Origin: Candidatus Multivorans sp.
GTDB taxonomy: Bacteria; Acidobacteriota; Thermoanaerobaculia; Multivoradales; Multivoraceae
Reading direction: 5' to 3'
DNA length: 64,000 nucleotides
NCBI GenBank assembly: GCA_965205295.1
Contig: OZ242167.1
Span: 3,826,007 to 3,890,006, forward strand
Shown here: positions 1-64,000 of the stretch, piece after piece
Layout: every line of letters starts with the position of its first letter
Position numbering within the stretch: the stretch's first letter is position 1
The notes under the pieces: generated by a model
Seen by the model: the letters and a program-made list of their open reading frames with translations, nothing else
Told to the model about the DNA's origin: nothing
The model's database searches: none
Program-made: the position numbers and the translations under genes

Positions 1-761
1 GCCTGCTCAACGAGCGGCGGCACTGGACCCATCCGGTGATCCACGAGACCCTGGTCGACCTGCTGATGATCCAGCAGCACATACACAAGGGCGTATTCGC
101 GGCCATGGACGGGACCTTTGCCGGGGACGGACCGGGCCCGCGCTGCATGATCCCCCGAATCGGCAACGTGATCCTGGCCAGTGCCGATCAGGTGGCGATC
201 GACGCGGTGGCGGCGAAGCTGATGGGCTTCGATCCGCTCTCGATCCGGTACATCCGGCTGGCCCACGATCTCGGTCTGGGCTGCGGCGATCCGCGCGACA
301 TCGAAGTCGTCGGCGATCCCGAGGTCGCCGGCAGGAGTTGGGGATTCGTGGGACCCTTCAAGGAGATGACCTTTGCCGCGAGGATGCAGCACAAGATCTA
401 CTGGGGGCCGCTGCGGTGGCCGGTCGAGTGGTCGTTGCGCACCTTTCTCGCGCCATGGGCCTATCTGGCGAGCGTCCTCTACCACGACTCGTTTTGGTAT
501 CCGTACAAGGCGAAGCGGCAGATGGCCGAGGCTCTGGCCAGTCCCTGGGGCCGTCTGTTCGCCGGCTGGGAGAAGGCGAAGGCCGATTCGCGTGGCTATG
601 CCGAGACCTCCGATCAGCCGCCCCCTCTGCTCCGAACCGGCTGGCGAGCCTTCGTGACCTCGCTCGGCATCCTCTGGACATGCCTGCGCGAAGCTCCTGA
701 GTTGGCGGTGCGCCTGACCAGGCGCTCGGGCGCAACCGGCGTTCACGGTTCGGGTTCCTGA
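1..761 (+). CDS. DUF362 domain protein (5'-partial; continues upstream of the window)
   Basis: The ORF is open to the window edge in frame 3. The motif NVILASADQVAIDAVAAKLMGFDP is typical of DUF362-family proteins. The track ORF 36..761 is the internal GTG portion. Confidence 0.6.
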   Translation, partial: LLNERRHWTHPVIHETLVDLLMIQQHIHKGVFAAMDGTFAGDGPGPRCMIPRIGNVILASADQVAIDAVAAKLMGFDPLSIRYIRLAHDLGLGCGDPRDIEVVGDPEVAGRSWGFVGPFKEMTFAARMQHKIYWGPLRWPVEWSLRTFLAPWAYLASVLYHDSFWYPYKAKRQMAEALASPWGRLFAGWEKAKADSRGYAETSDQPPPLLRTGWRAFVTSLGILWTCLREAPELAVRLTRRSGATGVHGSGS

Positions 762-817
762 GCCGGCACGACCAGAATCCGATCGCCGGGCGGCCATGGC
801 GGGAAGCCGGCGCCGCG

Positions 818-2977
818 TTGGTTGTTGCGTCCGCTCTGGCGGTGATGGTCTTTCGAGCCGGGACCTTTCATCACGGCGCCGAGGCGACCTCTCAGGTAGC
901 GGCTGCGGTTCTCCTCCTGGCGTTTGCGTGGGTGGGACGCACAGCGTTCCGTGACCCCTTGGCGCTTGCAACGGTGCGGGCGCGTTGGTGGCCGGCGCTG
1001 CCGGCGGCGCTCTGGCTCTCGGTCGCGGCAAGCTGGCTCCTGTCTCCGGTCGGGCGCGCCGGGGAGTCGATCGTCATCTTCCTCTTGCCCGCGGCTTGGG
1101 CGGCGGCGGGAATGGGCCGCCTGCTCGGTCGGCCGGCGGCGCGGCGAGGGGCTCTTGCCGGCTGTGCGGCCGTAGCCGTGGCGGCGTCGATCTGGGCCCT
1201 GATCCAGCAACCGCTGCACGAACAGGGCCGGGCCGCGCTGCCGATCGGCCATCACAACCAGTTGGCGCTGGTGCTGGTTGCACTGCTGCCGCTGGCGGTG
1301 CTCGGCGCCTGGCGTTTACCGTTGCCGGGCGGCTCGCGTGCGCGCTGGGCCGCGGCCGCGATCGTGGGTTCGATCCTCATCTGGACACTGAGCGCCACGG
1401 GCGCCATGTCGGGCCTGCTGGCGCTGGCGCTTCAGGTCGGCGCGGCAGCGGCATGGACCCTGTGGCTGACGGGCGCTCGGAGGTGGCTGGTCCGGAGCAG
1501 TGCCCTCCTGGTCCTCGTCGCCGCGCTGACGCTGACCGCGAGCTGGGCGGGTGCGCGGCTTGAAGTGCCCGGCCCGGTCCAGCGCCTGGTGGCGGTGCTG
1601 CGGTTCGAAGACCCGTCGCTGCTGTCGCGCCGAACGTATGCTGCCGCGGCGAAGGCCGGCTTTGCCGAACGGCCGATCCTGGGCTGGGGTCCCGGCGCGT
1701 CGAGCTGGACGCTCGCCCGCCACTGGCGGCCGGCGCCCGGCGTTCATCCTCCCGGCGAGGTGATCACCGATACCCACAGTCTTCTGGCGCAGGCGCCTTA
1801 CGAACTGGGAGCGATCGGTTCGCTGTTGCTGCTCGCCGTGATCGTGCGCTACGGCCAGCGACGGCTGGTCGAACTCGTCCGGTCGCCGGCGCCTCGTGGG
1901 GATCCGGCCGCTGTTGATCCGCCCGGGGGCCGCTTGGGGAGGGAGGCCCGGTCCGAGGACCTGGTCGACGATCCGAAGCTCCTGGCGGCGGCGGTGCTCG
2001 GTCTGCTGGGTACGGGAGTCTGTCTGATGTTCGGGGTCTTCGCAGGTGTTGTGGCGGTGCCCGCCGCGTTGATCTTGAACCTGGGGTTGGCCGCGGCGGC
2101 GCGCGGTGCGGGGACCGGTGCAGAGGCCTTGCCCACGAGCTGGCCGTGGCCGCGGGCTCGGGTTGTCGTGGTCCTGTGGCTGGCCGCCGCGTTGGCCTGG
2201 TCACTTGAGCGGGCCTGGGCGTCGAGGGCGTACGAACGCGCGTTCGGGGTCACTGCCGCCGAGACCGCGCACGGCGACCCGTCGGAGGAAGCGATCGTCC
2301 ATCTTCGGGCGGCAGTGGCAGCGGATCCGCGTTTCCCGCTCTACCACGTACGCCTGGATCCCTTGGCAGCGGCCAGGGCCGCTGACGGGCTTGCGCCGCT
2401 CTGGTTGCTGGCCGGCACAGTGGAGGGCGAGGACACGGAGCAGCGACGCGAGGCCCTGGAGCGGGCCTGCGACCTCGATCCGCTGTCGGCGCTTGCGCCC
2501 TTCGAGCTGATGCGTCTTGAACGCGACGCGGGCGCCGCGGCGGGGGATCCGCGGGTGGCCGAGCGGGCGGCGCGGGCGATCCTCGCCGAGCCGCTGCTTC
2601 TGGCGGCGGTCGCGTTCGAGGGAGACCCCGATCTGCGTGCAGAGGTCCAGCGCGGGATCCGGACCTGGCCGGGCCTGCCGCCGGGCTGGCCCGAGTCGTT
2701 CGAGGAGTTGTGGCTGGGGTTGGACTGGTCGAACGGAGCTGAGGGTCCGCCCCGTGACGTGCTCTCCATCGACGCCGACGGTCGGGCAGCGGTCTCCTTC
2801 AGCCTGTTCGCCTTCCGTCGTCCGCCGTGGCCGCTCTCGATCGGCGCCGTGCCGCTCCGCAGCCACCGCCTCGAAGCGATCGCCGCCCACGACCTGCCGG
2901 CCGCGACCAGGTTGCCGCAGACGGCCCCGGATTCGTTCTGGATCCGAGGCTGCGGCTTAGGGGGCAAGGGGGGCTGA
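818..2977 (+). CDS. O-antigen ligase (Wzy_C)-like polytopic membrane protein with C-terminal TPR-like repeats
   Basis: The 719-aa ORF is highly hydrophobic over its N-terminal ~450 aa, with a LPIGHHNQLALVLVALLPLAV-type segment. Its C-terminal ~200 aa are soluble and Ala/Asp/Pro-rich and repeat-like. Confidence 0.55.
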   Translation: MVVASALAVMVFRAGTFHHGAEATSQVAAAVLLLAFAWVGRTAFRDPLALATVRARWWPALPAALWLSVAASWLLSPVGRAGESIVIFLLPAAWAAAGMGRLLGRPAARRGALAGCAAVAVAASIWALIQQPLHEQGRAALPIGHHNQLALVLVALLPLAVLGAWRLPLPGGSRARWAAAAIVGSILIWTLSATGAMSGLLALALQVGAAAAWTLWLTGARRWLVRSSALLVLVAALTLTASWAGARLEVPGPVQRLVAVLRFEDPSLLSRRTYAAAAKAGFAERPILGWGPGASSWTLARHWRPAPGVHPPGEVITDTHSLLAQAPYELGAIGSLLLLAVIVRYGQRRLVELVRSPAPRGDPAAVDPPGGRLGREARSEDLVDDPKLLAAAVLGLLGTGVCLMFGVFAGVVAVPAALILNLGLAAAARGAGTGAEALPTSWPWPRARVVVVLWLAAALAWSLERAWASRAYERAFGVTAAETAHGDPSEEAIVHLRAAVAADPRFPLYHVRLDPLAAARAADGLAPLWLLAGTVEGEDTEQRREALERACDLDPLSALAPFELMRLERDAGAAAGDPRVAERAARAILAEPLLLAAVAFEGDPDLRAEVQRGIRTWPGLPPGWPESFEELWLGLDWSNGAEGPPRDVLSIDADGRAAVSFSLFAFRRPPWPLSIGAVPLRSHRLEAIAAHDLPAATRLPQTAPDSFWIRGCGLGGKGG

Positions 2978-2985
2978 CCCGGCTC

Positions 2986-3636
2986 TCAGGCGGCCCCGGT
3001 GGCCCTGGTGTCGGTCGCGACGACGCGGTTGCGGCCGGCTCCCTTCGCCGCGTACATGGCGTCGTCAGCTTGGCGGAGCAGGCGCGTGGCGCTTTCCTCG
3101 CAGTCGCCCCGGGTGACGGTGCCGGGGAGGCGGAGCAGGCTGGCGGCGCCGATGGAGCAGGTGAGGCTGACCGGGGGTCGAGAGTCGGCGCCGGGGCCGC
3201 TGGAGAACAGGGTCGACGCCACATCGGTCCGTAGGCGCTCGGCTCGCCCGAACGCCTGGTCGATGTCGGTTCCCGGCAGGACCAGCACGAATTCGTCGCC
3301 GCCGTAGCGCGCGGCGAAGCCGCCGGCGTCGTTGGTGGCGGCCTGGAGGAGCGTAGCGACCTGACGCAGGACGTGGCTACCGGCCTGGTGACCGTGCCGG
3401 TCATTGACCCGCTTGAAATAGTCCAGGTCGAGGAACAGCAGGCCGAGAGCCTCGCCTCGCCGCTGGGCATCGTCGATTGCCGCGGAGAGAGCGTCGTGGA
3501 GAGCGCGGCCGTCGAGGAGACCGGTCAGACTGTCCCGTCCGTGCGCCGACCCCTCGCGGCGAGCAACGACGACTCTGCGTATCGCGGCGGCTGCCTGAGC
3601 CGCCAGCGTTCGGGCTGCCCTGCTACGCGGCGGCAT
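2986..3636 (-). CDS. GGDEF-domain diguanylate cyclase (short N-terminus, no obvious sensor domain)
   Basis: Motifs DSLTGLLDGRAL, FKRVNDRHGH and RYGGDEFVLVLPG are seen in the translation. The gene is convergent with the upstream ligase-like gene with an 8-nt gap. Confidence 0.8.
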   Translation of the reverse strand: MPPRSRAARTLAAQAAAAIRRVVVARREGSAHGRDSLTGLLDGRALHDALSAAIDDAQRRGEALGLLFLDLDYFKRVNDRHGHQAGSHVLRQVATLLQAATNDAGGFAARYGGDEFVLVLPGTDIDQAFGRAERLRTDVASTLFSSGPGADSRPPVSLTCSIGAASLLRLPGTVTRGDCEESATRLLRQADDAMYAAKGAGRNRVVATDTRATGAA

Positions 3637-3938
3637 CGGTCAGCCGCTCCAGGCGGGCGCGGTCCCCGTCCGCGATCTCGAGCGCCGCCGCGTCGTTGGG
3701 CGAGAGGGCCAGCGCCTCCGCAAGGGCCTTCCGCCGCCACTTCGGATCGCGGTAGATCGTGTTCGAGGTGAACGACCGGCGCTCACCGGCCGAGAGGACG
3801 AGCGGGAACGTTTCGCTGGTGATCTCCCATGGAGGGGATTCCGACGACGGGGTGTGGGACTCGTTTCCTGGGCTCATGCCGGCTCCTGAACTGCGGTTTG
3901 GACGCCTCGAACGGCGCGCGGGTGTTGGCAATGAGCTT

Positions 3939-4790
3939 ATGCCGTCCGTGTTCCTGGGCTTGGGGCTGTTACCGTGCGGTCCGGTGACTCCGCCGCGCAA
4001 GGGCGTTCCCCCGCTTCAGAAGTCCCTGGGCCAGCACCATCTCCGGCATCCCGGGTCCGCGGCGCCGGCCGTCGACTTTCTGGGCGTTGCCGGTCGCAGC
4101 GTAGTCGAGATCGGCCCCGGCGGCGGTGTGCTCACCCGACTGCTGCTGGAACGCGGTGCGAGCCGCGTGATCGCCTGCGAACTCGACCTCCTGTGGACGA
4201 TGGAGCTGCGTCGCCGGATCGCGGATCCGCGCTTGGTCCTGGTCGCGGGCGACGGCTGCGATCTTCGCTACGACCGAGCGCCGGCCACGACCCGGATCGC
4301 GGGCAACCTGCCGTACAACGTGGCGACCCGGATCGTTCTTGCCGTCCTCGAGCGGGCGCCGGTTGGCGCCCGTGCCGCCTTCCTGGTGCAGCGTGAGGTC
4401 GCGGACCGGCTGACCGCGGAACCGGGCGAGTCCGCGTACGGAGGACTGAGCGTCCTGGTCGCTGCCCGGGCGGCGGCGCGCCGGCTGTCGGTGGTTCTGC
4501 CCGGCAGTTTCGTGCCGCCGCCGGCCGTAGCGAGCGCGTTCGTGGGGCTGGAGCGCGTCGCTCCGCCGGTCGACGAGACGGAGTGGTCCGCCTTTGCCGG
4601 CTTCGTGCGCACCGCTTTCAGCCAGCGCCGCAAGACGCTGCTCAACAACTTCCGGCCGACCGCGGGTCGTGCTGCCGCCGAAGCGGCGTTCGCGGCGCTG
4701 GACCTGCCGCGCAAGGTGCGGGCGGAGAGGCTTGGGGCGCCTGAGTTCGTTGCCCTGTTCCGCGAGATGAAGCGCCACTACAACATATAG
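3939..4790 (+). CDS. rsmA: 16S rRNA (adenine1518/1519-N6)-dimethyltransferase RsmA/KsgA
   Basis: LGQHHL (the FGQNFL equivalent) and GNLPYNV motifs are present, together with an E/DLD SAM-binding region. The track ORF begins at 3759, but the KsgA-homologous part begins near 3980, so the start is uncertain (3939 ATG or ~3981 GTG). Confidence 0.8.
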   Translation: MPSVFLGLGLLPCGPVTPPRKGVPPLQKSLGQHHLRHPGSAAPAVDFLGVAGRSVVEIGPGGGVLTRLLLERGASRVIACELDLLWTMELRRRIADPRLVLVAGDGCDLRYDRAPATTRIAGNLPYNVATRIVLAVLERAPVGARAAFLVQREVADRLTAEPGESAYGGLSVLVAARAAARRLSVVLPGSFVPPPAVASAFVGLERVAPPVDETEWSAFAGFVRTAFSQRRKTLLNNFRPTAGRAAAEAAFAALDLPRKVRAERLGAPEFVALFREMKRHYNI

Positions 4791-4848
4791 CCATATCCGA
4801 CTTGATGGGCTACAATCGTGTGCCCGTGCATGTTCCCGCCATGGCTGG

Positions 4849-7224
4849 TTGTCGAGGGCGCCGGTGATCCGCTCGGACGATGGCGCCCGCCGGTTCGGTC
4901 TGGGCGGACTGCCGGCGGGTAAGAGCGTCGAACTGATCGGCCTCCTCCTGCTCGCCCTGGGCGCACTGCTGCTGCTCAGCCTGCTGAGTTACCACCCGAG
5001 CGACCCCAGTTTCTTGCGGAGCGGCGCGAACTCCGGCGAGACGGAGAACCTGATCGGTCCGGTCGGCGCCCAGGTCGCGGCCGCCGGCTACGGGGTTCTG
5101 GGGCTTGCTGTCGTGGCGGTGGCGTTGGCGGTTGTCGGCTTGGGCTACCGGCTCGTGCGTGCGCGCGGCAGGTTTCCTTCGATTCTGCAGACCGCCGGCA
5201 TTGCCGTCGCGCTGATCGCCTTGCCGATCATGATCGATCTCGCTGTCGAGGAAGTGCAGATCCGCGGCGAGCCCCTGGTTGCCGGCGGTCTCGTGGGGTC
5301 AACGATCTCCGATGGCATTCAAAGCCAACTGGGAGTCATCGGCGCCGCGGTCATCGCCCTGTTCGGGCTCGTGTTCGGCATCGCGCTGACCATGCGAGGC
5401 AGCCTTGAGGAGTGGCTGGCCGCGGCTCTGGGCCGGCTCAAGGAACTGGTCGTTCTTCTCAGGGGGAGACTGAGGCGCGGGCCGAAGACCGCCAGGGCGA
5501 AGAAGGCCGGCCGGCGCGAAAGGGCGGTCACGGCCGCGTCTGCCGCCGACTCAACGCTTCAGGAACTCACCCTCCGCAAGGCGCCTCCGGAGAAGATGGT
5601 CGAGGTCGCCCGACCGAACCCCGCACGGTCGGAGGAGTCGGCTCTCCCCATGGCGGCGCCGAAGGTGAATCCGCCTGCATCCTTGGTGGCCAAGCCGAGC
5701 AACGGCACGGGCGCACAGACGGCCGACAGCCCCGAGCTGCCGCCGATCGATCTGCTGTACTGCGAGGAAGTCAACTCGGAAGTCGACGAGGATGGGGTCC
5801 GTGAGCTTGGCGAGCTGATCTGTGCCCGCTGTGCGGAGTTCGGTGTCGAGGGGACGGTCGAGGGGATCAGCCCCGGACCGGTGATCACCGTCTTCGAGTT
5901 CCAGCCGGCGCCGGGCGTCAAGGTCGCCCAGATCGTCAACCTGCAGGACGACCTGGCGCTCGCCTTGAAGGCGGAAGCGATCCGGATCGATCGCATGCAG
6001 GGCCGCTCCACGCTCGGCATCGAAGTGCCGAATACGCGGCGAACGGTCATTCCACTGGGTCGCCTGCTGGACGCTCCCGAGTTCCGGGCGAGTACGTCGC
6101 CCCTGACCATGGCGTTGGGGCGGACGCTGCGCGGCGAGCCGTACTACGCCGATCTGACGAAGATGCCGCACCTGCTGGTTGCGGGCGCCACCGGCGCCGG
6201 CAAGAGCGTCGGCCTGCAGGGGATGCTGACTTCGATCCTGTACAAGGCGCGAAGCGATGAGGTCCAGTTCATCCTGATCGATCCGAAGCGGATCGAACTG
6301 GGGGTCTACGCGGACATTCCGCACCTCAAGACCGCGGTCGTGGTGGAGCCGAAGCAGGCTGCGAACGCTCTTCGCTGGGCGGTATCGGAGATGGAGCGCC
6401 GCTACCGGCTGCTGGCCGAGGTGCACGTCCGATCGATCGCCTTCTACAACCAGGCGATCGCGGATCCGGAGGTGGCCCGGCGCCTGCGGCTCCGGGACGA
6501 AGAGGCCGACGAAGGGGTGGCGCCGCGCGACTTCGAACCTCTCCCGTACTACGTGATCGTGATCGACGAGCTGGCCGACCTGATGATGGTGGCTTCGTCC
6601 GAGGTCGAGACGTCGATCGCCCGGCTCGCGCAGATGGCCCGGGCCGTTGGCATCCATCTGATCGTTGCCACCCAGCGCCCGTCGGTCGACGTGCTGACCG
6701 GCACGATCAAGGCGAACTTCCCGTGCCGGATCTCGTACGCGGCCGCCACGCGACACGACTCGCGCACGATCCTCGATCAGATCGGAGCCGAGAAGCTGCT
6801 GGGCAAGGGCGACATGCTGTTCATGCCGCCCGGCAGCGGCCGCACGATCCGCCTGCACGGCGCCTACGTCACCGAGCAGGAGACGGCCGCGCTGGTTCGC
6901 TGGCTCAAGCGCCAGGGCCAGCCGAACCTGGATCCGGCGGTGCTGGAACCGCCGCCGGAAGATCGGGCGGCTGCTGGAGGCGAGCACGGAGGCGGAGACG
7001 CGCTCTACGATGAGGCCGCGCGCCTGGTGGTCTCGGAACGGATGGGATCGGCGAGTTTCCTTCAGCGTCGCATGAGGGTCGGCTTCTCCCGCGCCTCCCG
7101 CCTGGTCGACCTGATGGAGCAGGACGGAATCCTGGGGCCGGCCCAGGGCAGCAAGCCGCGCGACGTCCTGGTGCCGCCTGACTTCTTCGAAGAGATCGAG
7201 CAGTCCCAGATCGCGTTCGAGTAG
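4849..7224 (+). CDS. ftsK: DNA translocase FtsK/SpoIIIE
   Basis: The N-terminus is polytopic (LLSLLSYHPSDPSF). A long Pro/Ala linker follows. Walker A is GATGAGKSVGLQ, and a C-terminal gamma winged-helix is present (ASFLQRRMRVGFSRASRLVDLMEQDGILGP). Confidence 0.93.
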   Translation: MSRAPVIRSDDGARRFGLGGLPAGKSVELIGLLLLALGALLLLSLLSYHPSDPSFLRSGANSGETENLIGPVGAQVAAAGYGVLGLAVVAVALAVVGLGYRLVRARGRFPSILQTAGIAVALIALPIMIDLAVEEVQIRGEPLVAGGLVGSTISDGIQSQLGVIGAAVIALFGLVFGIALTMRGSLEEWLAAALGRLKELVVLLRGRLRRGPKTARAKKAGRRERAVTAASAADSTLQELTLRKAPPEKMVEVARPNPARSEESALPMAAPKVNPPASLVAKPSNGTGAQTADSPELPPIDLLYCEEVNSEVDEDGVRELGELICARCAEFGVEGTVEGISPGPVITVFEFQPAPGVKVAQIVNLQDDLALALKAEAIRIDRMQGRSTLGIEVPNTRRTVIPLGRLLDAPEFRASTSPLTMALGRTLRGEPYYADLTKMPHLLVAGATGAGKSVGLQGMLTSILYKARSDEVQFILIDPKRIELGVYADIPHLKTAVVVEPKQAANALRWAVSEMERRYRLLAEVHVRSIAFYNQAIADPEVARRLRLRDEEADEGVAPRDFEPLPYYVIVIDELADLMMVASSEVETSIARLAQMARAVGIHLIVATQRPSVDVLTGTIKANFPCRISYAAATRHDSRTILDQIGAEKLLGKGDMLFMPPGSGRTIRLHGAYVTEQETAALVRWLKRQGQPNLDPAVLEPPPEDRAAAGGEHGGGDALYDEAARLVVSERMGSASFLQRRMRVGFSRASRLVDLMEQDGILGPAQGSKPRDVLVPPDFFEEIEQSQIAFE

Positions 7225-7392
7225 GAGGCTGTGCCGAAGAACGCTACGGAGTGAGTTCTGCAGGCACGGCCTGCTACTGAGGTGGGGGATGGGGCCAGGC
7301 ACCGAGTCTGCGAGGGGCTTGGCGGCGGTAGCGGCGCTGTCCGCCGGGGACGGGGCGCCTTGGTCGACGGGTCGCGTAGTCTCCCGGGCATC

Positions 7393-8391
7393 GTGTCCGC
7401 GCCGCGAAGACTCAACCGGATCGCCTTCTTCGGCACGCCCGACTTCGCGGTCCCGGCACTAGGCGCCCTGGAGGAGGCTGGCCGGCGGCCGGTACTCGTT
7501 GTCAGCCAGCCGGCGCGGCGGGCGGGTCGCGGCGGCCGTCTGGCCCAACCGCCCGTGGCTCGCTGGGCGCTCGACCGGGGCGTCGACCTGCTGCAGCCGA
7601 CGGGCGTGCGCGGCGCCGACTTCCTCGGCCGGCTGCGCTCCCTGGCGCTCGACCTTGCCGTGGTTGCGGCGTACGGTCGCATCTTCCCGCGCGCCCTGCT
7701 CGAACTGCCGGCGGGCGGCTGTGTGAACATTCATGCGTCGCTGTTGCCCGCCTATCGCGGTGCGTCACCGATTCAGGCCGCGATAGGGGGCGGAGAGCGG
7801 AACACCGGTGTGACGACGATGGTCATGGAGGAAGGACTCGACAGCGGACCGATCCTGCTTCAGGAAGAGGCGCCGATCGGCGTGGACGAGACCGCCGGCG
7901 AGTTGTCACCGCGGCTGGCCGCGATCGGCGGCCGACTTCTCGTCCGCACGCTTGAGGCGTTGGAGGCCGGGGCCGTCGAGCCGCGGCCGCAGTGCGACGC
8001 GGCGGCGACCTATGCCCCGATGCTGCGCCCTTTGGACGGCATCGTGGACTGGCGCCGGGAGTCGAGACAGATCGCCTGGCGGGTGCGCGCCTACGAGCCG
8101 TGGCCGGGGTCGCGGAGCTGGCTTCGCGGCGAGGCGGTACGGATCGTCACGTCGAGGCCGCTGGCATCGTGTGCCCAGCTCGATGGCCAGGCCGACCTGG
8201 ATCGACCTGGCGCCTTCCTCGGCTGCCGGAGAGTCGAGGGAGTCGGACGGGCGCCGGTGGTCCGGTGCGGCGGATCGTCGGCGCTGGCGCTTTGCCGGGT
8301 GCAGCGGCCCGGCGGCCGGCAGATCAGCGGCCTCGATCTGGCAAACGGGCTGCGGCTCGCCGTGGGCGAACGCTTCGGAACGGCGGCATGA
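7393..8391 (+). CDS. fmt: methionyl-tRNA formyltransferase
   Basis: Motifs IAFFGTPDFAVPAL and HASLLPAYRGASPIQAAI are present, followed by a C-terminal Fmt domain. The start was chosen at the GTG just before the LNRIAFFG segment. The stop overlaps the rsmB ATG as ATGA. Confidence 0.88.
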   Translation: MSAPRRLNRIAFFGTPDFAVPALGALEEAGRRPVLVVSQPARRAGRGGRLAQPPVARWALDRGVDLLQPTGVRGADFLGRLRSLALDLAVVAAYGRIFPRALLELPAGGCVNIHASLLPAYRGASPIQAAIGGGERNTGVTTMVMEEGLDSGPILLQEEAPIGVDETAGELSPRLAAIGGRLLVRTLEALEAGAVEPRPQCDAAATYAPMLRPLDGIVDWRRESRQIAWRVRAYEPWPGSRSWLRGEAVRIVTSRPLASCAQLDGQADLDRPGAFLGCRRVEGVGRAPVVRCGGSSALALCRVQRPGGRQISGLDLANGLRLAVGERFGTAA

Positions 8392-9787
8392 CTCGTCGGC
8401 GGGCCATCCGGAACCTGGAATCCCGCGGCGGCTGGCGCCGGCGGGACACGGCGATGACGGCCCACGCCAAGGTCCGCGAATCGGCGGCCTTCGTGCTCGA
8501 GCGGACTCTGGATTCGAAGGCGCCGGTGTCGACGTTTCTCAAAGGCGCGCTCGAACGCTGCGACTCCCGCGACCACGGGTTGCTGCGCGAGCTGGTGCTT
8601 GGGACGCTGCGTTGGTTGCGCTTCATCGACCACGTCCTGGTTGCCGCCTCGCAGCGGCCGCTGGACCGCATTCAGCGCGCCCTGCTGGCGCCGCTGCGGA
8701 TCGGCGCCTATCAGCTCTTCTTTCTCGACCGCATACCGGCCCACGCGGCGGTCAACGAGGCGGTCGAGCAGGCCGGAAGCCGCACCCACGCGGGCGGCGC
8801 CAGCTTCGTCAACGGCGTGCTGCGACGGATTGCCCGCTCGCCACGCCGCGACGACTGGCTGGGCGATATTGCGGACCGGACGGCGCGGCTGGGAATCCGC
8901 TACTCCCATCCCGATCTGCTGGTCGAGCGTTGGCTGAGCACCTACGGCGAGGAGCGAACAATCGCCCTGCTTGGCGCGAACAACCGTCCCAAGCCACTGC
9001 ACCTGCTGGCATTCCGGGATCGAGGGGGCCGCGCCCCGCTGGCGGAGCAGTTGATCGATGAGGATGTCGGGGTCGAGCCGTCGGTCCTGGCGCCCCACTG
9101 CGTCACGGTCCGGTGGGGAATCCGTTGACTTCGGACGCCTACCGGCGGGGCGGCTTCTACGTGCAGGACGAGGCAAGTCAGTTGGCCGCGATCGTGCCGC
9201 CGCCCGCGCCCGGCGAGAGTGTGTTGGACGTGGCCGCGGCGCCGGGGGGCAAGACGTTCGCGCTGCTGGCCGAGCAGCCGGACCTTCGCAGCATCGCCGC
9301 TGACCAGTCCCTGCGGCGCCTGGTCACCATGAGCCGGAATTCCGCGCGCCTTAGGCTTCGGCCCCGGCTTCTCGCGGCGGACGGTGTTGCCCTCCCCTTC
9401 GGGCCCGTCTTCGACCGGGTCGTGGTCGACTTGCCGTGCAGCGGAACCGGCACGTTGCGCAAGCACCCCGAACTGAAGTGGCGGATCAGCGCCGGTGAGA
9501 TCGAGCGGCTCGCGGCGGAGGGTCTGGCCATGGTGCGGGGCGCGTCCGAATGCGTGCGCCCGGGGGGCCTGCTCGTGGTCATCACCTGTTCGATCGAGCC
9601 GGACGAGAACGAGGCCGTGACCGCGGCGTTCCTGGAGTCCCGCACCGACTTTCGCCGGCGGGATCTCGCGGGCGATCTTCGCCGGCCCGAGGTGGAGCAC
9701 GTCGTTGGGCTCGGTGTCTGGCGTCTCCTGCCGGCCGACGATCATGACGGCTTCACGGTGCAGGTGCTCGAGCGGACCTCCGACTGA
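8388..9787 (+). pseudogene. rsmB: 16S rRNA m5C967 methyltransferase RsmB/Sun, split by a 1-bp frameshift in a GGGG run at 9115-9118
   Basis: The NusB-like N-terminal domain (8388..9128, frame 0) ends ...VTVRWGIR*. The methyltransferase domain (FYVQDEASQ, DVAAAPGGKT, DLPCSGTGT) continues in frame +2 from 9113. Inserting one G in GGGG restores ...VTVRWGNPLTSDAYRRGGFYVQDEAS. Confidence 0.8.
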
Positions 9788-9886
9788 AGTCGACCGGCCA
9801 GGTTTTCTTGAGTCCTGGCCCGAGCACGGAGGCGGCGTCCTGTTCCGCGCAGCGAGACGGAATGCAGCCGTAAGTCCAAGTCGGCG

Positions 9887-9916
9887 TTGACAAAGAGACC
9901 TGTTCTAGCCTAGATT
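9887..9916 (+). promoter_or_regulatory. putative sigma70-type promoter of hup (TTGACA-17 nt-CTAGAT/TAGATT) in a locally AT-richer 300-bp intergenic region
   Basis: TTGACA lies at 9887-9892 and the -10-like hexamer at 9910-9916. An AAGGAG RBS sits ~10 nt before the hup ATG. Confidence 0.4.
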
Positions 9917-10086
9917 TGTCGGGTGTTCTGGAGTTTGAAGAAAAGTTCCCGAGCATACTGGAAGACGAGTCCGAATGCCAGATGCCAAGTGCCGGCCAAT
10001 TCAGGCGTCGTGCCGCGGCTGGCGCTGGAAGACGGTTGACGGGCCGATCCACAGTTCACACCAAAGACTCTAAGGAGTACAACTAG

Positions 10087-10362
10087 ATGGCCGGAAAGGC
10101 AGACATCGTAGAAGCCGTAGCCGATGGCGCGGGTCTAAGCAAGAAGCAGGCGGCGGATGCCGTCCAGTCCCTCATCGACAGCATCTCCAGCCACCTGCAG
10201 AACGATGATCGTGTGCAACTGCCCGGCCTCGGCAGTTTCTCGGTTTCGCACCGCGCCGGCCGCACGGGCCGCAACCCGAAGACCGGCGAGTCGATCGAGA
10301 TTGCCGCGAGCAACGGCGTTCGCTTCAAGGTCAGCCGTCCGCTCAAGGACGCCCTCAACTAG
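10087..10362 (+). CDS. hup: DNA-binding protein HU (HU/IHF family)
   Basis: The 91-aa product contains GLGSFSVSHRAGRTGRNPKTGESIEI, the beta-arm signature. A strong RBS is present. Confidence 0.93.
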   Translation: MAGKADIVEAVADGAGLSKKQAADAVQSLIDSISSHLQNDDRVQLPGLGSFSVSHRAGRTGRNPKTGESIEIAASNGVRFKVSRPLKDALN

Positions 10363-10369
10363 CGCTACC

Positions 10370-10401
10370 GGAGCCTCCGCGCTCGTCAGGGAGGCTGCTC
10401 C
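10370..10401 (+). terminator. GC-rich hairpin downstream of hup (possible intrinsic terminator, no U-tract)
   Basis: GGAGCCTCC-(11 nt)-GGAGGCT pairs as a 7-8 bp GC stem. In high-GC genomes terminators often lack the T-run. Confidence 0.25.
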
Positions 10402-10516
10402 GCAGGACCGTATCGTCCTGTGGCGCAGCCTCCAGGTGCGTGGTGGGAGCGGAAGCGCGCTCACGTGGTTGCGCGGCGGCGCTTGATGCCGGCCTGAGGT
10501 CGGCGCGCCCGGCTTC

Positions 10517-11200
10517 TCAGCGCACCAGACGGTAGAGGCCTGCGAGGCGCGCGGGCTTGACGCCGGCTGCGAAGAGCAGCCAGATCAGCCAATTCGTCGC
10601 CACCGTTCGAACGACACCACGTTCGATGAATCGGCGTGACGAGGTGGTAGCGCGCCGGGAGATGATCGAGATCGATCCTTGCCGGCGGAGTCGCCGGATG
10701 AAGTCCAGGTCTTCGAGGATCGGGAGGTCGGAGAAGCCGCCGCAGCCGGCGTAGGCCGCCGCGGTGGCGAATTGCGCCTGGTCGCCCAGCGGCATACGCA
10801 GCCGGTTTGTCCGGAGATCGACCAGGCGGCGGCCCAGGCGCAGGAGTGGCGGCGCCGCTTCGAAGTCGACCAGGAAACCGCCGCCGACGGCCTTGCGGTT
10901 GACCGCTTGCTCTATCGCGGGTCGAGCCGAGACGGGGAGGCGTGTATCGGCGTGGAGGAACAGCAGCACGTCGGCGCCGGCGTCGAGCGCCAGGGCAGCG
11001 CCGGTGCGCAGTTGCAGACCGCGCCCCGGTCGCGGGGCGGTCGCTACCGTGGCGCCGGCTCGCCGCGCCAGTTCGACGGTGCGATCCCGGCTGCCTCCGT
11101 CGACGACGATCAGATCGTCGCAGTGGTTGCGGGCGGCGGCGACCGCCGCCTGCACCGCGCCCTCTTCCTCGAGCACCGGCATGACGATGGCGAGGCGCAT
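10517..11200 (-). CDS. family 2 glycosyltransferase (TIGR04283-like)
   Basis: The conserved N-terminus MRLAIVMPVLEEE and the DGGSRDRT motif are present. The longer track ORF (to 11467) overlaps moaC on the other strand. The start was set at ATG 11200 (cat at 11198-11200). Confidence 0.75.
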   Translation of the reverse strand: MRLAIVMPVLEEEGAVQAAVAAARNHCDDLIVVDGGSRDRTVELARRAGATVATAPRPGRGLQLRTGAALALDAGADVLLFLHADTRLPVSARPAIEQAVNRKAVGGGFLVDFEAAPPLLRLGRRLVDLRTNRLRMPLGDQAQFATAAAYAGCGGFSDLPILEDLDFIRRLRRQGSISIISRRATTSSRRFIERGVVRTVATNWLIWLLFAAGVKPARLAGLYRLVR

Positions 11201-11258
11201 CGTGCGGTAGGTTAGCCGCCTGTGCGGTTCGCCCTTTGTCGCGTCCCGCATCGCCGGT

Positions 11259-11735
11259 ATGGGCGCCGACTCCTCTTTCAGCCACCTCGACCGTCGCGGG
11301 CGCGCGGCCATGGTCGATGTCTCGGCCAAGGACGTGACCCGTCGGGTGGCCGAGGCTTCATGCCGGGTGCTGCTGTCCGGCGATACGGTCGATCGGTTGG
11401 AGAGGCTGCCCAAGGGCGACGCCCTCACGGTGGCGCGAGTGGCGGGCGTGCAGGCTGCAAAGAGCACGGCTACCTGGGTGCCGCTCGCTCATCCACTGGC
11501 GCTCGACCAGGTGGAAGTGGAGATCGAACCCGGCGAGGGAGGCGTGACGATTCGCAGCCGGGTGGTGGTCACCGCGCGCACCGGCGCCGAGATGGAGGCT
11601 CTGACCGCGTGCGCGGCGGCATCGCTCGCGCTCTACGACATGGTCAAGTCGGTCGAACGCGGCGCCGTGATCACCGATCTGCTGCTGGAGGCGAAGAGCG
11701 GCGGTCGAAGCGGCGAGTACCGCCGCGGCCGCTAG
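11259..11735 (+). CDS. moaC: cyclic pyranopterin monophosphate synthase MoaC
   Basis: The 158-aa product carries MVDVSAKDVTRRVA, GDALTVARVAGVQAAK and ALTACAAASLALYDM, a strong MoaC family pattern. Confidence 0.9.
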   Translation: MGADSSFSHLDRRGRAAMVDVSAKDVTRRVAEASCRVLLSGDTVDRLERLPKGDALTVARVAGVQAAKSTATWVPLAHPLALDQVEVEIEPGEGGVTIRSRVVVTARTGAEMEALTACAAASLALYDMVKSVERGAVITDLLLEAKSGGRSGEYRRGR

Positions 11736-11741
11736 CAGCCC

Positions 11742-12926
11742 GTGGCGGTCCGTTCCGGCCTCGACCGACTGCTGGACGACGCCAAGCGTCTGAAGGGCCG
11801 TCGCTACGCGCTTCTGTGCCACCAGGCGTCGCTGAGTCGCGGCGGCGTCCACGCCCACCTGGCTTTGGCAGCGGCGCAGCCGGCGGCGGCTCTGTTGGGT
11901 CCGGAGCACGGCTTCTACGGCGTCGAGCAGGACATGGTCGCCTCGCGCGACAAGAGGGATCCGTGGACGGGCTCGCCGGTGGTCTCCCTCTACGGCGACG
12001 ATGCCGCCAGTCTGCGCCCCCAACCCGGCGTTTTCGATGGCTGCGACCTGCTGGTGATCGATCTCCAGGATGTGGGCGCGCGCTACTACACCTTCGCCGC
12101 CACCGCCGTGTGGGCGGCCGAGGCCGCGCTCGCGGCGGACTGTGAGGTCTGGATCCTCGACCGGCCGAACCCCCTGGGCGGCCGGGAAGTGGAGGGCAAC
12201 CTGCTGGACCTCGACTTCGCCTCCTTCGTGGGCGCCTTTCGCATGCCGCAGCGGCACGGGTTGACGCTGGCGGAGATCGTCCTCCTGGAGGCGCGGCGCC
12301 GCCATTGGGACACCGCTTCGCTCGCCGTCTTCGAGGTCCAGGGTTGGCGGCGCGAGCAGACCTGGCAGGACATGGGCTGGCCGTGGACGGCGCCATCGCC
12401 GAACATGCCGACGCCGGACACCGCCGCCATCTACCCGGGCCTGTGCCTGTTCGAAGCGACGACCGTGTCCGAGGGTCGCGGCACGACGCGGCCGTTTCAG
12501 CTTCTCGGGACGCCCGGCGCCGACGCGCCCGCCCTCGCCGGTCGCTGCCTGGCGCGCCTTGGCGCCGCCGGACTGACCGGTGTCTCGGTCGTCCCCGCCA
12601 TGTTCAGACCTCAGTTTCAGAAGCACGCAGGGGCGGTCTGTGCCGGTGTGGAACTCCGCGTCCTGGACGTCGGGGCCCTTCAGCCGGTACGCCTCGGATT
12701 CGAGTTGCTGCTTGCCTTTCGCGATGTCCTGGGGCCGGCCTTCGACTGGCGCGCCGAACCCTACGAGTTCGTGTCCGACACGCCGGCGGTCGACCTGCTC
12801 GCCGGTACCGATCGCTTCCGGCTCGGCCTCGATTCGCCGGACGCGCTCGAACGCTGGTACGCGACCTGGCGCGACGACGAAGACGAGTTCCGCGCCGAGC
12901 GCGAATCGGTCTTGCTGTACTCCTGA
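11742..12926 (+). CDS. DUF1343 family protein (NamZ/YbbC-like exo-beta-N-acetylmuramidase family)
   Basis: LLVIDLQDVGARYYTF and ILDRPNPLGG motifs are characteristic of DUF1343. Confidence 0.7.
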   Translation: MAVRSGLDRLLDDAKRLKGRRYALLCHQASLSRGGVHAHLALAAAQPAAALLGPEHGFYGVEQDMVASRDKRDPWTGSPVVSLYGDDAASLRPQPGVFDGCDLLVIDLQDVGARYYTFAATAVWAAEAALAADCEVWILDRPNPLGGREVEGNLLDLDFASFVGAFRMPQRHGLTLAEIVLLEARRRHWDTASLAVFEVQGWRREQTWQDMGWPWTAPSPNMPTPDTAAIYPGLCLFEATTVSEGRGTTRPFQLLGTPGADAPALAGRCLARLGAAGLTGVSVVPAMFRPQFQKHAGAVCAGVELRVLDVGALQPVRLGFELLLAFRDVLGPAFDWRAEPYEFVSDTPAVDLLAGTDRFRLGLDSPDALERWYATWRDDEDEFRAERESVLLYS

Positions 12927-13023
12927 AGCGCTGCAACAATCCGCCGGCGGCAGGTCGCTTCCGGTCCGGCCGTCACTTAGCCCAGTCCAGCCGACCCGAG
13001 CCTGAACCCCGCCCCGAACCCGA

Positions 13024-14610
13024 ATGGACGTGCAGCCGATGCCGCGGATCCTGATTGCCGATTCCCTGGCGCCGGCAGGCGTCGAGTTGCTGCGCGAGAG
13101 CGCGGAAGTGGACGAGCTTCGAGACGAGGATCGTCCACGGCTCGCCTCGTTGATCGCGAACTACGACGCGGTCATCGTGCGCAGCGGAACCCAGATCACC
13201 CGCGAGGTTCTGGAGGGCGGCGACCGTCTCAAGGTGGTGGGCCGTGCCGGGGTGGGCGTCGACAACATCGACATAGCAGCCGCTACGCAGCGCGGCGTGC
13301 TGGTGATCAACGCGCCGACCGCCAACTCGCTTTCGGCCACCGAGCACACATTCGCCCTGCTGCTGGCGCTGGCGCGGCGGATTCCGTCGGCCGACGCGTC
13401 GCTCAAGGCGAAGCGCTGGGACCGCAAGAGCCACGTGGGCAGCGAGCTGCAGGGGAAGGCGCTCGGCGTGATCGGCTTCGGTCAGATCGGTCGGCGGGTG
13501 GCCACCCGGGCCCGGGCCTTCGAGATGGAAGTGCTCGCCTACGACCCCTTCCTGCAGGCGGAGGTTGCGCGGCGACTCGATGTCGAGCCGGTGGCTCTGC
13601 GTGATCTGCTCGCCCGGTCCGACTTCATCACCTTCCACACGCCGCTTACGGATCAGACCAGGAACATGCTCGACGAATCGCGCATTGCCCTGATGAAGGA
13701 CGGCGCGGCCGTGATCAACGTCGGGCGCGGCGGAGTGGTCGACGGCGAGGCGCTGCTCGCGGCGCTCGAGTCCGGCAAGCTCGCCGGCGCGGGTCTGGAC
13801 GTGTTCCCGGAGGAACCGCCGTCGGACTACCGGCTCGCTGCCCACCCGAACGTGGTGGCGACGCCCCACATCGGCGCCCAGACGACCGAGGCGCAGGAGC
13901 GCATCGCCACCGAGACGGCCCGCATGGTGCTCGCCGCGCTTCGTGGCTCGCTCGCGGTGTCGGCGGTGAATCTGCCGTTCCGATCCTCGGGTTCTCGCGG
14001 CGAACCGTTCCTGCGGTTGGGCGAGCAACTCGGCCGGCTGGCCGCGGTTGCGCTCGGCGGCAGCCTGCAGCGTATCCAGGTGGACCTGTGGGGCATCGAC
14101 GACGATTTGAGGAAATCGGCTGCGGTGGCCGCGCTCAAGGGCGCACTGACGCCGTCCTGCGGCGAGGCGGTGAACTACGTGAATGCCGAGCGCACGGCTG
14201 CCGACCGCCGCATCGAACTCGTGCAGGCCACCCACAGCGACCAGGCCACGTACGCTCACCTGGTGCGGGTCGAGGCCAGGAACGCCGAAGGGGGCAGCAT
14301 TCAGGTCGCCGGAACCGTCTACCGCCGGGGGGACCTGCGGGTCGTCTCGTTCGCGGGCTTCCGGTTGGAGTTCAAACCCCAGGGCCTTCTGCTCATCATC
14401 CGCAACGAAGATGTCCCCGGGTTCGTGGGCCGGCTCGGCACGCTGCTCGGCGACGACGGCATCAACATCGCCGACATCCACCTGGCCCGTGAACCGGGCG
14501 CCCACGCCCTGGCCGTCCTGCGTCTCGACGAGGCCCCGAACGAGGCGTGCATGGCCGCGCTGCTGGCCCTGGACGAATCGATCTCGGTCGACCTCGTCGA
14601 CCTTTCGTAG
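13024..14610 (+). CDS. serA: D-3-phosphoglycerate dehydrogenase with C-terminal ACT domain
   Basis: An NAD-binding GFGQIGRRVA motif, the 2-hydroxyacid DH catalytic region and a C-terminal ACT (LLIIRNEDVPGFVGRLGTLLGDDGINIA) are present. The alternative ATG at 13039 (MPRILIAD) is the more typical start. Confidence 0.9.
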   Translation: MDVQPMPRILIADSLAPAGVELLRESAEVDELRDEDRPRLASLIANYDAVIVRSGTQITREVLEGGDRLKVVGRAGVGVDNIDIAAATQRGVLVINAPTANSLSATEHTFALLLALARRIPSADASLKAKRWDRKSHVGSELQGKALGVIGFGQIGRRVATRARAFEMEVLAYDPFLQAEVARRLDVEPVALRDLLARSDFITFHTPLTDQTRNMLDESRIALMKDGAAVINVGRGGVVDGEALLAALESGKLAGAGLDVFPEEPPSDYRLAAHPNVVATPHIGAQTTEAQERIATETARMVLAALRGSLAVSAVNLPFRSSGSRGEPFLRLGEQLGRLAAVALGGSLQRIQVDLWGIDDDLRKSAAVAALKGALTPSCGEAVNYVNAERTAADRRIELVQATHSDQATYAHLVRVEARNAEGGSIQVAGTVYRRGDLRVVSFAGFRLEFKPQGLLLIIRNEDVPGFVGRLGTLLGDDGINIADIHLAREPGAHALAVLRLDEAPNEACMAALLALDESISVDLVDLS

Positions 14611-14636
14611 TCGGAGCCGGGCACGGGTGGCGGTGG

Positions 14637-14827
14637 GGCGCACCCGCCGGCTGGGGGCTCAGGGGGGTCCACCTCCAGGTGGCGTGAGCGCTCTCTGAGT
14701 TCTGGAGGGGGTGGCGCTCACTCCACTCCGCTCGCTTCGGTACGTTGTCGGTTTCTGTGAGGATCCGGGGCGTCGCTCGCTCCGAGGCACCTGGAGGTTG
14801 ACCCCCCTGAGCCCCTGGCGCCGGCTG
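14637..14827. repeat. MITE-like ~190-bp element, copy A, with ~28-bp terminal inverted repeats (GGGGCTCAGGGGGGTCCACCTCCAGGTG ... CACCTGGAGGTTGACCCCCCTGAGCCCC)
   Basis: The reverse complement of 14637-14827 matches 17150-17340 almost base for base, including flanks. Internal palindromes are present (GTGAGCGC...GCGCTCAC). The copy sits 27 nt after the serA stop, upstream of purB. Confidence 0.85.
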
Positions 14828-14889
14828 AGACGCGTGTTTGCCGGCTAAACCTCAGCGCCGTCAACAACTTGCGCTGGTAGACTTCGCCC

Positions 14890-16320
14890 ATGGCCGCAGC
14901 GAGGGAAGCACCGCAGAATCCGCTTCACGAGCGTTACGCGAGCGCGGAGATGGCGCGGCTGTTTTCGGGCCGGCACCGCTTCCGGACCTGGCGTCGGATG
15001 TGGATCTGTCTGGCCGAAAACCAGGCGGCGCTGGGGCTGCCAATCAGCGAGCGACAGCTCGCCGCGCTGCGCGAGCATGCGGACGATCTCGACCTGGAGC
15101 GGGTGGCACAGCTCGAACGCGAAACGCGCCACGATGTGGTGGCCCACCTGCGACACTTCGCCGAAGTCAGCGGCGACGCCGGCAGCATTCTTCACCTGGG
15201 CGCGACGTCCGCGTTCATCACCGACAACACGGACGTGCTGATCATCCGGGAGGCCCTCGACCTGGTCGCGGGCAGGCTGACGGCCACAGCCGCCGAGCTG
15301 GCCAGCTTCGCCCGCAGGGAGCGCGCAACGACCGCGCTCGCCTACACCCACTTCCAGTCGGCCCAGTTGACGACACTGGGCAAGCGCGCCTGCCTCTGGC
15401 TGCAGGACTTCCTCACCGACCTCGAAGAAGTGGCCAATCGCCGCGACCGGCTGCGCTGCCGTGGCGCCAAGGGCACCACCGGCACGCAGGCCTCCTTCCT
15501 GACCCTGTTCGGCGGCGACCACGGCAAGGTCCGCGAACTCGACGCCCGGGTGTCCACGGCGCTGGGCTTCGACTCGAGTTGGCGGATCACCGGCCAGACC
15601 TACCCGCGCAAGCAGGACAGTCAGGTCCTGCACGCACTGTCCGGAGCCGCGGAGAGTTGCCACAAGTTCGGCAGCGACCTGCGGCTGCTGCAGGGCGTTG
15701 GCGAACTGTCCGAGCCCTTCGACGAGAACCAGGTCGGTTCCTCGGCGATGGCCTACAAGCGCAACCCGGTGCGGGCCGAGCGCATGTGCTCGTTGTCGCG
15801 GCGGATCATGACCGACTCCCTGCACGGCGCCCTGAATGCAGGCACGCAGTGGCTGGAGCGCAGTCTCGACGACTCGGCGAACCGACGCCTGGTGCTGACC
15901 GACTGTTTCCTGACCGTCGATGCCGTGCTGCTTCTGGCCGCGAACATTGCCCAGGGCCTGTGGGTGAACGAAGCTGCAACCGCCGCCCGAGTGAGGCGCG
16001 AACTTCCGTTCATGGCCACCGAGACCTTCCTGATGGAGGCGTCGCTGCGCGGCGGCGACCGTCAGGAACTGCACGAGCGCATTCGCCAGCACAGTCTCGA
16101 GGCCTACGCGCGGGTCTCCGCGGGGGAGCCGAATCCGCTGATCGACCTGATCGCGGCCGATCCGTCGTTCGGGCTCGGCCGGGACGAGCTCGAATCCCTG
16201 GTCGACGCGGATTCCTTTACGGGGCGCTCTGCCCAGCAAGTCGACGATTTCCTGGCTGAGGCTGTCGAACCGGCGCTGGAACGGCACCGCGCCGCGGCGG
16301 TCGAGGCGCCGAGGGTGTGA
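14890..16320 (+). CDS. purB: adenylosuccinate lyase
   Basis: The 476-aa product has fumarate-lyase family motifs (GATSAFITDN, TGQTYPRKQD, SSAMAYKRNP). Confidence 0.92.
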   Translation: MAAAREAPQNPLHERYASAEMARLFSGRHRFRTWRRMWICLAENQAALGLPISERQLAALREHADDLDLERVAQLERETRHDVVAHLRHFAEVSGDAGSILHLGATSAFITDNTDVLIIREALDLVAGRLTATAAELASFARRERATTALAYTHFQSAQLTTLGKRACLWLQDFLTDLEEVANRRDRLRCRGAKGTTGTQASFLTLFGGDHGKVRELDARVSTALGFDSSWRITGQTYPRKQDSQVLHALSGAAESCHKFGSDLRLLQGVGELSEPFDENQVGSSAMAYKRNPVRAERMCSLSRRIMTDSLHGALNAGTQWLERSLDDSANRRLVLTDCFLTVDAVLLLAANIAQGLWVNEAATAARVRRELPFMATETFLMEASLRGGDRQELHERIRQHSLEAYARVSAGEPNPLIDLIAADPSFGLGRDELESLVDADSFTGRSAQQVDDFLAEAVEPALERHRAAAVEAPRV

Positions 16321-17042
16321 GCCGGACACGGTCACTGGCCGCACTGGTTGGCGTCCTGTTCTCGGTCGGCTGCGCTTCGACCTCGGCTCTCGAAACCCCT
16401 CGCCGCGGGACCACCCAGGAAGGACTCGCGTCCTGGTACGGCGCGCAGTTCAACGGCCGAGCCACCGCCAGCGGCGAGGTCTACGACATGAACCGAATCT
16501 CCGCGGCCCACAAGCAACTGCCCTTCGGCACCGTCGTCGAAGTCGAGAACAGGGACAACGGCCGCAAACTGCGGCTCCCGATCAACGACCGCGGCCCGTT
16601 CATCAAGGGCCGGATCATCGATCTTTCACTGGGTGCCGCGCGGCAACTCGACATGTTCGGCGCTGGGCTCGCCAGGGTGCGAATTCGCGTCGTGCAGATG
16701 GCGCCCGAAGGCCGCAACCTGCCGATCTCCTACCCGGCGAACGGACGTCCCCCGAAGAACTCTCGTGCCGAGGCCGCGCGCAAGGCGGCGCCCAAAGCCT
16801 CATCACCGGCTCGCCGAAACGAGCGCTCCGGCTTCACGATCCAGGCCGGCGCGTTCAGGGAACGCAGCGGGGCCGTCGATCTGGCCCGTCGCCTCCGCCG
16901 CGATCTCCGCCTGGACAAGGTCAGGATCCGCGAGGAAGCTGGCTGGTACCGCGTTCAGATCGACCGCCGGCGCCAGAAGGCCGCCGACCTCGTACGACAG
17001 AAACTGGAGAAAGCCGGTATCGCCGCGATCGTTCTACGCTGA
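16317..17042 (+). CDS. rlpA: septal ring lytic transglycosylase RlpA-family lipoprotein with C-terminal SPOR domain
   Basis: A lipobox FSVGC is followed by a DPBB domain (GLASWYGAQFNGRATASGEVYDMNRISAAHKQLPFGT) and a SPOR-like C-terminus. The GTGA start overlaps the purB stop. Confidence 0.85.
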   Translation: MSRTRSLAALVGVLFSVGCASTSALETPRRGTTQEGLASWYGAQFNGRATASGEVYDMNRISAAHKQLPFGTVVEVENRDNGRKLRLPINDRGPFIKGRIIDLSLGAARQLDMFGAGLARVRIRVVQMAPEGRNLPISYPANGRPPKNSRAEAARKAAPKASSPARRNERSGFTIQAGAFRERSGAVDLARRLRRDLRLDKVRIREEAGWYRVQIDRRRQKAADLVRQKLEKAGIAAIVLR

Positions 17043-17149
17043 TTGCGGGGCTCACCCGCCTGGTCCTCTTGGAAGACCAAAGAGTGTCGGCAGGTTCAGT
17101 TCCGCCACGGTTCCCGACCGCCCGGCCGCCGGTTCTTCGACGACGTCCA

Positions 17150-17340
17150 GCCGGCGCCAGGGGCATGGGGGGGTCAACCTCCAGGTGCCTCGGAGCGAGC
17201 GACGCCCCGGATCCTCACAGAAACCGACAACGTACCGAAGCGAGCGGAGTGGAGTGAGCGCCACCCCCTCCAGAACTCAGAGAGCGCTCACGCCACCTGG
17301 AGGTTGACCCCCCCATGCCCCCAGCCGGCGGGTGCGCAGC
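17150..17340. repeat. MITE-like ~190-bp element, copy B (inverted relative to copy A)
   Basis: This copy is near-identical to the reverse complement of 14637-14827. It fills the space between convergent rlpA (stop 17042) and argF (stop 17343-17345) exactly, and may act as a bidirectional terminator. Confidence 0.85.
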
Positions 17341-17342
17341 AG

Positions 17343-18263
17343 CTACGCGCGGTCGAGGAGGCGCAGCATGACGGCCTTCTGGGTGTGCATGCGGTTCTCG
17401 GCCTGGTCGAAGACGCGGCTCCGGGGGCCGTCCACGACCGAGGCGGTGACCTCCTCGCCCCGGTGGCACGGCAGGCAGTGGAGGTAGATCGCGTGATCGG
17501 CCGCCCGGGACATCAGGTCGTCGTCGACGGTGTAGCCCTCGAAGTCGGCGAGCCGTTGCTTTCGCTCCTCCTCCTGGCCCATCGAGGTCCAGACGTCGCT
17601 GTAAACGGCGTCCGTGCCGGCGGCGGCGGCCTGCGGGTCGGCGCCGGTTTCGATCCCGGCGCCGGTATCGGCGGCGAGTTCGCGTGCGAGGTCGAGGTAC
17701 TTGTCCGCGACTTCGTAGCCCGGAGGCGAGGCGATGGAGAAGTCGAGACCGGCGCGGGCGCAGGCGATCATCAGGGAGTGCGCGACGTTGTTGCCGTCGC
17801 CGATGTAGGCGATCCTTCGACCACGCAGTTCGCCGAACTCCTGGCGGACGGTCATCAGGTCGGCGAGCGCCTGACAGGGGTGCAGTTCGTCGGTCAGCCC
17901 GTTGATCACGGGCACGTTGGCGTGTTCGGCCATCTCCACCACGGTGCTGTGCTCGAAGGTGCGGAGCATCAGGAGGTCCACGTATCGCGACAGGACGCGG
18001 GCGGTGTCCGCGATCGTCTCCCCGCGGCCGATCTGCAGGTCGCGGTTGGAGAGGAAGATCGCCTGGCCTCCGAGTTGCGCCATCCCGGCCTCGAAGCTGA
18101 CCCGGGTTCGAGTGGACGCCATCTCGAAGTAGAGACCGATCGACTTGCCCCTGAGCGTGTCGCGATGTGACTGGGGCCTGGATTCGAGTTGCAATGCCAG
18201 CTCGAGAATCGACTCGAGTTGACCGTCTTCGAGGTCGGCGATCGAGATCAGGTGTTCGGGCAT
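17343..18263 (-). CDS. argF: ornithine carbamoyltransferase
   Basis: STRTRVSFE, HPCQALADLMT, DVWTSMGQE and HCLPCHRGEEV motifs indicate OTC rather than ATCase. The start was set at ATG 18263 (cat 18261-18263), preceded by a GGAGGGAGG RBS. The track ORF extends spuriously to 18743. Confidence 0.9.
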   Translation of the reverse strand: MPEHLISIADLEDGQLESILELALQLESRPQSHRDTLRGKSIGLYFEMASTRTRVSFEAGMAQLGGQAIFLSNRDLQIGRGETIADTARVLSRYVDLLMLRTFEHSTVVEMAEHANVPVINGLTDELHPCQALADLMTVRQEFGELRGRRIAYIGDGNNVAHSLMIACARAGLDFSIASPPGYEVADKYLDLARELAADTGAGIETGADPQAAAAGTDAVYSDVWTSMGQEEERKQRLADFEGYTVDDDLMSRAADHAIYLHCLPCHRGEEVTASVVDGPRSRVFDQAENRMHTQKAVMLRLLDRA

Positions 18264-18369
18264 GTGAGGCCTCCCTCCGTTGGGCCGGATCGTATGGGGC
18301 GGGCTACACTGCCTGTCCCTTGGCTCTCTCTCGGGGCGAATAATACACCACTCTGGCGCACGATTATTC

Positions 18370-18969
18370 ATGACGAGTTCCAGGCGCCGACAGGTGAGCG
18401 GCGGAAACGGCAACGAGCGACCGTGGGTGCTGGTCACCGGGAACGCCAACAAGCGGCGAGAGGCGGAACGGATCGTCGGCCACCGGCTGGAGACGGTGGA
18501 GATCGACCTGCCGGAGATCCAGTCGGGCGACCTGATCGAGGTGCTGCGGTTCAAGGCCGAGTCCGCCTGGCAGCGGCTCGAGCGGCCGGTTGTCGTCGAG
18601 GAGACCGGTCTGGAACTGGCCTGCATGAACGGCTTTCCAGGTCCGCTGGTGAAGTGGATGCTGGAGGCGGTCGGCGACGAAGGCATTGCGCAGATCGCGA
18701 TTCGCGCCGGCGACCCGGGCGTCGTGGCCCGGTGCGCCCTCATGCTCCTGGACGGTGAGCGGGAGGTGATCGCCGAGGGCTCGACCGCCGGCAGGCTGGT
18801 GCTGCCGCCGCGAGGCGTGGGTGGCTTCGGCTGGGATCCGGTGTTCGAGCCCGACGGACTCGAGCGGACCTACGCCGAACTCGGCGCCGAGGTCAAGGAC
18901 CGGATCGGCCACCGCGGCCGCGCCTGGCGCGAGTTCCTGCGGGCGCTCGGTACCGATCCGCGGCTCTAA
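18370..18969 (+). CDS. rdgB: non-canonical purine NTP pyrophosphatase (RdgB/Ham1/ITPase family)
   Basis: Motifs LVTGNANKRRE, ETGLELACMNGFPGPLVKW and FGWDPVFEP are present. The gene is divergent from argF, with a ~107-bp shared region. Confidence 0.85.
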   Translation: MTSSRRRQVSGGNGNERPWVLVTGNANKRREAERIVGHRLETVEIDLPEIQSGDLIEVLRFKAESAWQRLERPVVVEETGLELACMNGFPGPLVKWMLEAVGDEGIAQIAIRAGDPGVVARCALMLLDGEREVIAEGSTAGRLVLPPRGVGGFGWDPVFEPDGLERTYAELGAEVKDRIGHRGRAWREFLRALGTDPRL

Positions 18970-19571
18970 GGGAGCTGGGCCTGCCGCCTCAAGGCTGAAA
19001 GGACAGTCTCGACCTGGGCCCGCAACTGGTCCAGGCCGCCGTCGTTCTCGATCACATGGTCGGCCGCGGCGCGGCGGTCCTCGGTGCGGGCCTGGGCTTC
19101 CATGCGCGCTTGTGCCTGGTCTCGGTCGAGGCCCCGCTTGACCGCGCGGTCGAGGCGGACTTCGCTTGGCGCTTCGACGGTGATCACGGCGTCGTATCGT
19201 CCACGACCGCCGGTCTCGGCCAGTAGCGGGACCTCGAAGACGACGACCGAGCCGTCGCCGGCGGACTCGAGGATCTGCAGGTAGCGGCGTCCGACCAACG
19301 GATGGATGGCCTGCTCCAGGCGCTTGCGGCTCGCCGCGTCGGCGAACACTGAACGTCCCAGTGCCTCCTTGTCGACCGAGCCGTCCGCCTTCAGCATCTC
19401 GGCGCCGAAGAGGTCGGCGACGGCCTGTGCGCCCGGCTCGCCCGGCCGGTACATGTCGGCGACGAGGGCGTCGGCGTCCGTGACGATGCAACCCATTCCG
19501 GCGAGCATGCCGCCCACCGTCGACTTGCCGCTGGCGATTCCGCCGGTGAGTCCGACCCGTAGAGCAGTCAT
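18966..19571 (-). CDS. coaE: dephospho-CoA kinase
   Basis: The N-terminus is MTALRVGLTGGIASGKST (P-loop). The start was set at ATG 19571. The 3' end overlaps the rdgB stop by 4 nt, convergent. Confidence 0.88.
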   Translation of the reverse strand: MTALRVGLTGGIASGKSTVGGMLAGMGCIVTDADALVADMYRPGEPGAQAVADLFGAEMLKADGSVDKEALGRSVFADAASRKRLEQAIHPLVGRRYLQILESAGDGSVVVFEVPLLAETGGRGRYDAVITVEAPSEVRLDRAVKRGLDRDQAQARMEAQARTEDRRAAADHVIENDGGLDQLRAQVETVLSALRRQAQLP

Positions 19572-19622
19572 CGTGGCGGTGAGAATATGCCGCCCCGCCC
19601 GTCCACGGGACCATCGTTCGTC

Positions 19623-19651
19623 TTGACAAGCCCCGGCTGGGACTCTACGAT
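19623..19651 (+). promoter_or_regulatory. sigma70-like promoter (TTGACA-17-TACGAT) plus ~120-nt structured leader of the rplM-rpsI operon
   Basis: A perfect -35 and a 4/6 -10 lie at canonical spacing in the divergent region between coaE and rplM. A GC-rich leader (19652-19770) is a possible L13 autoregulatory structure. Confidence 0.45.
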
Positions 19652-19770
19652 CCCCGTTCCTCTGCGCGAGGAGGTTCGGTAGGAGTATGCCCACTCCTCC
19701 GCCAGTCTGTGCGCAACGGAGTGCCGGCATTCCGGCAGGTAAGGGCCAGCCGGCCGGGGTAGAAACACGA

Positions 19771-20244
19771 ATGACTGCAATAGCCAGAGCAAGGACGCCC
19801 AACCCGACCTACAGCCCCAAGCTGGGGGAGATCGAGCGTCGTTGGTACGTGGTCGACGCGGAGGGCGCGACGCTTGGACGTCTGGCCACGCGACTGGCGC
19901 GCATCCTGACCGGCAAGGACAAGCCCACCTACGCTCGCCACATCGATGTCGGCGATTTCGTGGTGGTGGTCAACGCCGAAAAGGCGGTTCTCACCGGCGG
20001 CAAAGACGACAAGAAGATCTACTACCGACACAGCGGACAGCCCGGCAAGCTCAAGTCGGAGACGGCGGGCCGCCTGCGTGGCCGCCGGCCGATCAGGCTC
20101 GTCGAGTTGGCGGTGCGGGGCATGTTGCCCAAGAACCGCCTGGGTCGCCGGCAACTGCGGAAGCTCAAGGTCTATGCCGGCGCGGAACATCCGCACGAGG
20201 CGCAGCAGCCGGAGCCGATCGTGATCGAAGGGAGCCCGAGTTGA
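19771..20244 (+). CDS. rplM: 50S ribosomal protein L13
   Basis: [25 protein letters not shown] is an L13 signature. The start was set at ATG 19771. Confidence 0.93.
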
Positions 20245-20630
20245 CGGAAGCGAGTTACGGGACCGGCCGCCGCAAGACGGCCACGGCGCGCGTGTTCCTG
20301 CGTGCCGGTAGTGGCAAGATGACGGTCAACGGCATGGGGATGGACGACTATTTCAACAGCGAAGTGTTGAAGATGGTCGTCCACCAGCCTCTGCAGGTGG
20401 TCGAGAAGGAAGGCGAGGTCGACATGTGGGCCACCGTCTGCGGAGGCGGCAGTTCCGGCCAGGCCGGCGCCATTCGGCACGGCCTCTCGCGTGCGTTGGT
20501 GCACTTCGAGCCGACCTTCCGCGAGCCGCTCAAGGCGGCCGGGTTCATGACCCGGGATCCACGGCGCAAGGAACGTAAGAAGTACGGTCAAAAGGGTGCG
20601 CGTGCGCGCTTCCAGTTCAGCAAGCGATAG
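20241..20630 (+). CDS. rpsI: 30S ribosomal protein S9
   Basis: The [14 protein letters not shown] motif and a C-terminal [22 protein letters not shown] are present. The TTG start overlaps the rplM stop (TTGA). Confidence 0.9.
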
Positions 20631-20658
20631 CGGGGAGAGGTTCTTGGCTCACGTCACG

Positions 20659-21483
20659 ATGAAGGAGATGCTGGAGGCGGGTGTCCACTTCGGCCATCAG
20701 ACCAGACGCTGGAATCCGAAGATGCGCGGTTACATCTTCGGCCGCCGTAACGGCATCTACATCATCGATATTCAGCAGACCCTGCTGCGTTTCCGCGAGG
20801 CGGCGGACTATGTCGAGCACATGGCTCGAATGGGCCGCCGGCTGCTGTTCGTCGGCACCAAGCGTCAGGCGCAGCAGGCGATCGAGGAAGAGGCGCGGCG
20901 CTGCGGCCAGTTCTACGTCACCCATCGCTGGCTTGGCGGTACGTTGACGAATTTCGTCACCATCCGGGCCTCGGTCGAGCGCCTCCATGACACGGAGAAG
21001 AAGCTCGCCGACGAGGAAAGCCTGCTGACCAAGAAGGAACTTCTACGCCTGAACCGTGAGCGGGAAAAGATGGTCCGCAACCTCGACGGGATCCGCAATA
21101 TGGAGCGCCTTCCAGACGCGCTGTTCGTCGTTGATCCGCGGCGCGAGCACATTGCGATCGCGGAGGCGAACAAGTTGAACATCCCGGTGGTGGCCATCGT
21201 CGACACGAACTGCGACCCGGAACTCGTGGATCACGTGATTCCCGGCAACGATGACGCGATACGGACGATCCGGTTGTTTGCCGGCCGCATTGCCGACTCC
21301 TACATCGAGGGTGCTGCCGCCTGGAGCAAGGGCGACGAGGCGGAGGCAGAACCCGCGGCAGCCGTCGGGGCTGACGGCGAAGCCCCGGGGCCGGCCGAAA
21401 CCCCGGACTCGGAAGGGCAGGCCGAGCCCGCCGAGACGGCAGCCGATGTGGCGGAACCTGCTGCGGCCAGCGGCAGCGCGTAA
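20659..21483 (+). CDS. rpsB: 30S ribosomal protein S2 with acidic Ala/Pro/Glu-rich C-terminal extension
   Basis: [22 protein letters not shown] is the S2 signature. The start was chosen at ATG 20659 (RBS GGGGAGAGG at 20631-20639). Confidence 0.92.
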
Positions 21484-21591
21484 GCCGGCCGGCAGTCTCG
21501 TGGTGAGGCGCCGACGGTTCTTCGTCCGGCGAGCGAGATTCAGTGAAGTTCCAGTCAGGGGCGGGTCAAGCCCCGTAGGGAGAAGGAAGCG

Positions 21592-22236
21592 ATGAGCAAA
21601 GCAGTGACAGCCGCCATGGTCAAGGAGCTCCGCGAGCGGACGGGCGCGGGCATGATGGACTGCAAGAAGGCCCTGGTCGAGACCGGCGGTGACGTGGAAG
21701 CCGCGCTCGACACGCTGCGCAAGAAGGGGTTGGCCTCCGCCGTCAAGAAGGCCGGCCGCGCCACCAGCGACGGTCTCGTGGTTTCCTACATCCACGCCGG
21801 GGGCAAGATCGGCGTGTTGCTCGAGATCAACTGCGAGACGGACTTCGTGGCTCGCACGGACGACTTCCAGCAGTTGGCGCACGATCTTTCGCTTCACGTG
21901 GCCGCCAGCCAGCCCCGTTTCGTCGGTCGCGACGAGGTGACCGCGGACGTCCTCGAGCGGGAGAAGAGGATTCACCGCGAGCAGGCGCTCGAGTCGGGCA
22001 AGCCGGAACACATCGTCGAACGCATCGTCGAGGGCCGGTTGTCGAAGTTCTACGCCGAGAACTGCCTCCTGGAGCAGCCGTTCGTCAAGGACGGGGACCA
22101 GAAGGTCGAGGACGTCCTCAAGGCCGCGATCGCCAAGCTGGGCGAGAACATGCGCATCTGCCGTTTCGCCAGGTTCCAGCTTGGCGGCGATTCGACCTTG
22201 GCGGCAGCGGTCCCTCCGGCTTCCGATCCGTCCTGA
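21592..22236 (+). CDS. tsf: elongation factor Ts
   Basis: The N-terminal UBA-like [20 protein letters not shown] segment and [17 protein letters not shown] are present. The RBS is GGGAGAAGGAAG. Confidence 0.93.
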
Positions 22237-22243
22237 TCGCCGG

Positions 22244-22972
22244 ATGACTGCAGCCGCTGCGCCCGAGCCGGCCTACCGCCGCATCCTGCTCAAGCTGTCG
22301 GGCGAAGCGCTGATGGGCGACAAGCCCTTCGGCATCGACGAGGTCGTCGTCGCCGGAATCGCCGCTCAGATTCGGGACGTCTTCCAGCTCGGCGTGGAGA
22401 TCGGCATCGTGGTCGGGGGCGGCAACGTGATCCGCGGCCTGGCTGCGAGCCATCGCGGCGTCGAGCGGGCGACTGGCGACTACATGGGCATGCTGGCGAC
22501 CGTGATCAACAGCCTGGCAATGCAGGACGCGCTGGAAAAGACCGGCGTTCCGACCCGGGTGCAGACGGCGCTGGAGATGCGCAGCGTGGCCGAGCCGTTC
22601 ATTCGCCGTCGGGCGATCCGGCACCTGGAGAAGGGGCGGGTCGTGATTTTCGGCGCCGGTACCGGGAACCCCTACCTGACGACGGACACCGCCGCCGCAC
22701 TCCGCGCGAATGAAGTCCAGGCCGAGATCCTGCTCAAGGCAACTCAGGTCGACGGCGTCTACAGCGCCGATCCGCGCCGGGATGCCGGGGCGGAGCGCCT
22801 GCCCGAAGTGACCTATCAGGAGGTCCTGGAGCGCAACCTGGGCATCATGGACGCGGCCGCGATCAGCCTGTGCCGGGAGAACGACCTGCCGATCGCGGTG
22901 TTCGACCTCGGTGTCGAGGGCAACATCCGGCGGGTGGTTCTGGGCGAGAAGGTCGGTTCCCTGGTCACCTGA
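22244..22972 (+). CDS. pyrH: uridylate kinase
   Basis: [23 protein letters not shown] and [22 protein letters not shown] motifs are present. The start was set at ATG 22244. Confidence 0.93.
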
Positions 22973-23052
22973 GTCGTTCAGCGTCGAGCCGGCGCCCCGG
23001 CGCGGCGGTAGAGCAGTAGAGTTGCGGTCTGCACACGGAGGCAGAGGGTCAT

Positions 23053-23607
23053 ATGCAAGAACTGTTCTTGGAGATGGAGCTCAGGATGAGGGAGGGCGTC
23101 GACCACCTTCACCAGGAGCTGAAGACACTACGGACCGGTCGGGCGTCAACGGCGCTGCTCGATGGGGTGACGGTCGAGTACTACGGCACGCCGACGCCAC
23201 TCAATCAGCTCGCGAGCCTGTCCGTCGCCGACGCCACCCTGCTGGTGGCGCAGCCGTTCGATCCGACCCAGATCGCCGCGATCGAGCGCGCGATCCTGGT
23301 TGCCGACCTGGGGCTGAATCCCTCCAACGACGGCAGGATCGTCCGTATCCCGGTGCCTCCTCTCACCGAGGAGCGTCGCAAGGAGATGGTGAAGCGCGCC
23401 CACGAGATCGCTGAGCGGTTCCGCAATACCGTACGCGGCGTGCGGCGCGAGGGCAACGATCGCCTGAAGCAGATGGAGAAGGCCAAGGAGATCTCGCAGG
23501 ACGACGAACGCCGGGGGTTCGACGAGATGCAGAGGCTCCATGACCACTACATCGGCCTGGTGAACCAGGCGTTGGCGAACAAGGAGAAGGACATCCTCGA
23601 GGTCTAG
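23053..23607 (+). CDS. frr: ribosome recycling factor
   Basis: The 184-aa product carries LRTGRASTALLDGVTVEYYG and VRIPVPPLTEERRKE. Confidence 0.93.
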   Translation: MQELFLEMELRMREGVDHLHQELKTLRTGRASTALLDGVTVEYYGTPTPLNQLASLSVADATLLVAQPFDPTQIAAIERAILVADLGLNPSNDGRIVRIPVPPLTEERRKEMVKRAHEIAERFRNTVRGVRREGNDRLKQMEKAKEISQDDERRGFDEMQRLHDHYIGLVNQALANKEKDILEV

Positions 23608-23623
23608 GACCTCGAGCCCTGCT

Positions 23624-24817
23624 TTGACCGTCCACGCAATTGTCCCGGCCGCCGGAAGGGGCAGGCGGTTCGGCGGCGACCGGCCGAAACAGTTCTCCCT
23701 GCTCCTGGACCGCCCGGTACTGGCCTGGACCGTCGAGCGGCTTGTGGCCGTCCCCGTCATCGACCGGGTGGTCGTCGCGGCGCCGCCGGGGAGCGCCAAG
23801 GAGACGCTGGAGATGCTGGCAGAGGAAGTTGGACCGCGGCCCGGAGTGGAGGTCACCACGGTGGACGGCGGCCGGCGCCGCCAGGATTCCGTCGCGGCCG
23901 CGCTCGCGGCGACCGTCGCGGATCCCTCGGACTGGGTTGCGGTTCACGACGGCGCCCGCCCCTGCCTGAGCCCGGTGGACCTCGAAGCCGTCGTTCGGAC
24001 AGCGGCCGAGGAAGGCAGGGCCGGAGCGGTCCTTGGACGCCCGGTGAGCGACACCCTGAAGACGGTGAGGAGCGGTCGACTCGGCGCGACGGTCGATCGG
24101 GCGGGTCTGTTTCGGGCCGAGACGCCCCAGGTCTTTCGGGCTGGGGAACTTGCGGCTGCGCTCGATCGGGCGGCCGCGGGGGACATCGAGGTGAGCGACG
24201 AGAGCAGCCTGTTCGAGCCGGGTTCGATCGGTGCTGTGGTGGCGTCCCACCCGAACCCGAAGCTCACCGATCCGTCCGACCGCGCCGCGATCGAAGCGCT
24301 GCTGCGACCGCGGCAAGGGGCGCGAGCGGTCGTCGATACCGCGGTCGGCCAGGGCTACGACGTGCACCGGCTAGTCGCTGGGCGGCCCCTGATCCTCGGC
24401 GGCCAGAGGATTCCGCACGAGGCCGGCCTGGACGGTCACAGCGATGCCGATGTGGTGCTCCATGCAATCGGCGACGCCCTGCTCGGCGCCGCCGGACTCG
24501 GTGACCTGGGTGTCCACTTTCCCCCGTCGGACGACGCCTGGCGCGGGGCCGACAGCTCGGACCTGCTCCGGCGGATCGTCGACCTGGTCCGGGAGAAGGG
24601 GTTCGAGGCGCGGAACTGCGACGTGACGCTGATCGCCGAGCGGCCGTCCATGGCGCAGTACCGCGCGGCGATCGAGGACCATGTCGCGCGCCTGCTCGGA
24701 CTCGACCCCGGGCGAATGAACTTCAAGGCCACGACCCATGAAGGGCTGGGGCCCCTCGGTCGAAGTGAGGGCATGGCGGCCGAGGCCGTCGTGCTGATCG
24801 AGCGGTGGCGCACGTGA
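23624..24817 (+). CDS. ispDF: bifunctional 2-C-methyl-D-erythritol 4-phosphate cytidylyltransferase / MEcDP synthase (IspD-IspF fusion)
   Basis: The N-terminal IspD motif is AIVPAAGRGRRFGGDRPKQF. The C-terminal IspF motifs are GQGYDVHRL and HSDADVVLHAIGDALLGAAGLGDLG. Confidence 0.9.
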   Translation: MTVHAIVPAAGRGRRFGGDRPKQFSLLLDRPVLAWTVERLVAVPVIDRVVVAAPPGSAKETLEMLAEEVGPRPGVEVTTVDGGRRRQDSVAAALAATVADPSDWVAVHDGARPCLSPVDLEAVVRTAAEEGRAGAVLGRPVSDTLKTVRSGRLGATVDRAGLFRAETPQVFRAGELAAALDRAAAGDIEVSDESSLFEPGSIGAVVASHPNPKLTDPSDRAAIEALLRPRQGARAVVDTAVGQGYDVHRLVAGRPLILGGQRIPHEAGLDGHSDADVVLHAIGDALLGAAGLGDLGVHFPPSDDAWRGADSSDLLRRIVDLVREKGFEARNCDVTLIAERPSMAQYRAAIEDHVARLLGLDPGRMNFKATTHEGLGPLGRSEGMAAEAVVLIERWRT

Positions 24818-25605
24818 GCAGACAGGGAGATCGCCGGGGTAGTCCGGAGCGAGCCCCTGACGCGGATTGGCGGCTCGGCTTCCAGCCGGTCCGGGAGATC
24901 CTCCGCAGCCAGCCGCACGAAGTCGCCGAAGTCGTCATCTCGAGGGCGGCGGGGGAGCGCCGGCGGATGATCGAGAGCCTGTGCATCAGACACCGTGTGC
25001 CGGTTCGGAGCGTGGCCGCCGCCGAACTGCGGGCCCGGCTCGAAGCGGCGGGACTCGACCACGCGGCGGCGCGGGGTTTCGCGGCGGTCCTGGTGCCCCG
25101 AAGGCGCGGTGGATCGCCGGTTGCTGCTGCCGACCCGCAACTCCTGGTGCTGGTCGAGGACGTGCAGGATCCACGGAACCTGGGCGCATTGCTGCGGGTG
25201 TGCGAGGCGGCTGGGGTTGGCCGCGTTCTGATCCGTGACCGCGGCGCGGCGCCGCTCTCCGCCGCGGTCGCTGGAACCGCCGCGGGCGCGGTCGATTGGC
25301 TCGAAGTCGAGCGGATTGTGAACAGCGGCCAGGAGATCGAGCGCCTCAAGTCCGACGGTTTCTGGGTCTACGGCGCCGACGCCACAGGTCAGGCGCCGTG
25401 GACGGTCGACCTGAGCGGCCCGATGGTGCTTTGCATCGGCGGCGAGGAGCGCGGTCTGCGCCACCGCACGAAGAGACTCTGCGACGGGCTTCTCGGCCTG
25501 CCGATGCGGGGCCGCGTCGAATCCCTCAACCTGTCCACCGCGGCCGCAGCGTTGCTCTACGAAGCGGTGCGCCAGCGTCTTGTCAGGCCGGAGGGGCTGG
25601 CATAG
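24805..25605 (+). CDS. rlmB: SpoU/TrmH-family RNA 2'-O-methyltransferase (RlmB-like)
   Basis: SpoU motifs are LVLVEDVQDPRNLGALLRVCEAAGV, VLCIGGEERGL and ESLNLSTAAAALLYE. The GTG start overlaps the ispDF 3' end by 13 nt. Confidence 0.85.
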   Translation: MAHVSRQGDRRGSPERAPDADWRLGFQPVREILRSQPHEVAEVVISRAAGERRRMIESLCIRHRVPVRSVAAAELRARLEAAGLDHAAARGFAAVLVPRRRGGSPVAAADPQLLVLVEDVQDPRNLGALLRVCEAAGVGRVLIRDRGAAPLSAAVAGTAAGAVDWLEVERIVNSGQEIERLKSDGFWVYGADATGQAPWTVDLSGPMVLCIGGEERGLRHRTKRLCDGLLGLPMRGRVESLNLSTAAAALLYEAVRQRLVRPEGLA

Positions 25606-25657
25606 ACTCCGGCGTCGCCGTGGCGCTGCCATGGTGCCTCAGTGCTTCGTAGCGAGG

Positions 25658-25733
25658 GCCGGCATAGCTCAGTTGGTAGAGCAACTGCCTTGTAAGCAGT
25701 AGGTCCTCGGTTCGAATCCGGGTGCCGGCTCCA
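25658..25733 (+). tRNA. tRNA-Thr (anticodon TGT)
   Basis: The cloverleaf was folded by hand. The acceptor is GCCGGCA/TGCCGGC, the D arm AGCTCAGTTGGTAGAGC, the anticodon stem ACTGC/GCAGT with loop CTTGTAA, the T arm CTCGGTTCGAATCCGGG, and the 3' end is CCA-encoded. Confidence 0.9.
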
Positions 25734-25747
25734 CGGAGGAAGTTGCC

Positions 25748-25834
25748 GGAGGTGTGGCCGAGCGGTTAAAGGCAACAGACTGTAAATCTGTCGGGCAAAG
25801 CCCTACGGTGGTTCGAATCCATCCGCCTCCACCA
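25748..25834 (+). tRNA. tRNA-Tyr (anticodon GTA), class II with long variable arm
   Basis: The acceptor is GGAGGTG/CGCCTCC, the anticodon loop CTGTAAA, the variable arm CGGGCAAAGCCCTA and the T arm GGTTCGAATCC. The 3' end is CCA-encoded. Confidence 0.9.
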
Positions 25835-25854
25835 CTTCTTCCTTTTGCGGGCGT

Positions 25855-25929
25855 GCGGGAGTAACTCAGGGGTAGAGTCACAGCCTTCCAAGCTGTTGGT
25901 CGCGGGTTCGAATCCCGTCTCCCGCTCCA
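25855..25929 (+). tRNA. tRNA-Gly (anticodon TCC)
   Basis: The acceptor is GCGGGAG/CTCCCGC, the anticodon stem ACAGC/GCTGT with loop CTTCCAA, and the T arm GCGGGTTCGAATCCCGT. The 3' end is CCA-encoded. Confidence 0.9.
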
Positions 25930-26190
25930 CGCCGCGCGGAGCGCCGGCGTGCAGCGTGAGACGGGATTCGGCGTTCGGCGCGCATTTCGCGCGCTCCGCG
26001 CGCGAAGAAGCGCGTCTCGGCTAGCAAATCCCGTCTGGCTCCATGCCGCGCGGAGCGCCGGCGTGCAGCGTGAGACGGGATTCGGCGTTCGGCGCGCGTT
26101 TCGCACGCTTCGGGATTCGGCGTTCGGCGCGCGTTTCGCACGCGCGCGAAGAAGCGCGTCTCGGCCAGCAAATCCCGTCTCCCGCAAGCG
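25909..26190. repeat. tandem ~115-bp direct repeats (2 units + partial third), each ending in a copy of the tRNA-Gly 3' terminus (AATCCCGTCTCCCGC)
   Basis: The unit at 25926-26040 recurs at 26041-26184, with a 32-bp internal duplication in unit 2 and ~95% identity. The tRNA-Gly T-arm/acceptor 15-mer occurs at 25911-25925, 26027-26041 (variant) and 26171-26185. Each unit also contains its inverted complement GAGACGGGATT. Confidence 0.85.
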
Positions 26191-26297
26191 GTCACCGGCC
26201 TGCGGCCGGCGGCTATCTTCTTGTGCCGCCTACGGCGGCAACGTTTGCAGTAGAGAGTGCCGCCAGGGCACCGCTTGGCGGCCAGTCGTGTGCGAGG

Positions 26298-27386
26298 ATG
26301 TTGTGGATGGCAACTGGAAATCTCCCGGGCAGTCTTGTCACCCTCGCCTCGCTTCTTGCCGTCGCGACGCCGATCTCCGCCCTGGCGGGCCTTGATGCGC
26401 GACAATCCTCCACCGAGGTGTACCAATACGACGACAATGAGTTCGAGAGCTACATCCACCTTCGGGACACTGCGACTGGACGTCTGCCCTTCCAGACGGA
26501 GTTCGCCCAGCGGTTCGTGCTGCCCGCAGAAGGGGCATTCCAGTACGTGGAGGTATGCGTCAGGAAGCCTCAGGTCGTCAGTGGCCCTTCGGCTGACGTT
26601 CTGGTCTACATCGTGGAGTTCTGGTCCGACGCCGGAAACGTGCCTCGAGAAGCCTTCTACGCCATCCTCAACTTCTCTGTTGGGGTAGCGCCAGGCTACC
26701 GCACCTGCCATAGGTTGAACTACATTGAGGAGGTGACACTGGACGCGGGCCCGGTATGGGTCAGCGTTCGCTGGGGTGACGACCCGGAAGACCCCAACAG
26801 CCTTCAGGACTTGGCGGTTGACGAGGACGGTTCGGGTGGACGGCGCGCGTTTCGGGTTATCCACGAAGACGGAGAGGCCTGGCAAGCTTGGCAGGAAGAT
26901 ACGGATCCGCGTGTCTACGCCATTCGCCTGGCGGTCGACCACTCCGAGTCGAATCCCGAGCCCGATCCCGAGCCCGACCCCGATCCGACTCCCGATCCCT
27001 TGCCTGATCCCCCTCAGGGGCCCGGCTACACCGACTGCGTCCCCGAGACGAGGCCGCTCGTCTTCGATGGCGGCTACAGCGTTCGCATGTGCTACGAGAC
27101 GCCGGCCGGCGAAGTCGGCGAGGCCAAGGCGGGCATCTGGGCCTCCGGCGAATCGGGCCTGCTCTGGTTCTTCAGCCGTGACAACGCGGAAGTGTTGATC
27201 AAGGTTCTGAACGGCTGTTTCTACAACAACCGCCGCTGGCTCTACGTGGCGCCGGTGACCGACGTCGCCTTCAATCTCTATGTGACCGACACGGAAGGAC
27301 GCACCTGGTCACACCACAACCGGCAGGGAGAGACGGCATCCACCAGGCGTGACAACGAGGCGTTTCCGTGCGGCGACCAGAAGTAG
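26298..27386 (+). CDS. secreted hypothetical protein with Pro/Asp/Glu linker (PEPDPEPDPDPTPDPLPDPP); no recognisable family
   Basis: A signal peptide MLWMATGNLPGSLVTLASLLAVATPISALAG is followed by two ~150-aa halves separated by a PEPD low-complexity linker. Local GC is lower than in the surrounding core. Confidence 0.6.
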   Translation: MLWMATGNLPGSLVTLASLLAVATPISALAGLDARQSSTEVYQYDDNEFESYIHLRDTATGRLPFQTEFAQRFVLPAEGAFQYVEVCVRKPQVVSGPSADVLVYIVEFWSDAGNVPREAFYAILNFSVGVAPGYRTCHRLNYIEEVTLDAGPVWVSVRWGDDPEDPNSLQDLAVDEDGSGGRRAFRVIHEDGEAWQAWQEDTDPRVYAIRLAVDHSESNPEPDPEPDPDPTPDPLPDPPQGPGYTDCVPETRPLVFDGGYSVRMCYETPAGEVGEAKAGIWASGESGLLWFFSRDNAEVLIKVLNGCFYNNRRWLYVAPVTDVAFNLYVTDTEGRTWSHHNRQGETASTRRDNEAFPCGDQK

Positions 27387-27401
27387 ACTGGCGGCGACCC
27401 C

Positions 27402-27875
27402 CTACTCCTCCGCCGCCACTACCGCCGTAGCTTCCACCTCGATCAACAGCGACGGGTACACCAGTCCCGTGACGCCGACCCAGGTCGCGGCGCGCGGCGG
27501 GTCGAGTCGCAGCACCTTGGCCTGGGCACGGCCTACGGTCTGCACCTTCTCCGGGTCGATGTCCTTGATGTAGACGTTCGTCTTCACGATGTCCTCGGCG
27601 CTTGCGCCGGCCTGCTCCAGGCGCTTGACGACGTTGGTGAAGGCGATCTCGGCCTGCTCAGCGAGAGTGGCCGCGGGCGCTTCGGCGCCGTCGGCCCAGC
27701 CGATCTGGCCCGAGATGAGGATCGTGGTGACGCCGCCCGCGGTCGTTTTGGCGATGTGGGAGAAGCCCTGCTGCGAGCCGAGGAATTCGGTTTTCAATTC
27801 TTGTGCCTCCGTGCTGCCGGTCGCGACGAGGAGCACACCGACGAAGAAGGCCAGGTGATGGGGTTGTCTCTTCAT
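27402..27875 (-). CDS. secreted RidA/YjgF/TdcF-family (Rid) protein
   Basis: A signal peptide MKRQPHHLAFFVGVLLVATGSTEA is followed by a Rid-fold with conserved GQIGWADG and TNVYIKDIDPEK. The start was set at ATG 27875 with an AGGAGA RBS. Confidence 0.75.
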   Translation of the reverse strand: MKRQPHHLAFFVGVLLVATGSTEAQELKTEFLGSQQGFSHIAKTTAGGVTTILISGQIGWADGAEAPAATLAEQAEIAFTNVVKRLEQAGASAEDIVKTNVYIKDIDPEKVQTVGRAQAKVLRLDPPRAATWVGVTGLVYPSLLIEVEATAVVAAEE

Positions 27876-28043
27876 TGCGGTCTCCTGAGGCGTACGGTGC
27901 CGGCTGTTGAAAGTAGGCGCCGAGTGTAGGGGATGCGGAAGGTAGCGCCAACCTGGCCGTCCTGGCCTGGGAGCTTTCGCCGCAGGCTTGCTACGCTGCG
28001 TCCCGCGGCGCAAGCTCCCAGGCTGATTCTGGAGGTTTCAGAG

Positions 28044-29072
28044 ATGAGATTGAACCGTTTCCTTCCGGCCGGGGCGGCGCTATGCGCCCTGCTCTTGCCC
28101 TTCCTGCACGGGCCGGCATTCAGCAGCGACGCACAGTGGGTGACCTACCCCGGGGGCGACGGTCCCGGCGCCGGCCGCAAGGTCGTCCTGATCGCAGGCG
28201 ACGAGGAGTACCGCTCGGAGGAGGCGATGCCGATGCTCGGCAAGCTGCTCTCGGTGCGGCACGGCTTCGAATGCGTGGTGATGTTCTCGATCGACGCCGA
28301 AACCGGGGCGATCGATCCCGAGGAGCAGACGAACATCCCGGGTCTCGAAGCGCTCGACGACGCCGACCTGATGGTGATCGCGACCCGTTTCCGGGAGCTG
28401 CCCGACGCGCAGATGAAGCACATCGTCGACTACGTCGAATCGGGGCGGCCGATCGTCGGATTGCGGACGGCTACGCACGCCTTCTCCTACCAACGCAACC
28501 CTGACAGCCCGTACGCGCACTGGAGCTTCCGCAGCGAGACCTGGCCGGGCGGGTTCGGCCAGCAGGTGCTCGGCGACACGTGGATCAACCACCACGGCCA
28601 CCACGGCCGCGAGAGCACGCGCGGCGTCGTTGCACCCGGCGCCGCCGGCCATCCCATCCTGCGCGGAGTGACCGACGTCTGGGGCCCGACGGACGTCTAC
28701 GGCGTAAAGAACCTGGGCGACGCCGCCGACGTGCTGCTGCTCGGGGCGGTGCTGGCCGGGATGTCCCCGAGCGACCCGCCGGTCGAGGGACGGAAGAACG
28801 ACCCCATGGCGCCGCTGGCCTGGACCCGTTCGTACACGGGCGCCGGCGGCAAGGCCGCGCGGGTGTTCACGACCACGATGGGCGCCTCGACGGACTTCGA
28901 GAGCGAGGGGCTACGGCGCCTGGTCGTGAATGCCGTGTATTGGGGGCTCGGGATGGAGGACCGGATCCCGGAGCAGAGCGACGTGCGGATCGTGGGTGAG
29001 TACGAGCCGACCGGCTTCGGCTTCGGCAGCCACGCCGGCGGCGTCATGCCGTCGGTTCACGCGTTGCCGTAG
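28044..29072 (+). CDS. ThuA-like (trehalose-utilisation/class-I glutamine-amidotransferase-like fold) secreted protein
   Basis: A signal peptide MRLNRFLPAGAALCALLLPF is present. A ThuA-like KVVLIAGDEEYRSEE ... GRPIVGLRTATHAF ... GDTWINHHGHH arrangement follows. Confidence 0.55.
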   Translation: MRLNRFLPAGAALCALLLPFLHGPAFSSDAQWVTYPGGDGPGAGRKVVLIAGDEEYRSEEAMPMLGKLLSVRHGFECVVMFSIDAETGAIDPEEQTNIPGLEALDDADLMVIATRFRELPDAQMKHIVDYVESGRPIVGLRTATHAFSYQRNPDSPYAHWSFRSETWPGGFGQQVLGDTWINHHGHHGRESTRGVVAPGAAGHPILRGVTDVWGPTDVYGVKNLGDAADVLLLGAVLAGMSPSDPPVEGRKNDPMAPLAWTRSYTGAGGKAARVFTTTMGASTDFESEGLRRLVVNAVYWGLGMEDRIPEQSDVRIVGEYEPTGFGFGSHAGGVMPSVHALP

Positions 29073-31257
29073 GCGCCTGCCCGACGAGGTACCTGTACAG
29101 CTTGAGCATCAGCTTCGGCTCGTTCTCCTCCAACCAGCGCGCCGCTTCCGGCGTGAGCATCGAGGCTTGGCAAGGCTCGGTGGCGCGAACCTCGAATCGC
29201 GCGCTTCGACCACCGGGGCCGTCGCGGGGCCCGATGACGTCACCTGGACGGCGCTCCGCCACACGGGTTCCCGAAGCCCCGAAGAGGGCGACGCGGCCGA
29301 TGGTCAACAGCAGCATGCCCCTGGTTTTCTCGCCGTATGAGGCGATCGTTTCGCCGGCTCGATACTCGATCGGCTCCAACCAGGGCTCGAGTTCGGATAC
29401 GAGATCCTCGAACAGGATCTGCCGGTCCAGGTACGTCGTCAGGTCGTCGGCAACCCGCTCGAGAAGCTGCGAATCGACCCCTGCCGCATCGTCGCCTGAG
29501 ACTCGCGTGTGTGCCGCCAGGACCAGGTTCTCGCAGCGCTCCAAGGCTCCGTCCGCGTCGCGGGCCAGCAGTAGCCGGTCGTAGACGGAGGAGGGGAGAT
29601 TCCGTCGCAGTCCAAAGTCGAACTCCTTCGGCGTGCCGGTCAAGGCGATGTGCGAACCGTTGCTCTCGGCGGCGAGGATGAACCTGCTGAGGGCGTTCAC
29701 CGCGGAGACATCGCAGCCGGTTACGGCGCCAAAGTCGAGCAGGATGCAGACCGGCTTCGGGTCGGCGCTCAGTGACTGCTTCAGGCGGTCGGCAAGCGCG
29801 TGGGCGGTTCCGAAGAAGATGTACCCGCGCAGCTTGTAGACCTGTACGCGTTCGCCCTGTACGCGGAGAACGGCTCGCTCGGGAATCGGCCGGATCCGGT
29901 TGCTCCTGTGCTCACGTGCGGTGAACCGGGACTCGACCGGATCCACAGCCGCCAGTCGGGTCAGCAGGAAGATGACCAGGACCAGCGCGCCCACACCCAC
30001 CCCGACAAGGAACCCGAAGAACAGGATCGTCAGGAAGATCAGCAGGACGATCGCGAACTCCGGCCAGGCCAGGTTGCGGCGGACCCTCACCAGCCAGGCC
30101 TCCAGCAGGGTGGCTCCGGTGAACAGCAACACGCCGCCGACCAGCGGCGCCGGCACCAGGCGGATCACGGCATTGCCGGAGATCGCCACGATCGCGACGA
30201 AGAGGGCGACAAAGATGCCGGCAAGGCGGGTATCGGCCCCGAACATCAGGTTGCGCAATGAGGGAGACACGGTGAGGCATCCCGGCGGCGCGCCTCCGGC
30301 GCCGGCGGCCATGGACGCCAGACCCACCACCTTGAACTCTCGGTTCCAATCGAGTTCCAGGTTGCCGGCCAACTCGAAGGCTCCCAGGTAGATCACCAGG
30401 CAGAGAAAGGTCAGCAGCACCAGGGCCAGGAGGCTCGGAACCTGCGTGACGACAGCGGACCAGTCCACCTGGCCGAGGACCGCAGGATCGAACAGGGGCC
30501 AGAAGCCGCCCGCCGCTGATTCGGACATGCCGGCGAGTAGCAGGCCGGCCGTTTCCGCTTCGGCTATGGAGATGTCGAGAAGGGCGAGCGTCAGATAGAA
30601 GAGCGCCGTCGCCGCGGCGAAGCTCCCCGGCAGGATCAGGAGACTCTTGAACCGTCTCGTTGCCAGGAAGATGCCGAGCCCGTAGGCGATGCCGAGGCCC
30701 CAGTTGGCTACCGCGAGGGGCTCGAGAACGGACTCCGGGTTCAGAGAGTCCAGCGTCACCCCCATCGACCTGAACGCGATCTTGAAGCAGAGCGCTCCGA
30801 TGCCAGCCACGAATCCGCAGGCGAGAGGATAGGGAACGAACCGGATGAGGTTTGCGAGGCGGAACGAGCCGAGCAACATGGCGCACAGACCTGTGGCCAG
30901 GGAACCGATCGCGATGATCGCGATCATCGTTGCGAACAGGACGTCGCCCTGAAGCGTCAACGCCGCGCCGATCCCGGCTACGACGATCAACAGTGCCGGC
31001 GGGGAGGTCCCGACCGCGCCGCGGAAGCCGCTGCCTAGAGCGATGAACAAGCAGACGACGGCGTTGCCCAGCAGCACGATGCGGGTGCCCTGGACTGAGT
31101 AGGGCGCCAGAGCGCCGGCGAACACGACGCTCGCGAGGGCTACCTTGCTGACGACCTGGTTCGATCCGGCGATCAGGCCGAGAACCAATGCCGCCCAGGT
31201 CTTTCTGGATGTCGCCGTGCCGTACAGGCTCGATGCGACTTCCCCAAGGGGCTTCAT
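29044..31257 (-). CDS. SulP-family anion transporter with C-terminal STAS and cyclic-nucleotide-binding-like domains
   Basis: The ~480-aa polytopic core has SulP-like helices. A STAS domain (VYKLRGYIFFGTAHALADRL...CILLDFGAVTGCD) and a C-terminal cNMP-like beta-roll (EYRAGETIASYGEKTRGMLLLTIGRV) follow. Confidence 0.75.
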   Translation of the reverse strand: MKPLGEVASSLYGTATSRKTWAALVLGLIAGSNQVVSKVALASVVFAGALAPYSVQGTRIVLLGNAVVCLFIALGSGFRGAVGTSPPALLIVVAGIGAALTLQGDVLFATMIAIIAIGSLATGLCAMLLGSFRLANLIRFVPYPLACGFVAGIGALCFKIAFRSMGVTLDSLNPESVLEPLAVANWGLGIAYGLGIFLATRRFKSLLILPGSFAAATALFYLTLALLDISIAEAETAGLLLAGMSESAAGGFWPLFDPAVLGQVDWSAVVTQVPSLLALVLLTFLCLVIYLGAFELAGNLELDWNREFKVVGLASMAAGAGGAPPGCLTVSPSLRNLMFGADTRLAGIFVALFVAIVAISGNAVIRLVPAPLVGGVLLFTGATLLEAWLVRVRRNLAWPEFAIVLLIFLTILFFGFLVGVGVGALVLVIFLLTRLAAVDPVESRFTAREHRSNRIRPIPERAVLRVQGERVQVYKLRGYIFFGTAHALADRLKQSLSADPKPVCILLDFGAVTGCDVSAVNALSRFILAAESNGSHIALTGTPKEFDFGLRRNLPSSVYDRLLLARDADGALERCENLVLAAHTRVSGDDAAGVDSQLLERVADDLTTYLDRQILFEDLVSELEPWLEPIEYRAGETIASYGEKTRGMLLLTIGRVALFGASGTRVAERRPGDVIGPRDGPGGRSARFEVRATEPCQASMLTPEAARWLEENEPKLMLKLYRYLVGQAPTATREPTA

Positions 31258-31310
31258 TTACGTCCTCACGGGTCTAAGGGGTTTCGGGGCGACATGCAAG
31301 GTAGACCTCA

Positions 31311-32939
31311 CTAGCGGCTCTGCTGGTTTGGCATTGCCACGAACGCAGTTCGTTCCAGCTCGGTTGATAGATCGTAGAGCAGTTCTCTGCGCCACCACGG
31401 CCCGCCCGCCCCAGGTTCACTGAACTTGTAGTCGTAGAGCCGCAGGCGCAGGTAGTTGGGCGGTTCGGCCTGCCGGCTTGCCGGGCCGAGCAACCGCAGC
31501 ACCGCGGGCTCGCCCTCGAACAGCCGGGTTACGAAGGGGCCCAACCAGTCGGCGCGCTGCGGATCGAGCGCCGCGAACCACATCTGCCAGTCGAGCCGGG
31601 GCATGTGGGGCTGGGCGGCGCGGGGCGGACGATCGACAGGCCCGGGCTTGAAGCGGAAGGCCAGCTCGCTCCAGATCACGCCGTCGGCGCTCGTCTCGAC
31701 CACGATCTCGGGGCGCGAGGTCGTCATCGCGCGGAACAGGCCGTAGCCGTTGATGGAGCGGAACGGCGCGATGGCTCGCAGCAGAGGCGCCGCCGGATCG
31801 ACGAGCACCCGGTCGACGAGGTCGGCCGCGGCGGCCGCCCGTGGGGGAGTGTCCGGTCCGCGCGGCAAAGAGCGGGTGAGTTCGCGGCTGGCGACCAGGA
31901 AGCTCAGGCAGAGGATCGCGGCCGCTCCTGCCCAGCGGATCCGTTGGGAGGCGACCGTTGGGAGGCTGCCGGCGCCGGGAGCGGGCGCGGGTTGGCTGGA
32001 CCCGTTCGCCTGGCCCCCGCCGCGACCGGCTATCCAGCCGAACCCGCCGGTGTCGAGCCACGACAGGCAGAGCACCGCGCTCAGCAGGTTGAAGAAGCCG
32101 TAGTTGCCGGTGGCGGCAATCAGAACTTGAAACGCCAGCAGCATTCCCATGCCGGTGCGACGCAGACGCCGAGAGAAGACAAGCCACGGCGCCGCCAGCT
32201 CGACCGCGAACATGATCAGCACCGAGAGCCGATGGAACCAGTCCGGGAGGTGGTGCGCGTACCAGCTCGCCGTGACCGGGAGCGGCTGGCTGAAGTAGTG
32301 GACATCGAGTGCGGTCAGTTGCCACCACGTCGAGTCGAGACTGAGCAGCTTGACCGCGCCCGAGAGGAACATCAGCTTGACCACCAGCAGCCGGAACAGC
32401 CACAGGCCCGGCCGGCCGGCCGCGGCGTCCGGGGTGCCGCCGAACGCCGCTCGGACGCGCGCCGCCAAGGTGTCGGGCCGCGGCCCTGAACCGGTCGGCC
32501 AGCCGAGGGGGGCCAGCACGACGGCGCAAACCGTCGCCTCGAGCAGCAGCGTGTCCCACTGGAAGGCGAGGAAGGTCTGCCCGCCCCAGACCAGGGACAG
32601 GTAGCAGAGCCAGAGAGCGCCGAAGACGGGGCCGGTCACCATGCCGGCGAGTGCCAGCAGCGAGAGGACGACGCCGGCCGCGCAGAGGACGTGCAGCGCC
32701 GTGTCGCTGGAAGAGAACCAGAGCAATGACGGCGCCTTCGCCAGGCGTTCCAGGGTGCCCGGGCCGAGCACCCGTTCGAGGTAGGCGAAGAACTCCCCGG
32801 CCGGCAGGATGCCGCGCGATCCGATCAGACCGTCGATCTGCACCCAGAGGGAGACGAAGGCGACCAGGTGGACTGCGCCCAGCAGCCGCAGCAGGATTCG
32901 AGCACGAGGCACGACCCCTATCCTGACGGAGGCTGGCAT
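31311..32939 (-). CDS. HTTM / lipase-maturation-factor (LMF)-like integral membrane protein
   Basis: The ~540-aa polytopic protein has the FQWDTLLLE motif typical of LMF/HTTM-domain proteins. The start is uncertain; M70 of the track ORF was chosen. Confidence 0.4.
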   Translation of the reverse strand: MPASVRIGVVPRARILLRLLGAVHLVAFVSLWVQIDGLIGSRGILPAGEFFAYLERVLGPGTLERLAKAPSLLWFSSSDTALHVLCAAGVVLSLLALAGMVTGPVFGALWLCYLSLVWGGQTFLAFQWDTLLLEATVCAVVLAPLGWPTGSGPRPDTLAARVRAAFGGTPDAAAGRPGLWLFRLLVVKLMFLSGAVKLLSLDSTWWQLTALDVHYFSQPLPVTASWYAHHLPDWFHRLSVLIMFAVELAAPWLVFSRRLRRTGMGMLLAFQVLIAATGNYGFFNLLSAVLCLSWLDTGGFGWIAGRGGGQANGSSQPAPAPGAGSLPTVASQRIRWAGAAAILCLSFLVASRELTRSLPRGPDTPPRAAAAADLVDRVLVDPAAPLLRAIAPFRSINGYGLFRAMTTSRPEIVVETSADGVIWSELAFRFKPGPVDRPPRAAQPHMPRLDWQMWFAALDPQRADWLGPFVTRLFEGEPAVLRLLGPASRQAEPPNYLRLRLYDYKFSEPGAGGPWWRRELLYDLSTELERTAFVAMPNQQSR

Positions 32940-32991
32940 ACTGCGGCGCCCAGCGGCGGAAGAGGAACCAACAGAGGGCATCGAAGTGGAA

Positions 32992-34140
32992 ATGGAGACC
33001 TTCGAACTGGAGCGGCAGCAGTCGCTCTGGGAACACCGGGTTGACGTGAACCTGAGCGAGAGCGGCGTCGAGCCGTTGTCGCTCGACGGCCTGGCGGAGA
33101 TGGGGCTCGACCTGGACTGGCTCCGCGCGCTGCCGCTCGAGTACATCCAGTCGAATGGGACTCCCGAGTTGCGGTCGCAGCTTGCCGCTCAGTACGCGGG
33201 AGCATCGAGCGAGCACCTGCTGGTGACCAACGGCTCGTCCGAGGCGAACTACGTGACCGTGCAGGTATTGATCGAGCCCGGTGACGAAGTCGTGGCGATC
33301 GTGCCCAACTACCTGCAGGTGGCGTTGGCGGCGCGGGGCCTGGGCGCGGTGGTGCGCGACGTGCCGCTGCTGCCCGGCGAAGATGAGTCGAGTTGGTCCC
33401 TCGACTGGGAGACCTTCGAGGCCGCCGTCTGCGAACGGACGAAGCTCATTTACCTGAGCCATCCGAACAACCCGACCGGCCACGTGTTCACGCCCGCCGA
33501 ACTCGATGCGGTAGCGGCGGCGGCGGAACGGGTCGGCGCGTGGGTTCTGAGCGACGAGGTCTACCGCGGCGCCGTGCACGATCTGGCGCCGGGCGAGGAG
33601 GCGCCGGGCATGTGGGGTCGCGGCGAGCGGGTGATCGCCGTCTCGGGTCTGTCCAAGGCGTACGGCCTGCCGGGGGCCCGGCTCGGCTGGATGGTGGGTC
33701 CGCCCGAGTTCGTGGAGCGTTGCTGGGCGCGGCGCGACTACACGACGATCGCTCCTGGCGCGCTCTCCGACGCGATCGCCCGCTTCGCCACGGAGCCGTC
33801 CAACCAGGAACGGCTGGTCGAGCGCGCGCGGCGGATGATGCGCGTCAACCGGGAGACGTTCCGCGACTGGGCCGGGCGGCAGAACGGCGCGCTCGTCTAT
33901 CGGGAACCGCGTGCCGGCGCCTACGCCTTCGTCCCGTTCCGTGAGAACGGCCGCCTGGCCGACTGTGCGGCCTTCGCCGAGAGGCTGCGCCGGAACCGCA
34001 GCGTGCTGCTGGTCGCGGGGCGCTGGGCCGGCATGCCGGGCTATCTGCGCTTCGGGCTGGGCCCGCCGCCTGTGACCTTCGCGGAAGGTCTTCGCCGGGT
34101 GGGACTGGAGATCGAAGCTGGGGCTGGAGCCGGATCGTGA
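32992..34140 (+). CDS. PLP-dependent aminotransferase, class I/II
   Basis: HLLVTNGSSEAN is present, along with the PLP-lysine motif SGLSKAYGLPGARLGW and a C-terminal small domain. Confidence 0.8.
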   Translation: METFELERQQSLWEHRVDVNLSESGVEPLSLDGLAEMGLDLDWLRALPLEYIQSNGTPELRSQLAAQYAGASSEHLLVTNGSSEANYVTVQVLIEPGDEVVAIVPNYLQVALAARGLGAVVRDVPLLPGEDESSWSLDWETFEAAVCERTKLIYLSHPNNPTGHVFTPAELDAVAAAAERVGAWVLSDEVYRGAVHDLAPGEEAPGMWGRGERVIAVSGLSKAYGLPGARLGWMVGPPEFVERCWARRDYTTIAPGALSDAIARFATEPSNQERLVERARRMMRVNRETFRDWAGRQNGALVYREPRAGAYAFVPFRENGRLADCAAFAERLRRNRSVLLVAGRWAGMPGYLRFGLGPPPVTFAEGLRRVGLEIEAGAGAGS

Positions 34141-35036
34141 GCAGCGCCCGCCTCCGGCGCGCCGTCCACTTCGTTCCCGGCGGCAACGAGCGGATGCTCG
34201 CCAAGTCCCTGGGGCTCGAGGCGGACACGCTGATCCTCGACCTCGAGGACGCGGTGACGCCGGACCGGAAGGTGGACGTGCGCCGTGAGGTGGCCGGGTG
34301 GCTCAAGGCAACCGACTTCGGCGGCAAGGAGCGCGCGGTGCGGGTCAACGACCTGATGACGCCCTGGGGCCGCGAGGACTACGAGGTCACGATGGAGCAT
34401 CCGCCTGACGCCTACGTGGTGCCCAAGGTCAGCGGCGTCGACGACGTGCTGCGGGTGGACCGGCTGGTGGCGCAACTGGAGTTGGCCCATGGGCACGACC
34501 TGGGCGGCATCGCCCTCATCCTGATCGCGACCGAGACCGCCGGCGGGGCGCTCAACCTCGCGCACCTGACGGCGACCACGCGGGTGTCGGCGTTGACCTG
34601 GGGCGCGGAGGACCTGTCGGTATCGATCGGCGCCAGTCGCCGCCGCGACGAGCGCGGCGAGTACCTCGACGTGTTCCGCTACTGCCGTTCCATGACCCTG
34701 CTCGCGGCGCGCGCCGGCGGCGCCCAGCCGATCGACAGCGTCTTCACCGACATCGGCGACCTGGACGCTCTACGCCAGGACTGCCAGCGGGCGGCCTGGA
34801 TGGGCTTCGAGGGCAAGATGACGATCCACCCGAACCAGATCCCGATCGTCAACGAGGTGTTCACGCCGAGCGAGGCGGAGATCGCTTCCGCCGCCGCCCT
34901 GGTTGCCGCCTTCGCCGAGAACCAGGCCCAGGGCCGCATGGCCTTCCGCCACGAAGGCCAGATGGTCGACGCACCCCACCTGCACCGGGCTGAACGGGTG
35001 CTCGACCGGGCTCGGCAGGCCGGGGCGGTCGAGTAG
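34137..35036 (+). CDS. HpcH/HpaI aldolase / citrate lyase beta-subunit (CitE)-like protein
   Basis: LDLEDAV, VRVN and LIATETAGGALN motifs are present. The GTGA start overlaps the aminotransferase stop. Confidence 0.8.
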   Translation: MSSARLRRAVHFVPGGNERMLAKSLGLEADTLILDLEDAVTPDRKVDVRREVAGWLKATDFGGKERAVRVNDLMTPWGREDYEVTMEHPPDAYVVPKVSGVDDVLRVDRLVAQLELAHGHDLGGIALILIATETAGGALNLAHLTATTRVSALTWGAEDLSVSIGASRRRDERGEYLDVFRYCRSMTLLAARAGGAQPIDSVFTDIGDLDALRQDCQRAAWMGFEGKMTIHPNQIPIVNEVFTPSEAEIASAAALVAAFAENQAQGRMAFRHEGQMVDAPHLHRAERVLDRARQAGAVE

Positions 35037-35067
35037 GGCTGCCGCGCAGGCCCACGTCGGGCTGGCG

Positions 35068-35135
35068 TCGTCGGGCGTCGCTCGTTCGGAGGCACCTGGG
35101 AGCTGACCCCTCCCAACCCCGACTGGGCTGGAGGT
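35068..35135. repeat. solo degenerate terminal fragment of the 190-bp MITE-like element
   Basis: GGGCGTCGCTCGTTCGGAGGCACCTGGGAGCTGACCCCTCCC aligns to the right arm and TIR of copy A (GGGGCGTCGCTCGCTCCGAGGCACCTGGAGGTTGACCCCCCT). It lies just after the citE-like gene. Confidence 0.6.
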
Positions 35136-35183
35136 CGTTGCCGAGAGGGCTGACGCACGAGGCAAGGCACCGACCGCTTTCAG

Positions 35184-37064
35184 ATGGCGGCCGGCTGGAC
35201 ACCTTCGGTGAGCCGCGTCAAAGTCCATGGCTTGGACGGGAGACCCCAGGTGAAGCGGCGGGCATTCGCGGTGACGTTGCCGGTCGCTGGCTTCCTGCTC
35301 GTGGCATGCGGCCCGGCTCCGTTGCCGGTCGAGGTGGTCGATCTCGTCTCGGAGTTCCGTTACGCCGAGGTCGAAGGGGAACGGTCGCTGATCGACCTGG
35401 GAACCCCCTCAGCGGCCGCCGCTCGGGTCGGTGGTTGGTCATGGAACGAAACGGATCCGGCTGGCGCCACGTTCGCGTGGGCGGTCGGGCCGCGTTCGGA
35501 GGTCGGGGTGTTTCTGGCATGGGCGCGGGATCTGGAGGTCCGCATGCGGTGCCGGGCGTACCGCCATCCGGGGGCGCCGGCGCAGGTCCTCGGCGTTTTC
35601 TGGGACGACGTGGAGGTCGCGTCCCTGGAGCTCGAGGCCGGCTTCATGGAGCACAGCTTCGTCGTGTCAGCGGACCGGGCGACTCCCGGCAGTCACCGGC
35701 TTTCCTTCGTGCCGGCGTACTTGGGGCGGCCGGAAGGGACGAGAGAAGCGGGCCAGGCGCCGAAGCACCCCAGAAAACTCTCCTTCGCGTGCGACTGGAT
35801 TGCTCTGGGGGACGGGCCCGATGCTGGTAAGGCGCGCGGGGAGGGCGAAACGCTCTGGATCCCGGCGGCCAGCGAGGTTTCCTTCTTCCTGGAACCGGAG
35901 CAGGACCTCGAGTTGCGGTGGGAGGGCATCGCGCCGCGGGGTGTCGGCGGCTTGGACGTGGTGTGGGAGGTCGAGGGCGCGGTACCAGTTACCGACTTCG
36001 TCACCGAGGAGTCCGCTCCGACATTGCGTCTGCCCCTGCCGCCGTTGGGAGAACAGGCGGCGGGCGCGGCCGACGACGACTGGCTGGCACCCGTGCGACC
36101 GGCGCGGCTGACGCTGCGCGCTGCGGGCGGAGCAGCCGCTTCAGGTGGTGAAGAAGTTGGCGTTGTTCTGCGTCGGCCTCGGCTGACCGCGGATGAGCGC
36201 GGGTTGCCGCTGCCGGATCGCGCCCCGGAGCGGCGGTCGTTCGACGCGGCGGCGGCTTTGGAGCCGTCTTCTCTCGTCGGTGAACGACGGTCCGAGTCCA
36301 TCCTGCTCTGGATCGTCGACACATTGCGGGTCGACCGGCTCGGCTTCTACGGCCACGAGCGGCCTGTGTCGCCGAACTTCGACGCCCTGGCGGCGCGGTC
36401 CACGGTGTTCGAACGGGCGATCGCCCAGTCGTCGTGGACCCGGCCGACCGTCGCCACTCTGCTCACGGGCGTGGGGCCCGAGCGCCACGGCATCCGGGAG
36501 CTGAGCCACGGCCTGGAGGAGTCGTTCGCCACCCTGCCGGAGCGGCTGAAGGAGCTGGGCTATGCCACCGCGGGCTTCTCGGCGAACGCGAACGTGACCG
36601 GCGATACCGGGTTCGGGCAGGGGTTCGACCGCTTCGAGTACGGGGAGGGCGATGCCGACGAACTTGCCCGCCGGGCGCTTGCCTGGCTGGACGAGCTGGC
36701 GCCTCCGCTTGACGGCAAAGCCGAAGACATCGACCTCCCGGCCCGGCAAGTGTTCGCCGATCGTCTTCTCCTCTCGACGATGGACACGTTCCGGCGGCCC
36801 GCCGCGTCCCTGGTTCGCGGCCGCTACAAGTTGATCGAGCCGCGCCGCCCCGGGCAAGCGCCGAGCCGGCAACTGTTCGACTGGCTGGACGACCCGGAAG
36901 AGCGGCGCGACCTGGCCGCCGAACGGCCGATCCTGGCGGGTCGTCTGGCCCGGCTGCTGCGTGAACAGTTGGAACTCTCAGGACAGGGCGGTGTGGAGGC
37001 GGTCGAGGTCGAGGTGGACGACGAAACCCGCCGTCGACTCCAGGCCCTCGGCTACATCGAGTAG
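35184..37064 (+). CDS. lipoprotein with C-terminal sulfatase-like (alkaline-phosphatase superfamily) hydrolase/transferase domain
   Basis: A lipobox LLVAC is present. The C-terminal ~280 aa begin ILLWIVDTLRVDRLGFYG ... SSWTRPTVATLLTG, a sulfatase N-terminal-type metal-binding region. The N-terminal ~300 aa are uncharacterised. Confidence 0.6.
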   Translation: MAAGWTPSVSRVKVHGLDGRPQVKRRAFAVTLPVAGFLLVACGPAPLPVEVVDLVSEFRYAEVEGERSLIDLGTPSAAAARVGGWSWNETDPAGATFAWAVGPRSEVGVFLAWARDLEVRMRCRAYRHPGAPAQVLGVFWDDVEVASLELEAGFMEHSFVVSADRATPGSHRLSFVPAYLGRPEGTREAGQAPKHPRKLSFACDWIALGDGPDAGKARGEGETLWIPAASEVSFFLEPEQDLELRWEGIAPRGVGGLDVVWEVEGAVPVTDFVTEESAPTLRLPLPPLGEQAAGAADDDWLAPVRPARLTLRAAGGAAASGGEEVGVVLRRPRLTADERGLPLPDRAPERRSFDAAAALEPSSLVGERRSESILLWIVDTLRVDRLGFYGHERPVSPNFDALAARSTVFERAIAQSSWTRPTVATLLTGVGPERHGIRELSHGLEESFATLPERLKELGYATAGFSANANVTGDTGFGQGFDRFEYGEGDADELARRALAWLDELAPPLDGKAEDIDLPARQVFADRLLLSTMDTFRRPAASLVRGRYKLIEPRRPGQAPSRQLFDWLDDPEERRDLAAERPILAGRLARLLREQLELSGQGGVEAVEVEVDDETRRRLQALGYIE

Positions 37065-37093
37065 CGGCAGGTTGCGCTAGGCTTCGTCCTCGC

Positions 37094-37858
37094 ATGAGCA
37101 AGCTCTTCCGTCGCACCGGCGCCGCGTTGGCGGTCGCTTCTCTCCTCTTTGCCGCCGGCGCGGCGGCCCAGGGGGACGACCCGCCGATCGACGTTCTGAT
37201 GCTCGCCACCGACGATGCGATGCGGGGCGACTCCAGCGAGAGCCGGATCACGATGCGGATCAAGACCGAGCGTTGGCAGCGGGAGTTGCGGCTCCACGTC
37301 ATCTCGGAGGGCAGCGAGAAGTCGCTGGTGCGGATCGAAGCGCCGGCCAAGGAGCGCGGCACGGCAACGCTCAAGGTCGAGCAGAGCATCTGGAACTACC
37401 TGCCGAACGTCGACCGGACGATCAAGGTGCCGGCGTCGATGATGCAGGCGGCGTGGATGGGCAGCCACTTCACGAACGACGACCTGGTGCATGAGTCTCG
37501 CTACAGCGAGGACTTCGAGTGCGCCTACCGGGAGCGGCCGGCGGACGAGTCGGGCCATTGGGTGGTGCGCTGCGTGCCGCTACCGGATGCTCCGGTCGTG
37601 TGGGGCGCGATCGACGCCCGGTTTCGGGCGCGGGATTTTCTGCTCGACCAGGCCGAGTACTTCGACGAGCGTGAACGGTTGGTGCGCACGATCCTCTACG
37701 AGGACTTCGGTCCGCTGGGCGGCAGGACGCTGCCGCGTCGGATGCGGGTGATACCGGCGGACGATCCCGACGAGTTCACCGAAATCGTCTACGAGGAGCA
37801 CGAGTTCAACATCGATCTGCCGCCGGGTACGTTCTCGCTGCAGTCGTTACGGCGGTGA
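37094..37858 (+). CDS. outer-membrane lipoprotein-sorting (LolA-like) family periplasmic protein
   Basis: A signal peptide is followed by a LolA-like beta-barrel family pattern. It is the first gene of a 5-gene same-strand cassette with two FtsX permeases, an ABC ATPase and an OMP. Confidence 0.6.
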   Translation: MSKLFRRTGAALAVASLLFAAGAAAQGDDPPIDVLMLATDDAMRGDSSESRITMRIKTERWQRELRLHVISEGSEKSLVRIEAPAKERGTATLKVEQSIWNYLPNVDRTIKVPASMMQAAWMGSHFTNDDLVHESRYSEDFECAYRERPADESGHWVVRCVPLPDAPVVWGAIDARFRARDFLLDQAEYFDERERLVRTILYEDFGPLGGRTLPRRMRVIPADDPDEFTEIVYEEHEFNIDLPPGTFSLQSLRR

Positions 37859-37880
37859 CTTCAGCACGAGGCGCGGCGGG

Positions 37881-39107
37881 ATGAAGATACTCCGCATGGC
37901 CTGGCGCAACCTGTGGCGCAACGGTCGCCGCACGCTGGTTACGGTCGGCGCGATGACGCTGGCCCTGTGGGCGATGGTGGTCTACACCTCGCTCATGGAG
38001 GGGATGCTCGGCAGCATGGAGAGCACCCTGCTCGATGTGGAGTTGGGCGAGATCCAGATTCACGCGGCGGGCTACCGGGAACGGCCGTCGATCTGGGACC
38101 GGATCGAAGATCCGGACGCACTCCTAGAGGCCCTGGAAGAGACCGGGCTGCGGTCGAGCGCGCGTCTTCTCGGCGGCGCGCTGGTCGCTTCAGGCGACGC
38201 GTCGACCGGAGCGCTGCTCAAGGGTCTGCAGCCGGAGCGCGACGCGTTGGTCAGCGATGTCTACCTGCGGCTCGACCGGGGCGAATGGCTCGACTCGTCC
38301 GATCCCGAAGGCGTCGTGCTGGGGTACAGACTGGCGCGGACGCTGGCGGTGGAGCCCGGCGACGAACTGATAGCACTCAGCCAGGCGACCGACGGCAGCA
38401 TGGCGAACGACCTGTTCCGGATCCGCGGCGTACTCCAGAGCCTGAGTGAGGAGACGGACCGGGCGACGGTGTTCCTGGTCGAGGATCAATTCCGGAGTTT
38501 CTTCGCCCTGGAGGACGGGGCGCACCAGGTCATCGTCCGCAGCGGGGAGGGTCAGGATCTGGCCGCGGCGGCAGGCGTCGTCGCCGATGCCGCGGCCATC
38601 AGTTCCCCCGGGGCCGAGGTGCGGAGTTGGCGCGAACTCCTGCCGGGCCTGGCCAACATCTTCGACTCGGCTCAAGCCGCCGTCCAGGTCGTGGCGTTCA
38701 TCGTCTACGTGGTGATCGCGATCCTGATCCTGAACGCGATGCTGATGGCGGTCTTCGAGCGGATCCGGGAGTTCGGCGTGCTCAAGGCGATCGGGGTGTC
38801 CCCGGGGAAGGTTCTAGCGCTCATCCTGGTCGAGGGCGCCTTGCAGACTGCCCTGGCGATCGCGGTGGGATTGACGGCGAGTCTGCCGGCACTCTGGTTC
38901 GTGGTCGAGCGGGGGATCGATGTCGGGACCTTGGGCGGAACCGCGTTGATGGGCGTCTCGATGGATCAGATCTGGACCGGCGCGGTCAGTCCGGCCACGA
39001 TCGCGGGGCCGGTTGCGATCCTGGTGTTCATCGTCGGGCTGGCGGTGATGTTCCCGGCGATCAAGGCGGCGCGGATCAGCCCGATCGAGGCGATCCACCA
39101 CCAGTAG
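37881..39107 (+). CDS. ABC transporter permease, FtsX/MacB/LolC family
   Basis: An N-terminal TM (WRNLWRNGRRTLVTVGAMTLAL) and a periplasmic domain are followed by a C-terminal 3-TM FtsX bundle. Confidence 0.8.
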   Translation: MKILRMAWRNLWRNGRRTLVTVGAMTLALWAMVVYTSLMEGMLGSMESTLLDVELGEIQIHAAGYRERPSIWDRIEDPDALLEALEETGLRSSARLLGGALVASGDASTGALLKGLQPERDALVSDVYLRLDRGEWLDSSDPEGVVLGYRLARTLAVEPGDELIALSQATDGSMANDLFRIRGVLQSLSEETDRATVFLVEDQFRSFFALEDGAHQVIVRSGEGQDLAAAAGVVADAAAISSPGAEVRSWRELLPGLANIFDSAQAAVQVVAFIVYVVIAILILNAMLMAVFERIREFGVLKAIGVSPGKVLALILVEGALQTALAIAVGLTASLPALWFVVERGIDVGTLGGTALMGVSMDQIWTGAVSPATIAGPVAILVFIVGLAVMFPAIKAARISPIEAIHHQ

Positions 39108-39147
39108 ATGCGGTGGGGAACGTGAGAAGGGAAGGAAGGGGGAGAAC

Positions 39148-40395
39148 GTGAGCGGACCCAATGTGACGGCACTGGCCTGGCGCAACCTGTGGCGCAACCG
39201 CCGGCGAACGCTGCTGACGATGGGCTCCATCGTCTTCGGCGTCTTTCTGGCGGTCGTCTTCACCGCCATGCAGGATCGCAACTGGAAGGACATGATCGAC
39301 CTCGCCGCCAGGCTCGGAGGCGGTCATGTCAGCCTGCAGCATCCGGAGTACCTCGACAAGCCGACGCTGACGCGCACCGTCGTACGCGGCGAAGAGATCG
39401 AGGCGGCGCTCGAAGGCGAGCGCCGCCGGGTCGCGCGTACGGTGGACCGGGTGATCGGACCGACGATGCTGGCGACGGCGGGCGAGAACTTCAGCGCCGC
39501 CTTCATTGCCTTCGATCCGGGCGTGGAGGACGAGACGACCCTGTCGATCCTGGAAGCGCTCGACGAGGGAGCGGCCCTCGAGCCCGGCGACACCGGCGGC
39601 GTGATCCTCGGTCACCGTCTTGCCAGCAATCTGGGGATGGAACTCGGCGACAAGGTGGTCTACACCCTGACCGACAGGAACGGGGAGATCGTGAGCGGCC
39701 TGGCGAGGCTGCGGGGAACGTTGCGGACCAACGCCCCGACCGTCGACGGCGGGTTCTGCCTGCTGCCGCTCGACACGGTGCGCGGGCTGCTCGGCTACGG
39801 CGACAACGAGGCCACCATGGTCGCCGTGTTCCTGCACGATCAGCGACAGAGCGGGCGGGTCGCGGAGGAGCTGGGCCGCGAGCTCGATGAAGTGGCGGCA
39901 GCCGTACCCTGGAACACGAGTCAGCCGCAACTGGCCGCGTTCATCGCGCTCAAGGTCGGCGGCGCCGTGTTCATGGAGATCCTGATCGCCGTCCTGGTGG
40001 CGGCGGGGATCTTCAACACTCTGTTCGTCAGCGTGATGGAGCGGCTGCGCGAGTTCGGCATCATGCTGGCGATCGGCTGGAGCCCGGGCCGGCTGTTCCG
40101 CCTGGTCATGATGGAGAGCGTCTGGCTCGCAGCGCTCGGTCTCGTCGGCGCCTTCCTGATCACGGCTGGGCCGTATCTCTACCTTTCGTCGACGGGCCTC
40201 GACCTGACCGCGGTCTACGGCGGCACGGTCGAGATTGCCGGCGTCGGTCTCGATCCGGTGCTCAAGGTCGGCATCTTCCCGCGCAATGCGGTGATGATCG
40301 GCCTGTTCGCGGTCGGGGCCACCCTGGCATCGGGCATCTATCCGGCCTGGCGCGCGGGCCGGGTGGAACCGGTCGAAACGATCAAGGTGGTGTGA
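39148..40395 (+). CDS. ABC transporter permease, FtsX/MacB/LolE family (second paralog)
   Basis: The architecture matches the previous gene (WRNLWRNRRRTLLTMGSIVFGV). Confidence 0.8.
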   Translation: MSGPNVTALAWRNLWRNRRRTLLTMGSIVFGVFLAVVFTAMQDRNWKDMIDLAARLGGGHVSLQHPEYLDKPTLTRTVVRGEEIEAALEGERRRVARTVDRVIGPTMLATAGENFSAAFIAFDPGVEDETTLSILEALDEGAALEPGDTGGVILGHRLASNLGMELGDKVVYTLTDRNGEIVSGLARLRGTLRTNAPTVDGGFCLLPLDTVRGLLGYGDNEATMVAVFLHDQRQSGRVAEELGRELDEVAAAVPWNTSQPQLAAFIALKVGGAVFMEILIAVLVAAGIFNTLFVSVMERLREFGIMLAIGWSPGRLFRLVMMESVWLAALGLVGAFLITAGPYLYLSSTGLDLTAVYGGTVEIAGVGLDPVLKVGIFPRNAVMIGLFAVGATLASGIYPAWRAGRVEPVETIKVV

Positions 40396-40396
40396 A

Positions 40397-41104
40397 GTGG
40401 GCGGCGATCCGATCATCTCTCTGCGCGACGTGACCAAGGTCTACCGGCAGGGCAGCGTGGACATCCACGCCCTTCGTGGCGTCTCCCTGGAAATCGAACC
40501 CGGCGAGTTCACCGCCATCTGCGGTCCCTCCGGCTCCGGCAAGACGACGAGCCTGAACCTGATCGGTGCGCTGGACTCCACGACCTCGGGTTCGATCTCG
40601 CTCGAGGGGCAGGAACTGGGCAGCCTGAACAAGAAGCAGTTGAGCGCCCTGCGCCGCGACCGGATCGGCTTCGTGTTCCAGGCCTACAACCTGATGCCGG
40701 TGCTCACGGCGTACGAGAACGCGGAGATGGTGCTTTGGGTCCAGGGCGTCGACGCGGCCACCCGTCGCGAACGGGTGATGGACCTGCTCGAACAGGTTGG
40801 GCTGAAGGGCATGGAGGATCGGCGGCCCTCCGAACTGTCGGGCGGGCAGCAGCAGCGGGTCGCGATCGCCCGCGCCATCGCCAGCAACCCGGCGGTGGTG
40901 CTCGCCGACGAGCCGACCGCGAACGTCGACTCGGAGACCGCGGAGACCCTTCTGGGCTTGATGGAGACGCTCAACCGGGAGCAGGGCGTGACCTTCCTGT
41001 TCTCGACCCACGATCCGCAAGTGATGGAACGGGCGCGCCGCGTGGTGCGCCTGGTCGATGGCAGCGTCGCGAGCGACGAACGCCGCCAGGAGCCTGCGTC
41101 GTAA
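40397..41104 (+). CDS. ABC transporter ATP-binding protein (LolD/MacB-type)
   Basis: Walker A is GPSGSGKTT, the signature LSGGQQQRVAIARA, Walker B VVLADEPT and H-loop STHD. The GTG start overlaps the permease stop. Confidence 0.88.
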   Translation: MGGDPIISLRDVTKVYRQGSVDIHALRGVSLEIEPGEFTAICGPSGSGKTTSLNLIGALDSTTSGSISLEGQELGSLNKKQLSALRRDRIGFVFQAYNLMPVLTAYENAEMVLWVQGVDAATRRERVMDLLEQVGLKGMEDRRPSELSGGQQQRVAIARAIASNPAVVLADEPTANVDSETAETLLGLMETLNREQGVTFLFSTHDPQVMERARRVVRLVDGSVASDERRQEPAS

Positions 41105-41199
41105 GACGCAGCGAAGCAAGTTCTGCGACGCGGGGTGCTGGTGAGGTGGGGGCTGGGGCCAAACAGGGAGTCTGCGACGGGTTTGGCGGCTCTGACGGG

Positions 41200-42474
41200 T
41201 TGCCCTGGCTGGCCAGCTCGGTAGCCGCGGTGCTGCTCGCGGTACTGGTAGCGGCCACGGCGGCGCCGTCGGCAGCGCAGACCGTGGTGGGCGGCGACGT
41301 GCGAATCTTTGCCTTCCAGGTCCTGGAAGAGATCGAGATCGGTGGGGACGGGGATGCTGCCGCCGAAGACGCCGGGTTGGGCGGCGCCGGCGGGGTGGAA
41401 CTCGGGATCTTCCGGCTCAAGCTCGATTCCCGCTGGCAAATGGGATCCCGAGACAGCTTCCGCCTCGAGGTGCACGGCGTGGCGCAGGCCGTGTCGCCAC
41501 CTGGCAGCGGCGCCGTCACGTCGGTGGCGACCGGCGCCACGCGGCGCTTCTTCGACCTGGAGTCCGACTCCTTTGGCCGCGGCGATGTGGCCGGCGCCGC
41601 CGAGATCGACCGCTTCAACCTGCGCTGGGACCGGCCCGGCTTCCGGATGGTCTTCGGCCGCCAGGCGATCACCTGGGGAGTGAACTACTTCTGGCCGGTG
41701 CTCGACCTGTTCGCCCCGTTCGCTCCGCAGCGCATCGATCGTGACTACAAGCCCGGAGTCGACGCGCTGCGGTTCACCGTGCCGATAGGCGACTTCTCCG
41801 AGGTCGAGGTCATCGCGGCCAGCCAGGGCGCGCGGACTCCCGACGACCTGAGCTTCGCCTCCCTGGGCCGCTTCCACAGCGAACTCGGCGAGGGCGATTC
41901 GAGCCTCGACTTCGGCTACATGGTCGGCGGCTTCCACCGCGACCTGGTCCTCGGCGGCTTCTTTTCGGCCGATGTCTGCGGCACCGGCCTGCGCGGCGAA
42001 GTCGCCTGGACCAGTCCGGGCTGCGACCCCCGGAGCGCTCACCCGGCGTTCGGCTGCGGCGACTTCTGGCGCTTCACGGTGGGCGTCGATCGCCTGCTGA
42101 CGCCGACCGTGACCCTGATCGCCGAGGCGAGCTGGAACGGCTTCGGCGCCGGCGACCCCGCGGACTACGCGCGGCTTGCCGGCGCCGACCGCGTAAGCCG
42201 TGGCGAGGTCGTTTCGCTCGGGCGCCGTTACGCCGGTCTCTCTCTGGGATGGCAGGCCCACCCGCTGCTGACCGTCAGCGGCGCCGTGCTCTTCAACCGT
42301 GGCGATTCCTCGGCGCTGTTTCAGCCCGGCATCGCCTGGTCCGTGTCCGACCACGTGGCGGTCAACGGGGGCCTGCTCCTGTCGACCGGCCGCGGCATCC
42401 GGGACGGCGTGCTGGGCAGCGAATACGGGGCGGTGCCGGTGGTGGCCTGGTCGTCCCTGACCGCCTACTTCTAG
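41200..42474 (+). CDS. putative outer-membrane beta-barrel protein (C-terminal Phe)
   Basis: A signal peptide (LPWLASSVAAVLLAVLVAATAAPSAAQ) is present. Alternating amphipathic beta-strand patterns are seen, and the C-terminus ends ...SLTAYF. The start is uncertain (TTG 41200 or GTG ~41140); the track ORF at 40735 overlaps the ATPase. Confidence 0.5.
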   Translation: MPWLASSVAAVLLAVLVAATAAPSAAQTVVGGDVRIFAFQVLEEIEIGGDGDAAAEDAGLGGAGGVELGIFRLKLDSRWQMGSRDSFRLEVHGVAQAVSPPGSGAVTSVATGATRRFFDLESDSFGRGDVAGAAEIDRFNLRWDRPGFRMVFGRQAITWGVNYFWPVLDLFAPFAPQRIDRDYKPGVDALRFTVPIGDFSEVEVIAASQGARTPDDLSFASLGRFHSELGEGDSSLDFGYMVGGFHRDLVLGGFFSADVCGTGLRGEVAWTSPGCDPRSAHPAFGCGDFWRFTVGVDRLLTPTVTLIAEASWNGFGAGDPADYARLAGADRVSRGEVVSLGRRYAGLSLGWQAHPLLTVSGAVLFNRGDSSALFQPGIAWSVSDHVAVNGGLLLSTGRGIRDGVLGSEYGAVPVVAWSSLTAYF

Positions 42475-42499
42475 AGCTCGGCGCTGCCCATCTTTACCA

Positions 42500-42560
42500 G
42501 TTGTTCACCTGCCGTGGGGTACGCTCCGCCAGCCTAAACAACTGTTCGACTACACGAGAT
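42500..42560 (+). promoter_or_regulatory. putative Pho-box-like operator upstream of pstS (inverted repeat ACCAGTTGTTCACC ... AAACAACTGTTCGAC)
   Basis: CAGTTGTT and AACAACTG are reverse complements, 25 nt apart. Each lies next to a GTTCACC/GTTCGAC half-site resembling actinobacterial PHO boxes. Location is the pstS 5' region. Confidence 0.3.
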
Positions 42561-43451
42561 TTGGCGCCTGTGAAGACCGCGAAAGTCACCTCCAGCGCAT
42601 GCTGTCTGGTCCTTGCGGCCCTGGTTGTTGCCTGCGGCGGCAGTTCCCGCAACGTGATCCAGAACAAGGGTTCGGACACCCTGGTCAACGTCGCCCAGGC
42701 GTGGGCCGAGAACTACGCGGCCGTGGTTCCGGGCACGGCCGTTGCGGTGACCGGCGGCGGCTCGGGCACGGGCATTTCGGCGATGATCAACGGCACCGTC
42801 GATATCGCGAACTCCAGCCGGCGCATGAAGGACTCCGAGATCGAGCTGGCGCGCGGAAATGGCAACGAACCGATCGAGTTCGTCGTCGGCTTCGACGCGG
42901 TGGCGGTGTTCGTCCATCCCGACAACCCGCTCGGCGAGGTCTCGCTGGAGCAGTTGGCCGAGCTCTACGGTGAGGGCGGCGGGTTCGAGACGTGGAGCCA
43001 GCTCGGCGTCGAGGTGCCGGGCTGCAGCAGCGACGAGATCGTCCGGGTCAGCCGTCAGAACAACTCCGGCACCTACGTCTACTTCCGTGAGGCGGTGCTC
43101 GGCGACCGGCGCGACTTCAAGCTCGGTTCGCGTGACATGCACGGCTCCAAGGACGTGGTCGACCTGGTCGAGAACACGCCCTGCGCGATCGGCTACAGCG
43201 GCCTCGCCTACGCGACGGACCACATCAAGATGCCCTGCGTCAAGACGGGCGAGGACGGCGATTGCGTGTCTCCTTCGGTCGAGACCGCGATCGACCGGTC
43301 CTACCCGATCGCCCGCCCCCTGTTCATGTACACCGCCGGCGAGCCCGAGGGCGCCATCCGCGACTACATGGACTGGGTGCTGAGCGACGAGGGCCAGTGC
43401 ATCATCTACGAGAAGGGCTACGCGCCGCGCGACGGCGTGAACTGTCCCTGA
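42561..43451 (+). CDS. pstS: phosphate ABC transporter substrate-binding lipoprotein PstS
   Basis: A lipobox LVVACGG is present. PstS-family motifs are TGGGSGTGISAMINGTVDIANSSR and GYSGLAY. The start is TTG 42561 or GTG 42570. Confidence 0.85.
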   Translation: MAPVKTAKVTSSACCLVLAALVVACGGSSRNVIQNKGSDTLVNVAQAWAENYAAVVPGTAVAVTGGGSGTGISAMINGTVDIANSSRRMKDSEIELARGNGNEPIEFVVGFDAVAVFVHPDNPLGEVSLEQLAELYGEGGGFETWSQLGVEVPGCSSDEIVRVSRQNNSGTYVYFREAVLGDRRDFKLGSRDMHGSKDVVDLVENTPCAIGYSGLAYATDHIKMPCVKTGEDGDCVSPSVETAIDRSYPIARPLFMYTAGEPEGAIRDYMDWVLSDEGQCIIYEKGYAPRDGVNCP

Positions 43452-43526
43452 ACCAGAGCTTCCAAGCACCAGAACTCCAGCATGACGCGGCGTCCGCAGT
43501 TTCTTGGCGGCTGGTTTGGCTGAGCT

Positions 43527-44525
43527 ATGAGCTTGCGCGGCAGGAGAATTGGCGTACCCCATACGCCACGGCGCAAGCTGCCGGCGCACGCGGCCGACCG
43601 GCGCGATTTCGCCTGGTGGATCGACCGGGCGGTGCAGGTCCTCGTCTTTGCGGGCGGCCTGTCGGCGATCGTCTTCATCGTCGGCATCTTCCTCTTCATC
43701 ACGCGGGAGGGCGCCGGCTTCGTTTTCGATCGCTTCGAGTTCCGCGAGTTCTTCTTCTCGCCGCGCTGGACGCCGACCTCGAACCACAACGCGACCTACG
43801 GCGCGCTGGCCCTGATCGCGGGCACGGCCTCGGTGACCGGGCTCGCAATGGTCGTGTCGGTGCCCTTCTCGCTCGGCGCCGCGATCTACATCGGGGAGTT
43901 CGCCACCGGCCGCACCCGGGAGACGTTGAAGGTGCTGGTGGAGCTCCTGGCCGCGATCCCGTCCGTGGTCTGGGGGTTTATCGGCCTCTCGATCATGAAC
44001 CCGTTGATCATCCAGATCTTCGACGTGCCGGTGGGCCTCAACGTACTGAACTCCGGGATCATCCTGGGTCTGATGGCGGCGCCGATCATGACCACGATCG
44101 CCGAGGACGCGCTCAAGGCGGTGCCCGACGGCTACCGGGAGGCCGCCGAGGCGATGGGCGCCACGCGCTGGCAGGTGACCTTCAAGGTCGTGCTGCCGGC
44201 CGCCCGCAACGGTCTGGTGGCGGCCACGCTGCTCGGTGTCGGGCGCGGCTTCGGCGAGACGATGGCGGTGCTCATGGCGAGCGGCCACTCGATCAACCTG
44301 CCGACCAGCCCCTTCGACTCGGTGCGGGCGCTGACCGCGACCATTGCCGCCGAACTCGGCGAGACGGCGGCCGGTTCCGACCACTACCAGGCGCTGTTCA
44401 CGCTCGGCATCTTCCTGTTCAGCGTGACCTTCGCCATCAACTTCGCGGCCGATGTCTTCGTTCGCGGCGGCCGGCGCAAGCACCGCCGCCGGGGCCGCCG
44501 CCCGGCCGCTTCGGCGAACCCGTAG
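43527..44525 (+). CDS. pstC: phosphate ABC transporter permease PstC
   Basis: A polytopic protein with the EAA-loop region AEAMGATRWQVTFKVVLPAA. Confidence 0.88.
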   Translation: MSLRGRRIGVPHTPRRKLPAHAADRRDFAWWIDRAVQVLVFAGGLSAIVFIVGIFLFITREGAGFVFDRFEFREFFFSPRWTPTSNHNATYGALALIAGTASVTGLAMVVSVPFSLGAAIYIGEFATGRTRETLKVLVELLAAIPSVVWGFIGLSIMNPLIIQIFDVPVGLNVLNSGIILGLMAAPIMTTIAEDALKAVPDGYREAAEAMGATRWQVTFKVVLPAARNGLVAATLLGVGRGFGETMAVLMASGHSINLPTSPFDSVRALTATIAAELGETAAGSDHYQALFTLGIFLFSVTFAINFAADVFVRGGRRKHRRRGRRPAASANP

Positions 44526-44543
44526 GGACGGAGGAGGAAACGC

Positions 44544-45413
44544 GTGTTCGAGGCGACCGAGCGCAACCGGCGCAACCGGAAGGTGGAGAGTCTGTTCCGA
44601 CTCCTCTTCCTGTGGATGACCTGCATGTTGATCGTGCCGGTCGCCCTCATCCTCGGCGTGCTGATCTACAAGGGCGGTCCGGCGATCTCCTGGGAGTTCC
44701 TGTTCACGTCGCCAACGAATGGGATGAAGGCGGGCGGCATCCTGCCCGCTCTGCTGGGCACCGTGTGGCTGGTGGTCGTGGCTCTGCTCGCCTCGGTGCC
44801 GGTCGGCGTGGGGGCGGCGCTCTACCTGAGCGAGTATGCACCGGACAATCGGCTCACCCGGGCCATCAACCTCGCGATCATCAACCTGGCCGGCGTGCCT
44901 TCGATCGTCCATGCGCTGTTCGGCTTGGGCGCCTTCGTCCTCTTCTTCCGCTTGGGCACCAGCATCCTGGCTGCCAGCCTGACCCTGGCGGTGATGACCC
45001 TGCCGGTGGTCATCGTCGCCACCAGGGAGTCGCTCCGGACCGTGCCGCTCGCCTTCCGCGAGGCATGCTGGAACATGGGCGCGACGCGCTGGCAGACGAT
45101 CCGCAAGGTCGTGCTGCCCAACTCGGTCAGCGGCATCCTCACCGGCGTCATTCTCGAGGTCTCCCGTACCGCCGGCGAGACCGCGCCGATCATGTTCACC
45201 GGCGCCGTGTTCTTCCTCCCGTTCCTGCCGCAGGGGGTGCTCGACGAGACGATGGCGATGTCGCTCCACCTGTTCGTCATCTCGACCCAGGTGCCGGAGG
45301 TGCCTGAGCACCTGCCCTTCGGCGTCGCGCTGGTGCTGATCTCCATGGTGCTGGCGATGAACGGGCTCTCCATCGCCTTCCGGGTCTATCTGCGGGGCCG
45401 CAAGAAGTGGTGA
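44544..45413 (+). CDS. pstA: phosphate ABC transporter permease PstA
   Basis: A polytopic protein with CWNMGATRWQTIRKVVLPNSVSGILTG. Confidence 0.88.
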   Translation: MFEATERNRRNRKVESLFRLLFLWMTCMLIVPVALILGVLIYKGGPAISWEFLFTSPTNGMKAGGILPALLGTVWLVVVALLASVPVGVGAALYLSEYAPDNRLTRAINLAIINLAGVPSIVHALFGLGAFVLFFRLGTSILAASLTLAVMTLPVVIVATRESLRTVPLAFREACWNMGATRWQTIRKVVLPNSVSGILTGVILEVSRTAGETAPIMFTGAVFFLPFLPQGVLDETMAMSLHLFVISTQVPEVPEHLPFGVALVLISMVLAMNGLSIAFRVYLRGRKKW

Positions 45414-46195
45414 GCGCTCCCGCGCCGGCGATCGCCGACTCCGACTTCGCGATCGACGTCGTCGACCTGGCGATTCGTTACCAGGGAAAGTTGGCGCTCT
45501 CGGGCGTCACGCTCCGGGTGCCAAGGAACGAGATCTTCGGCGTTATCGGGCCGGCGAACAGCGGCAAGACGTCCTTCCTGCGCGCCATCAACCGGATGGA
45601 CCTGATGACGGCGGGGATGACGGTCGAGGGCGCGGTGCGTGTCGAGGGCCGGGACGTCCGCAGTTGGCGCAATCCCTATGCCCTGCGACAGCGAATCGGC
45701 GTGGTGTTCCCGCTGCCTGTGGGCCTGCCGATGACCATCTACGAGAACGTCGCGCTGTCGTCCCGGCTGCGCGGCACGCGAAGGAAGGCCGACCTGGACG
45801 TGATCGTCGAACGCTGCCTGCGGCGGGCCGCGCTCTGGGACGAGGTGAAGGACCGGCTCGATTCCCTGGGCAGCCTGCTGTCGGGCGGCCAGCAGCAGCG
45901 GCTGACGATCGCGCGCGCGCTGTCCCAGGATCCGTCGATCCTGCTGCTCGACGAGTTCTCGATCGCGGTCGACCCCGTGACCACGATGCGGATCGAGGAG
46001 GTGCTGGCGGAGCTCAAGTCCGAGATGACGATCGTGCTGGTCACGAACCTCGTCCAGCAGGCGCGGCGGTTGGCTTCGCAGACCGCCTTCTTCCTCACCG
46101 GCGAGCTGGTCGAGGTGACCGAGACGGAGGCGATGTTCGAGGGCGGCGCCCAGGATCCGCGGACCACTGCCTACGTCGAGGGGAAGTTCGGATGA
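45407..46195 (+). CDS. pstB: phosphate ABC transporter ATP-binding protein PstB paralog 1 (H-loop His replaced: TNLVQQA)
   Basis: Walker A is GPANSGKTS, the signature LSGGQQQRL and Walker B LLLDEF. The canonical PstB THNMQQA H-loop reads VTNLVQQA. The GTG start overlaps the pstA stop. Confidence 0.85.
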   Translation: MVSAPAPAIADSDFAIDVVDLAIRYQGKLALSGVTLRVPRNEIFGVIGPANSGKTSFLRAINRMDLMTAGMTVEGAVRVEGRDVRSWRNPYALRQRIGVVFPLPVGLPMTIYENVALSSRLRGTRRKADLDVIVERCLRRAALWDEVKDRLDSLGSLLSGGQQQRLTIARALSQDPSILLLDEFSIAVDPVTTMRIEEVLAELKSEMTIVLVTNLVQQARRLASQTAFFLTGELVEVTETEAMFEGGAQDPRTTAYVEGKFG

Positions 46196-47007
46196 CCGAG
46201 GCAACTCCCGCGACGGGAGCGATGCCCGCGGCCGCCGATCCGGCCGCGGCGATCCTGATCGAGAAGCTGAACCTCTGGTACGGCGACTTCCAGGCCCTGT
46301 TCGACGTCGACCTGAACGTGAAGGCGGGCGCGATCACCTCCCTGATCGGCCCCTCCGGATGCGGCAAGACGACCTTGCTGCGCTCGGTCAACCGGATCAA
46401 CGAACGCCTTCCGTACGTGCGCACGTCGGGCCGCATCCGGCTGTGGGGCCTGGATGTCTACGCCCCGGCGGTCGAGCTGGCTCAGCTCCGCAAGCAGATC
46501 GGCATGGTCTTCCAGCGTCCGAACCCGTTGCCGCTGTCGGTGCGGGACAACGTGCTGTTCGGGACTCGAGTCCACCGCCCGAACGAGCGCCCGCCGACCA
46601 GGGTCGAAGGCGATCGGATCGTCGAAGAGGCGCTGCGCGAGGTTCTGCTCTGGGACGAGCTGAAGGACTCGCTCGACCGGCGCGGCACAGAACTCTCGCT
46701 CGAGCAGCAGCAGAAGCTGTGCATCGCGCGTCTGCTGCCGGTCAAGCCGAAGCTCCTGCTGATGGACGAACCCTGCTCGGCGCTCGACCCCGCCGGCACG
46801 GAGGCGGTCGAGGAGCTGATCTGGAGGCTGCGCGGCGAGTACACGATTCTGATCGTTACCCACAACATGGCGCAGGCCCGGCGCGCGAGCGAGGAGTGCG
46901 TGTTCATGCTGCTCGGCGAGATGGTCGAGCACAGCGACACGGCGTCGATGTTCCTCAACCCGGCAAACAGCCAGACTGCGGCCTACATCGAGGGTCGGTA
47001 CGGGTAG
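46192..47007 (+). CDS. pstB: phosphate ABC transporter ATP-binding protein PstB paralog 2 (canonical H-loop THNMAQA)
   Basis: Walker A is GPSGCGKTT, the signature LSLEQQQKL, Walker B LLLMDEP and H-loop VTHNMAQA. The ATGA start overlaps the pstB1 stop. Confidence 0.88.
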   Translation: MTEATPATGAMPAAADPAAAILIEKLNLWYGDFQALFDVDLNVKAGAITSLIGPSGCGKTTLLRSVNRINERLPYVRTSGRIRLWGLDVYAPAVELAQLRKQIGMVFQRPNPLPLSVRDNVLFGTRVHRPNERPPTRVEGDRIVEEALREVLLWDELKDSLDRRGTELSLEQQQKLCIARLLPVKPKLLLMDEPCSALDPAGTEAVEELIWRLRGEYTILIVTHNMAQARRASEECVFMLLGEMVEHSDTASMFLNPANSQTAAYIEGRYG

Positions 47008-47074
47008 CTGGCGGCGTGCCCAGCGTTCCGCGCGACGAAACGGGACCTGACGAAGCCATTTCCACAGGGATCCG

Positions 47075-47533
47075 TCAGCAGTTTCTCCCCCGGAATTCTC
47101 CCGCGGCCTCCGCGCTCCGTACCCATGCCGCGACATCGTCAATCAAGTGCACGAATCTGCGTTTCCCCGGCCCGCGCAGCGCGCATTCCCATACCGTCAG
47201 GCAACGCCATCCCGCCACGCGCAGCGCATTCCGAACCTCTGCGTCACGTTCTTGGTTGCGCCGGATCTTGCCGTCCCAGAAGTCCGTTCTGGTGGCCGGA
47301 CGCTGGAATAGCGGACAATCGTGCCCGTGCCAGAAGCACCCGTGAACCAAGACGGCGGCACGGAACCGTGGCAGTACGATATCCGGCTTGCCGGGCAGCT
47401 CCGCCACATGGGTGCGATACCTGAATCCGCGCGCATGGAGCGCTTTCCGGACCGCCATTTCCGGTGCCGTGTTCTTGCTTCGCACCGAGGCCATAAGGCG
47501 GCTTCGCGAACGCCGGTCCAGGCTGTCGGCCAC
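47075..47533 (-). CDS. vsr: very-short-patch-repair endonuclease Vsr
   Basis: The 152-aa product has FVHGCFWHGHDC and TDFWDGKIRRN(QE)RD motifs. It is the last gene of the minus-strand array dcm-X-Y-vsr. GTG start. Confidence 0.88.
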   Translation of the reverse strand: MADSLDRRSRSRLMASVRSKNTAPEMAVRKALHARGFRYRTHVAELPGKPDIVLPRFRAAVLVHGCFWHGHDCPLFQRPATRTDFWDGKIRRNQERDAEVRNALRVAGWRCLTVWECALRGPGKRRFVHLIDDVAAWVRSAEAAGEFRGRNC

Positions 47534-47568
47534 GAAGCGCTCCTCCTTGCTGGGAAGGTTCCTGGGCC

Positions 47569-48588
47569 CTAAAGACGAATGTCCGGCTGGCCTTGACGTG
47601 CGTAGAACGAGGAAAACCTGGAGATGATGTCTTTGATGAAACTCGGAGCGATGCGCACGTTCAAGGACTGAAAGCTCCTTTCAAACCCCTCCCACGGTGC
47701 CGTCTCGAGCCGTCGAAAATCTACGAAGCCGGCCGCTATGCCACCAGACTGCGGCAACCAGTGGAAGTAGTTGGAGTCGTTGTTCTTCCTCAACCGCTTC
47801 TGGCGCTTGCGGTCCGCTCCTACTCTCTCGAACAGGGCTTCCTCAGGCACGACTTCCGCCACCACCACGATGTCAGTCTTGGGCTTTCCGCTGGGTCGAA
47901 TCACTAGGTCGCATGCGGGCGTCATCACCACGTGAGAAGTCTCTCCATCCGTCCGCCGAACAAGGGTCCCCGTCTGCAGCGAGTCCTTAAGTGGCGGGGC
48001 CAGGTACACTTCCTCGGCGTAGCAAGGCGTTTCATCCGCCTCCAACTCCGCCGCCAAGTGGCCCAGGGTGTAGCGCAACAGCGCCTTCTTGGTCCGCTCC
48101 TTATCCTCTCGCCCATAGTCCACCCACATGTCGATCGTCGGAAGCAGGTTCGCTAGGAAGACTCCGTTCAGTCGTTCCTCCAACAGCCCCCGGCCGCCCA
48201 TGATCTCGGTCAGGCCGACGTCGAAAATCTCCCAGAGGCGGTCCAAGATCTCGTCGAACCCATGTTTACCCTTGGTGTAGACACCGACGACGGGCGGCTC
48301 ATCTACCGCGTCGGCGGGCGTTCCTGTCAGGACCGCGACCGGAACGCGGAAGTGGCTCTTGAGCTCTTCAATGACCTCTCCACCGTCGGAGGTGTCCCTG
48401 CCTAGGTTCAGGTCGACGATAGCTGCGTCAATCGACCCGTCCAGACTGCTCTTCGCATCGGCCAAGGTTGTCTGAACACGCATCTCTATCTGCCGGCCGT
48501 GCTCTTCGACGTAGTCCTTGAGAACCTCTCGGTATTCATCCACCAAGCTGGGCTCGTCCTCCACCAACAGCAGTTCAAGCGCACTCAC
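47569..48588 (-). CDS. response-regulator receiver (REC) domain protein with ~220-aa C-terminal domain of unknown function (candidate effector)
   Basis: The REC landmarks are LLLVEDE (acidic pocket), AAIVDLNLG (phospho-acceptor Asp), VAVLTG (Thr) and YTKGKH (Lys). The C-terminal half (…PACDLVIRPSGKPKTDIVVVAEVVPEE…NYFHWLP…) matches no family recognisable by eye. The GTG start with a GGAGAA RBS overlaps the upstream kinase stop (GTGA). Confidence 0.75.
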   Translation of the reverse strand: MSALELLLVEDEPSLVDEYREVLKDYVEEHGRQIEMRVQTTLADAKSSLDGSIDAAIVDLNLGRDTSDGGEVIEELKSHFRVPVAVLTGTPADAVDEPPVVGVYTKGKHGFDEILDRLWEIFDVGLTEIMGGRGLLEERLNGVFLANLLPTIDMWVDYGREDKERTKKALLRYTLGHLAAELEADETPCYAEEVYLAPPLKDSLQTGTLVRRTDGETSHVVMTPACDLVIRPSGKPKTDIVVVAEVVPEEALFERVGADRKRQKRLRKNNDSNYFHWLPQSGGIAAGFVDFRRLETAPWEGFERSFQSLNVRIAPSFIKDIISRFSSFYARQGQPDIRL

Positions 48589-50756
48589 GCCGGTTCTCCA
48601 TCTTCTGCACCGCCGGTGTCGACGGGCTGAAGCCGGAACCACGCGCCACCTTCGTGCTCCATGGCCTTTAGTTCCAGGCCGTTTCTAGTCGCTGCTTCCC
48701 CGGCAATCGCGAGTCCCAGCCCCATGCCGTCCGGCTTCGTCGAGAACTGCGGCTCGAAGACCACTCCGCTCACGATGTGTTCAGGTTCGATTCCAGGACC
48801 CGTGTCAGTGTAGTCAACGTGCAGCAACCTCTCGTCGTCGGTCGAGATCGCTATCTCTATGCGCTTTTCGGCAGCCTTGGTTGTGTGTAGCCAGTAGAGG
48901 CTGTTGTCGATCAGGTTCGTGAAGATCGCTTGAATGTCCTGCCGCCAGCATGGGTACTTGACCGATCTATCGCCGACAATGCGGCAAGTCACACCCGCTC
49001 GGTCCAATTCTCCAGAAAACGTATCCTGAGCGCGCCGGATGACCCTGAGCAACACTTCCGACTTCCTGCGGGAACGACGTTGCGCCGCCAACGGATCAAG
49101 CCGGCCGAACAGCGTTACCAAGTCGCTCGCGTTCTCCGCTATGCCCGTTGCCCCATCCACTATCTTCGGCACTAGGATCGGGTCGCGCGTCTTCTCGAAG
49201 CGAGTGGCGTGTTTCCGGAGGAGCGGGAATTGGTTGCGGAAGTAGCTCAACGGCCGGCGGCCCTCGTGGAGCACGACGTTGATGATCTTGCCCAGTGTCG
49301 CCTGGCCTTGGTACACCGCAATCGCGTCGCGCAATCGCCTGACAGTCTCGCTTCGCTGCTGCTCTTCGGACTCGATCAGGGCGATCACTTCGGCAGCGGT
49401 CGTGTCGCTCACCCGGGCTCCGCGTAGCGTAGACCGGACTTCGCGCTTCAGAGCATCGAAGGAGTAGAGCCTCTCCAGTTGGCGCTCGACTTTGAACGTC
49501 TTCCTGCCCAAGCCGGCGCGCTGCCGGTACAAGTAGCGTTTCTCCTCCAGCCTGGCGATCACTTTCGTGGTGATGTCCTTCAGCCGGCCGAAGGCCTCGT
49601 TATCGATGAGTCCGTCCCTCGCGCTCTTCTCGATAAGCTGCGATTGTTCTTCCGACTGGATCTGGACGTAGCCGATGACTTGGTTGTTGCCGATGCGAAA
49701 GGCGGGCCTCTGCACGCGCTGCTCGTTGAGTTTGAGCCAGTCGAACTCGGGATCGCCCAGCGGGCGCAGGCGGAATCCGTTCCTGTACACGCCGATACCG
49801 TTGTATTTGTTCAATAGTTGTCGTGTTTGAAGCCTGCCTAAGTAGTTCCCGAGGGCGTCCTTCAACCCACGGCGAATGAGCTGGTCCACCGAGGCTGGAT
49901 CCCGGTCGTAAACCCGAATATCGATCTCAAGCTCCCCGCACCCGGAAGGCCCTTCTAAGTCAATGAGGATCTCTTCGTCCACCGCGTTTCGCGACTTTTG
50001 CTGAGAGTACACGACGGACCCAGTTCCGTCGGCCCCTATCTTGCCCGCGATCCGATAGTCGAAGTGTTCAACGAGCGGAAAGGGTTCCACCTGAGCGTTC
50101 ATATCGTGCACGCCAGGCAGGTCGGAGATGCGGAGAACTACGTCAAAGGGCTGCTCGGTCGCCATTGTCAAAAAGGGAGACATCAGCTTCCTGAGCTCGA
50201 ACTGCAGCTTGTTGAACTGTGAGTCGCTCCAAGGCGGAAGGCTCTTCTCGTCGACGGCCATGGTCAGCGTCGTTCCTGCCTCCTGCTCGACTGACTCCGT
50301 CTCGATCAGGATCTCCACGTCCTCCAGATACTCGGCGCGCTCGAAATCGGCCCATTGGAGGTAGAGGGTGGTCTTCTCTCCAGAGGCCGTCGTTGTCTCT
50401 AGGAGAAGGTCCTTGCCAAGGATCGAGGCTGCGTAGCGGCCGATTCCCTTCCGGCCCTGCATGGTCCTGCCAGCCGGGCTGTGGCCGTCCCGGTGATCTT
50501 TGTCCGGTGTTGACGGGACCATCCACTTGTTGATGACCGTGTCGCGCGTCATGCCGTGGCCGTGGTCGGCGAACTTGATCTGAAACTCGCCATTGCCGGT
50601 CCGCTCGAACGCGATTACCGCGTCCGGCGAGTCTGCGTCGTAGGCGTTCTTGACGAGCTCGATGACCGCCGCATGCGGATCCTGGACCAAGTCGCGTCCG
50701 ATCGTCAGGATGTGCCGTCCGGCGGGCCGGATCCTGTATGAGCCAGACTTAGGCAT
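48585..50756 (-). CDS. fusion protein: N-terminal Bergerat-fold GHKL ATPase (MutL/MORC-like) + C-terminal histidine-kinase core (H-box, N/G1/G2 boxes)
   Basis: The N-terminal motifs are ELVKNAYDA (motif I), DHGHGM (motif II) and GRKGIGRYAA (GxxGxG). The C-terminal H-box is VLHEGRRPLSYF. About 110 aa later come the N-box NLIDNSLYW, G1 DTGPGI and G2 GMGLGL. The ATG at 50756-50754 overlaps the last codons of dcm. Confidence 0.75.
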   Translation of the reverse strand: MPKSGSYRIRPAGRHILTIGRDLVQDPHAAVIELVKNAYDADSPDAVIAFERTGNGEFQIKFADHGHGMTRDTVINKWMVPSTPDKDHRDGHSPAGRTMQGRKGIGRYAASILGKDLLLETTTASGEKTTLYLQWADFERAEYLEDVEILIETESVEQEAGTTLTMAVDEKSLPPWSDSQFNKLQFELRKLMSPFLTMATEQPFDVVLRISDLPGVHDMNAQVEPFPLVEHFDYRIAGKIGADGTGSVVYSQQKSRNAVDEEILIDLEGPSGCGELEIDIRVYDRDPASVDQLIRRGLKDALGNYLGRLQTRQLLNKYNGIGVYRNGFRLRPLGDPEFDWLKLNEQRVQRPAFRIGNNQVIGYVQIQSEEQSQLIEKSARDGLIDNEAFGRLKDITTKVIARLEEKRYLYRQRAGLGRKTFKVERQLERLYSFDALKREVRSTLRGARVSDTTAAEVIALIESEEQQRSETVRRLRDAIAVYQGQATLGKIINVVLHEGRRPLSYFRNQFPLLRKHATRFEKTRDPILVPKIVDGATGIAENASDLVTLFGRLDPLAAQRRSRRKSEVLLRVIRRAQDTFSGELDRAGVTCRIVGDRSVKYPCWRQDIQAIFTNLIDNSLYWLHTTKAAEKRIEIAISTDDERLLHVDYTDTGPGIEPEHIVSGVVFEPQFSTKPDGMGLGLAIAGEAATRNGLELKAMEHEGGAWFRLQPVDTGGAEDGEPA

Positions 50757-52011
50757 GCCAATCCTCTCGGATCCGGGCCGCGATCCCGCGGGACAAGAGC
50801 ACGGGGACTGCGTTGCCGATCTGGCGAAACGCGTGTGTCCGTGACGGCCGCAGCCCGACGCCTTCGAAGTAGTAGTCGTCGGGAAAGGTCTGCAGCCGCG
50901 CCGCCTCCCGCGGCGTGATGGACCGGTTCTGTTCAATGTCGGGGTGAATGTAGTAGTGACCATCCTTGCAGATGTGGGCGACCACGGTGTGCGCGAACGG
51001 CAAGTTTCCCGCCACGACCTTGAACCTGTCCATGAACGCGGCCTTGTTCCGGTGGGTCTTGAGGTGCGGCGGCAATGTGCTGTATCGCAGCCTGGATCGC
51101 CGTTCGTTCCACTCCGTCACCGCTATACGGTAAATCTCGAGATCCCGCTCCGTATGAGGGCGCGCCTGATGCCAAGTCAACGGCAGCGAGCCGCTGACAC
51201 CCGCCTCGACTTGCCACGTGCTCTTGCACGGCAGGCGATGGCACGGCGCGACATCGCCTTCTCCGGCACTAAGCGGGGGCAGGCCCCCGAAGGCCTCGCT
51301 CACGGTGACATCCGGCGCCCACCGCCTCGGCTCAGGGTAGACAGCCGTGCTGCCTTCGCAATGCCCGACCAAGACCACACGTCTCCTGTTCTGCAGCACT
51401 CCGTAGTCCTTCGCGCTCAGGATGCGAAAGCGAGTGTCGTAGCCTAGCTTGCTGAACAAGCGCCGCATGGCGTCCAAGTAACTCGCCCCGTCGCGGTCCT
51501 TGGCCGAAAGAAGCCCAAGGACGTTCTCGAACACGAACACCTTGGGGCGGTACTTCTCCAAGAACTTCGCATAGCACTTGTAAAGGTGATTTCGGTTGTC
51601 CGCCACCATGCCCTTGGGGTCGCGAGAGCGACCGACGATGGAGTAGGCTTGGCAGGGAGGGCCGCCGATGAGCAGGTCCAGTTCGTGCCCGTCCAACCGG
51701 GAGTCGATCTCGCCGTAGATCCGCCGCAAAGTGTCTGGCCGTATCTCCTCGTTGATGACAGAGCGCACAACCTGTTGCGGCACTGCCGCGTACAGCATGT
51801 CCCGGTCGATACTGCCTGCTAGGTAGTCCGCGTACACGTCCTCACGACCGGCTGCTACGAGCCAGTGATAGGCCATTCGGGTACGCAGGGTGTTGCATGC
51901 CGCCGCATCCGTCTCGACATGCGCGATGGGCTGGTAGCCCTCCTGTATGAAACCTTCCGAGAGTCCGCCGCCGCCAGCAAAAAGGTCGACGAAACTCAAT
52001 CGATTACGCAT
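50749..52011 (-). CDS. dcm: DNA (cytosine-5)-methyltransferase (Dcm-like)
   Basis: The C5-MTase motifs are I FVDLFAGGGG, IV GGPPCQAYS, VI ENV and X QIGNAVPV. The start was set at ATG 52011 (MRNRLSFVDLFAGGGG) with an AAGGAA RBS. The track TTG start is at 52041. Confidence 0.88.
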   Translation of the reverse strand: MRNRLSFVDLFAGGGGLSEGFIQEGYQPIAHVETDAAACNTLRTRMAYHWLVAAGREDVYADYLAGSIDRDMLYAAVPQQVVRSVINEEIRPDTLRRIYGEIDSRLDGHELDLLIGGPPCQAYSIVGRSRDPKGMVADNRNHLYKCYAKFLEKYRPKVFVFENVLGLLSAKDRDGASYLDAMRRLFSKLGYDTRFRILSAKDYGVLQNRRRVVLVGHCEGSTAVYPEPRRWAPDVTVSEAFGGLPPLSAGEGDVAPCHRLPCKSTWQVEAGVSGSLPLTWHQARPHTERDLEIYRIAVTEWNERRSRLRYSTLPPHLKTHRNKAAFMDRFKVVAGNLPFAHTVVAHICKDGHYYIHPDIEQNRSITPREAARLQTFPDDYYFEGVGLRPSRTHAFRQIGNAVPVLLSRGIAARIREDWHA

Positions 52012-52198
52012 TCCGGCTGGTTCCTTTGTTCGCACGCTCAAACTCCGCCGATTGTAGACGAGCCAGCGTGACGGCCGATCCTAGCAGGTCACGGGCGCGT
52101 CTCCAGTCATCGAGTCGCTTGCCGCGCTCGTCGCTGGAGGGAAAACTAGGGGATCTTTTCAAAACAAAGGCTCCCGACGGCAATTGCGAGAGGCTCCC

Positions 52199-55100
52199 TT
52201 ACGCCGGTCGTGTTGGTTTGCCGCCGTGGACCGTTGGTTCCGCGCACCACTGGCGACGGAGCAGGTCCAGTGGATCGAGCAGTTCGTTCGGCAGGCCAAG
52301 CACGTCGATCAACACTGCCCGGTCAAGCGCGATGCGGTTCTCGTCGCGGTAGGCCTCGTTGGCGGGCAGGAACGCGGCTTGGCGGAACCCCTCCAGCAAG
52401 CTGGCCGCCTGGGTGATCTGCTTCTCGTCCAGCGCCCGCGGGTCGAGTACGGGGAGTCGAGGAAGCCTGCTGATCGTCAGTATGACACGGCCCTGCTGCT
52501 GCCGGCTCCCGTGCCACCAGAAGGTCATCATGCCCAAGGTGGTGTTTGCCCACAGCAGCACGGCGGACGACCAAGCCTCGTCTTCCAGCTTGAAGTTGGG
52601 CCAAGCCCTGCCGCCCAGCGTCTTGCGCCGCGTCACGCAGGCGGCGAGGGGCTGCGAGTTCAGTTGGAAGTCGAGGCTGAAGTGGAGTCGACTCGCGGTC
52701 CGCCGCCAGGTTCGTGCGGCCCGGTCTGCACAGTTCGGCCGTGGCTGCCCGAAGGAATCCGGCTCGATCTCCAGATGCCGTTCCCGCGCCGCATCATGGC
52801 TCCATAGCGCCGGATAGGTCGGCACTCGACCTTCTTCCCAGGGACGAATGTCGAACGGACCGCGCGGCGGCTTGTCCTCTCCGGGAGGAGTGCCGTTGAT
52901 GTCCCTGTGAACCAGGCCGCGACTGCCGATGGAACCCAGTGGCGCGACCGGGGTCCGGTGTTCCTGCGAGAGCCGGGGCAGGACAAGCCTTCCGTCGTCA
53001 AGAGCTAGCATCGTCCGAGCGAGACCTGGTTCGACGATCGATGCTGCGCCCCCGTTGGTCAGGCCGGTGCGCACGAAAGTGCCGCTCGTCTGGCAGGGCG
53101 TGAGCTCGATCAAGCCCGTGCCTCCGGGGAGATCGCGTATTCGGCGAGCTACGCTGACGGCCTCCAGAACCGTCCGCGGCCGCTTCCGCAGGCTGGCGAA
53201 CAGGGTTTCCGGACCTTGGAGGGGGATTCTCGCTACAGAGCCGAGAGCCTTGGTGCCGACGAGGAGCACCTCAGCCATGCCCGTGTCAGCGGAGAAAGCG
53301 CGGTCGGTCGTCCCCGTAGCGGCGATGGAGACAACGGTCAGATCGCTGAAGAACCCGGCGAGGAGACGACGCGCGGCGTTCCAGGATTCCCCCTGGACAA
53401 ACGAGGCGGGCAGCACAAGGGCCAGGATGCCGCCTGGGCGCAGCTTCAGGTGGGCTAGGTCGACGAAGTTCGACGCCAAGCCGGCGTTGCCGTGCCCGGC
53501 GGAAATCTCCAGCCCGGCTCTCAGTTCCTTCAAACGCCGTGACATCACCCGCTGCTCTTCGGCGCTGGTCGCGAAGCCCGCGAAGGACGGGACAGGAACA
53601 TCCGTGGACTCGTGGTTTGTTGGCCGCGTGAAAGGCGGGTTCATGATGACGAGATCGAAGCTCTCGTTCGGCACCTCCACGATCTTCGGGTCTACGGTCG
53701 ATGCGCCGCCGTGAAGCTCGACGACTCCGGTGTCGAATAGAGGCAGCACACGCTCGTCCGCCAGCAGGTCCAGCGAGCCGATGGCATGCCGACCGCCGCC
53801 TTGCTCTGCTTCGCCGTAGGGCATGGTGTAGATGCGCGTTCGTTTGAAAGGTTGCTGCGGATGGGCGCTGGAGAGAATCGCTGCCGTCAGGTGCGTCGCT
53901 GCCGGCATGATGTCGGCGCCGGTCAACACCTGCTCCATCATCTCGTGGTGGAGCTTCCGGTCGTCGCGTCCGGCCCGCCGCAGCCTTGCGCCCACCCGGT
54001 GCTGGACCGCCGACAACAGGGCGCCGGTGCCGCATGCGAAGTCGGCGATTCGCAGGCGCGCTACCGCTGCTTCGTCGGCCCAGTCGACGTTGAGTCTGGC
54101 GGCCGCCAGTTCGGCAAGCAGGTGAGCGCTGGCTGGGAGCGTGTAGAAGGTGGCCAGGAACTTCCGGTCGCTGATCAGGCGCTGGAACAGAATGCCCGAC
54201 AGATCCTGGATCGTGGTGGCGCCGAGACCCGCGAGTTGAGACGCAGCGTCGATCAGTCTGCCAAGGCACTGCTCAGTCTCACGCTCCGGGATCACCCTCA
54301 GCACGTCGTAGGCGATCTCGAAGATCGGCCAGTAGTCGATGTCGAGCACCTGCTCCCAGGCCCGCAGAACGCGCCTCTTCGAGGTGTTCCCGTGCTTGCT
54401 GCTCAGAGCACTCAAGTCAGGGATGTCCTGGACTCCCGCTATGGCGGACTGAAACAGCAGCGCGTCGAGCAGGATTGCCATCGCCATGCGGGTGGTCTGC
54501 TCGCAGTCTTCCTGGTGTAGAGCGCTTGCAATCCGGCGCAGAACCTCCGGACTGCGGTCGGGTGCCGATCGTCGAAGCCGCTCCGCAGTGGTTCGGACCG
54601 CCCGTTCGAGCAGTTCCAGCCCCTCAGCAATTCGCTGTTCCGAGAGGGACACCTGTTCGACGCAGTCGGCAAGTTCGTCGATTCCGCCTTCAAGCCAATC
54701 GCTTCCGGGCCAGCGTTGAACCGCGCGGCCTTCAAGGGGCGAGCCGGAGAAGGTGCACCATCGGAAACGCCCAGACAGGATGCCGGGACCAAGGTCGCCG
54801 CCGCCTTCGCCCAGATGACCGGGGATGCGCACCGCTAAAACCGCCTCAAGGAGGTCGCCCGTGTCGTGCAACACGCGGCCCAGTCGATTCTTCGCGTCGT
54901 CTTCAACGGTGCGCGCTGGCTCGTACTCGGTCTCCAGGACGACCGGCATGCCGGCTGGGGGCCGCACGACAATGTCCGGTTGGGCACCCGCGTACTCCCT
55001 GATCACTCCCGTTTCTTCGGCCGCTATCCTCCACGAGTCAGGGAGTTTCCGGCTGAGTACGGTAGCCAGGGCGTTGTTGAACGCGGTCTCGACGGTGCGG

Positions 55101-55237
55101 GGCACGGATGCCCGATCATACGGGGTACATCCAACGGTCCGCGCATGTGGGCCCGACAGGAGGGGCTTTGTGGACCAATGGAGCCCGTACCCGATCAGTC
55201 GCGGCCCTGTGAGCATGGAGCGGCTCGGCTGTGCCAT
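52199..55237 (-). CDS. large N6-adenine DNA methyltransferase-domain protein (Type IIG/IIL or BREX-PglX-like; possible N-terminal PD-ExK-like nuclease)
   Basis: The ~1010-aa product has motif I IADFACGTGALL and motif IV VIMNPPF about 115 aa later. The N-terminal ~280 aa contain QPDIVV...VLETEYE. A long C-terminal region is TRD-like. The start was set at ATG 55237, 35 bp from the divergent ATPase gene. Confidence 0.65.
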   Translation of the reverse strand: MAQPSRSMLTGPRLIGYGLHWSTKPLLSGPHARTVGCTPYDRASVPRTVETAFNNALATVLSRKLPDSWRIAAEETGVIREYAGAQPDIVVRPPAGMPVVLETEYEPARTVEDDAKNRLGRVLHDTGDLLEAVLAVRIPGHLGEGGGDLGPGILSGRFRWCTFSGSPLEGRAVQRWPGSDWLEGGIDELADCVEQVSLSEQRIAEGLELLERAVRTTAERLRRSAPDRSPEVLRRIASALHQEDCEQTTRMAMAILLDALLFQSAIAGVQDIPDLSALSSKHGNTSKRRVLRAWEQVLDIDYWPIFEIAYDVLRVIPERETEQCLGRLIDAASQLAGLGATTIQDLSGILFQRLISDRKFLATFYTLPASAHLLAELAAARLNVDWADEAAVARLRIADFACGTGALLSAVQHRVGARLRRAGRDDRKLHHEMMEQVLTGADIMPAATHLTAAILSSAHPQQPFKRTRIYTMPYGEAEQGGGRHAIGSLDLLADERVLPLFDTGVVELHGGASTVDPKIVEVPNESFDLVIMNPPFTRPTNHESTDVPVPSFAGFATSAEEQRVMSRRLKELRAGLEISAGHGNAGLASNFVDLAHLKLRPGGILALVLPASFVQGESWNAARRLLAGFFSDLTVVSIAATGTTDRAFSADTGMAEVLLVGTKALGSVARIPLQGPETLFASLRKRPRTVLEAVSVARRIRDLPGGTGLIELTPCQTSGTFVRTGLTNGGAASIVEPGLARTMLALDDGRLVLPRLSQEHRTPVAPLGSIGSRGLVHRDINGTPPGEDKPPRGPFDIRPWEEGRVPTYPALWSHDAARERHLEIEPDSFGQPRPNCADRAARTWRRTASRLHFSLDFQLNSQPLAACVTRRKTLGGRAWPNFKLEDEAWSSAVLLWANTTLGMMTFWWHGSRQQQGRVILTISRLPRLPVLDPRALDEKQITQAASLLEGFRQAAFLPANEAYRDENRIALDRAVLIDVLGLPNELLDPLDLLRRQWCAEPTVHGGKPTRPA

Positions 55238-55272
55238 GATGCCGTCATATTTCCCGGAACAATGACGGCGAC

Positions 55273-56433
55273 ATGTACAACGAACCCTATCCCCGACTCT
55301 CCCGCCTTCCGGGTCGGAGCTTCTTCCTGCTCGGCGTCCGAGGGGTCGGCAAGAGCACTTGGGCCCGGCAGAACCTCGGCGACGCTCACCGGGTTGACCT
55401 GCTAGACGAAGCGCGCTTTCACGACTACTTGGTCGATCCGGCGTTGTTCGCGGCGGAACTGCGGTCGGTTCCACCCGGAGGCTGGGTGGTGGTCGACGAG
55501 ATTCAGCGCCTGCCGAACCTGCTGAACGAGGTTCATCGGTTCATCGAAGGGCATCGGCTCCGCTTTGCACTCCTCGGGTCCAGCGCCCGAAAGCTGAAGG
55601 CGGCTGGAGTCAACCTGCTGGCGGGGCGAGCGCTGCGCCGGATGATGCACCCTCTGACGCCGGCGGAACTCGGCCGCGAGTTCGACTTCGAGGCCACACT
55701 TCGATGGGGAACCATTCCACTCGTTTGGACCGCCGAGGACCGGCGCGCGACGCTCGAGAGCTATGTGCAGCTCTACCTCCGTGAGGAGATCCGGGCCGAG
55801 GCACTGGTGCGGAATCTGGCCGGCTTCGCCCGTTTCCTGCAGGTTGCCGCTCTCTGTCATGGAGCCACCGTCAACGTGTCGGGCATCGCGCGCGAGTGCG
55901 GCGTCGCCCGAACCACCGTGCAGGGATACCTGGACATCCTGGAAGACACCCTGCTGGCGTACAGGCTGCCAGCCTTCGAAGCGAAGCTGCGCGTGCGCGA
56001 GCGCCGTCACCCGAAGCTCTACTGGGTCGACCCGGGGCTCGTTCGGGCGACGAAGCGGCTTTTCGGTCAGGTCGCGCCCGAGGAGCGCGGAACGCTCCTC
56101 GAGGGATGGGTGCTGCACCTGCTCCGAGCGCACGGGGAGGAGACCGACCTGTACGAGGCGGTCCACTACTGGAGCCCGCACTCCGCGGCCCACACTGAGG
56201 TGGACTTCCTCCTGCGCCGTGGCCGCGAGTTACTGGCGATCGAAGTGAAGTCCCAGGCCAGGTACCACACGGGTCTGCTCCGCGGCTTGCGCGCGGTGGC
56301 CGAACTGGCCGGCATGAGCCGGAGGATCCTCCTGTACGGCGGCAGGCGATCGTTTCGCACCGAAGACGGTATTGAAGTTTGGACGTTCGACGATCTGCAC
56401 CAGGCATTGGCGGAGGATGCGCTCTGGCCGTGA
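55273..56433 (+). CDS. AAA-family ATPase with C-terminal DUF4143 (AAA_14/DUF4143 family)
   Basis: Walker A is LLGVRGVGKST and Walker B VVVDEIQ. The C-terminal DUF4143-like region is RRHPKLYWVDPGL. Confidence 0.75.
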   Translation: MYNEPYPRLSRLPGRSFFLLGVRGVGKSTWARQNLGDAHRVDLLDEARFHDYLVDPALFAAELRSVPPGGWVVVDEIQRLPNLLNEVHRFIEGHRLRFALLGSSARKLKAAGVNLLAGRALRRMMHPLTPAELGREFDFEATLRWGTIPLVWTAEDRRATLESYVQLYLREEIRAEALVRNLAGFARFLQVAALCHGATVNVSGIARECGVARTTVQGYLDILEDTLLAYRLPAFEAKLRVRERRHPKLYWVDPGLVRATKRLFGQVAPEERGTLLEGWVLHLLRAHGEETDLYEAVHYWSPHSAAHTEVDFLLRRGRELLAIEVKSQARYHTGLLRGLRAVAELAGMSRRILLYGGRRSFRTEDGIEVWTFDDLHQALAEDALWP

Positions 56434-56541
56434 TGGGGTCAGTCGGCCTGGACCGCTTGCAGCCTCGGCCAGGCCGCGGCTCGGCTCGCTGTGGCATCAT
56501 CGACCGCTGTTCCGGAATACGCGTCGAATGGGAGGCAAGGT

Positions 56542-57747
56542 ATGGGCAGGTACGGTCTGACGGACGAAGTGATCGGCCTGCGCGAGCAGATGCGCGCGTT
56601 CATCGACGGAAAGGTGATTCCGGCCGAGCCGGACCTGGAGTCGGAAGAGGACCGCGCCCGCGGCCGGATGGCCGAACTCAAGACGTTGGCCAAGCAGCGG
56701 GGGTTGTGGGCGCTTGGGCACCCGGCGGAGATCGGCGGCGGGGGGCTGCCGCTCATGTCCTTCGTCTACCTGAACGAGATCATCGGCCGCTCCCACTACG
56801 GCCAGGTTGCGGTTGGCTCGGCGTCGATGCAGGACTCGATCATGCTCCACCTGTACGCCAACGAGGAGCAGAAGGAGCGCTGGCTCAAGCCCCTCGTGGC
56901 GGGCGAGATCTACCCCTCGGTCGGTCTCACGGAGCCCGAGGTGGCCGGCTCCGATCCGACCCTGATGCAGACCCGGGCGGTGCTCGACGGCGACGACTGG
57001 GTGATCAACGGCCACAAGTGGTTCACCAGCGGCGCCAGCCGGGCCGCGTTCACGACCTGCTTCGCGCTCACCGAGCCGGAAGCCCAGGGCCACCGCAAGT
57101 TCTCCTCGATCATCGTGCCGACGGACACGCCGGGCTATGAGATCGTGCGCGCGGTGCCGACGATGGGCACCACCGCCGGCCAGCACTGCGAGGTGCGCTA
57201 CAACGACGTCCGGGTGCCGAAGGACAACCTTCTCGGCGGCCGCGGCGAGGGCTTCGTCATCGCCCAGCAGCGCCTTGGGCCCGGTCGCATCTTCCACTGC
57301 ATGCGGTGGCTGGGGCAGGCCCAGCGCGCCTTCGAGTTGATGTGCGAGCGTGCCAAGACCCGGTGGGCGCACGGCTCCTACCTGTCCGAGAAGGGCGAGA
57401 TCCAGCGCTACATCGCCGAGTCGGCGGCCGAGATCCAGGCTGCGCGGCTGATGACCCTGGACGCCGCCGAGGCGATGGACCGCGGCGGCCGGGCGCGGGT
57501 GGAGATCTCCCTGATCAAGTTCTGGGGCGCGCGGATGCTCCACAACGTGATCGACCGGGCGATCCAGGTCCACGGAGCGCTCGGCGTGACCGGCGACACG
57601 CCGCTTGAGAAGATGTACCGCGAGGCGCGTTACGCGCGCCTCTACGACGGCCCGGACGAGGTCCACCGCATGGTCGTGGCGCGGCGCATCCTGCGCGATC
57701 CACAGGGCCGGGTGCCCTGGGGCACGTTGGGCGGTGGAGAAAGCTAG
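56542..57747 (+). CDS. acyl-CoA dehydrogenase
   Basis: LTEPEVAGSDPTLMQTRA and a FAD/substrate-binding region are present, with a C-terminal QVHGALGVTGDTPLEKMYREAR. The RBS is GGAGG. Confidence 0.88.
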   Translation: MGRYGLTDEVIGLREQMRAFIDGKVIPAEPDLESEEDRARGRMAELKTLAKQRGLWALGHPAEIGGGGLPLMSFVYLNEIIGRSHYGQVAVGSASMQDSIMLHLYANEEQKERWLKPLVAGEIYPSVGLTEPEVAGSDPTLMQTRAVLDGDDWVINGHKWFTSGASRAAFTTCFALTEPEAQGHRKFSSIIVPTDTPGYEIVRAVPTMGTTAGQHCEVRYNDVRVPKDNLLGGRGEGFVIAQQRLGPGRIFHCMRWLGQAQRAFELMCERAKTRWAHGSYLSEKGEIQRYIAESAAEIQAARLMTLDAAEAMDRGGRARVEISLIKFWGARMLHNVIDRAIQVHGALGVTGDTPLEKMYREARYARLYDGPDEVHRMVVARRILRDPQGRVPWGTLGGGES

Positions 57748-59128
57748 CCGCCGGAGCGAGGGCTTTAGGGACCGCCTGATCCTCGGGTCGGTGGTTGCGG
57801 CTCTCCTCAGTGTCGCCGCGGTGAATCCTCCCGCGGCTGCCCAGTTCCGCGCGGGCGCCGCCGCGGTCGAGATCACGCCGCCGGTCGGATCGCTGCTCTA
57901 CGGGTACGGCGTCCGCGGCGCGAACCGCTCCGAAGGCGTTCACGATCCGCTCTATGCGCGGGCGCTGGTGCTCGAGGCGGGCGGCGAGACGGTCGCGCTG
58001 GTCACGCTGGACCTCGGATCGATCAAGAAGGCGAACACGGTCGTGGTCCGGCGAGAGGTCGAAGCCGCGGCCGGGTTCGACCACGTTCTGCTGAGCGCGT
58101 CGCACACCCACTCGGCGCCGAGCTTCGAAGCGGACTTTCCGAGCGCGGAGCAGCCGTGGATTGCGGAGCTGGAACGGAAGATCGTCGCCGCGGTCGTCGA
58201 GGCCCATGCCGGGCTGCGGCCGGCGCGGGTCGCGGTGGGTTGGGGCGCGGCGAGCGAGGGCTTCAACCGGCGCCGCGTGCTGCCCGACGGCAGCGTGGAG
58301 ATGTTCTGGCGCAACCGCGAACGGCTGCCGACCGGGCCGGTCGACGACTCGGTGGCGGTGCTGGCCGTCGACGACGCCGGGGGCGGCGCGATCGCGACGG
58401 TGGTCAACTTCGCGGTCCATCCCGTCATCCTGGGGCCTGAGAACATGCTCGTTTCCGCCGACTACCCGGGAGCGATGGCGGCCCTGGTCGAGGCACGGGG
58501 AGGCGGCGTGCCGATGTTCCTGCAGGGCGCACCGGGCGACATCAACCCGTTCTGGGACAAGACCCCGCCCGAGGAAGGCGGCTTCGAACAGGTGCTCATG
58601 GCCGGCGAACGGCTCGGACACGAGGTGCTCCGCATTCGCACCGATCTTGTGGCCGCGGGCGCCTTCCACGACCCGGAGACTCTCTCGGTGCGGCGGCATG
58701 TGGTGCCGCTTGAAGCGCGCTGGGACCTGGAGTCGCCGGAGGTGCGGGAGGCGTTTCGCCGCCGCGGCCAGGAGGCGACCCTCGAGCGTTTCCGGGTGCG
58801 CTTCCCGCTCGAACGCGAAGCCGAGGTGAACACGGTGGTCCTCGGCAACCGCCGCGAGAGCCAGATCGCGCTCGCCAGCTTCCCGGGTGAGTTCTTCGTC
58901 GAGCACCAGTTGCGCCTGCGCGCGGCGAGCCAGATTCCCCACACTCTGTTCGCCGGCTACACGAACGGAGAGCTGGCCTACTTCCCGACCATCGCCGCCG
59001 CCGCCCAGGGCGGCTATGGTGGCCGGGAAGCGACGATCGTCGAGGTCGGCGCCGGCGAGAAGCTGGTCGACCTCGCCCTGGTCTCGATTCTCGAACAGGC
59101 AGGTTGGCTGCACACGGCGCCGCCGTAG
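57734..59128 (+). CDS. neutral/alkaline ceramidase-family hydrolase (secreted)
   Basis: A signal peptide is present. VEITPPVGSLLYGYG and SASHTHSAPS (the HxHSGP-like motif) are seen, with a C-terminal tail domain. The GTG start overlaps the ACAD stop. Confidence 0.7.
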   Translation: MEKASRRSEGFRDRLILGSVVAALLSVAAVNPPAAAQFRAGAAAVEITPPVGSLLYGYGVRGANRSEGVHDPLYARALVLEAGGETVALVTLDLGSIKKANTVVVRREVEAAAGFDHVLLSASHTHSAPSFEADFPSAEQPWIAELERKIVAAVVEAHAGLRPARVAVGWGAASEGFNRRRVLPDGSVEMFWRNRERLPTGPVDDSVAVLAVDDAGGGAIATVVNFAVHPVILGPENMLVSADYPGAMAALVEARGGGVPMFLQGAPGDINPFWDKTPPEEGGFEQVLMAGERLGHEVLRIRTDLVAAGAFHDPETLSVRRHVVPLEARWDLESPEVREAFRRRGQEATLERFRVRFPLEREAEVNTVVLGNRRESQIALASFPGEFFVEHQLRLRAASQIPHTLFAGYTNGELAYFPTIAAAAQGGYGGREATIVEVGAGEKLVDLALVSILEQAGWLHTAPP

Positions 59129-59170
59129 GCGGCGGCCAGGCACTACACGGCGCCGCCGTAGGCGGCGGCC
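59109..59170. repeat. tandem 32-bp direct repeat (CACGGCGCCGCCGTAGGCGGCGGCC x2), each unit an internal palindrome
   Basis: The units lie at 59109-59136 and 59141-59168 and span the ceramidase stop. GCCGCC-GTAG-GGCGGC hairpins are present, so this is a possible terminator. Confidence 0.5.
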
Positions 59171-59208
59171 CGTCGCCTCGAACTCAAACCCCGCAAGGAG
59201 GCTTCTTC

Positions 59209-61173
59209 ATGGCATTCGATACGTGTACCCCGGTTCTTCCGGTCGCTTGGCGCCGGCTGCACCCCGCGCTCTCGGCAGCAGCTCTCACCGCGGCCTTCCT
59301 CGGCTGCGCCGCCGGCGACGAACAGGCCGCACGGCAACCGGCGGTCTACAGCGCCGCCGCCTTCCACAACACGACCTCCTACAGCGGGGCGTCGTTTTCG
59401 ACCGACGAAAGCCGCTTGCTCGTGTCGAGCGACGTGAGCGGAGTCTGGGGCGTCTACGGCATGCCGGTCTCCGGCGGCGACCCCGAGCCGCTGACCGACA
59501 GCGCGGGCCCGGTGTTCGCGCAGGGCTACTTCCCGGGCGACGACCGGTTCCTGTACACGGGCGATCAGGGCGGCAACGAGTTGAACCACCTGTACGTTGG
59601 TTCGGACGGCGCCGGGGACGTTCCCGAGGGCGCCGTCGACCTCACGCCGGGGGAGAACGTGCGCGCCTCCTTTGCCGGTTGGGCGAGTGACGGCGAGGCC
59701 TTCTTCGTGCGGACGAACGAGCGCACGCCCTTCGCCATGGATCTCTACCGCTACGAGGCGCCGCCTATCGGAACCTGGGAGTTCGAGCGCGAGCTCGTGT
59801 TCGAGAACGACGGCACGTTCGACCTCGGCGACGTCAGCGACGACGGCCGCTGGCTGGCCCTGGACCGCGTGAACAGCAACGACGACAGCGACGTCTACGC
59901 CTACGATCTCGAGGCCGGCCGCCTGGTGCACGCTTCCTCGCACGAGGGCGACGTCGAGCACTCCTCGGGCGGCTTCACGCCGGACAGCGCGCAGCTCTAC
60001 TACGGGACGAACGAGCACGGCGAGTACGCCCAGGTGTGGTCCTACGACCTCGAGACCGGCACGCGCGAGTTGGTGCTGGCGGCCGACTGGGACGTCTTCG
60101 GCATCTCCTTTTCCGAGACCGGCCGCTACCGCGTCTCGGCGATCAACGAGGATGGGGCCACAGCGGTGGAGGTGCTCGACACCGAGACCGGCGCTCCGCT
60201 CGAACTTCCCGATCTGCCCGCCGGCGACGTGGCGGGCGTCCGTTTCTCGGCCAGCGATCGCCTGATGGCCTTCTACCTGAGCAGCGACCGGGCGCCTTCG
60301 GACCTCTACGTCTACGACCTGGAGCAGGGCGGTGAGGCGGTTCGCCTGACCCGGAGTCTGAACCCCGAGATCGATGTCGACGATCTGGTGACGACCGAGG
60401 TCGTCCGCTACCCGAGCTTCGACGGTCTGGAGATTCCGGCCATCCTGTGGCGGCCGCACGGGGCGTCGGCGGAGAATCCGGCGCCCGCGATGGTCTGGGT
60501 CCACGGCGGACCGGGCGGCCAGACCCGCCGTAGCTACCGTGCCGAGATCCAGCACCTGGTGAACCAGGGCTACGTCGTCCTCGGCGTGAACAACCGCGGT
60601 TCGTCCGGCTACGGCAAGACCTTCTTCCACATGGACGACAAGAAGCACGGCGAGGTCGACCTGCAGGACTGCGTGTGGGCGCGCACCTGGCTCGAGTCCC
60701 AGGAGTTCGTCGACGGTTCGCGCGTCGGCATCATCGGCGGCAGCTACGGCGGTTACATGGTGGCGGCCGCGCTGGCGTTCGAGCCGGAAGTGTTTGACGT
60801 GGGCATCGACATCTTCGGGGTCACGAACTGGATCCGGACCCTGGAGAGCACGCCGCCGTGGTGGCAGGCCCAGAAGGTGGCGCTGCTCGGGGAGCTGGGC
60901 GACCCGGCCACCGAGCGCGAGCGTCTGCACCGCATCTCGCCGCTGTTTCACGCCTCGAACATCGTCCGGCCGCTGCTCGTTGTCCAGGGCGCCAACGATC
61001 CCCGCGTGCTCCAGGTCGAGAGCGACGAACTGGTCGAGGCGGTGCGGGCGAACGGCGTGCCGGTCGAGTACGTCCTGTTCCCGGACGAGGGCCACGGCTT
61101 CCGCAACCGGGTGAACCGGATCGAGGCGTCGGAGCGCTACGCGGCGTTTCTGGCGCAGCACCTCGGCGAGTGA
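59209..61173 (+). CDS. S9 prolyl-oligopeptidase-family serine peptidase lipoprotein with N-terminal beta-propeller
   Basis: A lipobox FLGC is present. The propeller repeats and the catalytic GGSYGG, the D of QGANDPRV and H of DEGHGF are seen. The RBS is AAGGAGG. Confidence 0.85.
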
Positions 61174-61180
61174 GGAGCCG

Positions 61181-62350
61181 CTAGAAGTCGACGTGCAGCA
61201 GCAGTCCCACGTGTTCGACCGATCCGGCTCCGGCCGGGTCGGTCGACACATAGTTCAGGAGCGCCCGCAAGTCGCTGCGCAGGGTCCAGTTGAGAGCCAG
61301 GGAGAGACTCTGCTGGCTGGCGCTGGGAGCAAAGCCGCCGCTCAGATCGATGTGATCCCAGCGCGCGGCGACTTCCCACGCGCCCTTGCCTTCGGGCAGG
61401 GGTGCGTTCGGCTTCAACCGGGTGAAGGTGCGGGAGCTCCGACTGTAGGGCTTCCTCTCGCCGGTGAGGAGCCAGCCCGCTTCGATGTACCGGCCCTCGA
61501 ACCGGGCGCTCCGACCATCCGGGGAAGCAACCGGCAGCAGGTCCAGTTGGGCCGACAACGCTTCGGCCTGCAGCCAGAAGGAACCCCGCGCGAGCGCGAA
61601 CTCGAGGCCCAGCAGCCGCATGCCGTCGGCCGGCACCCATCCGGTGTCGACGTGGCGCGGCGCGAGTCGTACGCCGGCGCGCCCGCGCAGGCGGACCGCG
61701 TCCGCGGTGGGCTGGCGGTGCGAGACGCCCAGGCCGAGGTGGAGCAGGGGATCGCTTCCTTCGTCTCCGTCGAGGGCCAGACCGGTGAGGCGGCCGGTCA
61801 GGCTCCAGTCCGACCCGGGGCGCATGTCGTAGCCGTCGCTGTCGCGGAAGGCGCCGACGGCCCAGGCGACGCGGTCGCCGGAGAGCCGGTCGTGGATCAT
61901 GAAGCCGAGGTTGCGCCCCGGCGCCAGGGCGGTGGCCGCGGCCGGACGCGCGATGAACGAGTGATAGTTGGACGATTGGAGGATGGAGAGGCTGAACGGC
62001 TCCTTGAAGTGCCCCGCGCGGAAGGTGGCTGCGCCACCATCGGGCGCTGCCTCGATGAAGACGTCCGTGGGCACGATGTCTCCGCTCGCGATGTCGTGCT
62101 CGATCTTGAACGTGAAGCGGTCGAGGAACTCGCCGTTCAGGACCAGGCGGGCGCGTCGCCAGTCGATGCCGTCCTCGAACTCGAACCGGTCGGCCAGCAC
62201 CGGGTCGGGAGAGGAGGTGCTGGCCTCGACGTGGAGCCGCCCACCGACGCTGACCGTGAACTGATTTGTGGCGTCCGCGTTGTTCTGAGCAGCCGCGGCG
62301 GCGGCGATGGGAATCAACGCAGCCGTAGCCAGGAAACGGAGCACTCGCAC
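61181..62350 (-). CDS. phosphate-selective porin O/P (OprO/OprP)-family outer-membrane protein
   Basis: A signal peptide MRVLRFLATAALIPIAAAAAAQ is present. The beta-barrel pattern has the C-terminal ...LLLHVDF, and the gene is adjacent to phoB-phoR. Confidence 0.65.
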   Translation of the reverse strand: MRVLRFLATAALIPIAAAAAAQNNADATNQFTVSVGGRLHVEASTSSPDPVLADRFEFEDGIDWRRARLVLNGEFLDRFTFKIEHDIASGDIVPTDVFIEAAPDGGAATFRAGHFKEPFSLSILQSSNYHSFIARPAAATALAPGRNLGFMIHDRLSGDRVAWAVGAFRDSDGYDMRPGSDWSLTGRLTGLALDGDEGSDPLLHLGLGVSHRQPTADAVRLRGRAGVRLAPRHVDTGWVPADGMRLLGLEFALARGSFWLQAEALSAQLDLLPVASPDGRSARFEGRYIEAGWLLTGERKPYSRSSRTFTRLKPNAPLPEGKGAWEVAARWDHIDLSGGFAPSASQQSLSLALNWTLRSDLRALLNYVSTDPAGAGSVEHVGLLLHVDF

Positions 62351-62559
62351 TCGCTGGGTCAGGTTTGGGTCTTGGAGGCGTCGCCGCGAGCAGCCGACCT
62401 GTCCGCTCTTTCGGCCAGCGGGATGCTCTCGTCGCTACAATCTTCGCGGAGGTTGACACGCCGGCGGTTCGGATGTCCACTGCTGGCAGGAAAGCGGCTT
62501 TGTCGACCGTTCACGAAAGGCTGGCCAGGATCTTGCGCGGCAGAACGATCTGACCTGGG

Positions 62560-62625
62560 AACCCGTGTGGCGCGCCCCGCGCCACACGCGAACCACTCCG
62601 TGCGCCCGTCATCGGGCGCACGGAT
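62560..62625. promoter_or_regulatory. two perfect palindromes in the porin/phoB divergent region (CGTGTGGCGCG-ccc-CGCGCCACACG; GTGCGCCCG-tcat-CGGGCGCAC)
   Basis: The palindromes are seen directly at ~62564-62588 and ~62600-62622. They are candidate operator or terminator elements between the divergently transcribed Pho-regulon genes. Confidence 0.4.
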
Positions 62626-62733
62626 GGCACGCGGGCATCTTGCCCGCAGCCGGCGCGCAGGGCCGGCCTTCGGAAGTTCTGCCGCGCCAGCCTTGGGTCA
62701 GGTCAACCGCATGATGGGGGTGCCGGACAATCC

Positions 62734-63429
62734 ATGAGCGCCACGAAGGTCGTCGTCATCGAGGACGAGCCCGACATTCTCGAACTGATCGAGTACAACC
62801 TGCGGCGAGAGGGTTTCGACGTCGCAATGGCGACCAGCGGCCGTGCCGGTCTCGCCGTGATCGGGCGCGAGAAGCCGGACATCGTGCTGCTGGACCTGCT
62901 GCTGCCCGGTCTGGACGGTCTCGATGTCTGCCGGCGTCTGCGCGCGGTGGAGTCGACCCGCGACCTGCCGGTGATCATGGTCACGGCTCGCGGTGAGGAG
63001 ACCGATGTCGTCCTCGGTCTCGGCGTGGGCGCCGACGACTACATCCACAAGCCCTTCAGTCCCCGGGAACTGATCGCCCGCGTCCGGGCGGTCCTGAGGC
63101 GGGGCCCGATGCGGGACCGCGATCCGGAACGTCTTGTCGTTCGGGGGCCGCTTCAGATCGATCCGGTCAAGCACCGGATCAAGGTCGAGGGTCGGCGGCT
63201 GGAGTTCACGCCGACCGAGTTTCGCCTTGTGCACTTCCTGGCCTCGCATCCCGGCCGCGTGTTCACCCGCGGCCAGCTCCTGGACCGGGCGATCGGGGAC
63301 CGAGCAGTGGTGATCGACCGGAACATCGATGTCCACGTGCGGTCGGTGCGCAAGAAGCTCGGGCCGCACCGCGACCTGATCGAGACGGTGCGCGGCATCG
63401 GCTACTGCTTCAGCGAGGAATCTCCATGA
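62734..63429 (+). CDS. phoB: OmpR-family phosphate-regulon response regulator PhoB
   Basis: REC motifs are VVVIEDEP and IVLLDLLLPGLDG. The winged-helix C-terminus is LEFTPTEFRLVHFLASHPGRVFTRGQLLDRA ... VHVRSVRKKL. Confidence 0.88.
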   Translation: MSATKVVVIEDEPDILELIEYNLRREGFDVAMATSGRAGLAVIGREKPDIVLLDLLLPGLDGLDVCRRLRAVESTRDLPVIMVTARGEETDVVLGLGVGADDYIHKPFSPRELIARVRAVLRRGPMRDRDPERLVVRGPLQIDPVKHRIKVEGRRLEFTPTEFRLVHFLASHPGRVFTRGQLLDRAIGDRAVVIDRNIDVHVRSVRKKLGPHRDLIETVRGIGYCFSEESP

Positions 63430-64000
63430 TCCGCTCACCTCTCTTCTGGCGCCTCTTGATGGGCGCGGTCGCTCTGCTGGCTGCGGGTCTTCTGCTTGGC
63501 GGCGGGGTGGCCTCGGGTCGACTCGGCCCGGCCGTCTTCTGGACCCTGGCGCTGCTGGCGGGCGCCTGTGCCGGTATCGGCGCCAACCGGTTGGCGAAGC
63601 GGGCGCGGGATCTGCTGAAGAAGGCCTCTGCGCTCGGAGTGCGCGTGCCGCGGGCCGAGGACGGCCGCGGTGACGAGTTCGCCCGGCTCGAAGCCTGTCT
63701 GGAGGAGAACGAAGCGCAGTTCGGGGATCAGGTCGAGCAGCTCAAGGCGGAGCGCAACCAGTTGACGGCGGTGCTCGGCGGGATGGTCGAAGGGGTGGTG
63801 GCGATCGACCTCGACCGGCAGGTGCTTCACCTGAACGCGGTGGCGGCGAACTGGTTCAGACGCCCGGCGCCGCGGTTGGCGGTCGGACGTCCGATCTACG
63901 AGCTGTCGCGCCAGCCGGAGATCTCGGGCGCCCTGATCGAGGCGATGGAGAAGCGGAGGCAGGTGAGCCGTACGTTCACCCTGGCGGGCTTCACCGGCCA
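63426..64000 (+). CDS. phoR: phosphate-regulon sensor histidine kinase PhoR (3'-partial)
   Basis: The ATGA overlap with phoB is present. Two N-terminal TM segments and a PAS-like region (LTAVLGGMVEGVVAIDLDRQVLHLN) are seen. The ORF is open to the window end. Confidence 0.8.
   Translation, partial: MIRSPLFWRLLMGAVALLAAGLLLGGGVASGRLGPAVFWTLALLAGACAGIGANRLAKRARDLLKKASALGVRVPRAEDGRGDEFARLEACLEENEAQFGDQVEQLKAERNQLTAVLGGMVEGVVAIDLDRQVLHLNAVAANWFRRPAPRLAVGRPIYELSRQPEISGALIEAMEKRRQVSRTFTLAGFTG

Follow-up and report, generated by a model that had tools for sequence, protein, structure and literature searches.

We found that a single gene of the window (the whole stretch of DNA that was analysed, 64,000 nucleotides) encodes a protein in which a MutL/MORC-type Bergerat ATPase is followed by a histidine-kinase core with H-box, N, G1, F and G2 motifs, an arrangement that held by sequence, by profile and by fold. 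In our main reading, to which we give a probability of about 0.5 as a whole, the ORF is a soluble bona fide histidine kinase with a complete paraMORC/MutL-type GHKL+S5 ATPase as input domain, and it belongs to a methylase-associated defence or selfish module in which the paraMORC ATPase would serve as cytoplasmic sensor and a His-Asp phosphorelay would turn on an effector. The dual-GHKL architecture and the methylase/Vsr context were already published in 2021 in a purely computational work (Bellieny-Rabelo, Pretorius & Moleleki 2021, Genome Biol Evol; PMC8011034), and we found no experiments on this kinase family in the searchable literature. The genes and domains are as follows.

52199..55474, minus strand: large N6-adenine methyltransferase-like protein, 157 bp upstream and co-oriented, with motifs DFACGTGALL and NPPF
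50749..52011, minus strand: C5 cytosine DNA methyltransferase, 420 aa, ATG at 52011 (ORF open to 52041), stop overlapping the kinase start
48585..50756, minus strand: dual-GHKL sensor kinase, 723 aa (paraMORC-type GHKL + S5 ATPase, helical linker, DHp, CA)
50307..50699, minus strand: N-terminal Bergerat (GHKL) ATP-binding domain of the kinase, aa ~20-150, with E33/N37 (ELVKNAYDAD), D64xGxG68 and G101xKGxGR107
49599..50306, minus strand: S5-type transducer domain, aa ~151-386, with motifs GIGVYRNGFRLRPLG (aa 320-334) and EKSARDG (376-382)
49311..49598, minus strand: helical linker from the ATPase module to the DHp, aa 387-482
49098..49298, minus strand: DHp (HisKA-like) helical hairpin, aa 487-553, with the predicted phospho-acceptor His497 in VLHEGRRPL (codon 49266-49268)
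48621..49064, minus strand: CA (catalytic ATP-binding) domain, aa 565-712, with N box N614/N618, G1 D651xGxG, F box and G2 G677xGLGL
47569..48588, minus strand: cognate response regulator, 339 aa, GTG start overlapping the kinase stop
48265..48588, minus strand: receiver (REC) domain of the regulator, aa 1-108, with acidic pair E10-D11, predicted phospho-acceptor D59 (codon 48412-48414), T88 and K106
47572..48264, minus strand: effector domain of the regulator with no fold assigned, aa 109-339, a four-helix part followed by a mixed alpha/beta part
47075..47533, minus strand: Vsr very-short-patch (T:G mismatch) repair endonuclease, 152 aa, last gene of the cassette

The kinase gene is a single intact reading frame

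The first-pass annotation had placed the kinase correctly at 48585-50756 and had left out its strand, which is the minus strand; a plus-strand reading was rejected, as the interval is full of stops in that direction. On the minus strand the interval is one uninterrupted ORF. Its start is the ATG at 50756 (MPKSGSYRIR...), preceded by a Shine-Dalgarno GAGAGGA and common to all full-length homologues. A further ATG, at 50963, would open a longer ORF, which was rejected because it overlaps the methylase gene and the extension is absent from all homologues. An 8-nt overlap joins the stop of the upstream methylase gene to the ATG at 50756 (the stop/start overlap reads ATGCCTAA), and the overlap between kinase and regulator is GTGA; judging from these junctions, the kinase is translationally coupled to both the upstream C5 methyltransferase and the downstream regulator.

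An artefact, with two genes joined where a stop or frameshift was overlooked or with one of the GHKL domains surviving as a decayed relic, is refuted and keeps practically no probability. We found no point in its favour: the ORF is unbroken, over 110 of the best 120 cluster representatives have a length of 715-725 aa (58-98% identity) and both domains, and in each domain all ATP-binding and catalytic motifs stay invariant even in clades below 30% identity. The earlier claim of a single polypeptide thus stands.

Domains of the kinase

All the motifs that had been read from the letters were recovered, namely ELVKNAYDA (aa 33-41), DHGHGM (64-69) and GRKGIGRYAA (101-110) in the N-terminal module, and VLHEGRRPL (495-503), NLIDNSLYW (614-622), DTGPGI (651-656) and GMGLGL (677-682) in the kinase core. 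The Pfam domains predicted for the two ends were also detected: HATPase_c_3 (PF13589) at aa 28-148 (E 1.3e-18, 67.8 bits, cut-off 25) and HATPase_c at aa 607-710 (E 1.9e-17, 64.1 bits, cut-off 26.4). [quoted passage not shown] In the PDB, MORC3 was matched by aa 27-130, and the DHp and CA of FixL by aa 463-709. The residues E33 and N37 and the motifs D64xGxG and GxKGxGR were invariant in 34 homologues and in divergent clades.

The roughly 350 aa between the two modules, said by the first-pass annotation to match nothing obvious, turned out to hold an S5-type transducer as in MORC and MutL, directly C-terminal to the GHKL domain as in MORC/paraMORC ATPases, and then a linker of four helices (387-414, 418-431, 433-446 and 451-482, by AlphaFold2/DSSP). 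The AlphaFold2 model of the kinase was moderately confident (pLDDT 69.5). The kinase is soluble, with no hydrophobic segment (maximum Kyte-Doolittle(19) 1.15).

The C-terminal core combines a DHp histidine with a CA domain carrying the N, G1, F and G2 boxes, as in two-component histidine kinases. The pair H497-E498 is invariant, and its region aligns with the DHp of FixL, AtoS and HK853. The H-box reads H497-E-G-R-R501, so that position H+4 is R501 and lacks the T/N used for HisKA phosphatase activity; PF19191 (HEF_HK) is likewise reported without it. From the intact residues of kinase and regulator we infer autophosphorylation of the former and transfer to an aspartate of the latter.

The response regulator and its effector domain

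The regulator is a REC-like protein with the conserved Asp, Thr and Lys and no further known domain; precomputed Pfam lists of 120 homologues held only PF00072 or nothing. An entry of 339 aa (P0121) was 100% identical, and the AlphaFold2 model reached a pLDDT of 87. The C-terminal domain, found almost exclusively behind a REC, conserves E193, P224-x-C226-D227, H276, N/D290, K319 and R331-Q-G-x-P335, with an invariant Cys226 and a Cys-His-Asn/Asp arrangement. Polar residues that stay invariant at 26-42% identity form the pattern expected of an enzyme.

We detected no DNA-binding family (HTH, wHTH or other) in the effector at E <= 10 in 13 members or by PDB profile. Profile searches, including PADLOC and a PDB profile, detected no relation of the effector to any nuclease, toxin or defence family, and a toxic output is therefore an assumption. 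Two enzyme readings were rejected: PD-(D/E)xK, since the candidate residue, E244 on the third strand, lacks conservation and is not followed by a Lys, and a CX5R phosphatase, since the effector has CX4R spacing and distant homologues do not conserve R231.

The cassette, its island and its relatives

The methyltransferase matched Pfam DNA_methylase (E 1.8e-52), TIGR00675 dcm and a DrmMII-type PADLOC model (E 1e-156), and in the PDB M.HaeIII, DNMT1 and M.HhaI; the Vsr gene matched Pfam Vsr (E 9e-31) and PADLOC Vsr (E 5e-36). No nuclease family that could supply a restriction endonuclease partner for the methylase was detected in kinase or regulator. The cassette forms an island with GC and GC3 below those of its flanks, and its neighbours are the N6-methylase-like gene (weak Eco57I, MTase_II and MAD2 matches) and a PADLOC PDC-S01 candidate; no flanking direct repeats and no tRNA were found at the island borders. 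The 1091-aa N6-methylase-like gene precedes the cassette in no more than 3 of 56 loci, for which reason we rejected it as part of the core; it probably forms a type IIG-like module that is separate or accessory.

Kinase and regulator were adjacent in every assessable related locus, and the methylase adjoined them in 46 out of 53. These methylase-kinase-regulator cassettes occur at 50-80% identity in many bacterial phyla (Acidobacteriota; Gamma-, Alpha-, Delta- and Zetaproteobacteria; Bacteroidota; Chlorobi; Nitrospirae; Chloroflexi; Spirochaetes; Firmicutes) and in two archaea (Methanosarcina and Methanoperedenaceae), and methylase identity co-varies with kinase identity across the 46 loci. 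A Vsr gene was present anywhere in the locus in 30 of 56 cases and was directly downstream and co-oriented in 24 related loci, with the same gene order as in the window in locus L060. Elsewhere the same cassette adjoins Abi, toxin-antitoxin, integrase and other restriction-modification (R-M) genes.

In sister clades the dual-GHKL kinase is kept while output and methylase type are swapped, as in Bacteroides and Deinococcus, with a short REC protein, an HNH endonuclease gene and an N6 methylase; this modularity is typical of defence systems. Relatives on Campylobacter and Bacillus plasmids have no adjacent methylase, and others lie beside complete R-M systems that already bring a nuclease (Dcm + EcoRII in L046, type I in L025), so that the kinase-regulator pair may be an accessory or independent module and not the 'R'. 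No homologue was found in phage genomes searched with the regulator protein, nor was anything found in E. coli complete genomes searched with the DNA of a Yersinia homologue. PADLOC defence models gave no match for kinase or regulator beyond the GHKL N-terminus.

Comparison with known systems

The closest description is 'group 1' of PMC8011034, defined as HATPase_c_3 + HEF_HK + HATPase_c with Response_reg_2, the REC-like gene lying next to the kinase, with a C5 methylase upstream and a Vsr downstream. The window proteins share with it the soluble kinase with HATPase_c_3, a DHp in which the His is followed by an acidic residue, and HATPase_c, the adjoining REC-like gene with no other known domain, the upstream C5 methylase and frequent downstream Vsr, and the sporadic distribution over several phyla. 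They differ in the H-box, which is HEG and not HEF in the window clade; the S5 transducer and the C-terminal effector of the regulator are additions of the present analysis to PMC8011034. Among the window proteins and eight relatives tested, PF19191 had no match in the window kinase or in Yersinia (E <= 10), nor in the Bacillus, Campylobacter, Agrobacterium, Bacteroides and Deinococcus relatives (E <= 1 or 0.1), and PF19192 (Response_reg_2) had none in the window regulator or the relatives tested; the models are too narrow or missing from the library used. Nor was PF19191 among the Pfam entries precomputed for 240 homologue clusters.

MORC and paraMORC proteins, among them the BbrUII/HgiDII-type restriction enzymes, are GHKL+S5 ATPases of R-M systems (Iyer, Abhiman & Aravind 2008; PMC2292703). 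They resemble the window kinase in the N-terminal Bergerat fold with S5 transducer and intact ATPase motifs, in the neighbourhood of cytosine methylase and Vsr, and in lateral mobility. Their ATPases are fused to or partnered with nucleases or helicases; in the paraMORC3/Shedu nuclease VcSduA, defence depends on the GHKL ATPase, which presumably controls the C-terminal nuclease (PMC12137116). Neither MORC proper nor paraMORC1-5 was described with a kinase core (PMC2292703). The window ATPase, in contrast, is fused to a His-kinase core, so that its output would be relayed through phosphorylation to a separate protein.

Detocs established that a relay from kinase to REC-effector can be anti-phage (Rousset et al. 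2023, bioRxiv 10.1101/2023.01.24.525353). By analogy, the window system may follow the same logic, with a cytoplasmic sensor kinase phosphorylating a REC-effector whose output is not a transcription factor, and in both the effector domains are swappable among relatives. The window proteins nevertheless had no PADLOC match to Detocs models: their sensor is a GHKL+S5 ATPase and not TPR repeats, the cassette has no stand-alone 'buffer' REC gene as opposed to the three-gene operon DtcA, DtcB and DtcC, the effector is not a PNP ATP nucleosidase, and only the window family is associated with a DNA methylase and Vsr. Compared with HisKA-type kinases (HK853, FixL, ThkA, DivL), the window kinase has no transmembrane, PAS, HAMP or GAF input, carries at the sensor position a second GHKL module predicted to hydrolyse ATP, and lacks T/N at H+4; a MutL/MORC-type ATPase ahead of the kinase core is, as had been proposed, not a standard sensor-kinase architecture. 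Unlike type II R-M systems, the cassette has no recognisable restriction endonuclease.

Proposed mechanism and alternatives

The mechanism that we infer, with its phosphotransfer, sensed cue, effector chemistry and role in defence, would start from an R-M-like cassette of C5 methyltransferase, kinase, REC-effector regulator and often Vsr, translationally coupled and mobile by horizontal transfer. The methylase would mark host DNA, and Vsr would repair the T:G mismatches that arise from 5-methylcytosine deamination. The N-terminal ATPase would act as an ATP-driven dimerising clamp, like MORC and MutL, reporting an intracellular nucleic-acid cue, most plausibly DNA without the methylation of the cassette. 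The suggestion of the first-pass annotation that this ATPase senses DNA or its methylation state is reasonable, and PMC8011034 speculates likewise that the HATPase_c_3 domain occupies the sensor position. Closure of the clamp might be passed through the ~100-aa helical linker to the DHp, where the CA domain would phosphorylate His497; the phosphoryl group could then move to Asp59 of the regulator and release or activate the 230-aa effector enzyme, with a toxic or restrictive output.

A more specific version is tentative, and we hold it less probable than the general one: methylation-gated immunity, that is, restriction through a His-Asp phosphorelay in which the MORC-like clamp would sense DNA without the 5-methylcytosine mark and activate a thiol enzyme (Cys226, His276 and Asn/Asp290, in papain-like order) acting on the invader or the cell.

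The pair could instead be an abortive-infection or plasmid-competition toxin that hitch-hikes beside methylases in defence islands, its cue being a phage or plasmid protein or nucleotide depletion and the methylase having no mechanistic part. We consider this unlikely, though the least improbable of the alternatives, since the overlap of methylase stop and kinase start in the window clade and the co-variation of their identities across the 46 loci argue for a functional unit and not a chance neighbourhood. Somewhat less probable still is an ordinary regulatory two-component system responding to a cytoplasmic cue (nucleotide pool or DNA state), in which the regulator's C-terminus would bind DNA and control the methylase/vsr operon or nearby R-M genes in the manner of a C protein. 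REC-output proteins are mostly transcription factors, the effector begins with a four-helix bundle, and the pair sometimes adjoins complete R-M systems. PMC8011034, too, proposes a regulatory role over R-M systems. Against this stand the negative searches for DNA-binding families, the invariant C226, D227, E193, H276 and N/D290, which look catalytic and not DNA-reading, a horizontal mobility across phyla and two archaea that is unlike that of host-integrated regulators, and a main clade with no nuclease gene to regulate.

The joining of a MutL/MORC-type GHKL+S5 module with Dcm and Vsr also brings to mind an accessory of DNA repair or epigenetic maintenance, in which the MutL-like ATPase would work with Vsr and the C5 methylase at T:G mismatches or hemimethylated sites and the kinase-regulator arm would signal damage. 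E. coli MutL stimulates Vsr. Iyer et al. 2008 draw a parallel from paraMORC-methylase-Vsr neighbourhoods to mismatch or very-short-patch repair (PMC2292703). We find such a role improbable, more so than a regulatory one: Vsr is missing from many of the loci in which the regulator is always present, relatives carry N6 methylases with HNH nucleases or no methylase at all, and a repair helper would not need a phosphorelay with a dedicated enzyme-like effector.

Implications

If the cassette has no more than a regulatory role, it adds modestly, though in an unusual form, to two-component systems. If it is defensive, it would extend phosphorelay immunity, so far represented by Detocs, into restriction-modification, and the effector would add a new family of enzymes, about 1,100 clusters when grouped at 50% identity. 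Methylation-gated immunity, if true, would be the first R-M-like system with a phosphorylation-activated effector of new fold as its 'R', and for the first time the closing of a MORC clamp would be read out directly as a kinase signal. The eukaryotic MORC chromatin regulators descend from bacterial MORC/paraMORC ATPases; here such an ATPase is joined directly to a kinase core, so that the cycle of its conformations should read as phosphorylation, which would make the trigger of a prokaryotic MORC experimentally tractable.

Gene organisation of the locus

The kinase gene belongs to a set of five co-oriented genes on the minus strand of the window, which share a stretch of low GC content (GC 60-65%, GC3 0.73-0.78).

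Genes of the low-GC island (window coordinates, strand, product)
52199-55474, minus: large N6-methyltransferase-like protein (DFACGTGALL, NPPF)
50749-52011, minus: C5 cytosine methyltransferase
48585-50756, minus: dual-GHKL kinase
47569-48588, minus: response regulator, 339 aa (GTG start overlaps the kinase TGA, as GTGA)
47075-47533, minus: Vsr
55273-56433, plus: AAA_14/DUF4143 gene (match to PADLOC candidate PDC-S01)

GC3 is higher, at 0.85-0.93, in the pst-like and acyl-CoA dehydrogenase genes on either side. The island spans positions ~47000-56500, with a GC content of ~69% in its flanks, and its borders showed neither a tRNA nor an integrase nor flanking direct repeats. It is adjoined by a phosphate-transport-like operon (42249-47007, plus strand) comprising a PBP_like_2 binding protein, two permeases and tandem PstB-like ABC ATPases (45407-46195 and 46192-47007), the second of which lies 68 bp from the end of the Vsr gene. 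The AAA_14 and DUF4143 ATPase at the island edge matched the PADLOC 'PDC-S01' phage-defence candidate models (E 3e-52); at its 5' end it overlaps the upstream end of the N6-methylase-like ORF. The latter encodes 1091 aa (true start probably near aa 80-120), with gamma-class N6-adenine methyltransferase motifs (DFACGTGALL at aa 478, NPPF at aa 612) and with ~400 aa at the N-terminus and ~350 aa at the C-terminus without assigned function. It matched Eco57I, MTase_II and MADS MAD2 weakly and had no relative in the PDB; a methylase of type IIG-like or BREX/MADS-like kind is a possible reading.

The minus strand of 48585-50756 forms a single open reading frame, while the plus-strand reading is riddled with stops. 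The longer start of the ORF finder (ATG at 50963) was rejected because the extension falls within the upstream gene. We placed the start at the ATG at 50756 (MPKSGSYRIR...), which is preceded by GAGAGGA, overlaps the upstream stop codon (ATGCCTAA) and is the start point in all full-length homologues; the product has 723 aa. The methylase, kinase and regulator genes are translationally coupled.

Domain architecture of the kinase

All the motifs from which the first-pass annotation had read two GHKL modules were found in the kinase. Both modules were recovered with Pfam (HATPase_c_3 at aa 28-148, E 1.3e-18; HATPase_c at aa 607-710, E 1.9e-17), well beyond the curated cut-offs, and the N-terminal motifs therefore do score as a GHKL domain. 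A split into two genes is contradicted by the homologues: more than 110 of the 120 best clusters were 715-725 aa long and contained both domains (58-98% identity).

The ~350 aa between the modules, which had been described as matching nothing obvious, correspond to a transducer, a linker and a DHp hairpin. In NCBIfam, aa 20-166 aligned with the N-terminus of BbrUII/HgiDII-family restriction enzymes and with MutL, and aa ~453-710 with the DHp and CA cores of AtoS, FixL, PhoR and ZraS; the PDB sequence matches were MORC3 (aa 27-130) and FixL (aa 463-709). As the alignments exceed the length of a bare Bergerat fold, the region past aa 150 is an S5-type transducer domain, by which the MutL/MORC/gyrase-B class is defined. 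It contains the two motifs best conserved in the middle region, GIGVYRNGFRLRPLG (aa 320-334) and EKSARDG (aa 376-382), both of which are kept even in clades below 30% identity. Helices at aa 387-482 join it to the DHp hairpin (aa 487-553), where H497-E498 is invariant, and the CA domain follows (N614/N618, D651xGxG, F box, G677xGLGL). No hydrophobic segment was found in the kinase. In the N-terminal ATPase, the catalytic Glu (E33) and the Asn that binds Mg are likewise invariant, and both ATP sites thus look functional. The protein is an intact paraMORC-type ATPase joined via helices to an intact His-kinase core.

The response regulator and its effector domain

The kinase has a dedicated REC-effector partner in which the predicted phospho-acceptor residues are intact: Asp59, the phospho-acceptor, was conserved in 100% of the sequences, Asp11 in 98%, Thr/Ser88 in 99% and Lys/Arg106 in 100%. 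In the remaining 230 aa (aa 109-339; window 47572-48264) a four-helix part precedes one of mixed alpha/beta structure. This effector domain had no match in Pfam, NCBIfam, PADLOC, PDB sequences or BFVD, and no PDB chain ranked above the REC matches. Its profile recovered 1101 clusters among 1.84 billion representatives (614 at E <= 1e-10), almost all of 330-390 aa with the domain placed after an N-terminus of ~110 aa. In one library protein of 571 aa (P0241), the effector domain (aa 330-568) is attached directly to the N-terminal half of a C5 methylase (aa 105-244), and the kinase and REC are both absent; this protein is a natural fusion or else what a deletion has left of the cassette.

The most conserved effector residues were E193 (99%), P224 and C226 (100%), D227 (98%), H276 (91%), N/D290 (97%), K319 (93%) and, at the C-terminus, R331-Q332-G333-x-P335 (100%), and appear to be those of an enzyme. 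Cys226 sits in P-x-C-D. In the predicted secondary structure the Cys starts a short helix, the His is on a strand and the Asn/Asp on the next strand, an order that may recall a papain-like or transglutaminase-like triad. Neither a PD-(D/E)xK nor a CX5R reading fits.

Distribution and gene neighbourhoods

We scanned one genome per species and recovered 56 loci with relatives at 44-79% identity. Bacterial loci came from Acidobacteriota, several proteobacterial classes (including Yersinia, Haemophilus, Rodentibacter and Neisseria sicca), Bacteroidota, Chlorobi, Nitrospirae, Chloroflexi, Latescibacterota, Spirochaetes and Firmicutes, and two loci were archaeal (Methanosarcina and Methanoperedenaceae). 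A search of phage genomes returned no homologue. The regulator gene was located 3' of the kinase in every locus with a full-length kinase and a contig continuing beyond it. An orthologous C5 methylase was found 5' of the kinase in 46 out of 53 assessable loci, its identity tracking that of the kinase up and down. Vsr was immediately downstream in 24 loci and present anywhere in 30. The large N6 methylase-like gene accompanied the cassette in only 3 of the 56 loci and was not retained as a core component.

Where the cognate methylase is missing, the kinase-regulator pair adjoins other defence modules: a type I R-M system (L025), Dcm and EcoRII (L046), an HNH_2 nuclease (L010) or Abi_2 (L051). 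On plasmids, the pair adjoins AbiJ in Enterobacter mori, lies close to a dcm gene in Bacillus and stands alone in Campylobacter conjugative plasmids. The cassette occurs in a mobile, defence-island context. The C. jejuni plasmid CP120313.1 (L059, 4986-8162) and ~40 similar Campylobacter conjugative plasmids (about 51-73 kb) carry a 36%-identical pair without an adjacent methylase; in a subset of these records the kinase is in two pieces, annotated as 'HAMP domain-containing sensor histidine kinase' and hypothetical protein.

Dual-GHKL kinases at a greater distance (25-37% identity over the ATPase half) retained all motifs with changed partners. In a sister clade on plasmids of Bacteroides finegoldii (L062, 4977-10079) and Deinococcus gobiensis (P2; L063, 3526-8493), a weak-REC protein of ~210 aa and then an HNH endonuclease come after the kinase, and an N6/Eco57I-type methylase adjoins; in Agrobacterium a 433-aa protein of no recognised type comes next, and Vsr and Dcm are close by. 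These outputs have just the REC-like N-terminus in common with the regulator of the window. A constant sensor-kinase with swappable outputs and methylases is a pattern known from modular defence systems.

Relation to published systems

Starting from a Pectobacterium gene with "two HATPase domains (PF02518; PF13589)", Bellieny-Rabelo, Pretorius and Moleleki (2021, PMC8011034) reported 644 regions in which such kinases (HEF_HK, PF19191) are linked to a REC-like gene (Response_reg_2, PF19192); the dominant architecture was HATPase_c_3 + HEF_HK + HATPase_c. They described upstream C5 methylases, frequent downstream Vsr and HNH_2 as the most frequent nearby nuclease, proposed paraMORCs as the origin and treated function by speculation only; full-text literature searches returned no later experimental work on these elements. 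The dual-GHKL architecture is thus already published and widespread, and the first-pass annotation, correct in its observation and sound in its interpretation, overstated the novelty. PF19191 and PF19192 matched neither the window proteins, nor eight relatives from five clades, nor 240 homologue clusters (precomputed Pfam lists), and the H-box reads HEG in the window kinase instead of the HEF of HEF_HK. We therefore file the window gene, by architecture and context, as a member of this published kind in a clade outside the coverage of its Pfam models.

GHKL+S5 ATPases of the paraMORC type are established R-M components (Iyer et al. 2008, PMC2292703), in a set that includes no kinase-fused family. 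VcSduA (PMC12137116) indicates that a defence nuclease can be gated by a GHKL ATPase, and Detocs shows that a relay from kinase to REC-effector can itself be an anti-phage system; PADLOC detected no homology to Detocs. DefensePredictor (PMC13092281) lists an unvalidated predicted system in which HATPase and REC domains occur together and which could be this one or another.

Proposed function and alternatives

We propose that the ATPase module acts as the sensor: driven by ATP as in MORC and MutL, it would dimerise at the N-terminus around nucleic acid or in response to it, this would be relayed to the DHp, His497 would be phosphorylated, Asp59 would take the phosphate and the effector enzyme would be released. 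The methylase would supply the self mark, and Vsr would offset its mutagenic cost. We give this whole package a probability of about 0.5. Phosphotransfer from kinase to regulator is probably real, the odds of a defence or selfish role are roughly even, and unmethylated DNA as the sensed cue is a tentative suggestion.

The strongest counter-evidence to simply taking the pair as the restriction enzyme is the complete EcoRII or type I systems found beside it, together with the methylase-less plasmid copies. An abortive-infection-type module that makes no use of the methylase is rather unlikely; the co-varying C5 methylase points away from it. Control of R-M genes by a transcriptional regulator would suit the neighbouring R-M systems and seems less likely still, given the enzyme-like residues of the effector. 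An accessory role in Vsr/Dcm repair would suit the presence of both genes in the cassette; we consider it improbable, as Vsr occurs in only part of the loci.

For the relay proposed here, the interest now lies in function, namely in the cue to which a prokaryotic MORC-type clamp responds and in the action of the invariant-Cys effector.

Follow-up and report, generated by a model that had tools for sequence, protein, structure and literature searches.

The response regulator encoded by the gene designated here as REC-X, located in a 64,000-nucleotide stretch of Candidatus Multivorans sp. DNA that was analyzed in full (hereafter the window), carries behind its receiver (REC) domain an output half that is predicted to adopt the fold of the MazF/CcdB toxins. 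The system as a whole has already been described, and the new element is this fold for the output half. On the basis of the structural models, we class the system as a two-component module with a paraMORC kinase and a receiver to which a predicted MazF/CcdB-fold domain is attached. In terms of function, we tentatively propose that REC-X may be a phospho-activated toxin effector, probably an RNase, within a dedicated cytoplasmic two-component system linked to a Dcm cassette that often includes Vsr; the two-gene module itself is most likely a methylation-linked defense or addiction system.

A kinase and response regulator gene pair in a methyltransferase cassette

In the ORF list of the window, the longest open reading frame at this position spans 47569-48642 on the minus strand. 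The alignment of homologues places the start further inside, at the GTG codon at 48588, which reads MSALELLLVEDEP and is the start common to all REC-X homologues; this start shares four nucleotides, GTGA, with the stop of the upstream kinase gene. An overlap of the GTGA type is the usual mark of translational coupling. Together, the alignment and the overlap fix the start of REC-X at 48588, thereby confirming both the reading frame and the start codon given in the first-pass annotation of this DNA. A scan for promoters and terminators yielded no signal above background. The coordinates of the genes and of the domains defined in them are summarized in Table 1.

Table 1. Genes and protein domains of the cassette, with positions counted from the first nucleotide of the window
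Feature	Position	Strand	Details
REC-X gene	47569..48588	-	339 aa, GTG start, stop codon included
Receiver (REC) domain, residues 1-120	48229..48588	-	predicted phospho-acceptor D59, codon 48412-48414
Glycine-rich hinge GLTxIMGGRG (residues 125-134) and long helical hairpin (134-161, 163-184)	48019..48228	-	AlphaFold2 secondary structure
MazF/CcdB/Kid-fold domain (predicted), residues ~196-339	47572..48003	-	fold predicted
Cognate cytoplasmic kinase, 723 aa	48585..50756	-	Pfam HATPase_c_3 1.6e-18, HATPase_c 2.7e-17
N-terminal paraMORC-type GHKL ATPase module, kinase residues ~20-170	50247..50699	-	PDB and NCBIfam matches
DHp and catalytic (CA) core, kinase residues 463-709	48630..49370	-	aligns to FixL DHp+CA, E 8.5e-11
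C5 DNA cytosine methyltransferase (Dcm)	50749..52041	-	PF00145 E 1.8e-52; stop overlaps kinase start by 8 nt
Vsr very-short-patch repair endonuclease	47075..47533	-	PF03852 E 9.1e-31; 35 nt downstream of REC-X

REC-X belongs to a large family, with 826 homologues at E ≤ 1e-3, and its C-terminal domain alone is represented by 1079 clusters at 50% identity (613 at E ≤ 1e-10), numbers that place the family far beyond chance. In the full-length matches, the C-terminal domain begins at about residue 120, behind REC. The gene order dcm, kinase, REC-X, vsr is conserved over many phyla, and in the window the cassette has a GC content of 59-63% as against 67-70% in its flanks. The host phyla comprise Acidobacteriota, Proteobacteria, Poribacteria, Latescibacterota, Chlorobi, Bacteroidota, Spirochaetes, Desulfobacterota, Nitrospirae and Chloroflexi.

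To describe the neighborhood, loci were gathered from genomes (80), metagenome assemblies (4) and plasmids (6). The kinase lies immediately upstream of REC-X in 84 of 87 loci, that is, in all loci not cut by a contig end. Among the 68 distinct well-flanked loci, Dcm adjoins the pair on its upstream side in 54 (79%), and 61 (90%) have some DNA methyltransferase within a few kb. Vsr, a mismatch-specific nicking enzyme, is encoded within the same distance in 29 (43%), in most cases as the next gene downstream; it also forms the largest downstream gene cluster, with 32 loci. Conversely, about 20% of the well-flanked loci are without an adjacent Dcm and about 10% without a detectable methyltransferase, so that a dependence on methylation is not obligatory. 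A further downstream cluster, present in 10 mostly poribacterial loci, resembles in its DPPY motif a type III Mod-like methyltransferase.

Distant members carried on plasmids, at 21-38% identity, always consist of kinase plus REC-X. Their hosts are Enterobacter, Bacillus, Hymenobacter, Acaryochloris and Fusobacterium, together with 39 Campylobacter plasmids, most of which are conjugative, and a dcm gene is annotated near the plasmid members in all but the Enterobacter and Fusobacterium records. The linkage of kinase and methyltransferase still holds at 21-31% identity on the Bacillus, Hymenobacter, Campylobacter and Acaryochloris plasmids. The 90% cluster of the Enterobacter protein includes Klebsiella proteins, and searches of complete E. 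coli genomes returned no DNA match to the Yersinia or Enterobacter loci. Defense islands and mobile elements, including conjugative plasmids, make up the neighboring genes. A viral origin is unlikely, since only 2 matches were found in 2.9 million viral contigs.

The downstream gene clusters of the collected loci contain no recurrent antitoxin-like gene, and no antitoxin adjoins REC-X, its upstream neighbor being the kinase and its downstream neighbor Vsr or a variable gene; neither a tandem-repeat array nor antitoxin RNA repeats were found. In one lineage (L004/L011) a MazE-family gene lies downstream, and this arrangement is not recurrent. A third REC gene is absent from the cassette. Moreover, neither sequence nor fold searches detected a recognizable nuclease domain in the kinase or in REC-X; the cassette shares Dcm with a classical type II restriction-modification system but has no restriction endonuclease partner with a recognized nuclease fold, Vsr being specific for mismatches and missing from 57% of the loci.

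The receiver domain and its cognate kinase

The receiver of REC-X adopts the (β/α)5 fold and presents the landmarks of phosphorylatable receivers in their usual places: E10/D11 after β1, D59 at the end of β3, T88 at the end of β4 and K106 after β5. In a set of 36 sequences, D11, D59, T88 and K106 are invariant and E10 is nearly so (at least 90%). The wider set of 82 diverse homologues extends to 25% identity; conservation there is no lower than 98% for D11, D59 and T88 and no lower than 80% for K106. The assignment of the four landmarks made beforehand from the DNA is correct. At the level of sequence, the match of REC-X to Pfam PF00072 (21.3 bits, E 3e-4) falls below the gathering score of 30.2, with sub-threshold matches likewise in 22 of 36 relatives, and the best PDB sequence match is the single-domain regulator SdrG (E 1.3e-3). 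The receiver is, in short, divergent by sequence and clear by fold. It is also very acidic, with a pI of 4.4.

The kinase contains two ATP-binding modules, assigned by Pfam to HATPase_c_3 at the N-terminus and to HATPase_c at the C-terminus. Its residues 27-130 match MORC3 (E 1.7e-5) and MutL (0.015) among PDB sequences, and the best NCBIfam match of the N-terminal module is the N-terminus of the BbrUII/HgiDII restriction enzymes (E 1.5e-12); PADLOC returned for the kinase only a weak REase_II match. The Bergerat motifs of this module (ELVKNAYDAD, DhGHGM, KG.GRYA) show 80-95% conservation over 75 kinase homologues. The H-box of the C-terminal core reads LHEGRRPL and contains H497 (codon 49266-49268), which is at least 95% conserved in the same homologues, and conservation of the N, G1 and G2 boxes is no less than 80-95%. 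On account of this conservation, both ATP-binding modules and the phosphorylation site look functional. The kinase of the near-identical contig L001 was likewise called at 723 aa. REC-X and the kinase form a complete His-Asp pair encoded by overlapping genes, in which the MORC-like ATPase is the only candidate input module.

Predicted structure and conservation of the output domain

For the C-terminal half of about 220 residues, searches of Pfam, NCBIfam, PADLOC, PHROGs and PDB gave no sequence match, in accordance with the first-pass annotation, which held that it resembles no familiar output domain. This description stands at the sequence level and fails at the level of fold, where two independent methods yield the MazF/CcdB/Kid/ToxN fold with a clear gap to unrelated matches. 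In the full-length model, residues ~200-320 have a block-mean pLDDT of ~86-95, and the predicted domain has the SH3-like barrel with a C-terminal helix that characterizes MazF, Kid and CcdB. Among type III toxins, the fold matches include CptN (7.3), AbiQ (6.1) and ToxN (5.5). Particular to the predicted domain are a basic two-helix insert at residues 249-272 and an invariant YARQGQP tail at residues 329-335. The structural search returned no canonical DNA-binding output domain, the outcome that would have made REC-X an ordinary transcription factor, and the wHTH is absent from the fold-search matches; what was obtained instead is a toxin fold.

The predicted likeness of REC-X to MazF and CcdB lies at the fold level only. 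A profile search of the C-terminal domain against PDB sequences recovered no toxin at E ≤ 10, the Pfam PemK and CcdB models have no match in REC-X or in the relatives scanned, and hhalign against E. coli MazF, with a MazF sequence identical to PDB 3nfc and 1ub4, returned a probability of 0.2%. When the sequences were read by eye, no counterpart of the Arg/Thr catalytic pair of MazF could be identified, and the positions where it would be expected do not look conserved. The family has in its place an invariant set of its own, formed by E137, W155, R172, E193, Y195, G207, P224, C226, D227, F291, K319, R331, Q332, G333 and P335. In the region of the hinge and hairpin, G125, T127, I129, G131, G134, E137, W155, R172 and H177, among others, are at least 97% conserved. 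Of the acidic and histidine residues, to which the first-pass annotation had pointed, E137, E193 and D227 are invariant, H177 is at least 97% conserved, and H276 is 99% conserved yet replaced in Campylobacter.

In terms of charge, the MazF-like domain has a mildly basic median pI of 8.4, and its insert, at 9.7, is strongly basic. A PD-(D/E)xK nuclease and a Cys-His protease, considered for the motifs TPACDL and YHWLP, were both dropped, given the MazF-like fold prediction and the replacement of H276 in Campylobacter. Among the full-length matches, the output domain has no partner other than the REC-X receiver, except in one Dcm fusion; this 571-aa protein was rejected as an alternative partner, being a deletion or a chimera. 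The short form that was sampled, P0127, sits at the end of a 1.5-kb contig.

Relationship to described systems

A computational study by Bellieny-Rabelo et al. 2021 (PMC8011034) already presented this architecture, which its authors called the most prevalent: a soluble HATPase_c_3 + DHp + HATPase_c kinase adjoining a REC-like protein, C5 methylases on the upstream side, and Vsr in most cases as the immediate downstream neighbor. The REC-like protein was said to be one that 'lacks any other known domain', a role in regulating restriction-modification (R-M) systems was proposed, and the C-terminal half was given neither fold nor function (PMC8011034). The cassette examined here has the same gene architecture (C5 methylase, kinase, REC-like gene and Vsr), and the two sets have taxa in common, namely Yersinia, Klebsiella, Serratia, Geobacter, Chlorobi and Hymenobacter. 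[quoted passage not shown] From this absence of matches, REC-X and its kinase form either a sister family or one beyond the reach of those models; the system is of the same kind as that of PMC8011034 but is not filed under PF19192/PF19191.

The ATPase module connects the kinase with an older description. The paraMORC ATPases were tied to methylases, Vsr and nucleases in R-M operons by Iyer, Abhiman and Aravind 2008 (PMC2292703), and the present kinase resembles them in having an N-terminal GHKL module with intact ATP motifs beside cytosine methylases and Vsr. In paraMORC, BbrUII and HgiDII proteins, however, nucleases or helicases are the fusion or operon partners of GHKL+S5, whereas here the module is fused to a histidine-kinase core expected to signal to the REC protein with the predicted toxin fold.

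Two defense systems built on two-component signaling offer functional comparisons. Ambrosia (AbrR/A/B/C/D), a validated phage defense of Pseudomonas aeruginosa, consists of an XRE regulator, an N6 methylase, an HATPase/histidine kinase, a REC+wHTH protein and a type IV HNH nuclease (10.1101/2025.09.30.679545). Every gene is needed for defense, as is the receiver residue Asp60 (D60A abolishes it); the response regulator AbrC is put forward as a transcription factor, the nuclease has a gene of its own, and reporter genes within the cluster are induced upon infection (10.1101/2025.09.30.679545). Like Ambrosia, the present cassette brings together genes for a DNA methyltransferase, an HATPase/histidine kinase and a REC protein; by its description, Ambrosia differs in having an N6-adenine methylase, a short response regulator of the REC+wHTH type and a separate HNH gene, whereas the cassette has Dcm, no XRE or HNH gene, and a REC domain fused to a predicted MazF fold.

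Loci with the gene order of Ambrosia occur among the distant relatives, at 25-30% identity to the kinase of the window. In Deinococcus gobiensis, an XRE gene, an Eco57I-type methylase, the kinase, a 215-aa response regulator and an HNH gene are present; in Burkholderia, an N6 methylase and the kinase are accompanied by a 228-aa response regulator and a metallo-β-lactamase-fold hydrolase; and in Pseudanabaena, the kinase is found with a 226-aa protein and a metallo-β-lactamase-fold hydrolase, with no methylase annotated nearby. The short regulators of these Ambrosia-like loci align with REC-X over the receiver part only.

In the Detocs system (DtcA/B/C), the kinase senses infection and transfers phosphate to a REC domain fused to a toxic effector, a domain that is replaceable (10.1101/2023.01.24.525353). 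Detocs has a TPR kinase, the buffer receiver DtcB and mostly PNP effectors, and the D58A substitution abolishes defense (10.1101/2023.01.24.525353). The analogy with such defensive systems, which was the basis on which the first-pass annotation named the C-terminal half as a candidate effector, holds for the operating logic and goes no further in the components: the cassette encodes neither a TPR sensor nor a separate buffer receiver, effectors of the PNP, REase, TOPRIM or TM type are missing from it, its kinase has a GHKL/MORC-like N-terminus and is methylase-linked, and in PADLOC REC-X has no match to Detocs or any other model. Ambrosia, a distant relative and the only validated one, has a proposed transcription factor as its regulator and a separate nuclease gene.

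With respect to toxins of the MazF/Kid/PemK, CcdB and ToxN/AbiQ/CptN groups, REC-X is predicted to share the fold and is without sequence similarity, an identifiable Arg/Thr pair, an antitoxin gene or RNA repeats. The predicted domain differs moreover from MazF and CcdB toxins in its two-helix basic insert, its conserved tail and its covalently attached receiver. Literature searches turned up no earlier account of a MazF/CcdB-fold domain joined to a receiver.

Proposed mechanism and alternative explanations

In the mechanism proposed for the toxin effector, the MORC-like module would read a DNA-related cue, for which the most economical guess is DNA lacking the 5-methylcytosine mark of the cassette itself, present either as invading DNA or after loss of the cassette. 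This cue would induce autophosphorylation of the kinase at H497 and transfer of the phosphate to D59, upon which the phosphorylated REC domain may free or dimerize the MazF-fold domain. Once freed, this domain would be toxic, most likely as an endoribonuclease, and cause growth arrest or abortive infection, the module standing where a simple methylase-nuclease pair would have its restriction endonuclease. Dimers are the active form of MazF-type toxins, and phosphorylation leads REC domains to dimerize.

The strongest indirect argument for the effector reading is one of substitution: relatives of the kinase are accompanied by a short regulator and a separate HNH or metallo-β-lactamase nuclease gene, and the Dcm cassette has no such nuclease gene but some 220 extra residues fused to REC. 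The predicted toxin fold of these residues fits their designation as a candidate effector, and the failure to identify the MazF catalytic residues does not. The essential receiver aspartates of Detocs (D58A) and Ambrosia (D60A) count in favor of the effector reading, as do the intact receiver and kinase, the toxin fold obtained by two methods and the adjacency of kinase and methyltransferase, and the acidic receiver beside a basic toxin-fold domain invites the speculation that the receiver might serve as a built-in antitoxin. Several observations count against a toxin: the likeness to MazF and CcdB is one of fold only; the catalytic residues of MazF could not be identified and the family has a different invariant set; some loci lack a linked methylase, and the Ambrosia regulator is proposed to be transcriptional. 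Promiscuous toxin modules are usually shuffled between systems, and the domain has never been seen shuffled to other systems, which is likewise held against the toxin reading.

A more elaborate version of this proposal takes the cassette as an R-M-like discriminator of self and non-self in which a phosphorelay has replaced the nuclease. The MORC clamp would read 5-methylcytosine, His-Asp transfer would follow, and a receiver-fused MazF-fold RNase would respond, so that methylation would be coupled to abortive infection or post-segregational killing without DNA cleavage and the receiver would serve as a covalent antitoxin under phosphorylation control. In this complete form we regard the scheme as rather doubtful.

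One alternative is a regulatory output, in which REC-X would be a phospho-controlled transcriptional or protein-binding regulator of the expression or activity of Dcm/Vsr or of an unlinked nuclease, and the MazF-like domain a non-toxic module binding nucleic acid or protein. The unidentifiable catalytic residues, the confinement of the output domain to the REC-X receiver and the basic character of the MazF-like domain all agree with such a role. Precedents are AbrC, described as REC plus wHTH, in a cluster whose reporters are induced on infection (10.1101/2025.09.30.679545), and the regulation of R-M systems proposed in PMC8011034. We consider a regulatory role unlikely.

The position of the module tightly between dcm and vsr, together with the MutL/MORC-like N-terminus of the kinase and the finding that MutL interacts with and stimulates Vsr (PMC2292703), would suit an accessory of methylation maintenance or repair, in which kinase and REC-X would help Dcm and Vsr, for instance by detecting T:G mismatches or hemimethylated sites for nicking by Vsr, with no immune or addiction role. 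The pair is intact, however, although Vsr is missing in 57% and Dcm in 21% of the well-flanked loci; a His-Asp phosphorelay with a toxin-fold end is without precedent in repair; and the neighbors are defense genes and mobile elements, including conjugative plasmids, all of which makes a repair function very unlikely. It is similarly improbable that the REC-X domain traps DNA gyrase or another topoisomerase in the manner of CcdB, causing DNA breaks rather than RNA cutting, given that most characterized members of the fold, and most of the fold matches, are RNases, that REC-X has no sequence similarity to CcdB, and that the domain is basic, as nucleic-acid binding would predict.

Implications for methylation-linked signaling

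Pairs of a paraMORC kinase and a receiver protein beside cytosine methylases are common, occurring in many phyla, on conjugative Campylobacter plasmids and on Klebsiella and Enterobacter plasmids, and the role of the output domain has been a blank since the first description in 2021. A toxin fold on the receiver, as predicted here, gives the vague notion of 'a regulator of R-M systems' the form of a specific mechanism open to experiment. If the toxin effector reading is true, the module would join Detocs and Ambrosia as a third kind of two-component signaling in defense, and would be an instance of a MazF/CcdB-fold domain placed under the control of phosphorylation rather than of an antitoxin. 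It would also provide a handle on the cues that are sensed by bacterial MORC-like ATPases.

Genomic context of the cassette in the window

The cassette, comprising dcm, the paraMORC-type histidine kinase gene, REC-X (a receiver protein with a predicted MazF/CcdB-fold domain) and vsr, is abutted on one side by a phosphate ABC transporter operon. The same island was found on a metagenomic contig (L001), which matches window positions 46393-56488 at 98% identity and encodes an identical REC-X. The two sequences diverge at approximately 46393, within the second pstB-like gene, which indicates a rearrangement beside the island in a related strain. The features surrounding the cassette, together with downstream genes found at other loci, are summarized in the table.

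On the opposite flank, the large protein shows only weak matches to N6-methyltransferases (Eco57I, E = 5e-4; PADLOC MTase_II, 4.7e-13; MADS-system MAD2, 3e-9). In PADLOC, the neighboring ATPase was a match for defence candidate PDC-S01 (E = 2.9e-52). Only about 5 of the 87 cassette loci also carry the large protein, so it probably represents a separate, uncharacterised system that shares the low-GC island with the cassette.

Genes flanking the cassette and downstream genes at related loci
Feature	Location	Strand	Remarks
Phosphate ABC transporter operon (pstS, pstC, pstA, two tandem pstB-like ATPase genes at the end)	window 42249-47007	+	annotation read from ORF translations
Large protein, 1005-1091 aa	window 52199-55474	-	upstream of dcm
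Divergent AAA_14/DUF4143 ATPase	window 55273-56433	+	adjoins large protein
MazE/AbrB-family (PF04014) gene, 88 aa	L004 9222-9488		163 nt downstream of REC-X
Gene for ~540-aa protein	L016, L024, L028, L033, L053, L065, L066, L075		directly 3' of REC-X

Variation in downstream partners and distribution of the pair

Candidatus Poribacteria, which are sponge symbionts, are strikingly over-represented among genomes carrying the kinase/REC-X pair, and it is in mostly poribacterial loci that Vsr is replaced by a ~540-aa protein. Judged by its DPPY motif, this protein looks like a type III Mod-like methyltransferase; dcm is missing from some of these loci. The MazE/AbrB-family gene, found in one Pseudomonadales MAG (L004, the same locus as L011), is of interest since the output fold of REC-X is MazF-like, and did not recur across the other loci.

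The pair also occurs on 39 plasmids of approximately 50-75 kb from Campylobacter jejuni, C. coli, C. lari and C. armoricus, sharing 24-25% identity with the window pair. Most plasmid matches in the search that identified them (L087, H7-H25) were typed as conjugative. In pCA639-1 (L087), the pair is followed by a convergent dcm. The plasmid proteins have replaced H276 of REC-X and some other otherwise invariant residues.

Fused and alternative output domains

In a metagenomic protein of 571 aa (P0121), the first ~335 residues of Dcm run straight into the end of the receiver, followed by the complete MazF-like domain, with neither the kinase nor most of REC. P0121 arose either by deletion or as a chimera of the assembly; should it be genuine, it would constitute a naturally occurring 'unregulated' form of the output domain.

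Distant paraMORC kinases (L091, L092, L093 and L094) are paired with outputs other than REC-X. In Deinococcus, for example, the kinase is associated with a short response regulator and an HNH protein, in a gene order resembling that of the phage-defence system Ambrosia, while in Burkholderia and Pseudanabaena the short response regulator is accompanied by a metallo-beta-lactamase-fold hydrolase. The Agrobacterium kinase is paired with a 433-aa protein in which no domain was detectable, adjoined by AbiE and vsr/dcm. These varied outputs point to a modular family of paraMORC-kinase-driven systems.
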